In this document: piece by piece, positions 1 through 49,832 of the stretch
Numbering within the stretch: the first letter of the stretch is position 1
Layout of the letters: each line of letters opens with the position of its first letter
From: Candidatus Parcubacteria bacterium
GTDB lineage: Bacteria > Patescibacteriota > Saccharimonadia > UBA4664 > JBIOIQ01
Direction of reading: 5' to 3'
DNA length: 49,832 bases
NCBI GenBank assembly: GCA_963718875.1
Contig: OY970378.1
Location: forward strand, 820,433-870,264
Notes under the pieces: model-generated
Database searches by the model: none
What the model saw: only the letters and a program-made list of their open reading frames with translations
What the model was told of the DNA's origin: nothing
Made by a program: the position numbers and the translations under genes

Positions 1-232
1 ATTAATGGATTATTATAGTTACATGAAAAAAGCTTTAATCGGATTGTTTGCTACTTTTGCTTTAGCTGGGCTTATTGCGGTCCATTCCATGGACACTATC
101 CGCCTCTAAACGACTTCCACTCCACCAAAAGGTGCAAATGATGATCAAATTAATCCCGTAGATGAAAAAAACGGAAAATTGTTTGCTTTGACTTTTTTTC
201 ATACTTAAGGGAGTATAGCGGATTTTACGTCT

Positions 233-1243
233 CTAAAAAGATGGTGGGCTAGTCAAGGGGAGTTTAAGGACAAAAGTTGATCCTTTTTCAATACTGCTTT
301 TTACGTCAATTACGCCGCTGTGCAGTTCGGCAATTTTCTTAGCAATCGAAAGCCCCAGCCCATAGCCTTCTGACTGAAGTTTAGAGCGGGAAGTCTCGGC
401 CCGATAAAAGCGGTCAAAAATATGAGTGATATCTGATGGCTCGATTCCGACACCGTAATCACGTATGCTTACTAAAGCAGTTTTACCGTGGCTGGTTTCA
501 GTAATTTCAATTTTTGAACCAGTTGGGCTATATTTAATTGCATTGTCTAAAAGTATTACAACCAGTTCGACAAGGCTTTCGAAATCGCCCTTTACTTTGG
601 CGCTAGTGGTGCTGATCTCAATAATAATATTTTTTTGTTTGGCTGCACGGACTAAACGTTTATGAGATTCTTTGACGACCTTCGCCAAATCTATTATTTC
701 TTTAGAAAAATCTTTGTCTTCTTGTTGTGCCAGTTTCAACAAGCCATCGGACAGAGCTCGGAGTTTAGCCACTTCTTCAAGGTTACTTTGTAGCAGCTGC
801 CTGGCTTCATCAGTACTAAGGGAGTTGTTGCGCAAAGCCACTTCAATTTCAGTCTGCATTGCGGTAAGCGGTGTACGCAACTCATGCGAAGCATCAGCGG
901 TAAATCGACTTTGACGTTCGATACTCTCTTCAATGGGGGCTAAAGTACGGCGGGCCAAGAGATAGCTGGCCGCCCCTCCTGCCAAAAGAGTAGCGATATT
1001 AAACATCAATAAATTTTGCTTGAGTCGTCCCTGCTCCTCCGCTAATTGCCCCGCTCGAAATTCCTGGATTGTGGAGAACTCACGGGGTAAGAGGGAGATG
1101 CTTATGTATGCGCCTTGTCGTCGTAAGCTGCGATTGATCTCATCGCTCGATATGTGATACAAAATCACGCTAAAGCCGATAGATAGTATCATTATTAAAC
1201 CTAGATACCACAGTGTGAGAGTAGCCACCGCCGAGCGGATCAT
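233..1243 (-). CDS. Sensor histidine kinase (two TM helices, HisKA + HATPase_c)
   Basis: 336-aa ORF with H-box SHELRTPL, N-box DNAIKYS, G1 RDYGVGI and G2 GYGLGLSIAK. Its ATG overlaps the upstream regulator stop as ATGA. Confidence 0.9.
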   Translation of the reverse strand: MIRSAVATLTLWYLGLIMILSIGFSVILYHISSDEINRSLRRQGAYISISLLPREFSTIQEFRAGQLAEEQGRLKQNLLMFNIATLLAGGAASYLLARRTLAPIEESIERQSRFTADASHELRTPLTAMQTEIEVALRNNSLSTDEARQLLQSNLEEVAKLRALSDGLLKLAQQEDKDFSKEIIDLAKVVKESHKRLVRAAKQKNIIIEISTTSAKVKGDFESLVELVVILLDNAIKYSPTGSKIEITETSHGKTALVSIRDYGVGIEPSDITHIFDRFYRAETSRSKLQSEGYGLGLSIAKKIAELHSGVIDVKSSIEKGSTFVLKLPLTSPPSF

Positions 1244-1923
1244 GTTTTTGCAACGCCTAATTTATAACCGAATCCGCGCATGGTATGGATTAAGTCTGGC
1301 CCTCTAAAAGGCTTGTCGATCTTGTTGCGTAGGTAGCCAATGTAAACCTCAACCGTATTGGGTAAAATATCGGCATCGTAATCCCAAACATGGGCAATAA
1401 TATTATTTTTAGTAAGGGTTTGGTTCTGATTACGCATCATATACTCTAGCAACGCGAATTCCTTTTGCGATAAAGCAATGTCGCGACCAGCTCGCTTTAC
1501 TTCAAAATTAACAATATCCAGTGATAGGTCATCACAGATTAAGGTCGTGCCAACACTATCGTAAGGTCTACGCAGTAAAGCTCTGGTCCGCGCCAGCAGC
1601 TCTTCAAAGGCAAATGGTTTGACCATATAGTCATCGGCGCCCGCATTTAAGCCTTCTACTTTGTCTTTAATCTGGCCTCTGGCGGTCAATAATAACACCG
1701 GCGTATGAATTTGATGGGCGCGCATTTCTTTTACAATGTCTACTCCCTCGATCAAGCCCGGAAGCATGCGATCCAGAATAACCATGTCGTAATCTTCCGT
1801 TGTCGCCAAACTAACCCCTTCTTCGGCGTCGTATGCAACATCAACTGCGTAGGACTCCTGCTCCAAGCCTTTTTTTATAGCGTTGGCAATTTTGTGTTCG
1901 TCTTCAACGACTAAGATCCTCAT
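1240..1923 (-). CDS. OmpR-family response regulator (receiver + winged-helix)
   Basis: 227-aa ORF. N-terminal MRILVVEDE...DLVILD-type receiver with KPF motif. C-terminal trans_reg_C-like LSQKEFALLEYM...RGFGYKL. Has a 4-nt overlap with the kinase gene. Confidence 0.92.
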   Translation of the reverse strand: MRILVVEDEHKIANAIKKGLEQESYAVDVAYDAEEGVSLATTEDYDMVILDRMLPGLIEGVDIVKEMRAHQIHTPVLLLTARGQIKDKVEGLNAGADDYMVKPFAFEELLARTRALLRRPYDSVGTTLICDDLSLDIVNFEVKRAGRDIALSQKEFALLEYMMRNQNQTLTKNNIIAHVWDYDADILPNTVEVYIGYLRNKIDKPFRGPDLIHTMRGFGYKLGVAKT

Positions 1924-2126
1924 AGGTTTAAATTATAACCCTTAGTTGAGAGATGGCTGAAATCGGGGTTCTGTCTACTAAACCGGAACAGCCGAACTTT
2001 TAAGTAATGTAAAGAGATTTTGGCGGCTTTTTAATGGCTGGGCTCTCTTAATAAGATCGGCAATCATCACCAATACCATTTCTAAAACGTGTCGACCATA
2101 CGCATCCAGTTGTGATGTTTTAGTTA

Positions 2127-2320
2127 GGTACCACCAAACTGTCAGTAGTCAGAGTGCTATCGTCGGCAGCCAAAGGGATTATAAGCTACCCTTGCTATAA
2201 AGCTTAGGCTTTAACGCAAATGAACTTGAGATATCCCAAAAACGACATAAAACACATCAAGTGGCCTTAGGTGCGTCTCTAGAACTAAAAATAAAAAGTA
2301 CTGACAGTTTGGTGGTACTT
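2127..2320. repeat. Palindrome-bounded ~190-nt intergenic element, copy 1 (candidate structured RNA or hairpin-ended element)
   Basis: Perfect 20-bp inverted repeat 2128-2147 / 2299-2318 enclosing 151 nt with no credible ORF. A paralogous element lies at 10426-10617. Confidence 0.6.
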
Positions 2321-2429
2321 AGCTGAATCAAGGTGAGATGGCAGGGCACCATTGCATCATTACTTAATGGTTGCCTGAATCTCGGCATGTCCCTCCCAGG
2401 GATAGATTCTGGCAGTACATTAGCTACAC

Positions 2430-2726
2430 TTGCCACTCGACAAAGGAATAAACTTGAGAATACGCGCATGGCTTGTTGTGGCTGCTGTGGTGGCCTTGAT
2501 GTCGGCTATCGTGGTTATCACCTATGTATCCGGAGCTGACCGAACCAGCACAGTAATCGTCAGTGGGCTGGAGGACTCTGAGGTGCTATGTCCCAACAAC
2601 ATCCCGCGAACCGAGATGATTTGTCTAAGTTCGAGCTTGATCGAAGAGAACTTCAATGCCAATACCTTGAGGGTAAAACTTCGCGAATCTCCGTGGCCCT
2701 ATAATCGAAACGGGCGACTTGCCTAA
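2430..2726 (+). CDS. Hypothetical small membrane-anchored protein
   Basis: 98-aa ORF (TTG start in the track, other starts possible) with one clear TM helix AWLVVAAVVALMSAIVVITYV. An intrinsic terminator follows about 25 nt downstream. No recognisable family. Confidence 0.4.
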   Translation: MPLDKGINLRIRAWLVVAAVVALMSAIVVITYVSGADRTSTVIVSGLEDSEVLCPNNIPRTEMICLSSSLIEENFNANTLRVKLRESPWPYNRNGRLA

Positions 2727-2748
2727 TCTTCACCCTATAAAACGCCGA

Positions 2749-2797
2749 GGGACGGCGGCACGTGTCCGTCCCGCGCCGCCCGCAAGGGTGGCTTTTT
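2749..2797. terminator. Double-hairpin, probably bidirectional intrinsic terminator between convergent genes
   Basis: Stem GGGACGG/CCGTCCC (2749-2755/2766-2772), then GCCGCCC-GCAA-GGGTGGC (2775-2792) followed by TTTTT on the plus strand. On the minus strand the first hairpin is followed by a T-run after a short spacer. Confidence 0.55.
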
Positions 2798-2853
2798 ACT
2801 GTCTTTGGGTCTTGATTGAATGTTCAGCGAACTATTATAGGATTGCGGGCATA

Positions 2854-4143
2854 TTAGCGCCTCTGCATCAGGTACATAGTGCGCTGGCTACTCTCGACTG
2901 GTTTTTGCTCAAGAATCTTAAATTGCATAGAAAAGGCTTTTTCAAAATTGAGTTGATCATAATCTGTAAAAATGTCTGGACGAGTAGAAAGCAAAATTTG
3001 AACCTTGGAGTCGTCCTTGGGAATGAATTCGATAATTAAGTACTCCCCTAACTTGGCAAAATATTCAGCTATCAATCCAAAAGGAAGATTGTTGGCAATA
3101 GCAAGATGATGGACTAACGCCAGTGCCATTACCGTATTATGCTCGCCTGCCCGGTCGGCTAGACTATCGCGCTCGACATTGGCCCATCCTATCCCCGGAC
3201 TGGGATTAGTTAAGTCAGATCGTAAAGGAAGTAAGTTGGTAAGCTTTTGTCCACGGACCATATGATAGCTTTTTTCAACCGCAATTGGGTCGATATCAAA
3301 GCATACTGCCTGCCCTGCCCCTGCCGCGAGGGCTACTTTACTAAAAGTACCATCATTTCCGCCTAGGTCCCAAACAGCTGACGGTTTAATGTGCTCAATG
3401 TACTTACCCACTAATTGTTTTTTATGCTCGAAAGCTTTTTTTGAATAGTTAGTATCATCGTAATACTCCCCCCATACTGTTTGAATTTTGGCAGAAAGCT
3501 TCAGGTTTTTTATGGCCCTTTCCAAGCTGTCGGTTAGACCTAGCAGGGCCCGTTTGTTAGTGGGGCTAGCTTGGGCCTGGATACTCTGGGAAGAAACGGC
3601 CGGGCTGGCGCTGCGTCTACCCGCCGCATTGTGCCATATAAGGTGCAGTAGCAATCCGGCTTTAAGTTTTTTTCTGGCAGGCAATAGCTTGACTGCTAGC
3701 TCTAGCGGAATACCGTCAATAAAGTCCCTTAGCATGAGGTTCATCCGCAAGTCCACCGTAGACATGAGCGCCAACGGTGCCAAAAAATGTTGACAAAACT
3801 GTTGGTAAGCCGCCCAAACTTTTTGTCCAGCATAAGGCTTAAATGATAGAGTGTCGATTAATATTGGTTGGCCGTTTAAAAACTGGATGTTGTAAGCGGA
3901 GGCATCTTTTAGAATTAGGCCGCTATCTAGGGCTTTTTTTTGAATGGCCAGAGTGATTAAGGCAGCGTCTTTGAGCTGAGAAAATGACCATTCATATGGA
4001 TATGAGATAAAAGGGATTTGTTGGGGCAGAATAAGCTTGTAAGTATTGTCTGGAGCATCGTAAGCTTTAATTTTGTCAATTTCCTGATGCGAAACTAACA
4101 AATTAGCTTTTTGTAGTTCGTCATAAAGGCCTGAGCCCATCAA
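2854..4143 (-). CDS. Class I SAM-dependent methyltransferase (true start may lie upstream, see findings)
   Basis: 429-aa ORF with SAM-binding motif VWDLGGNDGTF and motif II CFDIDP. The frame remains open 48 codons upstream of the annotated TTG/ATG. Confidence 0.8.
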   Translation of the reverse strand: MMGSGLYDELQKANLLVSHQEIDKIKAYDAPDNTYKLILPQQIPFISYPYEWSFSQLKDAALITLAIQKKALDSGLILKDASAYNIQFLNGQPILIDTLSFKPYAGQKVWAAYQQFCQHFLAPLALMSTVDLRMNLMLRDFIDGIPLELAVKLLPARKKLKAGLLLHLIWHNAAGRRSASPAVSSQSIQAQASPTNKRALLGLTDSLERAIKNLKLSAKIQTVWGEYYDDTNYSKKAFEHKKQLVGKYIEHIKPSAVWDLGGNDGTFSKVALAAGAGQAVCFDIDPIAVEKSYHMVRGQKLTNLLPLRSDLTNPSPGIGWANVERDSLADRAGEHNTVMALALVHHLAIANNLPFGLIAEYFAKLGEYLIIEFIPKDDSKVQILLSTRPDIFTDYDQLNFEKAFSMQFKILEQKPVESSQRTMYLMQRR

Positions 4144-4284
4144 GCTAGTGTAGTCTTCTTGGCCAGACAGTGTTACAACGCGGTAATTTTTCCCTTGTGA
4201 ATTTATTATAAAACCAGCCGGGTCACGGAAAGAAGAGGCCTGTCTGCGCGGTTCGGCTGTTGGCTCATGAGGTGTTATCGAAAA

Positions 4285-4289
4285 CTCCT
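4285..4289 (-). promoter_or_regulatory. Candidate Shine-Dalgarno (AGGAG) 6 nt upstream of an ATA codon in the methyltransferase frame
   Basis: The minus strand reads TAGGAG-TTTTCG-ATA. There is no ATG/GTG/TTG in the 48 open codons upstream of position 4143. Confidence 0.3.
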
Positions 4290-4467
4290 AACTCTCACCA
4301 TCTGGCTTATTGCCTTGACGACTAGAAACCACCGACTTAATACCGGTGAGAACGCGCGCAAAATACTTACGTCCTACATAGGCTGCCCCCAAAAAGCCAC
4401 CCAATAAGGCCTGTATAACTACGCTGCCCGTACCCGGATCGAGGTAGGCAAGATGAAAAATAATCAT
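4288..4467 (-). CDS. Small membrane protein, 59 aa (below the ORF-track cutoff)
   Basis: Hand translation: MIIFHLAYLDPGTGSVVIQALLGGFLGAAYVGRKYFARVLTGIKSVVSSRQGNKPDGES. It has one hydrophobic helix and an LDPGTGS motif that I recall from small proteins encoded next to transferase genes (from memory). Confidence 0.45.
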   Translation of the reverse strand: MIIFHLAYLDPGTGSVVIQALLGGFLGAAYVGRKYFARVLTGIKSVVSSRQGNKPDGES

Positions 4468-4687
4468 GTTACTTAATTTACCTTTTACTAATATTTATAA
4501 AAACTATAAATCACTAAGCTTAGAATCTGCTTGTGCACAATTATGCTTGGTTTATTCTATCATAACTAAAGCTTACTCCTTGGGTTGTTTCGGTTGCTTT
4601 GGTTTTTTCTTCTTTTTCTCGCCCTTACTTTTGTCGCCCATAGTGCCCTCTTTTTTGCTTAATTACTTCTTAAAACTATAACATAGT

Positions 4688-5251
4688 CTAGCCTCTAGTG
4701 AGCTTGTCGCCGTCCTTAACCTCGGTGATACCTAATTTCTGCTCCAGATAGACAACCGTCGGTAAATTGAGCAAATGAAACTTTACGCTATATTGATTCA
4801 GCTTAAGCCCGATTTCTGGGTTAATCCCTCTTTCAGCAGCCTTCATTATAAACGGCTTGCCCTGGTACTTTTGCAAGAAGGTTTTGGGATCATCAAATAA
4901 AACAAATTCGACGTGCTCAAGTCCTTCACTAAAAATACTCCCAGTTTTAGGCGCGGGCAGCTCCACTGCGTCGATACGCCACCCTAAATGATTTATGGGC
5001 TGATTCAAGCGAAATGTAGATATAGGACGATTGTTGACCATGGTTTCACCCAATAGTTGAGCTAGACTTGATAGCTCTGTTTTCTTTACCTCATAATTTT
5101 GAATTGAGGTGGTGCGATAGCAGATATGGTCAAGTTGCACAAAATCTGTCATTACGAACCCTTGTGCTTTCATGTTGTCTAAAATGGAACTTATAAATGT
5201 CTGGAAGTCGCCGATAGATTTTGTAAGTTGGAGGGCAAAAGTGGCATCCAC
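4688..5251 (-). CDS. yecM: YecM-family VOC-fold protein
   Basis: DHICYR...MVNNRPISTFRLNQPI...WRIDAVELPAP...EGLEHVEFVL parallels E. coli YecM (DHISLRC...MINGRPICLFKL...VELPWP...EGWEHIEIVL, recalled). A GTG at 5251 overlaps the upstream TAG (TAGTG) and gives 187 aa. The ORF track extends to 5311. Confidence 0.8.
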   Translation of the reverse strand: MDATFALQLTKSIGDFQTFISSILDNMKAQGFVMTDFVQLDHICYRTTSIQNYEVKKTELSSLAQLLGETMVNNRPISTFRLNQPINHLGWRIDAVELPAPKTGSIFSEGLEHVEFVLFDDPKTFLQKYQGKPFIMKAAERGINPEIGLKLNQYSVKFHLLNLPTVVYLEQKLGITEVKDGDKLTRG

Positions 5252-5691
5252 TATTTTTTGATCATGAATAAAACTACGCCCGTGGTGAGGGCCCAAGCGT
5301 ACTCCACCCAAATACCACCTCGGCTTTCATGCTGAATGCCTTTGTGAAACTTAAAAAAAGCCCACAATAGCCCTTTGCGGCTCTTCATACGCCATGCAAC
5401 CGGCCACAACAGGTCAGGGGCTAGGGCTGCCACGAAGCAAGCCGTTATAACCGCTGTTAGATCAGGCCAAATCATAACAGCCGCCAAGTACACGGCTACA
5501 CTGAGGGTTGCATCGAGCGCAATTTTTGGCCAAAACTTGGAGCTGTTGTGCTCAAACTCCATATCATTTCCATGGTGGGGAATTACATCGAGTACAAAAT
5601 GCGATATAAAAGCCAGCGGTGCAGCTATTTGGGGTTGTTTTACCGTAACTGCAATTAATACGGCGGTAGTTGTGTGGTTTAATCCAAGCAT
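5251..5691 (-). CDS. Polytopic membrane protein, possibly a DUF457/YdjM-like metal-dependent hydrolase
   Basis: 146-aa ORF with 4 predicted TM helices and a His/Asp-rich SHFVLDVIPHHGN motif. The family assignment is tentative. Confidence 0.5.
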   Translation of the reverse strand: MLGLNHTTTAVLIAVTVKQPQIAAPLAFISHFVLDVIPHHGNDMEFEHNSSKFWPKIALDATLSVAVYLAAVMIWPDLTAVITACFVAALAPDLLWPVAWRMKSRKGLLWAFFKFHKGIQHESRGGIWVEYAWALTTGVVLFMIKK

Positions 5692-5745
5692 TAATACACT
5701 CTCTTTATAGTTATACTTACAATATTCGAATAGTACCTTTTATAA

Positions 5746-7254
<1,509 letters not shown>

Positions 7255-7266
7255 ACAGGTACGCTT

Positions 7267-7389
7267 ATGACTAAAAGAACGGCACTATTGTCGGTCTACA
7301 ATAAAGCTGGAATCGTAAATTTTGCTCTAGGAGAAGAACGCCCAGGGGCTCATTTCCGAACGAGTGCTTTATCGAGCAGTCGTGAATAA
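7267..7389 (+). pseudogene. purH: Relic of the 5' end of purH (AICAR transformylase/IMP cyclohydrolase)
   Basis: 40-codon ORF MTKRTALLSVYNKAGIVNFALGEE.... The first ~20 aa match the conserved PurH N-terminus (E. coli [19 protein letters not shown], recalled). The sequence then diverges and stops. Confidence 0.45.
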
Positions 7390-7404
7390 AGAAGTCCTGT
7401 AGGC

Positions 7405-8568
7405 TTATATTTTGTTTTCTTGACGTAGCGAATTAAACAAGCTTACATTAGCGAGCCAAAAAGCTCCTAGTCCCAGCAAAAGACCGACAAAGCTTACGAT
7501 ACCACTAACCACAGGGATAAACCCTAGTAGTGCATAGACCAAAACTCCGGCTAGCAGCATGAATGAACTAGTGTCCTTAACTTTTAAGGTCTTTGAGACA
7601 ATATGCCCTATTGCTAGAACCGTCCATATAGGAGCCAGAAACAGAGCAACGCCATAAAGCACAATTCCGATAACGGCTAGAGGTGCACCGAGGAGAGTAA
7701 TGAGTAAAATTATAGAAGCGATTGGCACTAATATGAGCCCGGCAAAACCAATCCCTAACGATGCCCAAGAACGAGTTTCCATGGTCTTAATAACTGATCG
7801 GGTATGGTTTGGTAGCAGCACAAACAAGAGCGCACCCACCAGCAGTGTAACGGCCAACCAGTAAAAACGAGACCATAGGTCTAAGGAACGAATAGTATCT
7901 GGCTCTTTATCGCGCGTCGGCAGGTTGTGAACAACTTTACCAGTCTTGGCGCCGCTGGAGATTGAGGCGTCAGAGCTACTCCAGTACGTCAATGGGCCGG
8001 CGACTGTGCCAGTCGAACCAATTGTAAGCTGCCCAACCGCGACATCAATTTTGCCTCCAACGGAGCCTGTGACAGTTAACGAACCGGTGCCCGCAGTAAT
8101 GTCCTTACCCACCTTACCCGATACAAGTAGCGTGCCGCCGCCAGCTACGAGGTTGCCATTAATAACCCCGGCGCGTGATAATTCCAGGGTGCCGCCACCA
8201 AGAGTTACGTTGCGACTGACAGTACCGCTTATATTAACTTGCCCAACCGCAGCGCGCACGTTGCCGTTAACGGTGCCAGAGATTGTTAAAGTTCCACCAA
8301 GTGCTAAAACGTCGCCATTAACCGTACCGTCAATAACAATTTGACCACCAGTAGCATAGACGTCGCCGTTAACGGTGCCGCTAATTTCTACGGTCCCACC
8401 GGTAGCAAAGTAATCGTTGTTTATGGTTTGAGTTTTTGCCAGTGCGGTGGTTTTGGGTTGACTCGTGGCCGCCAAGGCTACGCCGGTAGTGACTAGGGGT
8501 AGTATGAGTACCACCAAGCTTATAATGACTTTTTTGAAGGCGGGGCCGGCAAATAGAATCCTAGCCAT
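7405..8568 (-). CDS. Secreted beta-helical repeat domain (bactofilin-like G-x-V-N-G-D-V repeats) fused to a C-terminal polytopic membrane domain
   Basis: 387 aa with a signal/anchor and about 8 tandem ISGTVNGDV/NV-type repeats, followed by about 5 TM helices. Confidence 0.6.
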   Translation of the reverse strand: MARILFAGPAFKKVIISLVVLILPLVTTGVALAATSQPKTTALAKTQTINNDYFATGGTVEISGTVNGDVYATGGQIVIDGTVNGDVLALGGTLTISGTVNGNVRAAVGQVNISGTVSRNVTLGGGTLELSRAGVINGNLVAGGGTLLVSGKVGKDITAGTGSLTVTGSVGGKIDVAVGQLTIGSTGTVAGPLTYWSSSDASISSGAKTGKVVHNLPTRDKEPDTIRSLDLWSRFYWLAVTLLVGALLFVLLPNHTRSVIKTMETRSWASLGIGFAGLILVPIASIILLITLLGAPLAVIGIVLYGVALFLAPIWTVLAIGHIVSKTLKVKDTSSFMLLAGVLVYALLGFIPVVSGIVSFVGLLLGLGAFWLANVSLFNSLRQENKI

Positions 8569-8611
8569 GGTTTGTCCTTTATTAATTAGATTCTACCAGT
8601 AATTGGCTAAA

Positions 8612-10255
8612 TTAGTATTTCCATTTCTGATTTGGCCCGCCGTTGCAGTCCCAGAGCTGGATTTGAGCGCCAGGGTTAAAGTTGATATCTTTGATATCTA
8701 GACATTTCTTTAGTCCGGCTATACCAAGTCCAGTTGGAGTAATTGTGTTGTCCGAATTCATGCGCCATTTTTGATGAGGGCTATTGGGGACACACGCCCA
8801 GATTTGAATTTTATTGCCATTGGCTAAACTTCCCCCCGGCACATCTAGACATCTTGAGCCGTAAATTGTAATTGTACCGTTTTGTAGAAATGACCATTTT
8901 TGATTAATTTGGTTATTGCAACCCCAAAGAATTAGCTTGGTACCACTTCTGGTATCGTTACCTGGCACATCTAAACAAAGGCCTTGATTGTTGGGTCCAG
9001 GTTGGTTCACTACTGAGATAGTTTTACTAAAAGCCTGTGTTTGGGTAGTAGTAGTCGTCGGAGAATTCGGTAAGATGACAGGTTGGGCGGCGCACGGCCC
9101 AAAGCTACTACCCACTAACTTATTGCCTCCTGCCCCAATGTTTATACCAAAGGTACTGACGTTATGTTTAACACCATTTCGGTACATAGCAGGAATGGGC
9201 CAATCAAAACGGTGCGTACCCGCTGTGGGGGCGTTAGGCAGATTGCCGTTATTGTTAATGTCTGGGCTGGCTACGCTAGTGGCGCCTGTGTTATATCCAG
9301 CACCATCAATATAGACATGGACCTGGATGTTAGCATTGGGACTGTCAGGATCGTAAGCCCAACCCTTAACTCGTTGACAACTAACTTCGTCAACCACCAT
9401 CTGAGGATCGTGGTTGACTACGGTTTGAGTGGGTGTAGTCGCCACAACAGGAGCTGCGCAAGGTCCAAAGCTACTACCCACCACTGTGTTTTCACCAGTA
9501 CCAATATTTATAGCGAAAGTGCTGACATTATGACGGGCTCCATCAAGGAAACGGGCAGGAATGGGCCAATCAAAACGGTGCGTACCCGCCGTGGGAGCGT
9601 TAGGTAGATTACCATTATTGTTAATGTCTGGACTGGCTACGCTAGTGGCGCCAGTGTTATATCCAGCACCATCAATATAGACGTGGACCTCGATGTTGGT
9701 GTTGGGACTGTCAGGATCGTAAGTCCAGCCCTTAACTCGTTGGCAACTAACTTCGTCAACGATCATTTGTGGGTTTTGAGTCGGGGCAGGTTTTGGGGTG
9801 GCTACCGTACTAGAGCGGTAAACTCGCGCTGCTTCTTCCCCGCACTCAGGCCAGGGACCAAGTCCGGCATCGAGGAAATAGGCATAAGCGGCCTGGTCCT
9901 GAATGGTAGGAGGTGCATCCGAGGGTACCCATCCTTTGTAAGGATCTGGAGCATATGCGGACCAACTTTCTCGAGCAAATTGATAAGCGCCGTAGTATCC
10001 ATTCCCGGTGTTAATAGTATAGTTGTTTCCGCTTTCACATTGTTTCAATGGAGGGGCAAGTATAACCCAGGCTTGAGGTGTCCTTGGTATGTCGCCCGTG
10101 TAGGCAAGGATTATTGCGACAAAGGCGGCAAATACAGCCACAAACCCTGACGTTACAAACCATTGTTTGCGGTTAAACTGACGGAAGTTAAGGACTTTTG
10201 GACTTGCGAATTTTGAAATAATTTGACTAAGTTTTGATGGTTGCTTAGGCGCCAT
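8612..10255 (-). CDS. Membrane-anchored Rpf-like transglycosylase + two 106-aa repeat domains + ricin-B (beta-trefoil) lectin
   Basis: 547 aa with an N-terminal TM. CESGNNYTINTGNGYYGAYQF matches the Rpf transglycosylase-like signature. It has two GW(A/T)YDPD repeats. The C-terminus carries three QxW motifs (NQKWSF, HQKWRM, NQKWKY). Confidence 0.85.
   Translation of the reverse strand: MAPKQPSKLSQIISKFASPKVLNFRQFNRKQWFVTSGFVAVFAAFVAIILAYTGDIPRTPQAWVILAPPLKQCESGNNYTINTGNGYYGAYQFARESWSAYAPDPYKGWVPSDAPPTIQDQAAYAYFLDAGLGPWPECGEEAARVYRSSTVATPKPAPTQNPQMIVDEVSCQRVKGWTYDPDSPNTNIEVHVYIDGAGYNTGATSVASPDINNNGNLPNAPTAGTHRFDWPIPARFLDGARHNVSTFAINIGTGENTVVGSSFGPCAAPVVATTPTQTVVNHDPQMVVDEVSCQRVKGWAYDPDSPNANIQVHVYIDGAGYNTGATSVASPDINNNGNLPNAPTAGTHRFDWPIPAMYRNGVKHNVSTFGINIGAGGNKLVGSSFGPCAAQPVILPNSPTTTTTQTQAFSKTISVVNQPGPNNQGLCLDVPGNDTRSGTKLILWGCNNQINQKWSFLQNGTITIYGSRCLDVPGGSLANGNKIQIWACVPNSPHQKWRMNSDNTITPTGLGIAGLKKCLDIKDINFNPGAQIQLWDCNGGPNQKWKY
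9089..9772 (-). repeat. In-frame tandem duplication of a 106-aa domain (period 122 aa / 366 nt)
   Basis: aa 162-267 and 284-389 are near-identical (PQM(I/V)VDEVSCQRVKGW(T/A)YDPDSPN...GSSFGPCAA). Confidence 0.9.
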
Positions 10256-10425
10256 TTATTTTTCTCGTACTTATTATCCTATGTTTACCACATTGTTAGA
10301 GTAAGCACAAGCACTTTGTTTTGGCCAACTTTAAGGGCAACGGCTTCATAGACATACTTCAAAGACCTTTTTTTATATTAGCGGTAGACTATTTGTGCCG
10401 GGGAGTTTTTATTTGTTTTTCCTCT

Positions 10426-10617
10426 GGTACCGCCTTTAGGACAGTAGTCAAGGTGCAGAGAAGTAAGTTCGTAGGTCTAATCCCAATCCTGGTTCACCTT
10501 AGAGCGTTCTGAGGAAAAATGGGTTCTTAGCGATCAGAAATGCTCCAAAAAGGCTAAATGTGACTGATTCAGCTTGTATGCTTTAAAGTAAGAAGCTACT
10601 GTCCTAAAGGCGGTATA
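10426..10617. repeat. Palindrome-bounded ~190-nt intergenic element, copy 2
   Basis: Perfect 20-bp inverted repeat 10428-10447 / 10596-10615 enclosing 148 nt. It shares GGTACC...CAGTAGTCA with copy 1, with compensatory arm differences. Confidence 0.6.
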
Positions 10618-10800
10618 TGCTTAATAAAGCTACGGGTTGATCGCTCGTTTTATAAAATAGAGATTTTTATAGCGTTTTTTGCAGCAGGCAGAAGTATTTA
10701 CGGATACTAAATATACCAAAAGACTTGAAGATGGCCAATGTAGTGGAACAGTTTACGAGAGATCTGTATAAGGAGCACCCTGCCTGTTTATCAATAACCC

Positions 10801-12459
10801 TTAATGCTCCTCGTATGGTTCATCGGGCGTATGTCGCCATAAGTGCCGATAGCGGAAATAGCCCCAGAATAATAGCGAAAATGCTCCAAAGCCTATAAAC
10901 AAGGTTAAGACTGAGATGAGAGAAGTTTTGTTTGATGTGCCATAAATCCCGCCTTGTAATAACGTGAATGCAAACAGCCCAACGCCTATGGCGTAAATAA
11001 TGGTCCAGCCTGTTTTGTTCCATTTTTTAACCTGTTCGCCGTAAAAAAAACGGATTGGCGCAAGCCCAAAGACAACAGCTATTAAGGCAGTTACCCATAA
11101 GCTAGATAGAGTTGCGTCTAAAACTAATACAGGGAAATCAGCCCCAGCCTGAGTGGCCGCAGCTTTAACCGGTATCCAGGCAAACCAACCCAAGGCAGCT
11201 AAAGCGACGAGTCCAATGGTGGCTACTGCCAAGCCCTCTCCGTCTTGCTTGTCTGACGGGTCTTTGCCAGCAAAAGTTAGAGCCGTAAAAATACCATATA
11301 TATAGCCGGGGACAAAGTTGGCTAGACGCGATGCCAATACTAAAATTGCTCCAATCATAAGGCCAATAACGTGGGTTCGCAGTTTGCTACGCAAGCCGAA
11401 GCGGCGTTTTAAATACAGAGCGCGGAACAAGTCGTACACAACCGATGTTATAACTAAGGTAATAAATATCCCCAGCAATAGCGCTAGTGATGCCGGGTTA
11501 AATCCAAAGTCGGGCGAAAGTTGGCTATTAATGACTGCCCCTACTGCCGCAAAGGCAATTAACGCCACGACAGAAGGTAGACGTTTTAAGAAATTTACGA
11601 AGCGGCGCAATCGCGGCATTTTAAACCAGCCTGACACCTCATTATAGTTTGACGCGAGAGTAGAGTTGAACATCTCGGCCGGGAACAGAATAAGTAAAAT
11701 TAAAAGTAGCGTTAATAAAGCACTTTCAATAAAGGTTCCAAGTGTAAGTTTTAGCTGGGTTGGGTCGGGTACCGACTTTACAAACGCCGAGCGCTTTAGA
11801 TCGTCGTTTACATTTGTAGGGAGGTTAAAGGTAACGGAAGGAAACGAGCTGTCCGAAGCCGGGGGGGTAACCTCCACTGGTGGCGGAGTGGTGGGCGGTG
11901 GGGTTACGGGTGGTGGCGTCGGAGTTGGAGTTGGAGTTGGGACGGGAGTAGGTGTTGGTGGCGTCGGAGTTGGAGTTGGAGTTGGGACGGGAGTAGGTGT
12001 GGTAACAGGCGTGTCATTGTCATTGATGGTGCCTATACCATCAACTACCGGCGGAAGATTACACTCGCCGCAGCTCTCAGTCACTCGAAGAATAAATTTT
12101 TCGGTTGGCTCCTGTAAAGGATCGTCAATAATCTGAACGACAACTGATCTGGGTTTTGTAGAGGAAAGGGTAAAATAGCCATCACTAGTCTCATATGAGT
12201 AGTCGTCAGGAGAAACCGCTGAGTTAAAGATGGTTTGATAGCTTATGCTGATGTCTCGAGACCCACTAGGTAGACTAATAATGAATGTTGCTGTTCCGGC
12301 AGATTCGTTAACTGTTACGTTACTTACTAGAACAGAGGCTGCGGAAGCGGGACGAGATGGGAGTAAGCCCAACATTAAAATGGAAGCGAAAAGAATGGTC
12401 AGCTTGATAGGCGACTTTATTATAAATGATTTAACTATCGAGCGAGCTAAGCGAAACAT
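10801..12459 (-). CDS. Secreted Calx-beta domain + Pro/Thr linker + polytopic C-terminal membrane domain protein
   Basis: 552 aa with a signal peptide. Calx-beta-like VTVNESAGTATF...SPDDYSY...IIDDPLQEPTEKFILRV. A PTPTP linker, then about 8 TM helices. Confidence 0.75.
   Translation of the reverse strand: MFRLARSIVKSFIIKSPIKLTILFASILMLGLLPSRPASAASVLVSNVTVNESAGTATFIISLPSGSRDISISYQTIFNSAVSPDDYSYETSDGYFTLSSTKPRSVVVQIIDDPLQEPTEKFILRVTESCGECNLPPVVDGIGTINDNDTPVTTPTPVPTPTPTPTPPTPTPVPTPTPTPTPPPVTPPPTTPPPVEVTPPASDSSFPSVTFNLPTNVNDDLKRSAFVKSVPDPTQLKLTLGTFIESALLTLLLILLILFPAEMFNSTLASNYNEVSGWFKMPRLRRFVNFLKRLPSVVALIAFAAVGAVINSQLSPDFGFNPASLALLLGIFITLVITSVVYDLFRALYLKRRFGLRSKLRTHVIGLMIGAILVLASRLANFVPGYIYGIFTALTFAGKDPSDKQDGEGLAVATIGLVALAALGWFAWIPVKAAATQAGADFPVLVLDATLSSLWVTALIAVVFGLAPIRFFYGEQVKKWNKTGWTIIYAIGVGLFAFTLLQGGIYGTSNKTSLISVLTLFIGFGAFSLLFWGYFRYRHLWRHTPDEPYEEH
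11912..12001 (-). repeat. 45-nt tandem duplication encoding the PT-rich linker
   Basis: GGTGGCGTCGGAGTTGGAGTTGGAGTTGGGACGGGAGTAGGTGT occurs twice in direct succession. Confidence 0.85.
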
Positions 12460-12501
12460 AACAGTTATTATAGCTTAAGTACGGTCAATTACTACGCATT
12501 T

Positions 12502-13158
12502 TTATTGCAGTTTATTAATGTAATCTGTCCAAGCTGCATCTTCAATCTTATGCTCGGCATACAAAAAAACCAATAAACCATTTTTGTGGAAAACCACGGT
12601 TTGCGGGCCTTTTTCTGAAATACCTAGATAAGCCTTAGGTGTAGACGACAGAGCGGTAGTTGCAGAAATGCTGGTAGCTAACTTTTGCAACTCTTGATCT
12701 GGCTCTTTTTGAAAACTCTGTGGCAAAGGTTGCTGACTGATAGTAATGTCGACCTCGCCTATTTTGTCTTTGTAGCTAGCAACTTTACGGGTCCCATCGT
12801 AGCCTATTTTACCGCTAGGGTTGTTGGGTTGCTTACCTTCGGGCAGCAATGGCTTGAAGTCGGGTTTTGCAGCCGGCAGTTGCGCCGACTTTTTGGTTAC
12901 AGCTGGCTTTTTGCTTAAAGATTTAAACAGGTTTTTTCTCTCTTTGTCTAGGTATTCTATAGCCTGACCAAACGAACGCTTTAGCTGGCTCAGAACCTTG
13001 GGATTGCGACTGAAGTAAAACCAAGAACCGACTGCTATTGTGACAAGTACGATCAACAAAAAAAACCTAAAAGCTCTTTTTCTACGACGACGCCGACGTG
13101 GGTCGACTCTTAAGTCACTAAACCCTTGATTAGAGCCGGGTTGGTTTTTTTTACTCAT
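12502..13158 (-). CDS. Membrane-anchored accessory protein, paralogue of the ORF at 45189-45677
   Basis: 218 aa with a basic N-terminus and one TM. The C-terminal domain shares I(T/S)(V/I)S(N/Q)Q..P..F and G.L.F..A.H...D..W....N.L motifs with the 162-aa ORF that follows the other giant gene. Confidence 0.6.
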   Translation of the reverse strand: MSKKNQPGSNQGFSDLRVDPRRRRRRKRAFRFFLLIVLVTIAVGSWFYFSRNPKVLSQLKRSFGQAIEYLDKERKNLFKSLSKKPAVTKKSAQLPAAKPDFKPLLPEGKQPNNPSGKIGYDGTRKVASYKDKIGEVDITISQQPLPQSFQKEPDQELQKLATSISATTALSSTPKAYLGISEKGPQTVVFHKNGLLVFLYAEHKIEDAAWTDYINKLQ

Positions 13159-13287
13159 ACTTAAGTTAGGTTAGCATGGCCACTTTGACAGCCGCAAGTA
13201 TTAATAGCTAGTGGATCGTGGGATAGAGGTATGAGCCACTTGAATAAAAAAAGGTCTAGTATCACCTCCATAAATCACTCCTACGCG

Positions 13288-16200
13288 CTAGAACGGAGTG
13301 TTTAGGGGTTGGAGTTCGCCGCCAGTAAAGGTTTTGCCGTGGTGCAGACGTTTGCTGGGGTCGGCCGTAAAAAATAGCGTCAGGTCGGCTATGGTTGGAC
13401 CGCGCGTGACATCCTCTGGATAGCCAAAAGCTTGAGTGCTGTCAATATTTATAGAGAAGTAGAGGTAGCGAGCACAGTTAGTATTTCCATTACTAGCGTC
13501 TCTGGGAGTATAGATTTCGGGGTTGCCCAATGTAACTTTGCCGAAGTTTGTCTCCGTACCCCAAGTGGACATGGCCGGAGATGTTGGCGTGACGCCACAA
13601 TCTTCGTTTGGGTTAACTATGCCATCTATATCCGTCATGCTGCGGTACTTTAGGTACCATTCCGCGCCAGTGGAGTTATCCAGTCCGTTCATGAGCCATT
13701 TAGTTGGGAATACATCGGTGTCTGTGTCTATCATTCGAGAGTACTTGGCTACCTGGGGTTGCATCAATAAGGTGGTTTGTACCACCCTGTTGGCACCCGT
13801 ATAAGTCAGCGTGGATCCACAACCGCCACCCGTGATGTACGCCTTGCCGTCCCAATACACAGCTTGCGCCCCATACCGGCTACCGACATATTTTTCATTA
13901 GTTTCAAACCATTCGCCAACACCGGTAGGATTATTGCCGCTAGCAATGGTGGTATTGGCGCTTATCGGAGCGGCAATGGTGTTGGTTTCACAAGTTTCGG
14001 CGGAAGAGCGGCCGCCGAATAGGTACATAAAGCCGTTGTAGGCAAAACCGTCGGCACCATAAAGTTTGTCCGCCAAGCTAGAAGTATAACTCCAGGCACC
14101 TGACGAAATAGTACCGTCGGTGTTTATCTTGGCATATTGTACATCACCCGTTATTGTGGTGCCGTTATCGGTTGAACCACCCAGGGCATAGATGTTATTG
14201 GCATATGTAATGGCCGTTACGCCGCTTCTGGCAACGTTAAATCCGGTTGTGCTAGTCCAAGCACTAGTTATATCTCCGCCATTGGTTAGTTGTGGGCTTA
14301 CGTATACAGTGTTCTGAACTGCACTGCCGTTATAGCCGCCAATTACATACAGACGATTGTTCCAAACAGCTGCGCCGTGTTTTGTGCGCGCGGCGGGTAG
14401 CCCATTTGTGGCCGTACTCCAGGAACTTATATTTCCGGTGGACGTAGAGGGCGTGGCATAATAGACCTCTGACGAATAGACCCCCAACAGATCCTGGCCA
14501 CCAACGAAATAGAGCGAACCTCCAGCCGCCACCATCTTGCCCCAGCCTCTATTGGCTGGAAGTGTAGAGTCAGTAGTGTTCGCCCATGCGCCCACAACCC
14601 CAGTTGAGCTAATGGCCGCAAACTGACTGTTATTGGTCGTGACCGTACAATCACCTAAGCCCGTACAGCCGCCGGCCACGTAAATATAGCCATTCAATAC
14701 CGCCGTGGCGTGACCCATGCGGTCGGTCGCAAATAAGTTAGCGCTGGCAGAATACAACGCCGGAGCACCACTATAATTATTAAATAACTGGAATACCTGA
14801 ACATTGCCGGTCATGGTGGTACAGTTAGATGGTGGGTCACCTACACTACACCCTCCCATCGTATATACGTAGCCGTTATTGACAATTGCTCGAAGATCCC
14901 ACCTGGCATCAACGGTTACGTTGGAGGTGGCAAAAGTACCAATGCTGCCATCACTGGTGTTGATCTTGGAAAACAATAGGTCGTTGAGCGACGTACCGGA
15001 AGCGTAGCCGGCAATAGTATACAAGTAGCCATTGTAGCCAAAGGCGACACCTCGCCTTCGGGCTGGACTGACTTCATTGGGCGAAGTAGTCCATATACTA
15101 CCACTGGCGGCCACGATATTATTGTTATTGTCAATCTTGGCGTACATTACCTGGCCGCGATCCGACTGGCTAGGGCTCTGCCCGCCCACCAGATAAACAT
15201 AATTGGCGTAAACCGCACCAGCCATGACGCCTAAGCCTTGGGTGCCTGCCGTCCCCGGTTCGGAATCAATAGTCAGTTGACCGCTAGTAGTACAACCATT
15301 CAAGCTTGTGTCGGTAGAAATATTACATTTATAGACTGACGAATACTGTGAGTTAGCGCCATCACAGTTTAGGCCATTATCGATTGCGCCGCTTGGCCCG
15401 GTACAACCACCCAAGACATACAGATTCCCAGGATTGGTTCCGGCAGAACTGGGGTTAGACCTCGTAAACGCATAGGAATAGCCACGACTGGTGTTCCCGG
15501 TTTGGCCTGGCGCATCGTCTGTTATACCTACGGCTGCAAAGGTCTGGCTTGTCCAGCCGGCGCTTAGTGCTCCAGAACTAGTAGGTGTGATGCGCCAAAT
15601 ATTAGTTTGCCAAGTCGTGCCGGTGGTGCCTCCCACAACATAGATAGTATTGTTGAACGCTGTCACGGCAAATGCAGCCAAACCACTAGCGGCATTAACT
15701 GTGTTGGTATTATCGACGCACCAGCTGCCAACGAACTGCAAGGTACCGCCAGTACAGCTTGCTACTCGCACAATCACGCCGTCTGACCTGACGGACGCAT
15801 AGGAAATATTATCAGAAGCTTTGCCGGAATTACCGGTAAAGCAGACATTACTAGCGCCAACAGCCGTACACCCACCGATGTAGTAGATAAAGCCGTTGTT
15901 GACGACAGTACCGCCAGACATACGACCGCCCTGACCACTAGAGCTGCCTTCTGGCGGTAAGTCACAGTCGCGCCAGCCACCAGCAGCATCACAAGGGCTG
16001 GTTCCGTTAGCTACTGAGCTACGTACCGAGCTGGCATCACCGTCTTGGTTAATCACGCCATAACTGGTATTAGCGGTAGTGGTACTACAGCTACTGCCAG
16101 TCATGGCCGTACAGCCACCTATACCGTACAGCACGCCGCGCCAACTTACAAAGCCATACCCCATGCGCTTACTGGTAAGACCCGTTAACGTTTGCCAGTC

Positions 16201-18093
16201 GCTAATGGTGCCGTCGGCATTGATGCTGGCCAATATTGCGTTGTTTATAACATTGGCGTCGGCCGTGCAGACCAGACTGGTAAAGGTCGAGCAGCCTCCG
16301 GCGGCATAGATGTAGCCGCCCCAAATCGTCGTAAAGTTACCGCCATTGGCAGCCCGAGCAGATGGCAGTGCTGTTGTGGTAGCCCACGCTGACCCCGCTA
16401 ATGTCCCATCGTTATTGACCTTAATGTAGTAAACTGTCGTTTGAGTGGTGCTAGCATTTGCCCCTCCAATAACGTAGAGACGGTCGTTATAGACTTGCAC
16501 GCTATGGTTATGCCGGCCGGCCGGCAGTGCCACCATGCCCGTAGTTGCCCAAGAACCCAGGGTACCTGTAGGCTTAATGTCAGCCCGCTCAACGGTCGTT
16601 AAGCCACCAGTTGTTGCGATGGACTGACCGCCGATTAGATACATGCTATTGTTGTAGGCCACCGCGCCGGCGTAACTACGCTCTGTCCCCAAGCTAGTGT
16701 CCTGATACCAGTAAACCCAGTTGGCTTTGTTAGTGTCCGTAGGATGCCACAAGCTTGGCTCACCATTAAGGCCCAGTTTGGCAATGTATATTTTGGGCGA
16801 CCTGGTAGCGCCGTTCAGACCCCCAATTACATGCAGGTAACCGTTATAGGCGGTTAATGTATGTCCTACTCTGGTTTCGGGCAAATTATAAACACTGTCT
16901 GTGCACCAGCTGGCGCAGGCACCATTGCCGGGGTTGGGCGCCTCTATAGCACCTGTTGTGGTATTAAACTTTGCCCAATAGACAGTGGCTGTATCACTGC
17001 TGCCGCTATTTCCGCCGACGGAGTAGGCATAGCCGCCATAGGTCGCGGTTGCCGCGTCACGCCGCGCTGCTGGTAGAGCCAGCGAACTATTCCAGGCATT
17101 AAAACGAGCGCCCGTTAGCTTACCCTTTTGGATCAGTTCGTTGGAAACGTCGAAGTCTAGATTTGTCTCGTTGTTCCCGCGCATCAGCTTTTGGGCTGTT
17201 TCTACATAAATGCTGGGGTCGATACTTAAAGGGTAACTGGCACCCTTGAGCTGCTTTGTCACCAGTCGCAAGAATGTACCTTCGAGCTCAAAATAGGCCT
17301 TTACTTGCGATACAGTCTTGCCTGTTTCTACCACTACCGGCGCCGGAAGCGTAAACAGCAGCTTGTTCTTGCTATTACTTTTGCGGGCCTTTTCTAGCAG
17401 TAGCTTGTCGTTCTCCGTTCCGGTAGATACCTCACCATTAATAGGTAAGTCCGAGCCATAAACGCCAATCGCACCATTGACTTCTTTTCTGGCTTCCAGT
17501 CCATTCTTGAGCCCGATTTCATACTCGAATACTAGCTTGTCTTGGGTGTAATTACCGAGGACAATATCCTCTTTGATGCCAGTGATTTGGGAGGTATACA
17601 CTAGGTACCCTTGGGCACTGCCTAGCTGATAGAAAATTTGGTTATTGTCCTGACTGCCTTCCTTTACCCGGAACTTTGGCTTCAATGTAACGTCTACACT
17701 ATTCAGCGGGTCTTTAACGGTCACCCCTTTGGCAGGATCCTTGCTCATGTAGGCATTAATCCGCGGAGCCCCCGTACCACTCAACCCATTTTCTGGACTA
17801 TTCCGCCCGGTATATGATTGATTATATTTATATGTCTTGGTTTTGTTATCATATTCCAAAAACTTAGCTAGAGATTGGTTCTGTTTCGGTAGCACAGCCC
17901 GACCGGCGTCATTCAACCTGTATGGCCTAGCGGGGAATACAGCGAAGAATATGACCGCAATTAGGGTAGCAAAAAACAGTCCAGCTGCTATCCTATAGTA
18001 TATTTGATAACGCTTCTTCTGTAGCATCCTCAGCATGCCGCCCTCAACCCAACGGCTTAAGCTGTAGTTTGTCTGCTTATTAACACCAGTCAA
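13288..18093 (-). CDS. Giant membrane-anchored Kelch-repeat (multi-beta-propeller) protein
   Basis: 1601-aa ORF with an N-terminal TM and dozens of Kelch-like Y..GG / GG.. blades (NGY(I/L)Y(V/A)(I/A)GG). The likely ATG is at 18036 (MLRMLQKK); the track start at 18093 is TTG. Confidence 0.85.
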   Translation of the reverse strand: MTGVNKQTNYSLSRWVEGGMLRMLQKKRYQIYYRIAAGLFFATLIAVIFFAVFPARPYRLNDAGRAVLPKQNQSLAKFLEYDNKTKTYKYNQSYTGRNSPENGLSGTGAPRINAYMSKDPAKGVTVKDPLNSVDVTLKPKFRVKEGSQDNNQIFYQLGSAQGYLVYTSQITGIKEDIVLGNYTQDKLVFEYEIGLKNGLEARKEVNGAIGVYGSDLPINGEVSTGTENDKLLLEKARKSNSKNKLLFTLPAPVVVETGKTVSQVKAYFELEGTFLRLVTKQLKGASYPLSIDPSIYVETAQKLMRGNNETNLDFDVSNELIQKGKLTGARFNAWNSSLALPAARRDAATATYGGYAYSVGGNSGSSDTATVYWAKFNTTTGAIEAPNPGNGACASWCTDSVYNLPETRVGHTLTAYNGYLHVIGGLNGATRSPKIYIAKLGLNGEPSLWHPTDTNKANWVYWYQDTSLGTERSYAGAVAYNNSMYLIGGQSIATTGGLTTVERADIKPTGTLGSWATTGMVALPAGRHNHSVQVYNDRLYVIGGANASTTQTTVYYIKVNNDGTLAGSAWATTTALPSARAANGGNFTTIWGGYIYAAGGCSTFTSLVCTADANVINNAILASINADGTISDWQTLTGLTSKRMGYGFVSWRGVLYGIGGCTAMTGSSCSTTTANTSYGVINQDGDASSVRSSVANGTSPCDAAGGWRDCDLPPEGSSSGQGGRMSGGTVVNNGFIYYIGGCTAVGASNVCFTGNSGKASDNISYASVRSDGVIVRVASCTGGTLQFVGSWCVDNTNTVNAASGLAAFAVTAFNNTIYVVGGTTGTTWQTNIWRITPTSSGALSAGWTSQTFAAVGITDDAPGQTGNTSRGYSYAFTRSNPSSAGTNPGNLYVLGGCTGPSGAIDNGLNCDGANSQYSSVYKCNISTDTSLNGCTTSGQLTIDSEPGTAGTQGLGVMAGAVYANYVYLVGGQSPSQSDRGQVMYAKIDNNNNIVAASGSIWTTSPNEVSPARRRGVAFGYNGYLYTIAGYASGTSLNDLLFSKINTSDGSIGTFATSNVTVDARWDLRAIVNNGYVYTMGGCSVGDPPSNCTTMTGNVQVFQLFNNYSGAPALYSASANLFATDRMGHATAVLNGYIYVAGGCTGLGDCTVTTNNSQFAAISSTGVVGAWANTTDSTLPANRGWGKMVAAGGSLYFVGGQDLLGVYSSEVYYATPSTSTGNISSWSTATNGLPAARTKHGAAVWNNRLYVIGGYNGSAVQNTVYVSPQLTNGGDITSAWTSTTGFNVARSGVTAITYANNIYALGGSTDNGTTITGDVQYAKINTDGTISSGAWSYTSSLADKLYGADGFAYNGFMYLFGGRSSAETCETNTIAAPISANTTIASGNNPTGVGEWFETNEKYVGSRYGAQAVYWDGKAYITGGGCGSTLTYTGANRVVQTTLLMQPQVAKYSRMIDTDTDVFPTKWLMNGLDNSTGAEWYLKYRSMTDIDGIVNPNEDCGVTPTSPAMSTWGTETNFGKVTLGNPEIYTPRDASNGNTNCARYLYFSINIDSTQAFGYPEDVTRGPTIADLTLFFTADPSKRLHHGKTFTGGELQPLNTPF

Positions 18094-18179
18094 ATTTCTT
18101 ATCCCTTATGCTTTTATTCTACGGTAAAGTGTAGCTCATTTAAACATTGCTCTAACGATATTAGTGATTTAAAGTTTTT

Positions 18180-21100
18180 TTACCTACCGGTGGTCGTGAA
18201 CCCAAGGGTGCCTACATAGACATTGGCACTGCTTTTGGCCTTGACGTTTATCTTGAAAATGACGAAGGCATTAGCGGAAGAGGTGGTAAAGCCACAACTG
18301 GTTGCTTCATTGCCATTGATGCCGACGGTATCCCACTGGTTTGCAGAGGCCGATGCGACGGTAGTTGCCGTGCCACAAGCCGTTATAGCCCCACCTTCAT
18401 TTCTAAACATCTCATAGGTCACAGCACCGTTAGTTGTACTATCGGTACGAGCAGTCAGCTGCACGGTCTCGTCGCTGGCAAAGCCCTTAAAGCTGGCTGG
18501 CAACTGATACGTCACATAGATACTGTAGACCTGCTCGGTAGCTTGAGGCGAAGTCCACTTATAGAAGTTACGTGCTTGGCCGCTAGAGCAAAGCGCCGGA
18601 TTGATATTTAATCCACCGCCATTACCACAAAAATCAGCTGTCATCGTGCCTATACCCGTACCGTTTAAGACGGCCCCTGAAAATTCTGGATTGAGGTTAA
18701 CAATATTATCTGGAGCGGAGCCGCAAGCACCCCAGCCATCAGCTTCGTAGCACTGAATACGTCCACTAGTAGTGTCATAATACATAGAGCCCAAGTAAGC
18801 GTCATTGTTGGCAGCAATCGGCGCACTAGCGGCCCGGTCTAGGGTTAGGAGTGTGGATGGGCCACCTTTGTTGGCGCCACCAATCTGGACGTTAGAAGAA
18901 GCATTAGTATTAAGAGTCACTGTGAGCGCGTCTATAAATATGCTGCGGGCAGTCGCAGTCGGCTGATAGATGACCAAGTCCGGATCGGTAATGCCGGAGC
19001 TGGTAGAGGTAAAGATGCAGGTTATTTTAGTAAACACAGTAATAGAGACGGTTTGAGTGTTGTAGTCCGTACACAGTTGGGCCGTAACTGGGACAGTTGA
19101 ACCACCAGCGGGCAGGAACCCAACCGTCATATCGCTGAACGCCACGCTGGCCTTAGCGTAGAACGTCACCAGGTACTGAGTGCTGACTTGTGGTGTGATA
19201 AGCATGTTATTGCGAATACCTTCATTCGCATGGGCGGTCGTAACGGCCTTGGCTGAACCGCTGGTGTCATAGACGGTGGCCGTATCACGGGTGATAGTGG
19301 ATGTGCCCGCGCCGCCATCCGCATCAAATGTTGTCCAGTTAGTGGCAAAGTTAGTGGCATCGTCTACGCTACCATCAACCGCATGATTCACGTCAGCACT
19401 AACGGTAACACTCAAGTTATCGATGTAGTAGGTTCTCCCGGTACCATCAGTTTGGCGGATGAAGATGGAGTTAGCAGAGGTCATGCCGGAAGCCGGTGCT
19501 AGGAAGGTACAAGTAACTCTGGACCAGACGGCAGTTGTTACGGTATTTCCAGGATTGTACATGGCGTAGTTCTGGGCGGTAGCCACGGTTTGGCTGACAC
19601 TGGCAGTCAATGATGTAACACTGCCGAAAGCGGTGATGCGTGCCGTAGTGCCGTTGGCAAAAACAAAGATTTGACCCACCATGGCAGCAGTCCAGGTGGT
19701 GCCTACACCTGTGATTGTCGTGGTGCTCTGACTGGCAGTACCGGTACTGTAGGTTGGTGTGCCAGCCACACATTCGCGCATGGCAGTGCCGGAGGCAGTT
19801 CCATCAAACGAAAACATGGTGTCGAGCGAAGTAAAGCTGGCCGAAGCAGCTTTGACAGTATATGAGACAGCATATTTGAGGTTGGGAGTTAGTGTAGTCG
19901 TCAGCTGGTTCCTGGCACCGTGAGTAGTAGCAGTCGTAATAACTGATGTTGAGGCCTGGCCGGTGGCAATATTGGCAGCTGTCAGTTCACGGGCGACCGT
20001 ACCTCCACCAGGAGCGGCTGACCACGTATTGGCTGGGAAGGTTGTGCTCGAGCCGCCAGCTGTTTCTGCACCGCCGTTAGATGCGTACTCGTTGGCGTTG
20101 TTGTTGACGCTGAATAAATTGCTGCCAATGGAGGTTTGAGCTTCTAAGATGCCACCGATGATGGGGGTGGTGGCATTATTGCGCACGGTCAAGCCGTTGG
20201 AAGAAGCAGTATTATTAAGGATGATTTCGGCACCACCGGCAGCAGTTAACGTGCTGTCGTAAGCCGATTGCAAGGTGGTGGAGCTACTGGCACCGGCAGC
20301 TGTCCAGTCGCTGCCGTTCCAGATCAAGGTAGCCGTAGAGTTAGCCCGCATAGCAATGTTTATGAGTGTTCCGCCGGCATTTAGGGTCAGGGTAAAGTCG
20401 CTAGATCCGTTCGCGGCTGTAAAGTAGAATATCCGTCCAGCAGTTAAAATGATTGGATCGGCCATTGTAATGGTGATACCAACGGCTGTAGCCCCTACTA
20501 TTACTGCCGAAGTATTACTAACGGTTCCACCAGCAATCGTACAGTTAACGGCAGTGGTGGCTCCACAATTGGCGTCGGTTGTGGTGGTGGTAAATGAGGG
20601 CGTATCGACGATTACCAGACCTCTAACTCCAGTGCCTGTGCCAGTGCCTCCTGTAACCAACACATTGCCACCATTAGCATTGCCGGTACCGGCGGCATTA
20701 CCTCCCTGGATATTTAGTTGTCCGCCGGCAAACGGACTGGCGCCGGTGCCGGCGTTGCCGGCTGCAACCGTGAGATTATTACCAGCCGCATTGGCAGTAT
20801 TAGCCTCTAGCTTGATTGTGCGAGCAGCATTGCCACCAAATGATAAGTCGGATGTAGGGGCAGTGGTGCCGATACCAACATTCCCGCCTAGGAAGACGGC
20901 AGTGTAATTATTGGTGGCGCCGGTTTGGGCGTTAACGGTTAGGCCGTAGGAGTTGGTGGCCGTAGAGGTTGCACCCGACTGGATGAGGAGGGCGTGGGTG
21001 TTGGTGATGGCAACGTTGCTGCCCTTGACCGGAGCACCGGTGATGGCCTGGGTGGCGGCATCGGTGATGGTGAGCGTACCGGTGGTGGCGGCGTAGATTG

Positions 21101-24100
21101 GGGCTTGAACAACCAAGGCGCGTTCAGCGGCAAAGCTTGTGGCAGCTCCACCAGTGAATGTGACGGTGCGGGCTAGGTTGAGGTTGGCGTCGATGGCTTC
21201 GGCGTTGGTGAGGCCGGTGTGGGCTGGGCCGGCTAGAGAAAATATGGTTGGGGAACCAGAACTGGCTGCCAACGGGTTAAATGTGGCGAAGCCTGTACTT
21301 CCAAGAGTTGCAACTGCCGTAGCATTGCTTTTAAATACGACAATGTTGCCACTGGAGGTCGAGTTTGAAACGTTGAGAGCATCTCCGCTGGTAGCCCCGG
21401 TCAGACTGGTGAGAGCGCTGGTAACAGTGAGGGTTTTGGCTGCACCAATAGTGGTGTTTTGATTAAGATTGATTTGATTGGCATTAGTAGTACCAATATT
21501 CAAGGCTGTGGCCGAAGCGGCTGCGTCTAGTAACGGGGTTAAGAAGCTAGTATTGGCTTCGCCGCTGCCACTTATCCGAAAGTTGGCAGTTTGATTGGTT
21601 GAATTTTGGTTGAGTATGGAACTGTCGTCGGCTCCGGCATAGGTCCAGCTCGCTCCCCCATTGGCATTACTCCATACCAGTGTGGCGGTAGCGCCAGGGT
21701 TAAGTGCAGCTGTTAGTAGTGAGTTGGTGAAGGTGAAGCTGACAGAACCAATGTTTGAAACATAAACAACCCTACCATAGGTAGTGTTAGCAGTCGGTGT
21801 CGGGATAGTTAAGGCTTGGGAAGCAGTAGTTTGAGCCACGGAAATACCTGTGTATTTATCTACTGTGTTGGCGGCTGTGCCAATGGAGCCGCCGGTGGCA
21901 AAGTCGGTCAAAGCAAGGGTGGAGTTGACGGTGGCGCCATTGTTGGTCAGAAGGGTGCCTGAGCCGGCCGAGGTGCCGAGAGTCGTACTGGCACCAACCT
22001 GTAGACTATCTGCAATGGTAGTCTTGGTGCCGGAAGCGTCAATAGTTAGGTTGCCAGAGCTATCAGTCTGCAAATCGGTGTATATACTGTTATCGCTGTA
22101 GGTCAGGCGGAGTTGAGCGGCGGTGCTGTCCAGTACATCCAGTTTTTTGCGGGGGGTAGGTGTAGCAATACCGACGGAGCCAGTCGCCGTATCTTGCAAT
22201 ATTAAAACACCATTACCTTTAGCATTTATTTTAAGATCACTATTTGCGTTAGAACCAATTTTACGAATTTCACCGTATCCAATACCTATGCCCTGCGTTA
22301 AATTATTCGCAAGGAAACTGCCTATATTAGTAGAGGAGCTACTGTCAGCGCTAACAACAGTCAATTTTTCTCCTGGGCTGCTGGTGCCAATCCCCACGTT
22401 GCCACCAGCAGCTTGCAGTGAAATATTACCAATAGATCCAGCCGTACCACTCCCACCAGTTCCAGCTGCTCCACCCTGGAGCGATATTAGCCCACCGCTT
22501 GAGTTGTTGCCGCTTCCAGTTGCATTGCCACCAGCTCCACTGGTGAGACTGATGGTACCGGCAGCGGCACCATTGCGGTTGCCGGTACTTGAGTTAGTGC
22601 CACCAGCCCCAGAGAGGAAGCTGAGGTTCCCTCCAGTTCCGGCTAAAGCGGTGTTAGCTGTAGCGTCGGTAGCGTTACCTCCGGCTCCAGCGGTGATGTC
22701 GGAGTTAGAGCCATCTCCGGCTGTGGTAGTAGTGCCACTGGTGTTACCGCCCTTACCGCCTGTGACCTGGAGGACTTGAGTGGCGGCGGTACCGGCGCCG
22801 GCTAGGGAGACAGGTTGGGGGGTGACGACATGGAGGGAGGAAGTGGGGCCGATGATGCCGATACCAACGTTAGCTCCTTTGACAGTCAGGGTTTCAGTGA
22901 AACCGACGCTATTACCGTAGCCAATGCCAACTCTTGCAGTAGCGTCGTTCGCATAGATTTGGAGTAGGCCGGACTGGATGCCGAAGCCGAAGTTGTTACC
23001 GCTTGTATCATAGAGATTAACCTTATTGCCTGTAGTTCCGCCAAAGCTAAGCGGATAGGTAGGGGCGGTTGCACCGGTACCAATGCCGACGTTGCCACCT
23101 GAAGTAACGGCGAAAAGAGGCGTACCGCCAGAAGTCTGGATTTGGAAAGGGTCACCAGTTTGAGAAGCACCTGCTTGTAAGACTAAGTTCTTGCCGGTAC
23201 CGCTGGTGGCGGCAATAAATGTAGTGGCATTGAAGTCACTAGTAGTTCCAGCGCCTAACTGCAAGAGGTTGTATAAAGCCGTTGGAGCAACGCTTATACC
23301 AACTTTTTGAGTGACTGAGTTGACCGTAAGAACTGGTGTGCCGGCACCGCCAGGACTCGAGATGCTCAAGGCAATTTGGCCATCGGTAGGCTCAATCTGG
23401 AGGGCACTGCGAAAGACTGGAAGTTGAATGCTGCCGTCAGAGTAAGCACTTGGGTTGGAGCTAACTTCAATTTGGACACCATCAATGTTGACGGTTCTGG
23501 CAACCGCGTCAGTGTTTTTAATGAAGAGATAAGGTGTGCCAGTGATGCCAGCAGGGGTAAAGGTAAGGTAATGCCGATTCCATTGAGTAGAAGCGAACTG
23601 ACCAGTTAAAGCATAGGTGGTTTCGTTGACTCCATTATAGGAGTATCCTAGGGCCAAGCTACTGACTCCATTGGTACCTTTAGCGTAGAAGCTAAAGGTG
23701 TACTGGGTACCATTAGTCAGGGTTATTGGGTAGTTAACACCAGCGTCGGCAGTAGCAGTATTAGTACACTTAGCACTCGCCATACCAAATACTCTCGTGC
23801 TAGTGTCTTGAACTAGTGTACAGCCAGAACGGGCCGTCCAGCCGCTGGTGTTATTCTCGAAGCTAGGATTATTGAGACCAAGTGTAGCATTAGAACTTGT
23901 AGTGTCAACCAGAATTGCTGCTGTGTCGTTAGCATTTTGGATTTGGAATGCAGACGTAGAGTTGGTGGTGGTTTTAATTGTTATATTGCCCGTATTGCCT
24001 AAGCTGAATACATCTATTCCCCCTTTTTGGAATTCAACGATGTTACCGCTAGCGCCAGTTTTGTTGACGAAAATGCTGTTGTTGGTTGAGCTGTCGACTT

Positions 24101-25253
24101 GCACGCTGGAGGGGGCCAGTTGGACATAGCCATTGCCTGTGCTTGGAGCATAACCAGCACAAACTGCCGTGGTAGTACACACCCGAGCTACAGAGCCAGC
24201 CTCGATGACCTTTAATTGGTCTTGGGTGGAATTGTAGAATAGTCCCCCATTTCGAGTGGCTAGGCTAGTGGTGGGATCGGCCGTAGTAGAGTCTACCTGC
24301 AAAATAGTCGTATCGGTATCGGTGCCAGTTGAGTCGCCAATTTTGATTATGTTATTGGTGGTATTAGCAGTAAAGAGAGTGTGTGATGCTGTGGCAGATT
24401 GAATTCTAAACCCAGCAGTAGTGTCGGTTTGGTTTTTAAAGACCGCTGACCCGTCGTTAGCAATCAAGGCCACATCTACTCCTCCGCGCTGGAGTTGCAA
24501 GATATTGGCAGTAGCACCGGTTTTATTTATGGCGATCGAAGCGTTAGATGTAGAGCCATCAGCTTGCAAGCCTTGGCCTAGTTGCACAAACTGGGAGCTG
24601 GTTAGGCCGCCAAGTTTACCGGAATTTAGAGCATAGGGGTTGGCGGCTAGACGTTTGAATGGGGTCATTTCCCCGTCGCCACCGGCAGAAGCAAAGTCGG
24701 CAGGTGAAGCTGTATTACCAATGTTGAGCGATAACCACAAGGTGTCTTGGTTAAAGTCAACCGCGGTGCCGAGGGTAGTATTGACAGACCCTAGTTGGAC
24801 TGAGAAATAACCGTTTTTGACCGTTACTCCTTGAGAGTTGACGTTTAACCAGTCCTCGGTCCACTTGAGGGTGCCACCACAAGGTGCACTGCCAGAACTA
24901 ACGCAGCCATTACCATCCTGGTAAATCTTAAACTCAATGTTGTAGTTGCCGTCCGGTACGGTAGCCCCTTGGGCGTTTTGGAGCCGTGCTTGGAAATTAA
25001 TTTGAGAATTTATACCAGTGGCGGCTTGAGCTTGGGGCAAATTCCAAGATGCAAGAGACAAGATACAAGCAAAACCAAAAGTCCAAACTCCAATGCTCAA
25101 ACCCTTGGCGTTTGAAGTTTTGTGCTTTAAAATTGTTTGCTTCCTGCAAAAAAACGCCGTTTTTTGAAGACGCCAAAATGATGTTGCTAAAATAGGAGCG
25201 AGCAAGTTCGACAGATAAAACCATCGAATTCGCACTGGTCGATTAACTCCCAT
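18180..25253 (-). CDS. Giant secreted fibre/adhesin-like protein with tail-fibre-like Gly-rich segments and three CBM4_9-like modules
   Basis: 2357-aa ORF with an N-terminal hydrophobic signal region. CBM-like modules begin NNPSFENNTSGW..., ...FPANTWSAAPGG... and ...NFATNWTTFDADGG..., each ending in (I/Y)IDxxx(V/I). The start codon is uncertain. Confidence 0.85.
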   Translation of the reverse strand: MGVNRPVRIRWFYLSNLLAPILATSFWRLQKTAFFCRKQTILKHKTSNAKGLSIGVWTFGFACILSLASWNLPQAQAATGINSQINFQARLQNAQGATVPDGNYNIEFKIYQDGNGCVSSGSAPCGGTLKWTEDWLNVNSQGVTVKNGYFSVQLGSVNTTLGTAVDFNQDTLWLSLNIGNTASPADFASAGGDGEMTPFKRLAANPYALNSGKLGGLTSSQFVQLGQGLQADGSTSNASIAINKTGATANILQLQRGGVDVALIANDGSAVFKNQTDTTAGFRIQSATASHTLFTANTTNNIIKIGDSTGTDTDTTILQVDSTTADPTTSLATRNGGLFYNSTQDQLKVIEAGSVARVCTTTAVCAGYAPSTGNGYVQLAPSSVQVDSSTNNSIFVNKTGASGNIVEFQKGGIDVFSLGNTGNITIKTTTNSTSAFQIQNANDTAAILVDTTSSNATLGLNNPSFENNTSGWTARSGCTLVQDTSTRVFGMASAKCTNTATADAGVNYPITLTNGTQYTFSFYAKGTNGVSSLALGYSYNGVNETTYALTGQFASTQWNRHYLTFTPAGITGTPYLFIKNTDAVARTVNIDGVQIEVSSNPSAYSDGSIQLPVFRSALQIEPTDGQIALSISSPGGAGTPVLTVNSVTQKVGISVAPTALYNLLQLGAGTTSDFNATTFIAATSGTGKNLVLQAGASQTGDPFQIQTSGGTPLFAVTSGGNVGIGTGATAPTYPLSFGGTTGNKVNLYDTSGNNFGFGIQSGLLQIYANDATARVGIGYGNSVGFTETLTVKGANVGIGIIGPTSSLHVVTPQPVSLAGAGTAATQVLQVTGGKGGNTSGTTTTAGDGSNSDITAGAGGNATDATANTALAGTGGNLSFLSGAGGTNSSTGNRNGAAAGTISLTSGAGGNATGSGNNSSGGLISLQGGAAGTGGSGTAGSIGNISLQAAGGNVGIGTSSPGEKLTVVSADSSSSTNIGSFLANNLTQGIGIGYGEIRKIGSNANSDLKINAKGNGVLILQDTATGSVGIATPTPRKKLDVLDSTAAQLRLTYSDNSIYTDLQTDSSGNLTIDASGTKTTIADSLQVGASTTLGTSAGSGTLLTNNGATVNSTLALTDFATGGSIGTAANTVDKYTGISVAQTTASQALTIPTPTANTTYGRVVYVSNIGSVSFTFTNSLLTAALNPGATATLVWSNANGGASWTYAGADDSSILNQNSTNQTANFRISGSGEANTSFLTPLLDAAASATALNIGTTNANQINLNQNTTIGAAKTLTVTSALTSLTGATSGDALNVSNSTSSGNIVVFKSNATAVATLGSTGFATFNPLAASSGSPTIFSLAGPAHTGLTNAEAIDANLNLARTVTFTGGAATSFAAERALVVQAPIYAATTGTLTITDAATQAITGAPVKGSNVAITNTHALLIQSGATSTATNSYGLTVNAQTGATNNYTAVFLGGNVGIGTTAPTSDLSFGGNAARTIKLEANTANAAGNNLTVAAGNAGTGASPFAGGQLNIQGGNAAGTGNANGGNVLVTGGTGTGTGVRGLVIVDTPSFTTTTTDANCGATTAVNCTIAGGTVSNTSAVIVGATAVGITITMADPIILTAGRIFYFTAANGSSDFTLTLNAGGTLINIAMRANSTATLIWNGSDWTAAGASSSTTLQSAYDSTLTAAGGAEIILNNTASSNGLTVRNNATTPIIGGILEAQTSIGSNLFSVNNNANEYASNGGAETAGGSSTTFPANTWSAAPGGGTVARELTAANIATGQASTSVITTATTHGARNQLTTTLTPNLKYAVSYTVKAASASFTSLDTMFSFDGTASGTAMRECVAGTPTYSTGTASQSTTTITGVGTTWTAAMVGQIFVFANGTTARITAFGSVTSLTASVSQTVATAQNYAMYNPGNTVTTAVWSRVTCTFLAPASGMTSANSIFIRQTDGTGRTYYIDNLSVTVSADVNHAVDGSVDDATNFATNWTTFDADGGAGTSTITRDTATVYDTSGSAKAVTTAHANEGIRNNMLITPQVSTQYLVTFYAKASVAFSDMTVGFLPAGGSTVPVTAQLCTDYNTQTVSITVFTKITCIFTSTSSGITDPDLVIYQPTATARSIFIDALTVTLNTNASSNVQIGGANKGGPSTLLTLDRAASAPIAANNDAYLGSMYYDTTSGRIQCYEADGWGACGSAPDNIVNLNPEFSGAVLNGTGIGTMTADFCGNGGGLNINPALCSSGQARNFYKWTSPQATEQVYSIYVTYQLPASFKGFASDETVQLTARTDSTTNGAVTYEMFRNEGGAITACGTATTVASASANQWDTVGINGNEATSCGFTTSSANAFVIFKINVKAKSSANVYVGTLGFTTTGR

Positions 25254-25451
25254 TCACCACAACATTTACGAGTTCAATTATAGCATTATGCTTATGCTAA
25301 AATCAAGGTGCTAATGTTTAAAAAAGCAGCTTAGAATGATTAATTAACTTTTTTTTAAAAGAGTACTTGATTAAGGTAATAATTCAGCTCGAAAGGTTAA
25401 TTGCAAGCCACTGAATTTTAAGTTTACACCACTTTGCTCGGTTGGTTTAAG

Positions 25452-26126
25452 CTACGATAAGGTTACTGATTTCCAAGTTCCGCCAATTCGAACATATAAG
25501 CTTGAATTTGAAGTGTCGATTACCAAAGTTCCGTCTTCTGGTGTGGTGGCAAAATCACCGTCTGTTGGTACGCCGGCTTTCGTTTTAGTAGTAAGGCCAT
25601 CTGTCGCTACAAAACGATCATCCGTTTTTAGTTGATTCGCACCGCCGCGATAGAGCGTTGTATCGCCAGCATAGTCAGCAATTAAAGGATCACACCAGAC
25701 TAACATTCCATCAGATGTGCGTCGAAAGCGCAACCCTGACTGCCCCTCTATCCCCGTCACTTCAATGTTTTGTCCGCTAGCTGCAGCGCTGTATTCCATT
25801 GGATGTGTGCGTCTCTGACGCACCATGTTTTCTTCGACGTTCGTCCCCCCGCTTTGGTTACGGAAACGTTGGGTAACACTTTGATATGTATAAGAACCGA
25901 CTTCGACGGTATGGCCATCTGAAAGCTTCCACAAGCAATCATAGTCGGCTAAGGCGCATTCATCGACGAAAGTCCTATAACCATCATCAATAGCGTCAAT
26001 AAAGTACCCGTGCCCAGATGTTCCCGTAGCCCACACCCCGTTCAAATGCAGATTAGAAGGGGCGGCTTCCCACGTTATCAACCCGTATGCGGACAGCGGA
26101 CGTATGCTCTCCGACGCCCGTACCAC
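25452..26126 (-). CDS. C-terminal fragment of the tailspike-like protein (different frame from the upstream ORF)
   Basis: 224-aa ORF (GTG in the track) overlapping the 554-aa ORF by 74 nt in the +1 frame. It ends with a tail-fibre-like DGTLVIDTSNSSLYVRIGGTWKSV. Confidence 0.5.
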   Translation of the reverse strand: MVRASESIRPLSAYGLITWEAAPSNLHLNGVWATGTSGHGYFIDAIDDGYRTFVDECALADYDCLWKLSDGHTVEVGSYTYQSVTQRFRNQSGGTNVEENMVRQRRTHPMEYSAAASGQNIEVTGIEGQSGLRFRRTSDGMLVWCDPLIADYAGDTTLYRGGANQLKTDDRFVATDGLTTKTKAGVPTDGDFATTPEDGTLVIDTSNSSLYVRIGGTWKSVTLS

Positions 26127-27717
26127 TGTTAGCTAGGTGCATGCCGTAGATGTAGTTTTGGTCCCCTGCTCCGTAATGTATGTGTGCCTCAGGTGCTGCA
26201 CCGACAAATTGCCATTCTATTATTCCGCCAAAAAACTTATTATCCGTTGGTCCAGTATAGCCAGCATAGATCGCAGTAGCCGTAAATCGTACACCGATGT
26301 TGCAACCTGATATTTCAAGACCATAGAAACAATTTCCGCCAGCACCATAGTCAAGCCTTACCCCATCTCCCGTACAATCGTAGACTGAGATATTATTAAA
26401 ACGACTGTTCTGAAGCTGATCTATTACTAGGCCATTTACACAGTTCATAATAAATATGTCGTGAAATGTTCTTTGAGCCCCAAGTCCCACATGCAAGCCT
26501 ATGCTTGGAAAGACAGTTGGTGCAGCAAGAGTTGCAGTGCCTTTGATTCTAAAGTTACCACTGCTGCCGCCATATAAGCCCGTTACAGCATTACCGCCAA
26601 CCTGACTAAAGGTAATTTTGGCACTGGCTCCCTCCAGTATCAAAGTACTAGCAAATGATCCCGCGCCTTCCATATCAAGCGATTTATCGCCAGCAGGGGG
26701 AAAATATACATTACCCGTAATTCGATACTCTCCCGGTGGTACAAATAAAGTACCACCGGTAGCTGTCGCTGCAATAGCCGTAATGCAATTATTGAAGGCC
26801 GCTGTGTCATCGGTAGTGCCATTACCCACCGCGCCATAGTCTTTTACGTTAAAGTAGAGCGTGTCTTTAGCCACTTTTGCAGCCAGGTCCGTCGTAAGGT
26901 TGGCTACTTTGGATTGCGCTATATTGGCGCTGGCAGAAACTTTAGCATCTGTTATTGCCAAATTGGCTACCGTCGGGCTAGCAGCCGTACCAGATAAATC
27001 TCCCGACAACTGCAACTTGCCTTTAGTGGTAGCGTCGGCGTCTGGAGTCGAGCCAGATCCGACTACGCCGTCCACGTATAACTTGTTGGCTGCTTCTGTG
27101 TCAGCGGACGGAGTTGGCACAAGTGGTGCCGATGAAAAGGTTTTAACTCCGGCAATGGTTTCTGCCCCAGTGTTGTGAACTGCAGCCGAGTCGGTCGCTT
27201 TTGCAGCCAGGTCTGATGTAAGATTAGTGACTTTGGACTCAGAGATAGTGCTAACGTCAGCATCTACAATGCTTAAGGCGGCTAGCTTACTTTTAGCAAT
27301 CGCTGCACTACCACTAATATTGGCATCGGTTATGGTAGTATTTGCAATTTTAGAGCCGGTCACTGCACCCGCTGCAATGGTTGGCGCCGCTGCTGTACCT
27401 CCAAGGTCCCCCGCTAGCTGAATAATTCCTTTAGAGATAGTTGTGGCGTCCGGCGCACCGCTTGAAGCTGCCGTATCTACATACTGCTTGGTGGCTGCCT
27501 GGAGAGGCCCACTGGGATCACTCGACAAAGTTACGCTGCCAGAAAAGGTCGGGTTGGCTATAGGGGCTTTACTACCAAGATCAGCGGTTAGATTTGTAAC
27601 CTTACTTTGGGGTAGGGGTTTCTGTGTCCCGTCAGCATTATGCTCAACTGTGAGAAAATCATTAAGAATATCTCCCCAGGTACCATCATCGCTACCGGGG
27701 GTTGGGAGACGGGTCAT
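26053..27717 (-). CDS. Tail-fibre/tailspike-like protein with a pectate-lyase-superfamily right-handed beta-helix
   Basis: 554 aa. N-terminal PTPGSDDGTWGDILNDFL and NPTFSGSVTL...AATKQYVD tail-fibre-type motifs. NVKDYGAVGNGTTDDTAAF...GGTLFVPPGEYRI is the typical beta-helix depolymerase signature. No signal peptide. Confidence 0.75.
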   Translation of the reverse strand: MTRLPTPGSDDGTWGDILNDFLTVEHNADGTQKPLPQSKVTNLTADLGSKAPIANPTFSGSVTLSSDPSGPLQAATKQYVDTAASSGAPDATTISKGIIQLAGDLGGTAAAPTIAAGAVTGSKIANTTITDANISGSAAIAKSKLAALSIVDADVSTISESKVTNLTSDLAAKATDSAAVHNTGAETIAGVKTFSSAPLVPTPSADTEAANKLYVDGVVGSGSTPDADATTKGKLQLSGDLSGTAASPTVANLAITDAKVSASANIAQSKVANLTTDLAAKVAKDTLYFNVKDYGAVGNGTTDDTAAFNNCITAIAATATGGTLFVPPGEYRITGNVYFPPAGDKSLDMEGAGSFASTLILEGASAKITFSQVGGNAVTGLYGGSSGNFRIKGTATLAAPTVFPSIGLHVGLGAQRTFHDIFIMNCVNGLVIDQLQNSRFNNISVYDCTGDGVRLDYGAGGNCFYGLEISGCNIGVRFTATAIYAGYTGPTDNKFFGGIIEWQFVGAAPEAHIHYGAGDQNYIYGMHLANSGTGVGEHTSAVRIRVDNVGSRPF

Positions 27718-27939
27718 TTAGCCAAGTCTCCTCTGGATTTTTCCAAGCTTTCGCTCTCCTCCGCCATAACTACTACCCCCATAACCAGACGAAGATTTTT
27801 TAGTCTGAGACCCTGTTAAGGCTTTGATAATACTTGTCACTCCGATAATACCTAGTCCGGCAGCACCAACATGTGCCAAAAATTCACGACGATCTACTTC
27901 TTTACTAAGTAGTTGATCAAACGGTTGACGTATGTCCAC
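27718..27939 (-). CDS. Miniprotein that is essentially only a twin-arginine (Tat) signal peptide plus a Gly/Ser/Tyr tail
   Basis: 73 aa. VDRREFLAHVGAAGLGIIGVTSIIKA fits S/T-R-R-x-F-L + h-region + AxA-like site. Its TAA directly abuts the ATG of the next ORF (TAAATG). Confidence 0.6.
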   Translation of the reverse strand: MDIRQPFDQLLSKEVDRREFLAHVGAAGLGIIGVTSIIKALTGSQTKKSSSGYGGSSYGGGERKLGKIQRRLG

Positions 27940-28004
27940 GTACTTAAAACCTCACTTATAGTTCTTATGGTTTAGTGTAACTAACTTCCTTAATTGAGTC
28001 AACG

Positions 28005-28958
28005 CTAGGTTGTGCGGCGCAAATCAATAACATTTGTTGTGGGCACCTTTGGAAACGAATACAACTCCGCTTGTAGACCTCGTAAATCCACTAAAGTGTA
28101 GTTTGAAGTTCGAGATGCTGAGGCTACTGGCTCTTGCCAGGTTTGTTTATTATTGAGGGATGCAGGAATATCCGACCATGCTTTTTGCTCTATCTTTGAC
28201 TCCGTAATTCTTAGCCGTTTCTGGCTTTTCCTGTTTACAAGCCAGACTAAAAGAATCGAAATTTGATATAACGCGATGATTGGTCCAGCCATAATAGTTT
28301 GGTTTAATGGATCTGGAGTGGGTGTAATCACCGCTGCTGCGACAAAGCTTATAACAATAACAAACCGTTGTTGCTTCATAAGCCCACCGGGCTTGAGAGG
28401 TTTAATGCGGTTGATGAACAAAATGATTATCGGTAATTGAAACAATACTGCAAATCCTGCCAAGTACACCATGACAAAAGAAAAATATTCATTAGTAGAA
28501 ATTAACGACTTGACTTGGTCAGAGCCAAAGCTATTTAAAAAATGAAGGGCGGCTGGCAGGCTAATAAAATAGGCAAACCCAACTCCAAAAACAGCCAAAA
28601 CACAAGAACTAGCTAAAAACTTAACCAACAGCCAACGATTATGACTAGGAAGTGTTGGTTCTAGAAACTTCAGTATGTTATATGTAAAAACCGGCACTGA
28701 AACGATAACACCAAAAAAAATACAAATTTTTAATAAAAAATCAAAACCACCGGTCGGTGAAGTATAAAAGAGTGGTTGGTTCAGAGGTTTAATTAGAATA
28801 TTAAAAATTTTTTCATTCAAAAAATATCCTATGCCAGCTCCAGCACAAAGGCAAACAACCGACCAGAATAATCTGCGTCGAAGTTCCTGTATGTGCCTTA
28901 TTATGGGCTGGCGGACAGCCTTATCGCCATGCCCCCGACGGTTCATGGCCCCGGTCAC
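28005..28958 (-). CDS. tatC: Twin-arginine translocase subunit TatC (with a ~70-aa C-terminal extension)
   Basis: 317 aa. N-terminal IIRHIQELRRRL motif, 6 TM helices, positioned 3 nt after tatA. Confidence 0.9.
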   Translation of the reverse strand: MTGAMNRRGHGDKAVRQPIIRHIQELRRRLFWSVVCLCAGAGIGYFLNEKIFNILIKPLNQPLFYTSPTGGFDFLLKICIFFGVIVSVPVFTYNILKFLEPTLPSHNRWLLVKFLASSCVLAVFGVGFAYFISLPAALHFLNSFGSDQVKSLISTNEYFSFVMVYLAGFAVLFQLPIIILFINRIKPLKPGGLMKQQRFVIVISFVAAAVITPTPDPLNQTIMAGPIIALYQISILLVWLVNRKSQKRLRITESKIEQKAWSDIPASLNNKQTWQEPVASASRTSNYTLVDLRGLQAELYSFPKVPTTNVIDLRRTT

Positions 28959-28961
28959 GAA

Positions 28962-29153
28962 CTAGACCTTTGTTCTTGCCTGATCGGCTTTGGAAGTTTT
29001 TTCTGATTTTTTGACATCGTCTGTAAACCCACGACGCAACTCCTTAACGCCATCGGCGATACTTTTGCTAAGCTCTGGTAATTTCTTCCCTCCAAAAAGC
29101 AGAAGTACAATCACCAATATTACGATTAACTCATTAAAACCGAGTCCAAACAT
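28962..29153 (-). CDS. tatA: Twin-arginine translocase subunit TatA/E
   Basis: 63 aa: MFGLGFNELIVILVIVLLLFGGKKLPEL followed by an amphipathic helix. Confidence 0.9.
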   Translation of the reverse strand: MFGLGFNELIVILVIVLLLFGGKKLPELSKSIADGVKELRRGFTDDVKKSEKTSKADQARTKV

Positions 29154-29198
29154 CTTTTCCCCTCACATACTTATTGGTTTCATGTTAACATAAGAATA

Positions 29199-29471
29199 AT
29201 GATAAGCACAAGGGGTATGATGTCTGTATTAAAACGTGTCATTTTGTTGTCTACAATCCTCTCGGCTAACTTGCCTGCTCAAGTATTGGCTCAATCCTAT
29301 GGGCAAGGGGCCTATGACGCTGCCACATATGCAGGAAAAACTCTAAATATCGGCCCGATAGGTCCTATCCCGATTACAGGGACGACTATCTGGGGGACAA
29401 TGGGGGCAGTAGTTTTATCAGCTGCAGTAGGGTTAATTGTTTGGGCTCGCCAACGTCGATCTCTTAACTAG
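29199..29471 (+). CDS. Small secreted protein with a sortase-type C-terminal sorting signal (IPITG + TM + RQRR)
   Basis: 90-aa ORF. A likelier start is ATG 29217/29220, after AAGGGG. It has a signal peptide ending AQVLA, then IPITG-TTIWGTMGAVVLSAAVGLIVWA-RQRRSLN. Confidence 0.55.
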   Translation: MISTRGMMSVLKRVILLSTILSANLPAQVLAQSYGQGAYDAATYAGKTLNIGPIGPIPITGTTIWGTMGAVVLSAAVGLIVWARQRRSLN

Positions 29472-29519
29472 ACCCTTCAGCAGGGCAACGTACTTTAATC
29501 ACTATAAGTTTTTTACGCA

Positions 29520-30494
29520 TTACGCCAAAGCCCCGGAAGCTTCAAGTTTATGCTTTTCGCGCCGTTCGCCAAACCAAAAGCTGGTTACAATTGCGACAAG
29601 GATCACTAGTAGAGGCCAAATAATTAAAAGCGAGTTTGAGCTTTTAGACGACCCTCCCCCTGAGGTTGTGCCTGTGCCCGAACCTAAGCTTTCCGCCTTG
29701 CCGTTTACGATTACTAGAATTGTTAAAAAGGCGAAGCGCCCTTTGGCGTCGGTGGCTTTTATGGTTACCTGGTAGGTTCCGCCACGAGCAAAGGTATGGG
29801 TAAGGTTAACGACGCTGTTATCTGGACGTGAGAGTAAATCAGATTTGTTATCTCCCCAGCTTACATTGAGGGCAAAGGGGGGTGTGCCAGAAATTATCTC
29901 TATCGGGACTTTTACTTCCTGTCCCGGAAATGCTCCCCGATAAACGGGACTTGAACGCAGCAAAAGCTGAATTTCGTTAAGGTTGCTTGAATTAAGCGGA
30001 GCAGCCTGAGTTGGCAGGGCGTCATAAAATACCGTCACAGTATTGGAGTCAGGCCCCGCCTGATCTAAGGCATCATAGACTCTAGCAACTAGATCATTTG
30101 ATCCATAAAGTAGGTCGATATCAACACTAAATGTTTTGTCACTTTTACATGGAGTAGCTCCTGCAAAGATATTATTTTTGAACAATTCTACTATGGTGTC
30201 CAGTGGACATGTGCCGCTTACTGCAATTGGCGTAGCACTAAAACGCTGCCCAGCGGTAGGACGAATTATGACGGCTGCTACAGTGGGTGGTTTTTCGGGA
30301 ACACGCCCCGATAGTCCAATAGACCCTTGATCGGGACCGGTATAGGGGGTGTCGGCCATGACCGATTGAGTTACCATGCCTAAAACCAATGTGCAAACCA
30401 TGATAAGAAAAGCCAGCCCAGCATAAGATGTGTGTTTATGGGGCAAAAGCCGACCGGTGTGTGAATGTGGGCTTAGTTTTGGTTTTGCGGGCAT
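29520..30494 (-). CDS. Surface protein with Ig-like and PKD domains and a C-terminal TM anchor
   Basis: 324 aa. N-terminal HTGRLLPHKHTSY + TM. PKD-like WGDNKSD...THTFARGGTYQVTIKATD. C-terminal TM + ERREKHK. Confidence 0.75.
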   Translation of the reverse strand: MPAKPKLSPHSHTGRLLPHKHTSYAGLAFLIMVCTLVLGMVTQSVMADTPYTGPDQGSIGLSGRVPEKPPTVAAVIIRPTAGQRFSATPIAVSGTCPLDTIVELFKNNIFAGATPCKSDKTFSVDIDLLYGSNDLVARVYDALDQAGPDSNTVTVFYDALPTQAAPLNSSNLNEIQLLLRSSPVYRGAFPGQEVKVPIEIISGTPPFALNVSWGDNKSDLLSRPDNSVVNLTHTFARGGTYQVTIKATDAKGRFAFLTILVIVNGKAESLGSGTGTTSGGGSSKSSNSLLIIWPLLVILVAIVTSFWFGERREKHKLEASGALA

Positions 30495-30585
30495 AACGCT
30501 ATTATTATACCACTTATGGTTAAAGCGCCTTCCTTCGTCATAAAATCATAACCCTTTCGAAAATCGTTAATAAGCCTGTCCGCCT

Positions 30586-31794
30586 ATGGCGGAAGCCCAC
30601 CAAGCAATTACTGAGGCTTTACGAAGCCTCTTTTGGTGTCGAACACAGCCGCATAGTATGATATTAGCAAACTATTTAATTAACAGGTATAAAATGGCTA
30701 GTCGGTTAAGTAATTTGAGAAGCCATATTCCCAACTTAAATTCCCGCTATTTGATGAAAGCCGTTTTGTTGGTGCTTATCTATGTAATCTCAGCCAAATT
30801 GGGCTTATCACTAGCCTTTACTACCAAACAAATAACGGCAGTCTGGCCTCCCACCGGTATCGCCATTGCCGCCTTATTTTTGCTTGGTTTTAAATATTGG
30901 CCTAGTATCCTAGCGGGAGCCTTTGTTGCTAATATCTTGACTCACGAACCAGTGGCAGTTGCATTAGGTATTGGCATTGGTAACACGCTCGAAGCCCTAA
31001 CCGGCGCCTACCTATTACGCCGGACCAAGATAAGCCAAAAACTATCCGGTTTGCAAAACGTATTGGTCTTTATTGTAGTTGCAGCCCTCATTAGTCCCCT
31101 CGTAGGTGCCACCATTGGCACCCTAAGTTTAGCCTTGGGCAAACTTGTAACCTGGTCGACTTTTACGGCAAATTGGGCTGTTTGGTGGGTTGGTGATGCC
31201 ATGGGAGCTCTAATTTTTGCTCCACTCATACTGGTCTACAGCGGCATCCACCAAATCCATTTTTCATTCAAGCAATTAAGACAATTTGGCTTGCTACTGA
31301 CCCTAATTCTGGCCACAAGCGTATTAGTTTTTTCTCAGTCGCAACGCAGCGGTTTAACTGAAGCTCCTTATATCATCTTTCCGTTACTCATCTGGGTAGC
31401 CCTAAAGTTTGAGCAAATCGGGGTGGTCACGGCCACATTGCTTATATCCATGTCGGCGGTTTGGGGAACCGTTAATAAATTGGGGCCTTTTTCGATAGGG
31501 CAATCGACTGATCAAAACTTAATTTTCTTGCATCTCTTTATTTTTACGGTTTATACAACATCTCTCATTTTAGCGGCTACCGAGTCAGAGCGCAGGAGCG
31601 CTGAACAAACCTTAAAGGCAAGGACTATCGAATTAGAACAAAGCCAAGCCATCGTGCTCGAAGAAGTAGAACAAAGAAAAGGCCTAGAGGTCCGATTAAA
31701 AGAAGCCAATAGCCGAATGACAAACATCCTATCTGGTATCCTCAATGATAAGGCCGACACAGCCCCTATAAGCTCTGATTCTGATCGGCTCTAG
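30586..31794 (+). CDS. MASE1-domain membrane sensor with only a short coiled-coil tail (no output domain)
   Basis: 402-aa ORF. ITAVWPPTGIAIAALFLLGFKYWPSILAGAFVANI is typical MASE1. It has about 8 TM helices, then an ~80-aa coiled coil. The start codon is uncertain. Confidence 0.75.
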   Translation: MAEAHQAITEALRSLFWCRTQPHSMILANYLINRYKMASRLSNLRSHIPNLNSRYLMKAVLLVLIYVISAKLGLSLAFTTKQITAVWPPTGIAIAALFLLGFKYWPSILAGAFVANILTHEPVAVALGIGIGNTLEALTGAYLLRRTKISQKLSGLQNVLVFIVVAALISPLVGATIGTLSLALGKLVTWSTFTANWAVWWVGDAMGALIFAPLILVYSGIHQIHFSFKQLRQFGLLLTLILATSVLVFSQSQRSGLTEAPYIIFPLLIWVALKFEQIGVVTATLLISMSAVWGTVNKLGPFSIGQSTDQNLIFLHLFIFTVYTTSLILAATESERRSAEQTLKARTIELEQSQAIVLEEVEQRKGLEVRLKEANSRMTNILSGILNDKADTAPISSDSDRL

Positions 31795-31967
31795 CGAGTT
31801 CGAAAATCGTAGCTTTCAGTCTCAGACGCGAATGAGCAGGCAGGCTCCCGTCAAGAAAAAATACTGAGCCACTCTCACTTTGTCTCCAAGACCTCCAAAA
31901 TTGTCACCCTGAACTTGCCGGCCCTGAGCTTGTCGAATTGGTTTCAGGGCCTCTTAATCTAGATGAG

Positions 31968-31990
31968 GATGACAGGCGTGGCCTGTCATC
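31968..31990. other. GC-rich 9-10-bp hairpin in the convergent intergenic region
   Basis: GATGACAGG-CGTGG-CCTGTCATC. No adjacent T-run on either strand, so it is not a canonical intrinsic terminator. Confidence 0.4.
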
Positions 31991-32029
31991 CGCCTGCCGG
32001 TAGACAGGGCAGACAGGCTCCCGCCAAAG

Positions 32030-33052
32030 TTAACGCTTGCGACGGGCTTTGGCAATAATGCGCCGGTTGTAGCCACGGATCATAGTGCGTAGGCCGAAGA
32101 AGAGCAGTATCAGGGCAAACAAGACGAGTAGTATCAATTTGTACGGAATTACCCAAAACCCAATACTTGCAGTTAGTGGTGTATTGGCATCACCGTATAC
32201 CAGATCAAGCCGTGCACGATAATGACCGAACAGCCACTTCTTGGTCCACTCACCTTCAAACCGTCGTATACTGCCAGGTAGTACGTTACGGGCTTTTGCG
32301 TTGGCGTCTAGAGTGGCAACTTTTTTGCCAAATGTATCAAAAATCTGGACTTTTCCAGTCGGCTTAACATGCACGGTGCCTGTATTTTGAAGCCTTTCAG
32401 TAAAGGTTAACGGCCCGGTTTCAAAAAAAGTACCCCGTTTTTCGCCTTGACGAATAAAGAATTCAGCTACGGCTAGTTTTTGCGTTTGTGGACCTGAAAC
32501 ATTCAACAAAATTAATGCACCGATACTAGCTTTTAGCGCCACACCGGTGCCTTCAAGTTCTGGCGGTGTACCAGTAAAGCGGACTACTCCATAATGCCCC
32601 CCTGGTTCAGCGTTTTTTGGTACGACAATGCGTATGGAGGCTGTCTTAATTTCGCGCGGGACGAGTTGGAATGATGGAACGCTGGGAATCCAAAATTTTA
32701 ACGAATACCTGGTGGCTTCAGTTTGGTCCAGCAAAATTTTTGGATTGCCGTTTTCTTCTTCGTCAGCCGTAAAATCATCGGCTTGACCATTAACAACCAA
32801 GGTGGCAGGGGTAATGTTGCGAATTTTAATATTAGCTATGACGGTCTGTCCAGGATCAGCCTTGAGCTCTATTACGGGCGGGGATATTTCTAGCCCTTGG
32901 CCAAAGTCTTGAGTAGGTGGGTTTGTTGCGGGTGGAGTTGCTGCATTAAGCGGAAGCACCCACGAAGTTGCAAGTATTAATCCAAAAACAAGTTGAAGCT
33001 TACGATGCACATGTATCCTGTAATTACTATTAGAAGGTGGCCGTACAAACAT
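32030..33052 (-). CDS. Secreted two-domain protein with a C-terminal TM anchor and basic tail (DUF916/DUF3324-like, CscA-like architecture)
   Basis: 340 aa. Signal peptide, LEISPPVIELKADPGQTVIANIKIRN... and ...VPKNAEPGGHYGVVRF Ig-like segments. C-terminal LILLVLFALILLFFGL + RRIIAKARRKR. Confidence 0.7.
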   Translation of the reverse strand: MFVRPPSNSNYRIHVHRKLQLVFGLILATSWVLPLNAATPPATNPPTQDFGQGLEISPPVIELKADPGQTVIANIKIRNITPATLVVNGQADDFTADEEENGNPKILLDQTEATRYSLKFWIPSVPSFQLVPREIKTASIRIVVPKNAEPGGHYGVVRFTGTPPELEGTGVALKASIGALILLNVSGPQTQKLAVAEFFIRQGEKRGTFFETGPLTFTERLQNTGTVHVKPTGKVQIFDTFGKKVATLDANAKARNVLPGSIRRFEGEWTKKWLFGHYRARLDLVYGDANTPLTASIGFWVIPYKLILLVLFALILLFFGLRTMIRGYNRRIIAKARRKR

Positions 33053-34145
33053 AAGTGAGAGTGGTGGTATAGGTACCAGCGGGTTGACTACCCGCTACGT
33101 TCACTATGTATGAAGCGGTGTAAATTTGAGCGTCGGTGGGTCCAGCGCCACCATTACTAGAATCGGCCACGGTGTTGCCGCTGACGAACTTAAACGTGTC
33201 TACGGCATTATACCCCGTTAGAGGGTTAGCTTTAAAGTTTGTTCCATTGGAGGCCGCTGCAACATCGGCGCCAAAGGCCGGAACAGCGGCGGAGGTAGTG
33301 TTGGCTCTTAAGTTTAAGCCGAACTGACCAGTTCCTTTAACGCTGGTGGATCCACTACCGGCAGATATTCCAGCAATTGTGTTTGCACCAGAGCTCATAG
33401 TAGCACCACTAACGGTAATGGCATAGCCAAACCCAGCATTAGTAGAAGCGGCCATTTGGGAGGTGGTGGTAGAGGTAGTTGCAGGCGAAAATTCTTGGTT
33501 AAAGGTTACTGATCCACTGGTAGCTGTGCTGCAGTCGGGCACTCCGCCGGTAGTAGAGATGGTGCCGCCGGTGCAAAATATGAGTGACTCGGGCATAGTT
33601 CCGGTCAAAGTGATTTGTTGCGCTGTCGACGCCGCAACTGTTCCAAAGTCAGTTACGCCGCCGGTAGTGTCGATGGAGGCATAAGTATTCATACGGACAA
33701 AAAACGTCCCAGGTGCGCCCGTGGGGTTGGTAACAGTGTCCAAGCGGATCGTCACAGCTGTACCAGCCGTAACAGCTGCAGCAGTACGAGTAATATAAGG
33801 TGCGCCGTTAGTAGTATTAACAATTGTAAAGCCGGTGGCACCGGTTTGAGCACCAAGTGTTGCCGAAGTGGATACAAGTCCAGTAGGCATAGTACAGGTG
33901 CCGGAAGCCGTAGTACAATATTCAAATTTAATTGAACCAACGTTGGTATTGCCTACCGATGGCAAGGTGAAACTGAATAAATGGTTTACAACGCCGCCGG
34001 GCTTAGAGCCGCCATCGGTCACACCATTTACCAGCGTTAGGCTGCGGCTGGTGATTTGAGCAGCTGAGACAGGTACAGGTAGCAAGGTAACTGCTAGTAC
34101 TGCAATTAGAAGCCATGTTAACCTTTGCCGAAGATTTAAACTCAT
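33030..34145 (-). CDS. Secreted Thr/Gly/Ala-rich beta protein, paralogue A (WxL-like C-terminus)
   Basis: Start placed at ATG 34145 (MSLNLRQRLTWLLIAVLAVTLLPVPVSA), giving 371 aa; the ORF track extends to 34277. About 85% identical by eye to the next gene. Ends AGTYTTTLTYVCTATF. Confidence 0.75.
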   Translation of the reverse strand: MSLNLRQRLTWLLIAVLAVTLLPVPVSAAQITSRSLTLVNGVTDGGSKPGGVVNHLFSFTLPSVGNTNVGSIKFEYCTTASGTCTMPTGLVSTSATLGAQTGATGFTIVNTTNGAPYITRTAAAVTAGTAVTIRLDTVTNPTGAPGTFFVRMNTYASIDTTGGVTDFGTVAASTAQQITLTGTMPESLIFCTGGTISTTGGVPDCSTATSGSVTFNQEFSPATTSTTTSQMAASTNAGFGYAITVSGATMSSGANTIAGISAGSGSTSVKGTGQFGLNLRANTTSAAVPAFGADVAAASNGTNFKANPLTGYNAVDTFKFVSGNTVADSSNGGAGPTDAQIYTASYIVNVAGSQPAGTYTTTLTYVCTATF

Positions 34146-34467
34146 ATATTTCCACTCACAAATAATACTTATATATAAGTTAGCATAAGCATCATGCGCT
34201 TGTAAATGGTTTTTTTTAATGGAAAATAGAATTGTGCAGTTTATTAGACCTCTTTCCAAACCCTCCCGTTTTTGCAAACTCGTTTATTGGGCAATCTATC
34301 GGCTTTTTACTTTTCAAGGTAGTACTATGGCTATCTCTCGTCGTAAGAAAGCCACTATATTGCAACTAAAACGAGTTTTCGGATTTTTTGAGGGGGTTTG
34401 GAAAGAGGTCTAATGGCTTTATTACGCTGGAACAAGTATGTTCTTAAGCTCAATTTAAAGTTACAGT

Positions 34468-35613
34468 CTAGAAGGTGGCAGTGCAAACGTAGGTAAGAGT
34501 GGTGGTGTAGGTACCGGCGGGCTGACTACCAGGTACATTCACTATGTATGAAGCGGTGTAAATTTGGGCGTCGGTTGGGCCCACGCCACCGTTGCTGGAG
34601 TCGGCCACGGTGTTGCCACTGGTAAACTTAAATGTATCAACAGTATTGTAGCCTGCTAGTGGGTTAGCTTTGAAGTTGGTTCCATTGGACGCAGCAGCAA
34701 CATCGGTACCAAATGCTGGTACAGCAGTAGCGGTTGTGTTGGCCCTTAGGTTCATACCAAACTGGCTAGAGTTTTTTACGCCTACACCGGCCGTACTCAT
34801 AGCGGTAATTGTGTTTGCGCCAGACGTCATAGTGGTACCGCTAACGGTAATGGAATAGCCAAAGCCAGCATTAGTAGAGGCAGCCATCTGTGAAGTGGCG
34901 GTGGCGGTAGTGGTTGGGGAAAATTCTTGGTTAAAGGTTACGGATCCACTAGTGGCAGTTGTACAATCCGGCACACCACCAGTCGTCGAGACAGTGCCCC
35001 CAGTACAGAATACTAGGGACTCGGGCATAGTTCCGGTCAAGACAATTTGGGTGGCGGTTGATGCAGCCACCGTACCTGAGTCGGTAACACCACCAGTGGT
35101 GTCGGTTGAGGCATAAGTGGTAATGCGGACAAAAAAAGTGCCGACGGTGGTGGGGTTGGTAACGGCGTCAAGGCGAATTGTTACTGCAGTGCCGGCTGTT
35201 ACAGCTGCTGCCGTACGTGTTACATGAGGCGAGCCGTTGGTAGTATTATCGATAGTAAATCCAGTAGCACCAGTTTGAGCTCCTAGCGTGGCAGCGGTTG
35301 TAGTCAACCCTGTTGGGGTTGTGCATGTATTTGTAGCGGTGGTGCAGTACTCGAATTTGATTGAGCCAACATTTGTGTTTCCTACTGAAGGTAAGGTAAA
35401 GGCAAATAAGTGATTTACTGACCCACCCGGCTTGGAGCCCCCGTCTGTTACTCCATCGACAAGCGTTAGACTGCGGCTAGTTATTTGAGCTGCAGAAACA
35501 TTTACAACTGGAAGTAGTAATGTCAGCGTTAATACGGTCGCGGCTATTCTAGCAACGTTAATTTTTATTTTTTCCAAATACCCCTCCAAATTGTTTGTGT
35601 TTTTTATTTTCAT
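34468..35613 (-). CDS. Secreted Thr/Gly/Ala-rich beta protein, paralogue B
   Basis: 381 aa with a signal peptide ending NVSA. It shares six conserved Cys and an identical C-terminus with paralogue A. Confidence 0.75.
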   Translation of the reverse strand: MKIKNTNNLEGYLEKIKINVARIAATVLTLTLLLPVVNVSAAQITSRSLTLVDGVTDGGSKPGGSVNHLFAFTLPSVGNTNVGSIKFEYCTTATNTCTTPTGLTTTAATLGAQTGATGFTIDNTTNGSPHVTRTAAAVTAGTAVTIRLDAVTNPTTVGTFFVRITTYASTDTTGGVTDSGTVAASTATQIVLTGTMPESLVFCTGGTVSTTGGVPDCTTATSGSVTFNQEFSPTTTATATSQMAASTNAGFGYSITVSGTTMTSGANTITAMSTAGVGVKNSSQFGMNLRANTTATAVPAFGTDVAAASNGTNFKANPLAGYNTVDTFKFTSGNTVADSSNGGVGPTDAQIYTASYIVNVPGSQPAGTYTTTLTYVCTATF

Positions 35614-35686
35614 AGCTTTTAACTAAGATCTGTTTAAGACATTACCATAAGCGCTTTCATAGTGTCAACGCTTTTTTTCAACGTTT

Positions 35687-36406
35687 CTAATAGGTACCTG
35701 TACATATGAGGGTGTGGGAGGTTGAATATTGGCCGCCTGGAGTGGTAGTAGTGGCGTTTAACAGGTAGGAGATGGTAAAAATGGTTTGTCCTGAACTTTT
35801 AGGCGCCGAGGCAATTGTACTGTTGTTGGCGTACTTGTAATTATTGGCGGTATTGTACCCTGAGGCTGCTACTCCGTACCCAAACACAGGAGTTCCGTTA
35901 TTGGGGTTTGCGCCCACGCTAACTGGCGAAGTATTGGCCACCAAGTTAATGCCGTACTGTTCCGTCCCCGCTTGAGATGGGGTTGGCGAACTAAGGGCTG
36001 GGATAACGTGACTGCCATTGCTAGGCGGAGAGCCAATAATTTGCACAACGTAACCAAAGCTAGTGTAGTTGATGACGCTAAAAGTCGAAGTAGCGGTGGC
36101 GGCAGCGGTGGCGGATAAGTCGTTAAATACTGTTTGCGCCGAGGGTACTATAAAAGTCAGAGCCGGATCATTGGTGGTAGTGTAACCAGAGTTGGTTTGA
36201 AAATTAGCGGAGCTGGATTCACCTATACCAAGATCGCCAATTGATTCAGCAGCGCTAAAGCTGGGTGAAGACTCTGTTATTAACCCTCCCCCACCAATAA
36301 AACTTTCGTCCACTTGAAAATTGTTTGACTTGAGAGTTTCGGCATGGACGCTGGGTATTACAAGCGCAACTGCTAAAAAGCAGATTAAAAACCACCATTT
36401 TGACAT
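35687..36406 (-). CDS. Smaller secreted protein of the same cluster (related C-terminal motif ...TLICTGTY)
   Basis: 239 aa with signal peptide ...SVHA. Repeated S-x-N-F-Q motifs. The C-terminus GGQYSTSHTLICTGTY parallels AGTYTTTLTYVCTATF. Confidence 0.7.
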   Translation of the reverse strand: MSKWWFLICFLAVALVIPSVHAETLKSNNFQVDESFIGGGGLITESSPSFSAAESIGDLGIGESSSANFQTNSGYTTTNDPALTFIVPSAQTVFNDLSATAAATATSTFSVINYTSFGYVVQIIGSPPSNGSHVIPALSSPTPSQAGTEQYGINLVANTSPVSVGANPNNGTPVFGYGVAASGYNTANNYKYANNSTIASAPKSSGQTIFTISYLLNATTTTPGGQYSTSHTLICTGTY

Positions 36407-36534
36407 AGTTGTATTGTGGGCGAAATTGGAGTTATTTGCAAACTGCTTACGGTAGAATAGCGAAATGGGTTTCCTTGTTTCTTCTAAGCTTAAGCGTTAT
36501 AATACAGTCGTCACTAGAGGTGTTTTAATTTCTT

Positions 36535-37566
36535 ATGGATAGCCCTTCCTCAAATCCCCCGTCTAAGCCTTCTGGGTCTCCGGAAGCTGTTGTGCTGCAA
36601 CCGCGAACAGAAGGGAACAATACTGACACGGCCAATGGCTCACCGAACAAGAGCGATCAACCTATTCATTTAGCCAAGCGATCCTTTAAGCCGAGTCATA
36701 AGGCTACTTTTATCGCGCTTATTGTAATCTCTGTTTTGCTATTGGCAACAGTTGGATCAGTTATTTTTATTGTTTCTCGTGGCTCAAAAACAAAAGCTCC
36801 CAAAGCTCTGTCTGAAATTAACGTCAATAAAAGTGTTCTTGACCAGTTAGGCGTTAATCGCAGTTCATCAGGAGATGCCTCTATAGCCTTAGTTGTTTCG
36901 CCTAATGCTCAATTTAACGGTACCTTAACAGTTAGTAAAGATGTCAAAATCGGCACCAAGCTAACGGCCGGGCAAACCAGTTTAACTGGGCTTGACGCTG
37001 GTAATACATCGCTAACACAGTTAAACGTTAATGGCCCTTCGAGCTTGAGTGATACAAACGTTCGTACAAATCTGTCTGTGACGGGGACAACCCGGCTGCA
37101 AGGACCTGTAACTCTTGAAAAGCTACTCACTATATTAAATGGAGTCAATATTACGGGCGACCTAACCGTAGGTGGAACCTTAACAACCAATAACTTTACT
37201 GCGCGCAGCTTAACGTCCACGTCAACGCTGACTGTCGGCGGGCATGTTATTACGAACGGCCCAGTCCCGGGAATTTCGCAAGGATCAGCTCCCGGCCCAT
37301 CCGGCACTGTTTCGATAAGTGGTAATGACGCCTCAGGCACTATTGCCATGAACACGGGCCAGGCCCCCTTAGCAGGGATTATTGCCAGCATTACCTTTCG
37401 AACTCCTTACGGTAATACGCCCCGCGTGATAGTATCAGCATCGAGTCCTGCTGCTGGATCGCTGCAGTTTTATGTAAACCGCAGCCCTACCGGTTTTACG
37501 CTTGGGACTAACAATCCACCAGTCGCGGCCAGCGTGTATGTATTTGATTATATTGTGCAGCAGTAG
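36535..37566 (+). CDS. Type II membrane protein: disordered N-terminus, TM, beta-helical repeats, C-terminal H-type-lectin-like domain
   Basis: 343 aa with TM FIALIVISVLLLATVGSVIFIV. Repeats of the kind L(T/N)V(S/N)G...L(T/S)V. The C-terminus ITFRTPYGNTPRVIVSAS...TGFTLGT resembles H-type lectin modules (tentative). Confidence 0.65.
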   Translation: MDSPSSNPPSKPSGSPEAVVLQPRTEGNNTDTANGSPNKSDQPIHLAKRSFKPSHKATFIALIVISVLLLATVGSVIFIVSRGSKTKAPKALSEINVNKSVLDQLGVNRSSSGDASIALVVSPNAQFNGTLTVSKDVKIGTKLTAGQTSLTGLDAGNTSLTQLNVNGPSSLSDTNVRTNLSVTGTTRLQGPVTLEKLLTILNGVNITGDLTVGGTLTTNNFTARSLTSTSTLTVGGHVITNGPVPGISQGSAPGPSGTVSISGNDASGTIAMNTGQAPLAGIIASITFRTPYGNTPRVIVSASSPAAGSLQFYVNRSPTGFTLGTNNPPVAASVYVFDYIVQQ

Positions 37567-37575
37567 TAACTCTCA

Positions 37576-37656
37576 CGAATTATGAATTAGGAATTAAGAA
37601 TAATGGCCACTGATTCGCCCCATACTTAATTCATTATTCCTTATTCTTTATTCGCA
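37576..37656. repeat. AT-rich imperfect-hairpin repeat, copy A (left flank of the GC-rich islet)
   Basis: CGAATTATGAATTAGGAATTAAGAATAATGG...ATACTTAATTCATTATTCCTTATTCTTTATTCGCA is a direct repeat of 38257-38336. Confidence 0.8.
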
Positions 37657-37748
37657 TAGTGCTTACCCAAAGAAAGAACCCCCGTGCGGGTGCTTTCCAC
37701 TTCTTGTAAAAGCGATTGCAGCCCAATCACGGGGGCTTGAGGAGGGGT

Positions 37749-38123
37749 CTAAGATGCGACCCTGGAGAGTAGTTTGCGCAGCCTGTACGGACGCCTGTAG
37801 GCGGACATCCCGTCCCAACTGGTAGCCCATTCTTCGGGCGACCAAGAAAAGACGTTTGCTGTGTCGCGACTGCAGATGACTAAACCCTCCTCTCGGAGAG
37901 CCTGAAGCGCCTCTGCCACTTCCGGTCCACTACGCTTGATGTACCTAGCGATGGCGCTAGGCTTCATCGGGTCGAGCCCAGAGTTCTGCAACTCCCGAAG
38001 CACTCGGAGCTTGATCTTCTTATCCTTGCTCCAGAAGATGCTCCGCCACCCCAACGAGGGGCGGAAGAGGAAGTACACCATGGCTCCCCACAGGAGCGAC
38101 CACAGTATTAACTGCCTGGTCAT
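37749..38123 (-). CDS. Small membrane-anchored putative winged-helix protein in a GC-rich islet
   Basis: 124 aa. N-terminal TM LILWSLLWGAMVYFLF, then KLRVLRELQNSGLDPMKPSAIARYIKRSGPEVAEALQALREEGLV, which is wHTH-like. GC content is visibly higher than in the flanking DNA. Confidence 0.5.
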   Translation of the reverse strand: MTRQLILWSLLWGAMVYFLFRPSLGWRSIFWSKDKKIKLRVLRELQNSGLDPMKPSAIARYIKRSGPEVAEALQALREEGLVICSRDTANVFSWSPEEWATSWDGMSAYRRPYRLRKLLSRVAS

Positions 38124-38256
38124 TTCGAATCTCCTTGGTCGTTTTGGGTACGAGCGGATGCTGCCGTAAAATCAGATCCTTCTGATTTCTCGGAAGATCT
38201 ACGTATCATAGCATAAGTGGTATTAAAAGTCAAACGACGACACACGGCAACTTTTG

Positions 38257-38336
38257 CGAATTAAGGATTAGGAATTAGGAATAAATGACTGCTTGGGAGA
38301 TGCCTCTCATACTTAATTCATTATTCTTTATTCGCA
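38257..38336. repeat. AT-rich imperfect-hairpin repeat, copy B (right flank of the GC-rich islet)
   Basis: CGAATTAAGGATTAGGAATTAGGAATAAATG...ATACTTAATTCATTATTCTTTATTCGCA. The right half is identical to copy A apart from a 6-nt indel. Confidence 0.8.
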
Positions 38337-38344
38337 ATACCACC

Positions 38345-40982
<2,638 letters not shown>

Positions 40983-40996
<14 letters not shown>

Positions 40997-42503
40997 CTAC
41001 TTTGTCCTTCTTCTTATCCTTCTTCTTGCCCTTTTTGCCTTTACCTTGCTCTGGTTCGGGCTCTGGCGGAGGTGGAGGGGGCGGCGGGGGGGCCGGCGAA
41101 TGTTTTTTGACTAGGTCTTTTTCAACATTGTCGAAGTCAGCTTCTTCTTTGACCCCTGCACCAACCTCTTGGGCTGACTGTTTGAGCGCCGGGATATCTA
41201 GCTTGATTTTGCCTTCGCCCAAAATAATAGTTTCGAGTATCAGCTGTTGCTCCACTAACGAATATAGTTCATCCGGGGACTGTTTTAGAGCTTCATAAAG
41301 TTGTTTTCCTAGTTGTAAATTCAAAGTGGCTTCGGGGGATAAAGAAGATCCAAAGTGAGAGAACTCTTCAGCTTGATGATAACTGGCAAGCTTTTTAAAC
41401 AAGGTGCCTGAAAGGCGTTTCTGACGAACCGTTTGAGCCTGTCCACCGACGCGCGATACCGACAAACCGGCGTTAACGCCTGGACGAACTCCGGCCCGAA
41501 ATGATTTGAGGTCAAAAATAATCTGGCCGTCGGTAATAGACATGATAGTAGTTGGCAAGTAAGCTGTAATGTCGTCATTGGGTGTCATAATTACCGGAAG
41601 AGAAGTAAGGGTTTTCCCAGTATCCAGCTTTTTTCCGGCTCGCTCAAGCAAGGATGAGTGGGCATAAAACATATCTCCAGGGTACGAGTCTCGCCCCGGA
41701 TCAACTTCCTCGAGTAGTGACAACTCTCGATATGCTTCAGCATGACTCGAAAGGTCGTCATAGATGATAATGACGTCTCTCCCCTGCTCCCACAAATGTT
41801 CGGCCATGGCACAGCCCGCGTAAGGAGCAATATAACTTTGTGTCAACGAGTCAAACAGGTTCGCCACTACCACTATCGAATGGGCCATAGCGCCCGTAGT
41901 ATTTAAGTGATTGAGCAGGTTATTGATATCAACCTTGCGTTTACCAATTAGTACGTAAACTACGATGCGGTCTTTACCCATTTGGTTAACGGTAAGTTGT
42001 GTCAAATAGGTACTTTTACCCGATTTGGTATCACCCAATATGGCAATACGTTGGCCAAGCACAACCGGGAAAAGCATGTCCACAAAAGGCACACCGCTTT
42101 CAAGCTGGTCTTTGAGCATACTCCTGGCCATAATGCCAGGGGCGGGATTAAAAATACCCGATGTACTTTTGAACTGGATGGGGCCTTTGTTGTCCAGAGG
42201 CTGGCCAAGTGGCGAGACTACCCGCCCAATCAAGCCGTCCCCCACAGGAATACTGAGTAAATCGTTCTGAACCACAACCAAAGTCCCAGGCTCCATTTCT
42301 TCCGAGTCCAGATTGAATAATAGTACTTTGTCGCCTCGAGCTTCTCGAACCAGCCCGCGATCACCGTTTTCGAATAGCACCTGGGCTCCCAGGCGTGCCC
42401 CAAAAAGTCCCTTTACTTCAACAATAAAGCTATTTGAGGCTACCACTTCCCCGGTTAAGTTATTGGCTTGCACCAATGATTCAAACGTTTGATTATTAAA
42501 CAC
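40983..42503 (-). CDS. atpA: F1 ATP synthase alpha subunit with a poly-Pro / Lys-rich C-terminal tail
   Basis: 506 aa with Walker A GDTKSGKST and DDLSSHAEAYRELSLL. The tail is PAPPPPPPPPPEPEPEQGKGKKGKKKDKKKDK. GTG start. Confidence 0.96.
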
Positions 42504-42990
42504 GGTTTAAAACTTTCGTAAACTCATCCTTTTGGTCGAGGATTTTTTTTCGAAACGACCAATCATAGACATGACTACCCATCCTCACCACCAACCCGCC
42601 TAAAAGAGTGGAGTCACACTGGAAAGTCACCAACGCTTGATGGCTAATCTCTTGACGCACCCAACCAACCAAGCGTTGCTTGACAGGTTCGGATGCTATG
42701 CCGGCGAGGACCATGGTAATAGTTGGGGCTTCCTCGCGAATTTTTTGAAGAGCTGCAATCAGCTCATCAAAAGTAGCGCCTGTAATGGTCTGTTCTTTTT
42801 GGATATCGGCTAGCAGCTCCAAGCTTGCCACTGACAGCTTAGGGGCATTTTCGACTTGAATCCCTAGCCCTACGCGGCCGCGAATATCTTCGTGCCCATA
42901 CCAATTGGCATAGGTTTGAAGTTCATTAATGACAAGGATTAGCCTGGTACTGGAGTACAGCCATGACGAAAGCTCAACCTTCATTAGCAA
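42496..42990 (-). CDS. atpH: F1 ATP synthase delta (OSCP) subunit
   Basis: 164 aa. The C-terminal LLGGLVVRMGSHVYDWSFRKKI matches the OSCP signature. Operon position is consistent. Confidence 0.8.
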   Translation of the reverse strand: MLMKVELSSWLYSSTRLILVINELQTYANWYGHEDIRGRVGLGIQVENAPKLSVASLELLADIQKEQTITGATFDELIAALQKIREEAPTITMVLAGIASEPVKQRLVGWVRQEISHQALVTFQCDSTLLGGLVVRMGSHVYDWSFRKKILDQKDEFTKVLNRV

Positions 42991-43585
42991 CCTCGGCTTT
43001 TAGTTCCTCTTTGTGCTCGTTGAGCGTAGCTTCTAGGTAAGGCAATTGGGCACCCAGATCCACATTATGCTGCAGTGTTTCAAGCAGAAAGGTAATGACC
43101 GAGTCGTTGAGCTTGGTTGATAACGCTGCTAGCAAACGTTGTTTTTCGGCCTCAACTTCCTTTCTCATGTCAGCCTCAAGTGCCTGCCGTTGTTTTTGGG
43201 CGGCAGCCTGGACTTCCCCCATTCCTGATAGTGCTTCCTCGCGCAATTTAGATAAGCCCGTGCGATACTCTTCGAGTTCGGTGGCGATAATATTAGTTGA
43301 AAGGTTCTTAATCTGACTATTAATGACGCCCGAGGTGTCGGTGAGATCATGGCTAAACTTCTCGGCCGAGAGGTCTAGCGCCTTTAGGTAATCATCCTTT
43401 GTCTCATGTATAAGCTGGTCTTTAACTTCCTGAGGTACTACAACTGCGTTGGTTACAGGGACAGCAGGTTGGCTGTCTGGCGGAACTGAGCCGCGGTCTC
43501 GAATAGCAAGAGCATAGGCTACGCCAATACCAAATATAAAACTGGCTGGAAGTGCAATGATTTGGATGATGCTTATTGTATTCAT
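42974..43585 (-). CDS. atpF: Fo ATP synthase b subunit
   Basis: 203 aa: an N-terminal TM helix followed by a long charged coiled coil. Operon position directly upstream of atpH. Confidence 0.7.
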   Translation of the reverse strand: MNTISIIQIIALPASFIFGIGVAYALAIRDRGSVPPDSQPAVPVTNAVVVPQEVKDQLIHETKDDYLKALDLSAEKFSHDLTDTSGVINSQIKNLSTNIIATELEEYRTGLSKLREEALSGMGEVQAAAQKQRQALEADMRKEVEAEKQRLLAALSTKLNDSVITFLLETLQHNVDLGAQLPYLEATLNEHKEELKAEVANEG

Positions 43586-44440
43586 CTATAGTTTACTCAA
43601 AATAAAGTAAATACAGGCCATTGACGCCCCTAAGATAGTTATGACCAAGGCCACTACTTGCAATAGGCTGCGGTAAACCGCTGCCTGAGACAAGGGGTTG
43701 CGACCGACGGAAATAATGCTTGAGCGAATTGCCGAATATACTAAGCTTAATATGCTTATAACAGTGACGATAAAAATAGCTAGGCTCAATATTATGGGTA
43801 AAGGTGAAACGGCTTTTTTTGCTACAGAGTTAGCTATGTTTTGCAGTACAGACGGGATAATGGTCTTTTCTGGCTGCTTGAAGTAGTATGCCACCGCTAC
43901 AAGCACTTGGACCTCGCCAAGCACGGCCTGCTGTTTTTGACCATTTTTATCAGTTAGAGTTTGGTTGGTTTTACCAGGACTTTGACTAAGATCACCTTGG
44001 GCCACGCCAATCACTTTGATGTTACCGGTAGCCTTCATACCCACCCCAGCAATCGGCGAGGCAGTAATTGGGTCCCCTGCGCGTATGTCCCCGCTAATAC
44101 TTGACACCAAAACCCCCACCGATCCGGCTGTGACTACCTGGACCTGATTTTTTTTATCAGACGATAAGGTTAAAACTGAGCTGTCGCCGCTCACTACCAC
44201 GCCAAAAAGATTATCGACGGTATCAATGGTAGCGCCCACCACCTTATTACTGTTGTCCTTATCAAGGCTAACGATCGAACCTATCGCTAGCGGCTGATTT
44301 GATTGAAAGCCCTGAGTTAAACCTACGTTAGCCCGCATAACGGTTGGACTGGCCAACGCAAATAAGATAGCTATGCTCATACTGAGCAAGCCTACAATGC
44401 GACTAGCTTTATTCAACTTATCGAGCGTCTCTGGCATCAC
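43586..44440 (-). CDS. Hypothetical membrane protein occupying the atpE position: exported beta-rich domain + C-terminal helical hairpin with a GRNP loop
   Basis: 284 aa. Its stop TAG directly abuts the atpF ATG (TAGATG). N-terminal anchor. C-terminal PLPIILSLAIFIVTVISILSLVYSAI-RSSIISVGRNPLSQ-AAVYRSLLQVVALVITILGASMACIYFIL. Confidence 0.6.
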   Translation of the reverse strand: MMPETLDKLNKASRIVGLLSMSIAILFALASPTVMRANVGLTQGFQSNQPLAIGSIVSLDKDNSNKVVGATIDTVDNLFGVVVSGDSSVLTLSSDKKNQVQVVTAGSVGVLVSSISGDIRAGDPITASPIAGVGMKATGNIKVIGVAQGDLSQSPGKTNQTLTDKNGQKQQAVLGEVQVLVAVAYYFKQPEKTIIPSVLQNIANSVAKKAVSPLPIILSLAIFIVTVISILSLVYSAIRSSIISVGRNPLSQAAVYRSLLQVVALVITILGASMACIYFILSKL

Positions 44441-44463
44441 CTCTTTTACGCTTACGCTTACAA

Positions 44464-45120
44464 TTATACACGCATTTGGCGTGGATTTACGATACCGACA
44501 TCACTAGAATTAAACTCAAGAGGTTGATCCTCTTGAAATCCAGCCCTGGCTTTGCAGTAGTCCATGTAGTTTTCGATGCCATCGAAAGAGTCGATAATGG
44601 TGCCAGCAGAAAGCCAATTCGGGCTAAACCCCCCTGTATAGAACTTCAGGCTTGAGTAGGGATATTTAAGACATACTCCTAAGTCCATAGTGTTTGGATT
44701 TAGATGAATATAACTGGAAATATCAAGTAAATAAGGTTGGTTCTCTATTAGAGAGCCTTTGTATATCCCCTGAAATAAAGGTCCTACTCTCCTATACTTG
44801 AGATTAAAGTACATTGCGTAACCGGTCATGATTCGACGCATGAAGTCAGTGAGTCCGCTTTGCGTTTTTTGTTTGACTAGTAGATGAAAATGATTTGGCA
44901 TCAAGCAAAAAGCCAATAATTCTATTTGATCGTTTAGCTTAGGGTAGCAAACGCCGGCGCTATCAAATCGATCTTCAGCGCCAAGGTAGATATCGAAATA
45001 CTTCATAAAACGGATGTAATCAGCTCGGTTTAAGAATACTCGCCTTTTCTCGACTCCTCGGTTGTAAACATGGTAAATTCCACCTTCTAAATACTTTTTG
45101 ACTGTATTGGCGCTTGGCAT
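44464..45120 (-). CDS. IS200/IS605-family Y1 (HUH) transposase, RayT/REP-associated-like
   Basis: 218 aa with HUH motif MPNHFHLLV and catalytic Tyr context SSYIHLNP. The N-terminus is GIYHVYNRG. Confidence 0.85.
   Translation of the reverse strand: MPSANTVKKYLEGGIYHVYNRGVEKRRVFLNRADYIRFMKYFDIYLGAEDRFDSAGVCYPKLNDQIELLAFCLMPNHFHLLVKQKTQSGLTDFMRRIMTGYAMYFNLKYRRVGPLFQGIYKGSLIENQPYLLDISSYIHLNPNTMDLGVCLKYPYSSLKFYTGGFSPNWLSAGTIIDSFDGIENYMDYCKARAGFQEDQPLEFNSSDVGIVNPRQMRV
44515..44535. repeat. Hairpin motif CTCAAGAGGTTGATCCTCTTG (left copy, inside the 3' end of the transposase ORF)
   Basis: Exact reverse complement of 45166-45186. Each copy folds as a 7-bp stem CAAGAGG/CCTCTTG. Confidence 0.9.
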
Positions 45121-45165
45121 AGATTCAACTTACGGTATTTGTTCGGTATGTGCAAGCATTAGCGG

Positions 45166-45186
45166 CAAGAGGATCAACCTCTTGAG
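45166..45186. repeat. Hairpin motif CAAGAGGATCAACCTCTTGAG (right copy, upstream of the transposase start)
   Basis: Exact reverse complement of 44515-44535. Confidence 0.9.
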
Positions 45187-45188
45187 CC

Positions 45189-45677
45189 CTATTTAAATGA
45201 AGCCAGGTTGTTGAAGAATTTGCGCCACTGATCATCAGTCAAGTCGTGATCGGCCCGTACAAACATTAGCGTTCCATGAGCTTTGGTAACTGCTGCCTGC
45301 TGGTTATTAGAGTTAGGTGGACGTGTCAAAGCCACTTTACCACTTGAGCTATCAAAACTAGCGTAGGGGCGCATACCGCTAACAAGCTTATCGTAAGCTT
45401 GGGGCACATCAATAAAGGCCTCTGGAGTCGCCTGATTACTTACTGTTAGCCGCGACCCGTCTAGCATTGCATAATATGTTAAAACCTTTTCATCGGCATT
45501 ATATTTAATGCTACTTCGATGAAGCTGCGCCGGATTGTTCTTGCCCGGATACAGCACCACAAAACTAACCTGGTGCCTCACACTCCGCGGCAGCAATGGA
45601 CGATTTAGCCAAAGCCAGCCAAAAACCGCCAGTATTGCTATTGCCAATCCGCCCAAAGCTAACCATCGCTTATTCAT
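45189..45677 (-). CDS. Membrane-anchored accessory protein, paralogue of the ORF at 12502-13158
   Basis: 162 aa with an N-terminal TM. LTVSNQATPEAF and GTLMFVRADHDLTDDQWRKFFNNL align with ITISQQPLPQSF and GLLVFLYAEHKIEDAAWTDYINKL of the 218-aa protein. It lies 6 nt downstream of the giant gene. Confidence 0.6.
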   Translation of the reverse strand: MNKRWLALGGLAIAILAVFGWLWLNRPLLPRSVRHQVSFVVLYPGKNNPAQLHRSSIKYNADEKVLTYYAMLDGSRLTVSNQATPEAFIDVPQAYDKLVSGMRPYASFDSSSGKVALTRPPNSNNQQAAVTKAHGTLMFVRADHDLTDDQWRKFFNNLASFK

Positions 45678-45682
45678 ATCCT

Positions 45683-48600
45683 TTAATTTAGATTCATAAC
45701 CGTATACAGCGAGCGACCACAGTTTACCGGTGAACCGGCCACTCCAGCCGTACAGGCTGTACCAGGAAAGGCCACCCGGGTATAACCGGCATAAGCATAT
45801 AGGGCGCTAATTGTAGCACTAAATGACGCACCACCGTTACAAGCATTGCCAAGCCCCGTACAGTTAATGGTGCCAGTAGCAGGAGCGGCTACTGTCACGG
45901 CATACCCGGCCGTAGTGGCTCCGCTTTGAATAAATGCATTCGCCGAACCGGCCGTTGCTTTAATGTAAGCCGAGCCGCTAGTTGCAATAATGCCCGAAGG
46001 AGCGTTACTGACGCTAGCTGCGCCACTCGAGGCGACTACCACTCCGCGTAAAGATAATCCGGCTGTTGCGCCTGCCGTCGCCACGCCGTTTCCGCTCGAC
46101 ACCACTAGTTGTCCAATACCCAGGGCAGCGGCGCTAGTGGTGTATTCTTTTTGAGAAGTCGTAAAGGTGCGGGTATCGTAAACCGCTGTCAGAACAGCCG
46201 AGCCGTTGGTGCCTCTAACGTCGGCGATACATAAAGCTGGATTTGCCGCATCCCAGGCCGGAAAACCACCGATTTCTGGAGCAGGGGCCGTCAAGCTAAG
46301 CGCCCCGGAAGTATCGAAACAGACGTGCTGGAATATGTTAGTCGTCGTCATACTCGACAAGGTCAAAGTGGTAGCGCTGGCTACGATTACCTTGCGGCCG
46401 CGGCTATAGGCCACACAAGGCTGAACTACGACCTGGCTAGTAGAAGAAGTAGATGCCGAAACCCTGCATGGACCGGTTACGGCAGCGGTTTGTACGCTGG
46501 GCAAATCACCTGGGTTAGACCCAGAATCTGGCACCACACCATAGAGCAAGACGCCCATACCTCCCGTCGTCATAACATCTTCCCATGCGCTATTGATACA
46601 ACCACGAATCGCGTTGGTGTTGGTGTTGTAGTAAATGGCGCCTTGGTTAGTCGTAGCATTACATGTACCTGTATCGGCAAATGTCGAGAATGAATCCAGC
46701 TGCAACAAAACTTGAGTTGTGTCCGTAGCAGCAGAGCCGACAATCAATTTATCGTTGACTGTATCGACCGTGAAAATAGACCTGCCAGTTGCATCTTGGA
46801 TTTGAAAGTTAGTAGTAGAATCATTTGCGTTACGCACATTCACCGGCGAGGTAATCGTAGCGTTAAACGATATACCCCCGGCACCGTAGCCTGTCGCCAC
46901 CGATCCCAGCTCCACCTGCACCGAATCAATATAAAAGGTGTGCGCCGTAGCACCGGTTTGCTTAATGATAATGTAGGCGTTGGCTGCTGGCACAGTCCCA
47001 TCAGTTGCAATCGTACAGCTAAATCTGGTCCAGCCGCCGCTAATCACCGTCTGAGTTACCAGCCCGGTACAAGCCGTTGTGTCGGTCGCGCCGTCTCGTC
47101 CGTAGGCCGCCGTAATGTCAGTAAACGCTGCGCTAGCCACATCTAGCCTAGCGTACCAACTTAAGGTATAAGTAGCACTAGTTGCCAGTGCCGGTACTGC
47201 CGGGTTGCCGTTTGCCAGTGTAAACTTGGCTCCGTTATTAGCATTAGCGCTCGTCACAACCTTAAGCGCATAGCTTCCTGTATACGAGGTTGAGCTGTCT
47301 CTGATCACACTACCCGGTGTGCCGCTGTATGTCCAGCCGTTAGGCGTTACTTCAAAGCCGGCGTTGCCAGCCATAATATTTATATCGGTCGTTTCGACTG
47401 TAAAAAGATTTGCTCCTTTCGAAGTTAAAACTTGAAACGCCGTCGTCGAATTGCTGGTGTTTTGTATCGTCAGCGGCGAAGTAATTGAACCCTGCAAACT
47501 TATTTGGCCTTCTCTGTAAGCCGGCGTAAAGTTGGCCTCTGTTTGTAGTATCACCGCATCAATATTAATAGAGTTTCGGGCCACGGCGTCGGTTTGCCTG
47601 ACGTATATGTAGGGGCTACCCGAAACCGTGCCAGTCAAAAAGGTACAGGTGTAGCGTGTCCAACCGTTTTTAGCCACTGTTTGCGCACTTAAGCAGGCAG
47701 TATCGGCACTGCCATTTTCACTGCGGCCAATCTCTAGCGTGCTCATATTCCCGGCCGACGACCTAGCGTATAGGCTCATGGTGTAGGTAGTGGCGCTGAC
47801 CAAACTAACGTTTTGCCTAGCACCATCACCCGTGGTAGTAGTAATTATCTTTAATGAATTATTCCCGTAATATTTATCGCTAGAATCCTGCGAAACCGTA
47901 GCTGAGCCTTTAAGTGCCCAGTTACCAGATATGGCCGATTCCACACTAGGGTTGGTCACCAAGTTATTACTATTATTAGCCGTGGTATCAACATTAATCA
48001 GCGCCGCTCCAGCCTGGTTTTGGACTTGAAAAGCCGTCGTTGAGTTGGCGGCATTTTTGAACAGTGCTGAGTTGTTAACTGTTAAAGCTCCTGTAGTCGT
48101 TAATGCGCCCCCTGTAGTTAATATTCCCGTACCAGTGTTTATTGATCCGTTGCCAGTAGTCTGAACCGATAACGTATTAGCTCCAATGTCCCAAGTACTA
48201 GGAGCTGCACCAGTCAAGTTCAATGCTCCTGCTGAAGTAATTGCCAGTGTTCCAGATGTTGTAGTTGAAACCGATAGCGGGCCCGACGCCACCGTCATCG
48301 TTAAGCCGCCAGTACTAGGTCCGGTGATAGTCCGGGCAGCAGTACCAGAAAAGGTAACGTTGCCGCCTTGTGTTAGCAACCCTGTACCGGTAGTTATGGC
48401 ACCGTTACCAGTCGTTTGCAATGACAACAAGTTGTTGCCTATGTCCCAAGTACTAGGAGCTGCTCCAGTGAAGTTTAAAGCTGCAGCTGAATTAAGAGCT
48501 AGGGTACCCGCAGTCGTGGTAGATAAAGTTAATGGACCCGAAGCAACGGTAGTAGTCAGGCCTCCTGTGCTTGGCCCAGTAATAGTGCGAGCAGCTGTAC

Positions 48601-49832
48601 CCGAGAAAGTTACGTTGCCCCCTTGGGTTAAGAGCCCCGTTCCAGTCGTAATTGCTCCGTTACCGGTAGTCTGCAATGATAGCAAGTTGTTACCAATATC
48701 CCACGCACTCGGCGATGCCCCCGTTAGATTAAGTGCTCCGGCCGAACTCAAAGCCAAAGTACCACTGGTAGTCGTCGACAGTGTCAGCGGTCCGGAGGCC
48801 ACTGTAGCCGTTAGCCCGCCCGTACTTGGCCCGGTGATTGTGCGAGCCGATGTCCCCGAAAAGGTTTGATTACCTCCCACAGTTAATAGGCCGGTACCAG
48901 TAGTAATTGCCCCATTGCCAGTAGTTTGCAATGACAACAGGTTGTTACCAATATCCCAAGTCGACGCCGAGGCACCGGTGAAATTCAAGGCACCAGCCGA
49001 AGTAACAGCCAGCGTTCCACTGGTGGTAGTTGAAAGAGTTAGAGGACCCGAAGTCGTATTCACGGTTAGACCACCAGTAGATGGGCCTGTAATTGTGCGA
49101 GCGGCTGTACCAGAAAACGTTAGATTACCACCAACTGTTAGCAAGCCTGTACCAGTTGTGATTGCACCGTTACCAGTGGTCTGGAGGGACAGGGTGTTGT
49201 TGCCGATGTCCCAAGTACTGGGTGAGGCTCCAGTCAGGTTGAGGGCTCCAGCTGATGCTACGGCCAGTGTGCCAGAAGTAGTAGTTGAAAGGGTTAATGG
49301 ACCGGTGGTGGTGTTGATCGTTAGGCCGCCGGTGGTTGGAGCAGTAATGGTACGGGCGGCTGTACCAGAGAATGTCATGTTACCACCTTGAGTTAGCAAG
49401 CCTGTGCCAGTAGTAATAGCGCCGTTACCAGTAGTCTGGAGTGACAATGTATTTGCCCCAATATCAAAACTCGATGGAGCCGCGCCGGTTAGATTCAAAG
49501 CTGCTGCCGAACTTAGAGCTAATGTTCCGGAAGTTGTGGTAGAGATATTCAAAGGTCCTGAGGCCACAGTTACGGATAATCCTCCAGTTGAAGGACCTGT
49601 AACGGTGCGTGCGGAGGTACCAGAGAACGTTAGATTACCACCAACTGTTACAAGCCCGCTTCCTGTAGTGAAAGCCCCATTTCCAGTAATAATTGATCCA
49701 TTATTAGTAGTCTGGAGAGATAGGGTATTATTGCCAATATCCCATGTGCTTGGAGCAGCGCCTGTTAAGCTCAAGGCGCCGGCCGAGCTGACCGACAGAG
49801 TGCCGCTGGTGGTTGTAGTTAAGGCTAGCGGT
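45683..49832 (-). CDS. Giant surface protein (5' end outside the window): 85-aa tandem repeats, two CBM4_9-like modules, Cys-containing C-terminal domain
   Basis: The ORF is open to the window edge; the track M at 49774 is an internal alternative start. CBM-like modules begin NPSVESAISGNWALKG... and NAGFEVTPNGWTYSG.... Confidence 0.85.
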   Translation of the reverse strand, partial: PLALTTTTSGTLSVSSAGALSLTGAAPSTWDIGNNTLSLQTTNNGSIITGNGAFTTGSGLVTVGGNLTFSGTSARTVTGPSTGGLSVTVASGPLNISTTTSGTLALSSAAALNLTGAAPSSFDIGANTLSLQTTGNGAITTGTGLLTQGGNMTFSGTAARTITAPTTGGLTINTTTGPLTLSTTTSGTLAVASAGALNLTGASPSTWDIGNNTLSLQTTGNGAITTGTGLLTVGGNLTFSGTAARTITGPSTGGLTVNTTSGPLTLSTTTSGTLAVTSAGALNFTGASASTWDIGNNLLSLQTTGNGAITTGTGLLTVGGNQTFSGTSARTITGPSTGGLTATVASGPLTLSTTTSGTLALSSAGALNLTGASPSAWDIGNNLLSLQTTGNGAITTGTGLLTQGGNVTFSGTAARTITGPSTGGLTTTVASGPLTLSTTTAGTLALNSAAALNFTGAAPSTWDIGNNLLSLQTTGNGAITTGTGLLTQGGNVTFSGTAARTITGPSTGGLTMTVASGPLSVSTTTSGTLAITSAGALNLTGAAPSTWDIGANTLSVQTTGNGSINTGTGILTTGGALTTTGALTVNNSALFKNAANSTTAFQVQNQAGAALINVDTTANNSNNLVTNPSVESAISGNWALKGSATVSQDSSDKYYGNNSLKIITTTTGDGARQNVSLVSATTYTMSLYARSSAGNMSTLEIGRSENGSADTACLSAQTVAKNGWTRYTCTFLTGTVSGSPYIYVRQTDAVARNSINIDAVILQTEANFTPAYREGQISLQGSITSPLTIQNTSNSTTAFQVLTSKGANLFTVETTDINIMAGNAGFEVTPNGWTYSGTPGSVIRDSSTSYTGSYALKVVTSANANNGAKFTLANGNPAVPALATSATYTLSWYARLDVASAAFTDITAAYGRDGATDTTACTGLVTQTVISGGWTRFSCTIATDGTVPAANAYIIIKQTGATAHTFYIDSVQVELGSVATGYGAGGISFNATITSPVNVRNANDSTTNFQIQDATGRSIFTVDTVNDKLIVGSAATDTTQVLLQLDSFSTFADTGTCNATTNQGAIYYNTNTNAIRGCINSAWEDVMTTGGMGVLLYGVVPDSGSNPGDLPSVQTAAVTGPCRVSASTSSTSQVVVQPCVAYSRGRKVIVASATTLTLSSMTTTNIFQHVCFDTSGALSLTAPAPEIGGFPAWDAANPALCIADVRGTNGSAVLTAVYDTRTFTTSQKEYTTSAAALGIGQLVVSSGNGVATAGATAGLSLRGVVVASSGAASVSNAPSGIIATSGSAYIKATAGSANAFIQSGATTAGYAVTVAAPATGTINCTGLGNACNGGASFSATISALYAYAGYTRVAFPGTACTAGVAGSPVNCGRSLYTVMNLN
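48074..49832 (-). repeat. Coding tandem repeats, period 85 aa / 255 nt, at least 6.5 copies continuing past the window edge
   Basis: LN(L/F)TGA(A/S)PS(T/A)WDIGNN(T/L)LSLQTTGNGAITTGTGLLT(Q/V)GGN.TFSGTAARTITGPSTGGLT...SGPLTLSTTTSGTLA..SAGA is reiterated. Confidence 0.9.

Follow-up and report, generated by a model that had tools for sequence, protein, structure and literature searches.

Two short elements of about 190 bp, each closed by a perfect 20-nt inverted repeat and each located in intergenic, non-coding DNA next to a gene, are present in a 49.8-kb stretch of DNA (49,832 nucleotides, hereafter the window) from a CPR bacterium. In each arm, two invariant boxes enclose a 7-nt block that is the same in both arms of one locus and different between the two loci. 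By analogy with characterized systems, the elements most resemble a recombinase-served invertible switch with locus-specific spacers, which is a known kind of element that is unreported for this phylum in the literature searched. Each element is tentatively interpreted here as a short invertible DNA segment (inverton), in which the arms may serve as paired double-stranded recombinase sites.

Anatomy and genomic setting of the two elements

In copy 2, the left arm TACCGCCTTTAGGACAGTAG (10428-10447, plus strand) is separated by a 148-nt interior from its perfect complement, the right arm CTACTGTCCTAAAGGCGGTA (10596-10615, plus strand). In copy 1, the left arm GTACCACCAAACTGTCAGTA (2128-2147, plus strand) and the right arm TACTGACAGTTTGGTGGTAC (2299-2318, plus strand) are separated by 151 nt. 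Both repeats, which a first-pass annotation had described as perfect, were recovered at 20 nt and 100% identity by a repeat search and by an independent exact scan, and the chance expectation for perfect 20-nt pairs of such kind in the window is about 1.6e-5. The repeat of copy 1 can be extended outward to 32 nt at 88% identity (2116-2147 and 2299-2330) through imperfect extensions at 2116-2127 and 2319-2330. In copy 1, a GGTACC begins at 2127, and the left arm of copy 2 is directly preceded by a conserved GG (10426-10427). Avoidance of GGTACC was considered and rejected, as this site is not rare in the window (29 sites counted, 11 expected).

The window contains exactly two occurrences of the left-arm motif GGTACCNCC-N7-CAGTAGTCA, against an expectation of 0.03, and both are on the plus strand, so that the two copies have the same orientation, as had been reported. 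A gap-free alignment of the two stems contains 19 shared pairs, consisting of 12 invariant pairs and seven that are changed on both sides; no pair is changed on one side only, unpaired or of the G·U type, and G·U pairs are also absent from all 39 pairs of the two stems together. The earlier statement that seven differences are all compensated was therefore correct (7/19 double-changed, none broken). From outside to inside, all four arms have in common TACC-R-CC, one G within the variable block and CAGTA. The differences between the copies are an A/G exchange at arm position 7 and six others, out of the seven, in a single 7-nt block (clustering P = 0.004). This block reads TTTAGGA in copy 2 (10435-10441, plus strand; complement TCCTAAA at 10602-10608) and AAACTGT in copy 1 (2136-2142, plus strand; complement ACAGTTT at 2304-2310), and neither version is palindromic. 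In addition, each arm starts with TACYR and ends with YRGTA, forming a short dyad, TACYR-N9-YRGTA, that spans exactly the perfect repeat.

Conservation continues for a short distance into the interiors. Besides the preceding GG, the left arms share an inner TCA-NN-GTGC (about 10 nt inside the arm), present as TCA-AG-GTGC at 10448-10456 in copy 2 and as GTCA-GA-GTGC at 2148-2157 in copy 1. The right arms share an inner A-rich AAARTAARAAG (about 12 nt inside the arm), contained in TTTAAAGTAAGAAG (10582-10595) in copy 2 and in AAAAATAAAAAG (2287-2298) in copy 1. Since the left and right inner edges differ, the element is, judged by these sequences, asymmetric and polar. Apart from these edges, the interior of copy 2 (10448-10595, no strand assigned) has no kinship to that of copy 1 (2148-2298, no strand assigned); alignments of the outer flanks, and of the interiors in both possible orientations, are no better than those of shuffled sequence. 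Thus, 12 of the 19 arm positions and about 20 adjoining positions are identical amid flanks and interiors that have diverged to randomness, with every position called conserved resting on n = 2 copies. On these sequence grounds, the two elements are related and the feature is non-random.

On one side, copy 1 borders a response-regulator/histidine-kinase operon (1923<-233), and on the other a SAM-methyltransferase-like gene (4143<-2854); copy 2 is flanked by a gene for a secreted Rpf-transglycosylase/ricin-lectin protein (10255<-8612) and a gene for a Calx-beta protein. The first-pass annotation placed the copies 170-205 nt upstream of minus-strand gene starts, and the measured distances are 173 nt for copy 2 (start at 10255) and 205 nt for copy 1 (start at 1923). 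The interior of copy 1 carries a perfect minus-strand TATAAT (2183->2178) that faces the regulator operon, for which about 0.08 occurrences are expected, so that it is not beyond chance; for copy 2, no good promoter or terminator match was found. An interior small ORF or type I toxin was also considered and rejected, since no shared or plausible ORF is present and none of the candidate ORFs occurs in the protein collection.

The proteins of the source contig, which is 1,189,924 bp long, are singletons at 90% identity, which means that close relatives for comparison hardly exist. The closest relatives of the adjacent methyltransferase are at most 71% identical, and a metagenome scan for this family recovered relatives at 49-54% identity only. 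The best retrievable relative (L094, NCBI GCA_025491075.1) has genes that are about 70% identical and is syntenic over window positions 711-5867. Its spacer between the methyltransferase and regulator genes measures 680 bp, compared with 930 bp here, and contains no TACC...CAGTA element, indicating that copy 1 is not ancient at this locus. Ahead of the response-regulator operon is a -10 box TATAAT (GGGTTATAAT; 1933-1938, minus strand), located 9 nt before the ATG at 1923. It is conserved in L094, and in the alignment conservation reaches up to window position 1967. Copy 1 is therefore outside the regulator promoter and leader. For copy 2 there is no comparator locus, as no orthologue of the Rpf-like gene was found in 5.8 billion clusters.

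A few further observations were made at these loci. In the window (1924-1967) as in L094, the TATAAT precedes the ATG by only 9 nt, which implies a leaderless or nearly leaderless mRNA for the response-regulator operon. Divergent from this operon, at 2454-2726 on the plus strand, is a possible unannotated small membrane protein of 90 aa with an N-terminal hydrophobic helix; its TTG start is preceded at 6 nt by AAGGA, it has no match in the protein collection, and relatives have a non-homologous small membrane ORF at the matching position (L094 2850-3128). The secreted protein encoded at 8612-10255 combines an Rpf-type transglycosylase with a ricin-type lectin, and its best domain matches are in Actinobacteria (Streptomyces). 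Its sequence makes it a candidate for a factor that an epibiont of Actinobacteria directs at its host.

Paired changes and the level of selection

The first-pass annotation had read the paired substitutions as selection on the hairpin itself. This holds in so far as the elements are related and the arms are kept identical within each element while one block varies between the loci. The further step to an RNA or ssDNA hairpin is not established by these data, because both copies are perfect inverted repeats with homologous arms, and any difference between the left arms then necessarily looks compensated. The covariation is thus automatic and adds nothing beyond the statement that the arms are homologous and both repeats perfect, and it cannot separate an RNA or ssDNA hairpin from a double-stranded site that is needed in two identical, inverted copies. 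The absence of G·U pairs, the block-wise nature of the change and the unstructured, unconserved interior point to the level of DNA. By analogy, the layout would agree no less with pairs of recombinase sites, as in invertible switches, than with selection on an RNA or ssDNA hairpin.

A structured RNA, either an sRNA or part of a long minus-strand leader in which the 19-20-bp closing stem is a possible RNase III processing site, is improbable. Whole elements fold better than shuffled sequences (z = -3.8 and -6.6), seven pairs are kept via double changes, and a promoter-like minus-strand site at 10738-10710 would read through copy 2 toward the Rpf-like gene. However, the folding signal comes from the closing stem alone; the interiors by themselves have z-scores of -1.4/-2.2 and +1.6/+0.4 and no common structure. 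An RNA stem also fits poorly with the lack of any G·U among 39 pairs and with changes of which six out of seven fall in one block instead of being scattered. Moreover, the orthologous locus of L094 does not have the element, copy 1 is upstream of the regulator promoter, and no terminator follows either copy. Rfam gave no hit at gathering score in the window and noise only at E <= 5 in both spacers. A known RNA was rejected on the same grounds (no Rfam match at gathering score or E <= 5), with no tRNA or tmRNA found.

A retron was considered as well. Like a retron msr-msd, the elements are units of about 190 nt with complementary ends that differ between units and with a G after the 5' arm. This candidate was rejected despite the a1/a2-like ends, as no reverse transcriptase is encoded downstream or anywhere among the ORFs of the window.

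The perfection of the arms can also arise without selection. Quasipalindrome correction by template switching is an established mutational mechanism that perfects nearby imperfect inverted repeats in one step, and selection is not needed for it. The two elements would then have no dedicated function, being related quasi-palindromes kept perfect by template switching during replication, with the boxes as leftovers of common descent. The absence of the element from L094 is in line with this, as is the fact that no partner protein or transcript was found. Nevertheless, this is a very improbable explanation, since the retention of 12 of 19 arm positions and about 20 adjoining ones amid randomized flanks, together with the clustering of the differences in one block, requires a sequence-specific constraint on the boxes. 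The nearly equal spacer lengths of 151 and 148 nt, despite unrelated sequences, are likewise unexpected for functionless palindromes.

Possible invertible segments or mobile elements

For the inversion reading, we infer from the anatomy of the arms that a recombinase acts on them, that the interior is inverted and that regulation is affected. A site-specific recombinase encoded elsewhere in the genome would recognize both 20-bp arms, with TACC-R-CC and CAGTA as the protein-contact boxes flanking a central crossover spacer, the 7-nt block. Identity of the spacer between the two arms of one switch would be needed to complete strand exchange, while a different spacer at each switch would stop the two loci, 8.3 kb apart, from recombining with each other. 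The left arms are direct repeats at this distance, and an exchange between them would delete the IMP dehydrogenase gene and its neighbours, so that distinct spacers would make functional sense. The spacer model would also account for the seven apparently compensatory changes, and the blocks are non-palindromic, as directional spacers must be. Flipping of the interior of about 150 bp would alter what is read toward the neighbouring genes. Inverted copy 1 would give the junction ...CAGTA|CTTTTTATTT and inverted copy 2 the junction ...CAGTAG|CTTCTTACTT, in both cases from the left flank to the reverse-complemented interior.

Multiple characterized switches are built in a similar way. In Clostridioides difficile, the recombinase-binding boxes of six RecV switches are conserved, and the central spacer is the same in both inverted repeats of a switch and specific to that switch, which has been called a "spacer code" (PMC12282940). 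As in these switches, a motif is common to all inverted repeats here and each locus has its own block; this is an analogy in which the crossover point of the present elements is assumed. The RecV flagellar switch (Cdi4) is a short intergenic segment of 154 bp flanked by 21-bp inverted repeats, and this switch, cwpV and others are located upstream of genes for surface or secreted proteins (PMC5386303), as is the case here. In size, the present elements agree with known switches. The similarity has limits: the variable block is 7 nt here and 6 bp in RecV switches, the conserved half-sites are about 5-7 bp here and about 13 bp there, the arms are perfect here and imperfect there, and the host is a CPR bacterium. 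RecV is encoded elsewhere in its genome; for the present elements, inversion was not observed and no recombinase was found in the window. In Bacteroides fragilis, the recombinase Mpi serves at least 13 scattered switches whose inverted repeats have a common core (PMC5386303). One recombinase, many scattered sites, a core consensus and different interiors are features that fit the two elements, and conserved arms between unrelated interiors and flanks are indeed expected where one recombinase serves different local sequences. On the other hand, Mpi belongs to the serine recombinases and its core is different, and the interiors of its switches carry demonstrable promoters, whereas a -10-like box is present here in copy 1 only and the regulator gene next to it is served by a promoter of its own that lies beyond the element. 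No report of invertons in CPR bacteria was found in the literature searched.

The inversion reading is favored by the perfect, Watson-Crick-only arms of each locus and by the location of six of the seven differences between invariant boxes. In addition, the window is rich in such repeats: perfect inverted repeats of at least 20 nt with a gap of 40-400 nt number three in its 49.8 kb and one in 634 kb of other fetched loci. Against it are the conserved proximal promoter of the regulator operon outside copy 1, the weak symmetry of the two boxes in each arm (5 bp) and the length of the site, since 19-20 bp is short for a canonical tyrosine-recombinase core. The ORFs scanned in the 49.8-kb window include no recombinase gene. 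The second orientation was not seen in the sole other assembly of the organism, the Logan contigs of run ERR12037361, where one contig crosses copy 1 from its left arm through its interior and has the same orientation as the window; this evidence on orientation is for copy 1 only.

The Logan contigs of this run end at about 2304, 2760 and 34369, in or beside inverted-repeat elements, and position 2304 is the first base of the variable block in the right arm of copy 1. These ends could be due to loss of coverage at hairpins or to strain heterogeneity. No conclusion is drawn from them as inversion branch points, since they are not where a k = 31 graph containing two orientations would place them.

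Genes for secreted proteins and two-component systems are kinds that are often phase-variable, and the neighboring secreted wall hydrolase/lectin and sensory system are plausible targets of phase variation. CPR bacteria (Patescibacteria) are ultrasmall epibionts with genomes of about 1 Mb, and to our knowledge almost nothing is known about their gene regulation. If the elements flip, they would be phase-variation switches ahead of a secreted cell-wall hydrolase/lectin and a two-component system, and phase variation of such genes would be a plausible route for an epibiont to vary its engagement with the host. If true, this would also add an independent second case of the recombinase "spacer code", which was proposed for C. 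difficile.

Perfect terminal repeats around a short intergenic unit are also typical of mobile elements. The two copies would then be MITE-like, non-autonomous elements with TA as the insertion site (or TTAG for copy 1), and a transposase supplied in trans would bind the arms as terminal inverted repeats. The Correia elements of Neisseria, for example, are bacterial MITEs with a TA duplication and terminal inverted repeats of about 26 bp. Multiple features are shared with such elements, including the size of about 190 bp, the perfect 20-bp terminal repeats, the intergenic location and a possible TA flank, as the arms can be read as TA|CCRCC...GGYGG|TA. Copy 1 also has TTAG on both sides, the orthologous regulator-methyltransferase spacer of L094 is without the element, and conservation reaches about 10 nt beyond each arm in a manner that differs between left and right, as it does for IS ends. 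This origin is nonetheless unlikely. MITE families have many copies with a common interior, whereas only two copies with unrelated interiors are present here; active copies would share their interior, and decayed copies would lose their perfect arms. There is no reason why a transposase-binding repeat should vary in one block while both ends stay identical. Furthermore, the TA "duplication" is indistinguishable from the palindromic repeat itself, and copy 2 has no other duplication.

Searches for further copies bear on the same question. No solo arm, additional copy, parent IS or DDE transposase was found in the window, and a relaxed core scan of the window returned, above chance, only the four known arms. 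In 185,579 GTDB species genomes, the 17-base left-arm motif gave 10 single chance matches in unrelated taxa, none of which had a partner arm. The two-arm pattern had no match in JGI metagenomes or in IMG/VR, where the left-arm motif alone had one chance match inside a coding sequence, and BLAST against phages and plasmids returned no match to the elements. Should the elements be ordinary MITE remnants, they would be of local interest only.

The Y1 protein and other features of the window

A protein of the Y1/HUH type is encoded in the window, and this raises the question of whether the arms act as single-stranded DNA. As an ssDNA hairpin substrate, the paired arms would form a 20-bp stem resembling a site for recombination or nicking, to be recognized by a structure-specific enzyme of the HUH/Y1 or integron-integrase-like type. 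The gene (44464-45120, minus strand; 218 aa) matches Pfam Y1_Tnp with 35.5 bits (cut-off 23) and is packed tightly between genes on the same strand, with repeat-free flanks of 23 and 68 nt. The names of its protein homologues are Saccharimonadales, Saccharibacteria and WS5. Relatives have a dispersed repeat unit on the flanks of their Y1 genes (L096, L094), so this family is repeat-associated in the lineage. The perfect Watson-Crick pairing and the same orientation of both copies would suit an ssDNA hairpin, and the combination of two conserved boxes with a varying but always paired block follows the logic of attC sites. An attC site consists of an R box, a spacer and an L box with a variable loop, and its structure is conserved rather than its sequence.

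Despite these similarities, recognition as ssDNA is quite unlikely. A loop of about 150 nt, which is longer than an entire attC site (57-141 bp), makes hairpin formation inefficient. The arms have no extrahelical bases, no R''/R' cores and no GTTRRRY/RYYYAAC cores and are not attC sites, and no cassette array, IntI or other integrase was found in the window. The link to REP elements that had been proposed through the GTAG tetranucleotide is not supported either. REPs are local hairpins of about 20-40 nt with GTAG on the 5' side, which occur in many copies and flank a rayT gene. GTAG and a Y1/HUH protein 34 kb away are present here, while the other REP traits are not: the arms are not local REP-like hairpins, GTAG occupies the top of the stem instead of a place 5' to the hairpin, and the protein scores 36.9 bits against REP_Tyr_transpos (NF047646), well below the RayT cut-off of 80, with no flanking repeats or hairpins at its gene. 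The repeat unit of the relatives is also absent from the window.

This unit was examined in related CPR contigs. It is about 35 bp long, has the form CACAAGTTCAACTTG-N5-GGTATGCTTATGCTTGG, contains a 13-mer palindrome and is present on both sides of a Y1_Tnp gene (L096 1-32 and 651-707). It recurs in the methyltransferase-regulator spacer of L094 (2591-2747), which is a REPtron-like arrangement. In the window, it is represented by a degenerate remnant only, upstream of the Y1 gene (45121-45188). The 10-mer TATATGCTTA is common to the right boundary of copy 2 (10609-10625) and the unit (L096 13-25); this match was noticed post hoc and may be due to chance. A link between the two elements and the unit was rejected, as the unit is absent from the window and this 10-mer is all that they have in common.

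It would be a long shot to assign the elements to a class of CPR modules, so far undescribed, whose DNA (or RNA) forms hairpins or cruciforms. In such modules, the two fixed boxes would present a freely programmable 7-nt paired block to a structure-specific enzyme, such as the widespread CPR Y1/HUH protein, and the role of the block would be that of an address or specificity code and not of a crossover spacer.

A third perfect long-range inverted repeat is present at 34243-34414, with 21-nt arms ATTAGACCTCTTTCCAAACCC and GGGTTTGGAAAGAGGTCTAAT and a gap of 130 nt. It contains a nested, imperfect 31-nt repeat (34276-34306 and 34348-34378) and a 28-aa ORF with a Shine-Dalgarno-like AAGG in its interior, and it has no sequence similarity to copies 1 and 2. 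Located between two tandem pilin paralogues, with a CPR Pam-pilin-like gene (33030-34277, minus strand) immediately downstream, it may be another switch or a foldback element. The paralogues (33030-34277 and 34468-35613) are 70-81% identical in DNA and are part of a CPR-type pilus locus (33030-36406) with a PamT equivalog (285 bits) at 35687-36406. The Pam pilin C-terminal domain was found in the first paralogue, and the second matched DUF2808 only.

Other repeats were observed in the second half of the window. A 36-nt direct repeat, AACTCTCACGAATTATGAATTAGGAATTAAGAATAA, is present in two versions that are 83% identical (37568-37603 and 38249-38284), located around a small HTH-regulator gene (37749-38123). 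At 48116-49690, six tandem repeats of 255 nt (66-71% identical) are located inside the gene for a CBM_4_9 protein of 1363 aa. Two more giant surface-type proteins are encoded, one of 1601 aa with Kelch repeats and one of 2357 aa with CBM_4_9.

Follow-up and report, generated by a model that had tools for sequence, protein, structure and literature searches.

The pam operon was described in a 2026 preprint on Ca. Mycosynbacter amalyticus, for whose Pam pili cryo-EM, mass spectrometry, and an assembly model have been published (bioRxiv 10.64898/2026.03.03.709456). In this species, PamA, PamB, and PamE are the pilins, PamT forms the tip, PamC and PamD are membrane-anchored chaperones that were called FimC/PapD-like, and PamR is the anchor, proposed to serve as pilus terminator as well as membrane anchor. 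[quoted passage not shown] Conservation is highest in the donated linker and in the site to which it binds, and a conserved set of ATP synthase genes is found upstream of pam operons (bioRxiv 10.64898/2026.03.03.709456).

A second system of relevance is found in Lactobacillales and Bacillales, namely the WxL/Csc gene clusters with their WxLIP (also called CscA) proteins (PMC10599100, PMC9772566). WxLIPs are defined by the Pfam domains PF06030 (WxLIP_PGBD/DUF916) and PF11797 (WxLIP_HBD/DUF3324) followed by a transmembrane helix, and NQIDKxxxYFDLK is their conserved N-terminal signature (PMC10599100).

Here, we describe a locus from a Saccharimonadia (CPR/Patescibacteria) bacterium, known from sequence alone and located on a stretch of 49,832 nucleotides (the window, to which all positions refer). 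The locus is very probably a Pam-type pilus operon, whose pilus would be assembled in the way set out below. A preliminary description had called it an uncharacterised surface-fibre or complex system, which no longer holds as the Pam operon has been described and is covered by curated NCBIfam models. For the same reason the locus by itself is ordinary and adds one compact variant to a known kind of operon; the added result is the homology of its membrane-anchored two-Ig protein to WxLIP, and such a link between Pam and WxL appears to be unreported in the literature.

Components and gene order

The four co-directional genes claimed in the preliminary description are all present as open reading frames with exactly the limits given, and all lie on the minus strand, where they are transcribed in the order 36406..35687, 35613..34468, 34145..33030, and 33052..32030. 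Each of the four proteins starts with a hydrophobic, signal-peptide-like segment, and the two peptides that had been quoted, LEISPPVIELKADPGQTVIANIKIRN and VPKNAEPGGHYGVVRF, were both found. The first gene (35687..36406, minus strand, 239 aa) encodes the tip pilin PamT, which matches the equivalog model NF058579 (CPR_pilus_PamT) over residues 7-239 with 285.5 bits at a cutoff of 240, residues 90-239 being covered by NF058581 (Pam_pilin_C). Behind its signal peptide, PamT carries a short N-terminal extension and then the C-terminal domain of Pam pilins, with no donor (linker) strand, and its gene is the first in the conserved T-P-C-R order (PamT, pilins, chaperone-like protein, PamR).

The next two genes encode two-domain Pam pilins that are 81% identical to each other. 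Paralogue 1 (34468..35613, minus strand, 381 aa) and paralogue 2 (33030..34145, minus strand, 371 aa from the ATG, with the reading frame extending upstream to a TTG at 34277) score 138.8 and 134.5 bits with NF058581, respectively, at a cutoff of 55. Paralogue 1 is composed of a signal peptide, an N-terminal beta-sandwich (approximately residues 41-186), the linker TGTMPESLVFCTGG, and a C-terminal acceptor domain (residues 221-381). The linker is highly conserved and contains a block of invariant residues from G194 to G205, in agreement with the conserved donated linker of the preprint. In the AF2 model of paralogue 1, the N-terminal domain reaches a pLDDT of about 90 and the C-terminal domain one of about 30. 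That the isolated C-terminal domain does not fold in the model could reflect its need for a donated strand, and could equally result from a shallow alignment of low diversity.

The last ~125 residues of PamT are 30% identical to the C-terminal parts of both pilins, and the three proteins share a C-terminal motif far beyond what is expected by chance. The motif noted previously is real, although it had been written one position too long: G.Y(S/T)T..T(L/Y)(I/V)CT.T(F/Y) fits all three proteins, with GTYTTTLTYVCTATF occurring twice and GQYSTSHTLICTGTY once.

The fourth gene (32030..33052, minus strand, 340 aa) encodes the membrane-anchored two-Ig chaperone-like protein that is treated in the next section. 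PamR (29520..30494, minus strand, 324 aa), an RbmA-like protein with a C-terminal transmembrane helix, matches the equivalog model NF058578 (CPR_pilus_PamR) with 346 bits at a cutoff of 300, and its hydrophobic C-terminal helix is located at residues 284-310. The pamR gene falls outside the range 32030-36406 to which attention had initially been drawn. A small IPITG protein (29199-29471) had been suggested as a wall tether for the system, a suggestion that is not supported, as none of the 80 related loci examined contains a counterpart; PamR is instead the conserved anchor candidate.

In most related loci pamR directly follows the chaperone-like gene. Here, a gene for a MASE1-domain membrane protein (30586..31794, 402 aa, Pfam MASE1 with 152 bits) is located between the two on the opposite (plus) strand. 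A homologue of this protein was found in none of the 80 related loci, and the gene is a genome-specific interruption and not a Pam component. Because it separates pamR from the other genes and lies on the other strand, co-expression of pamR with the rest of the operon is not assured.

On the other side of the cluster, a divergent conserved neighbour, referred to as the F gene (36535..37566, plus strand, 343 aa), precedes pamT in opposite orientation in at least 28 loci, the typical order being atpD-atpC-F(-)-T-P-C-R. Its Pfam matches are weak. The encoded protein is anchored in the membrane by its N-terminus, its ectodomain is rich in repeats, and it probably corresponds to the 'tail fibre-like protein' of the neighbourhood analysis in the preprint. 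The F gene is followed by genes of an F-type ATP synthase (epsilon, beta, gamma, alpha, delta, and others; 38345..43585, minus strand; NCBIfam atpD, atpG, atpA, and atpH), and atpD-atpC are found upstream of the cluster in 16 of the 80 related loci.

The synteny in CPR genomes, which the preliminary description had proposed to check, is conserved: in most of the 80 loci, all of which belong to Saccharimonadia/Patescibacteria, PamT, the pilins, the 340-aa family, and PamR follow one another in this order, and FTP*CR, TP*CR, and P*CR arrangements together account for 52 of the 80. Tandem pilin paralogues in one to four copies are usual. Furthermore, 1,341 homologues were found for the 340-aa protein and at least 2,937 for the pilin (65-81% identity for paralogue 1), and relatives were confirmed in 378 species-level genomes, all of them Saccharimonadia/Patescibacteria.

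Homology of the membrane-anchored two-Ig protein

The C-terminus of the 340-aa protein contains a hydrophobic helix (approximately residues 292-328) followed by the basic tail RRIIAKARRKR. Its AF2 model (mean pLDDT 87) comprises two beta-sandwiches (residues 54-185 and 193-301) and a helix (residues 304-339). Within a PDB copy that does not include the PamA/PamB structures, Foldseek returned WxLIP of E. faecium as best match (9i1y_A and 9i25_C, E 2e-9, target TM-scores 0.46-0.50), one of these PDB entries having a bound WxL protein. The chaperones CfaA, DraB, Caf1M, FimC, FaeE, and CupB2 came next, at approximately E 1e-7 and with target TM-scores of 0.5-0.55.

The latter matches, together with the FimC/PapD-like label given to PamC and PamD (bioRxiv 10.64898/2026.03.03.709456) and a C-terminal G.Y...-type motif that loosely recalls the F-strand of chaperone-usher pilins, would fit an archaic chaperone-usher (SCPU/Csu-like) pilus, with pilins of the SCPU family and with the 340-aa protein as a PapD-family chaperone that cooperates with an usher. 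We regard such a system as highly improbable. The similarity to PapD-type chaperones is one of fold alone, as hhalign of the 340-aa family against 10 of them gave E 0.27, which is worse than the reversed control (0.054), and PF00345/PF02753 (PapD_N and PapD_C) match none of 38 family members. The chaperone-like protein is moreover anchored in the membrane, which PapD is not, and usher families are absent from the ORFs of the window scanned with Pfam and NCBIfam, including the neighbouring genes; the published Pam assembly model, for its part, has no outer membrane (bioRxiv 10.64898/2026.03.03.709456). On the subunit side, neither Fimbrial (PF00419) nor SCPU (PF05229) matches any of 115 pilin and PamT sequences at E<=10, and hhalign of the pilin C-terminal domain against 14 chaperone-usher pilins gave E 0.3. 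An SCPU/archaic chaperone-usher identity was accordingly rejected at the level of family membership already (usher, PapD chaperone, and Fimbrial/SCPU subunits). Of the SCPU or donor-strand fibre that had been offered as an alternative, the mechanism was probably right, judging from the Pam models and the M. amalyticus cryo-EM, and the family was not.

Returning to the Pam reading, in which the 340-aa protein takes the place of the chaperone, profile-profile comparison of its family with 12 Pfam-verified WxLIPs gave a probability of 94.1-94.8% (E 1.3e-7 to 5.5e-8) over 235-236 columns that span both Ig-like domains, compared to E 0.03 for a reversed control and E 0.018-0.5 for unrelated secreted families. 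Searching 5,851 ORFs with a WxLIP HMM retrieved the 340-aa family only (best E 1.7e-7). The 340-aa protein is thus a homologue of the WxLIP (DUF916, DUF3324, and transmembrane helix) of gram-positive bacteria: the earlier CscA/DUF916-DUF3324 reading was right, because structure and profile comparison both lead to WxLIP and the test against PapD-type chaperones is null.

PF06030 and PF11797 do not match the 340-aa protein of the window, which misses every Pfam threshold. Within the family, PF06030 aligns below threshold in 28 of 38 members (14-19 bits at a cutoff of 27.3), the aligned profile positions being 21-120 in every case, and PF11797 matches none of the 38. Of the profile searches that had been recommended, PF06030 gave these sub-threshold matches in the 340-aa family, and the WxL and SCPU profiles remained unmatched. 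The WxLIP signature NQIDKxxxYFDLK is not kept in the 340-aa protein, where the aligned stretch GQGLEISPPVIELKA retains strand character alone. As no NCBIfam model matches the protein either, its assignment as PamC/PamD rests on position, architecture, and fold.

C-terminal domains of the pilins and putative assembly

The homology to WxLIP also speaks for a different reading of the locus, a Csc/WxL-type surface complex in which the three motif proteins are divergent WxL-domain proteins held non-covalently at the wall by the WxLIP homologue, giving a compact adhesion or polysaccharide-binding complex that does not polymerize. The WxL-like layout of the cluster was borne out and corresponds to that of real WxL clusters: a small protein made of the C-terminal domain only, larger proteins ending in that domain, and then the anchored two-Ig protein. 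Pfam-verified WxL proteins of Bacillus and Listeria include variants in which Tyr/Val replaces the second Trp, and SYESKLTYSIVTGP of pXO1 resembles TYTTTLTYVCTATF of Pam. Furthermore, there is a weak in-register alignment over the last ~40 residues (E 0.004-0.02).

Nevertheless, we consider this reading unlikely. The three proteins adjoining the 340-aa gene share a C-terminal domain in a small-plus-large arrangement, but none of them matches the WxL profile PF13731, which also found none of the 38 and none of the 115 diverse Pam sequences (the latter being PamT and pilins) at E<=10, where control WxL proteins scored 28-228 bits. The two Trp-x-Leu motifs are absent from the Pam proteins, with G-Y-x-I and T-(Y/L)-(V/I)-C at the paired positions of a permissive alignment. 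Comparing the Pam C-terminal domain with WxL domains by hhalign gave E 0.004-0.096 over 17-43 C-terminal columns, a signal inside the range of unrelated secreted families (E 0.018-0.5), and HMMER cross-searches were not significant. The WxL-like motif that had been proposed for the pilins is unproven. PamT, PamR, and both pilins, on the other hand, pass the curated NCBIfam cutoffs, and the pilins of the same family in M. amalyticus are long filaments by cryo-EM (bioRxiv 10.64898/2026.03.03.709456). The two readings may be compatible if WxL systems also use strand complementation.

For the Pam pilus, filament formation and donor-strand exchange are carried over from the homologues of the preprint, and the following sequence of events would apply. 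All components would be exported by Sec. The anchored two-Ig protein (32030-33052) would hold freshly exported subunits, its own strand completing their incomplete C-terminal beta-sandwich. The fibre would start at its distal tip with PamT, which has the acceptor domain only, and the paralogous pilins would be added in turn, the conserved inter-domain linker strand of each entering the C-terminal domain of the previous subunit. Finally, the N-terminal strand of PamR would cap the base and its C-terminal helix would tie the fibre to the membrane. Neither an usher nor an ATPase would be involved because there is no outer membrane. The fibre would probably serve to contact a bacterial host.

Relation to known surface systems

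It is conceivable, though we hold it somewhat less probable than the contrary, that CPR Pam pili and the Firmicute WxL/Csc clusters represent two branches of a single ancient system for surface assembly without an usher, WxLIP corresponding to PamC/D and the WxL domain to the C-terminal domain of Pam pilins. On the chaperone side this proposal is well supported, on the subunit side it is not. In such a system, an anchored two-Ig protein would complete, and then hand over, subunits with an incomplete C-terminal beta-sandwich. What WxL/Csc clusters do has been a matter of debate since 2006-2007, and WxLIP has been proposed to act as a bridge to the wall or the host. Its homology to an assembly protein of a donor-strand pilus of solved structure suggests a mechanism for these clusters, i.e., chaperone-like strand complementation and possibly polymerisation, and it also suggests an origin of the CPR pilus among monoderm surface systems instead of Gram-negative chaperone-usher pili. 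If the common system is real, strand complementation would underlie the assembly of WxL proteins, which may give rise to short fibres; this would extend to the WxL proteins embedded in conjugation modules on pXO1-like, Listeria, and Terribacillus plasmids. The 'chaperones' of Pam would then derive from WxLIP rather than PapD.

With chaperone-usher pili (Fim/Pap, Caf1, CFA/I, and Csu/SCPU), Pam pili would share the principle that incomplete Ig-like subunits are completed at first by a two-Ig chaperone and later by a strand from the neighbouring subunit, and the folds of the chaperones are similar. They differ in that the Pam system has neither usher nor outer membrane and employs a membrane-anchored chaperone; its subunits have two domains and would donate the inter-domain linker, whereas an N-terminal extension is the donor in chaperone-usher pili. 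Sequence or profile similarity of Pam to PapD-type chaperones or Fimbrial/SCPU pilins is not detectable.

In WxL clusters, the homologous protein is WxLIP, which is the best structural match of the 340-aa protein and has its size and three-part architecture in common. The partner proteins of WxLIP, unlike those of Pam, match PF13731 and carry both Trp-x-Leu motifs, Pam loci have no conserved LPXTG protein and would leave the anchoring role to PamR, and WxL complexes have been described as wall-bound and not as long filaments (PMC10599100, PMC9772566).

The Pam system of M. amalyticus has two chaperone genes, compared to one chaperone-like gene in the compact version described here, which furthermore encodes two near-identical pilins of ~35-38 kDa without a large (55 kDa) PamA-type pilin and has the MASE1 gene inserted after the chaperone-like gene and before pamR. 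Both systems nonetheless have in common PamT and PamR as recognized above the equivalog cutoffs. In both, the pilins consist of two domains joined by a conserved linker and carry the C-terminal domain of the Pam pilin model, the chaperone-like protein combines two Ig domains with a transmembrane helix at its C-terminus, and the neighbouring genes are those of ATP synthase and a 'tail-fibre-like' gene; both are restricted to Saccharimonadia.

Organization and conservation of the Pam pilus operon

The best-supported reading of the locus is a compact Pam pilus operon. The four ORFs of the preliminary description are present, all on the minus strand, and each begins with a hydrophobic, signal-peptide-like segment. 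Components were identified with NCBIfam release 20, whose Pam models are based on a 2026 preprint (bioRxiv 10.64898/2026.03.03.709456). A 239-aa protein (36406..35687, minus strand) matches the model "CPR-type pilus protein PamT" with 285.5 bits (cutoff 240). It is followed by two pilin paralogues of 381 aa (35613..34468, minus strand) and 371 aa counted from the ATG (34145..33030, minus strand), which are 81% identical and whose C-terminal halves match "Pam pilus system pilin subunit" with 139 and 134 bits, respectively (cutoff 55). The fourth gene transcribed (33052..32030, minus strand) encodes a chaperone-like protein of 340 aa that ends in a hydrophobic helix (~292-328) and a poly-basic tail. 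Beyond the range first considered, PamR is encoded at 29520-30494 (minus strand; "pilus system RbmA-like protein PamR", 346 bits, cutoff 300). Promoter and terminator scans gave no signal beyond chance level.

Contrary to the earlier supposition, the system is no longer uncharacterized; curated NCBIfam models and the preprint describe Pam pili, and the operon is a further member of this known kind. Cryo-EM of Ca. Mycosynbacter amalyticus filaments revealed two-domain pilins, PamA and PamB; on polymerization, the linker strand between the two domains of one subunit fills in the truncated, Ig-like C-terminal domain of the following subunit (bioRxiv 10.64898/2026.03.03.709456). The same operon encodes PamT, a single-domain tip pilin; PamC and PamD, two PapD/FimC-like chaperones with a C-terminal membrane helix; and PamR, a membrane-anchored RbmA-like terminator. 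PamC and PamD carry the accessions WP_260763277.1 and WP_260763284.1. The system has no usher, and its conserved neighbors are ATP synthase genes and a "tail-fibre-like" gene (bioRxiv 10.64898/2026.03.03.709456). The earlier alternative of a donor-strand fiber was therefore right in mechanism, judging from the cryo-EM of these homologues.

Homologues of the 340-aa protein (1,341) and of the pilin (at least 2,937) are, wherever named, hypothetical proteins of Saccharimonadia. When species-representative genomes were scanned, 378 were confirmed to contain relatives, and every one of these belongs to Saccharimonadia/Patescibacteria. For synteny, 80 loci were fetched. Their dominant gene order is atpD-atpC, a divergent gene of the 343-aa type, PamT, one to four pilins, the 340-aa family, and PamR; in a second layout the pilins are flanked on each side by a chaperone-like gene, with tatAC adjoining. 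The window keeps the conserved upstream features, that is, the ATP synthase genes and the divergent gene at 36535-37566. Peculiar to the window is a gene on the opposite strand (30586-31794, plus strand) that separates the chaperone-like gene from pamR. Its product is a membrane protein of 402 aa that has a MASE1 domain and, at the C-terminus, a coiled-coil, and lacks an output domain (kinase or cyclase). No homologue was found in the 80 related loci, so the gene is a lineage-specific insertion splitting the operon.

In the window, tatA-tatC (28005-29153, minus strand) adjoin pamR, and they also adjoin two-chaperone (C-P-C-R) loci in ten other genomes (loci L037, L038, L056-L058, L062, L064, L069, L072, and L080). 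An obvious twin-arginine signal is absent from all Pam proteins of the window. The C-P-C-R loci encode a protein of ~180-200 aa ending in another pilin-like C-terminal motif, …KPAGNY.ATI.YTAVPQT.. (L037:8238-8777, L080:7281-7889, L071:3716-4258, L053:250-795, and L051:7260-7832, all minus strand), which may be the PamT equivalent for that locus type.

Pilins and PamT

The last ~125 residues of PamT are 30% identical to the pilin paralogues, and all three proteins share the C-terminal motif G.Y(S/T)T..T(L/Y)(I/V)CT.T(F/Y). Such a motif had been described before, in a version one position too long. In the AlphaFold2 model of the pilin, the N-terminal sandwich is well defined (pLDDT ~90) and the C-terminal domain remains unfolded (~30), which is why the Foldseek matches were confined to the N-terminal domain and to generic Ig-like adhesins and pilins. 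Between the domains lies a linker that contains …TGTMPESLVFCTGG… and an invariant block, G194-G205. Five cysteines (C90, C97, C203, C217, and C377) are invariant in the pilins; mature PamT has a single cysteine, equivalent to C377, in its last strand (…ICTGTY / …VCTATF). Since the number of cysteines is odd and the acceptor strand and the donated linker contain one each, a disulfide between subunits could exist.

The C-terminal motif had been likened to those of WxL-domain proteins and of SCPU/archaic-type pilins, and membership in neither family was borne out. Pfam returned no DUF916, DUF3324, WxL, or SCPU match in the window's four proteins. The sole match was DUF2808 on the N-terminal beta-sandwich of the first pilin (34468-35613, minus strand, residues 45-172; 27.4 bits, cutoff 25.3), which recurs in just 7 of 38 close pilin homologues. 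Neither these 38 nor 115 diverse PamT/pilin sequences gave a WxL, SCPU, or Fimbrial match, even at E<=10. Single-sequence Pfam and PDB-sequence searches with the pilins and the 340-aa protein delivered nothing useful, and family profiles against PDB sequences gave spurious matches only. When the Pam C-terminal domain was aligned with WxL domains by hhalign, the last ~40 residues matched in register with E 0.004-0.096, while unrelated family pairs in this test reach E 0.018; profiles built from all, small-only, PamT-only, and pilin-only sequences were used, none with a significant result. HMMER cross-searches and rank tests were likewise not significant, and although PamT and pilins seem overrepresented at the head of the WxL-HMM ranking, this is confounded by composition and by many spurious background ORFs. 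A permissive alignment places the Pam G-Y-x-I-t-V opposite WxL motif 1 (G-W-x-L-x-V) and the C-terminal Y..T(Y/L)(I/V)C opposite Y...L.W.L, and this Trp is replaced by Tyr or Val in Pfam-verified WxL proteins of Bacillus (pXO1: ...SYESKLTYSIVTGP) and Listeria. Against 14 chaperone-usher pilins, hhalign found no signal for the Pam C-terminal domain (E 0.3).

Descent of the chaperone-like protein

The assignment of the last gene to the CscA type (DUF916/DUF3324) proved correct. WxL-interacting proteins (WxLIPs) of WxL/Csc clusters consist of DUF916, DUF3324, and a TM helix (PMC10599100). The AlphaFold2 model of the 340-aa protein (38-sequence alignment, mean pLDDT 87) comprises two beta-sandwich domains (54-185, 193-301), after which a long helix forms the C-terminus. 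In a Foldseek search of the PDB, the Enterococcus faecium WxLIP structures 9i1y and 9i25, the latter in complex with a long WxL protein, rank first (E 2e-9), followed by RbmA and then the chaperone-usher chaperones CfaA, DraB, Caf1M, FimC, FaeE, and CupB2 (~E 1e-7). At the profile level, sub-threshold PF06030 (DUF916) matches occur in 28 of 38 family members, every time with the N-terminal domain on profile positions 21-120.

For a direct comparison, the EfmWxLIP3 peptide from the supplement of PMC10599100 was searched and yielded only two fragments of a frameshifted Enterococcus locus. The stitched sequence served solely as tblastn probe and matched 322 plasmids, and 12 diverse WxL loci were fetched and their proteins verified by Pfam. 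The 340-aa family aligns with the 12 WxLIPs at 94.1-94.8% hhalign probability (E 1.3e-7 to 5.5e-8) over 235-236 columns spanning both domains, signal peptide and TM helix excluded. The reversed-WxLIP control reached E 0.03, and PamR, the 343-aa family, pilin domains, and small WxL proteins gave E 0.018-0.5 over <=38 columns. Conversely, a WxLIP HMM searched against 5,851 ORFs of the CPR loci (best E 1.7e-7) retrieved the 340-aa family in all of the top 30 positions. Ten PapD-type chaperones (FimC, MrkB, PefD, Caf1M, FaeE, and others) gave E 0.27 against the family, poorer than the reversed control. The 340-aa protein therefore has a PapD-like fold and is WxLIP-family by descent.

The WxLIP profile itself matches PapD-type chaperones weakly over a long stretch (E 0.01, 190 columns; reversed control E 0.53). 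It also matches the PamR family over 30 columns (E 1.7e-4), which was judged a local Ig-hairpin similarity. Both matches may represent distant superfamily links among two-Ig surface proteins.

Assembly, surroundings, and relation to WxL clusters

Building on the component identities, folds, and synteny established for the window, and with filament formation and strand exchange taken by analogy from the cryo-EM of homologues, we infer an assembly order and a role in host contact. All components would be exported by Sec and the subunits stabilized by the membrane-anchored WxLIP-like protein. PamT would occupy the tip, the two paralogous pilins would be added by donor-strand exchange via the invariant linker, and PamR would cap the base and anchor the fiber.

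A 90-aa IPITG protein (29199-29471, plus strand) had been proposed as wall tether. Its signal peptide is followed by PIPITG, a hydrophobic stretch, and a tail of RQRR, which resembles the layout of sortase substrates; in size it is close to the small LPXTG proteins that occur in WxL clusters. Its only match is a faint one to IPTL-CTERM (E 0.16). Neither a homologue nor a small ORF with a sortase-signal-like layout was found across the 80 related loci, and the protein was therefore rejected as a conserved tether.

The genes flanking the cluster (13288-27717 and 45683-49774, both minus strand) encode secreted proteins of very large size and one tailspike-like protein: a 1,601-aa protein with Kelch repeats, proteins of 2,357 and 1,363 aa with a CBM_4_9 domain in each, and a 554-aa tailspike-like protein (DUF5907 repeats, pectate-lyase-like, BppL_N). 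As a set, they resemble a surface/host-interaction arsenal. A 547-aa protein (8612-10255, minus strand) combines an N-terminal Rpf-like (resuscitation-promoting factor/lytic transglycosylase) region with a C-terminal lectin domain and is plausibly a host-cell-wall-targeting enzyme.

A small WxL–WxLIP–large WxL cluster sits within a conjugation gene block (CpaF/VirB11, VirD4-like, TrbL-like) on plasmids of Bacillus (including B. anthracis pXO1), Terribacillus, and Listeria (loci L089, L090, L091 = pXO1, L092, and L093). This location hints at a role of these WxL clusters in mating-pair contact.

The preprint (10.64898/2026.03.03.709456) makes no mention of WxL, DUF916, or DUF3324, and no paper connecting WxL with donor-strand pili was found in the literature searched. 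What the present locus adds to the known Pam kind is that its chaperone-like protein is specifically homologous to WxLIP, a finding that points to Pam pili and WxL clusters as related assembly systems.
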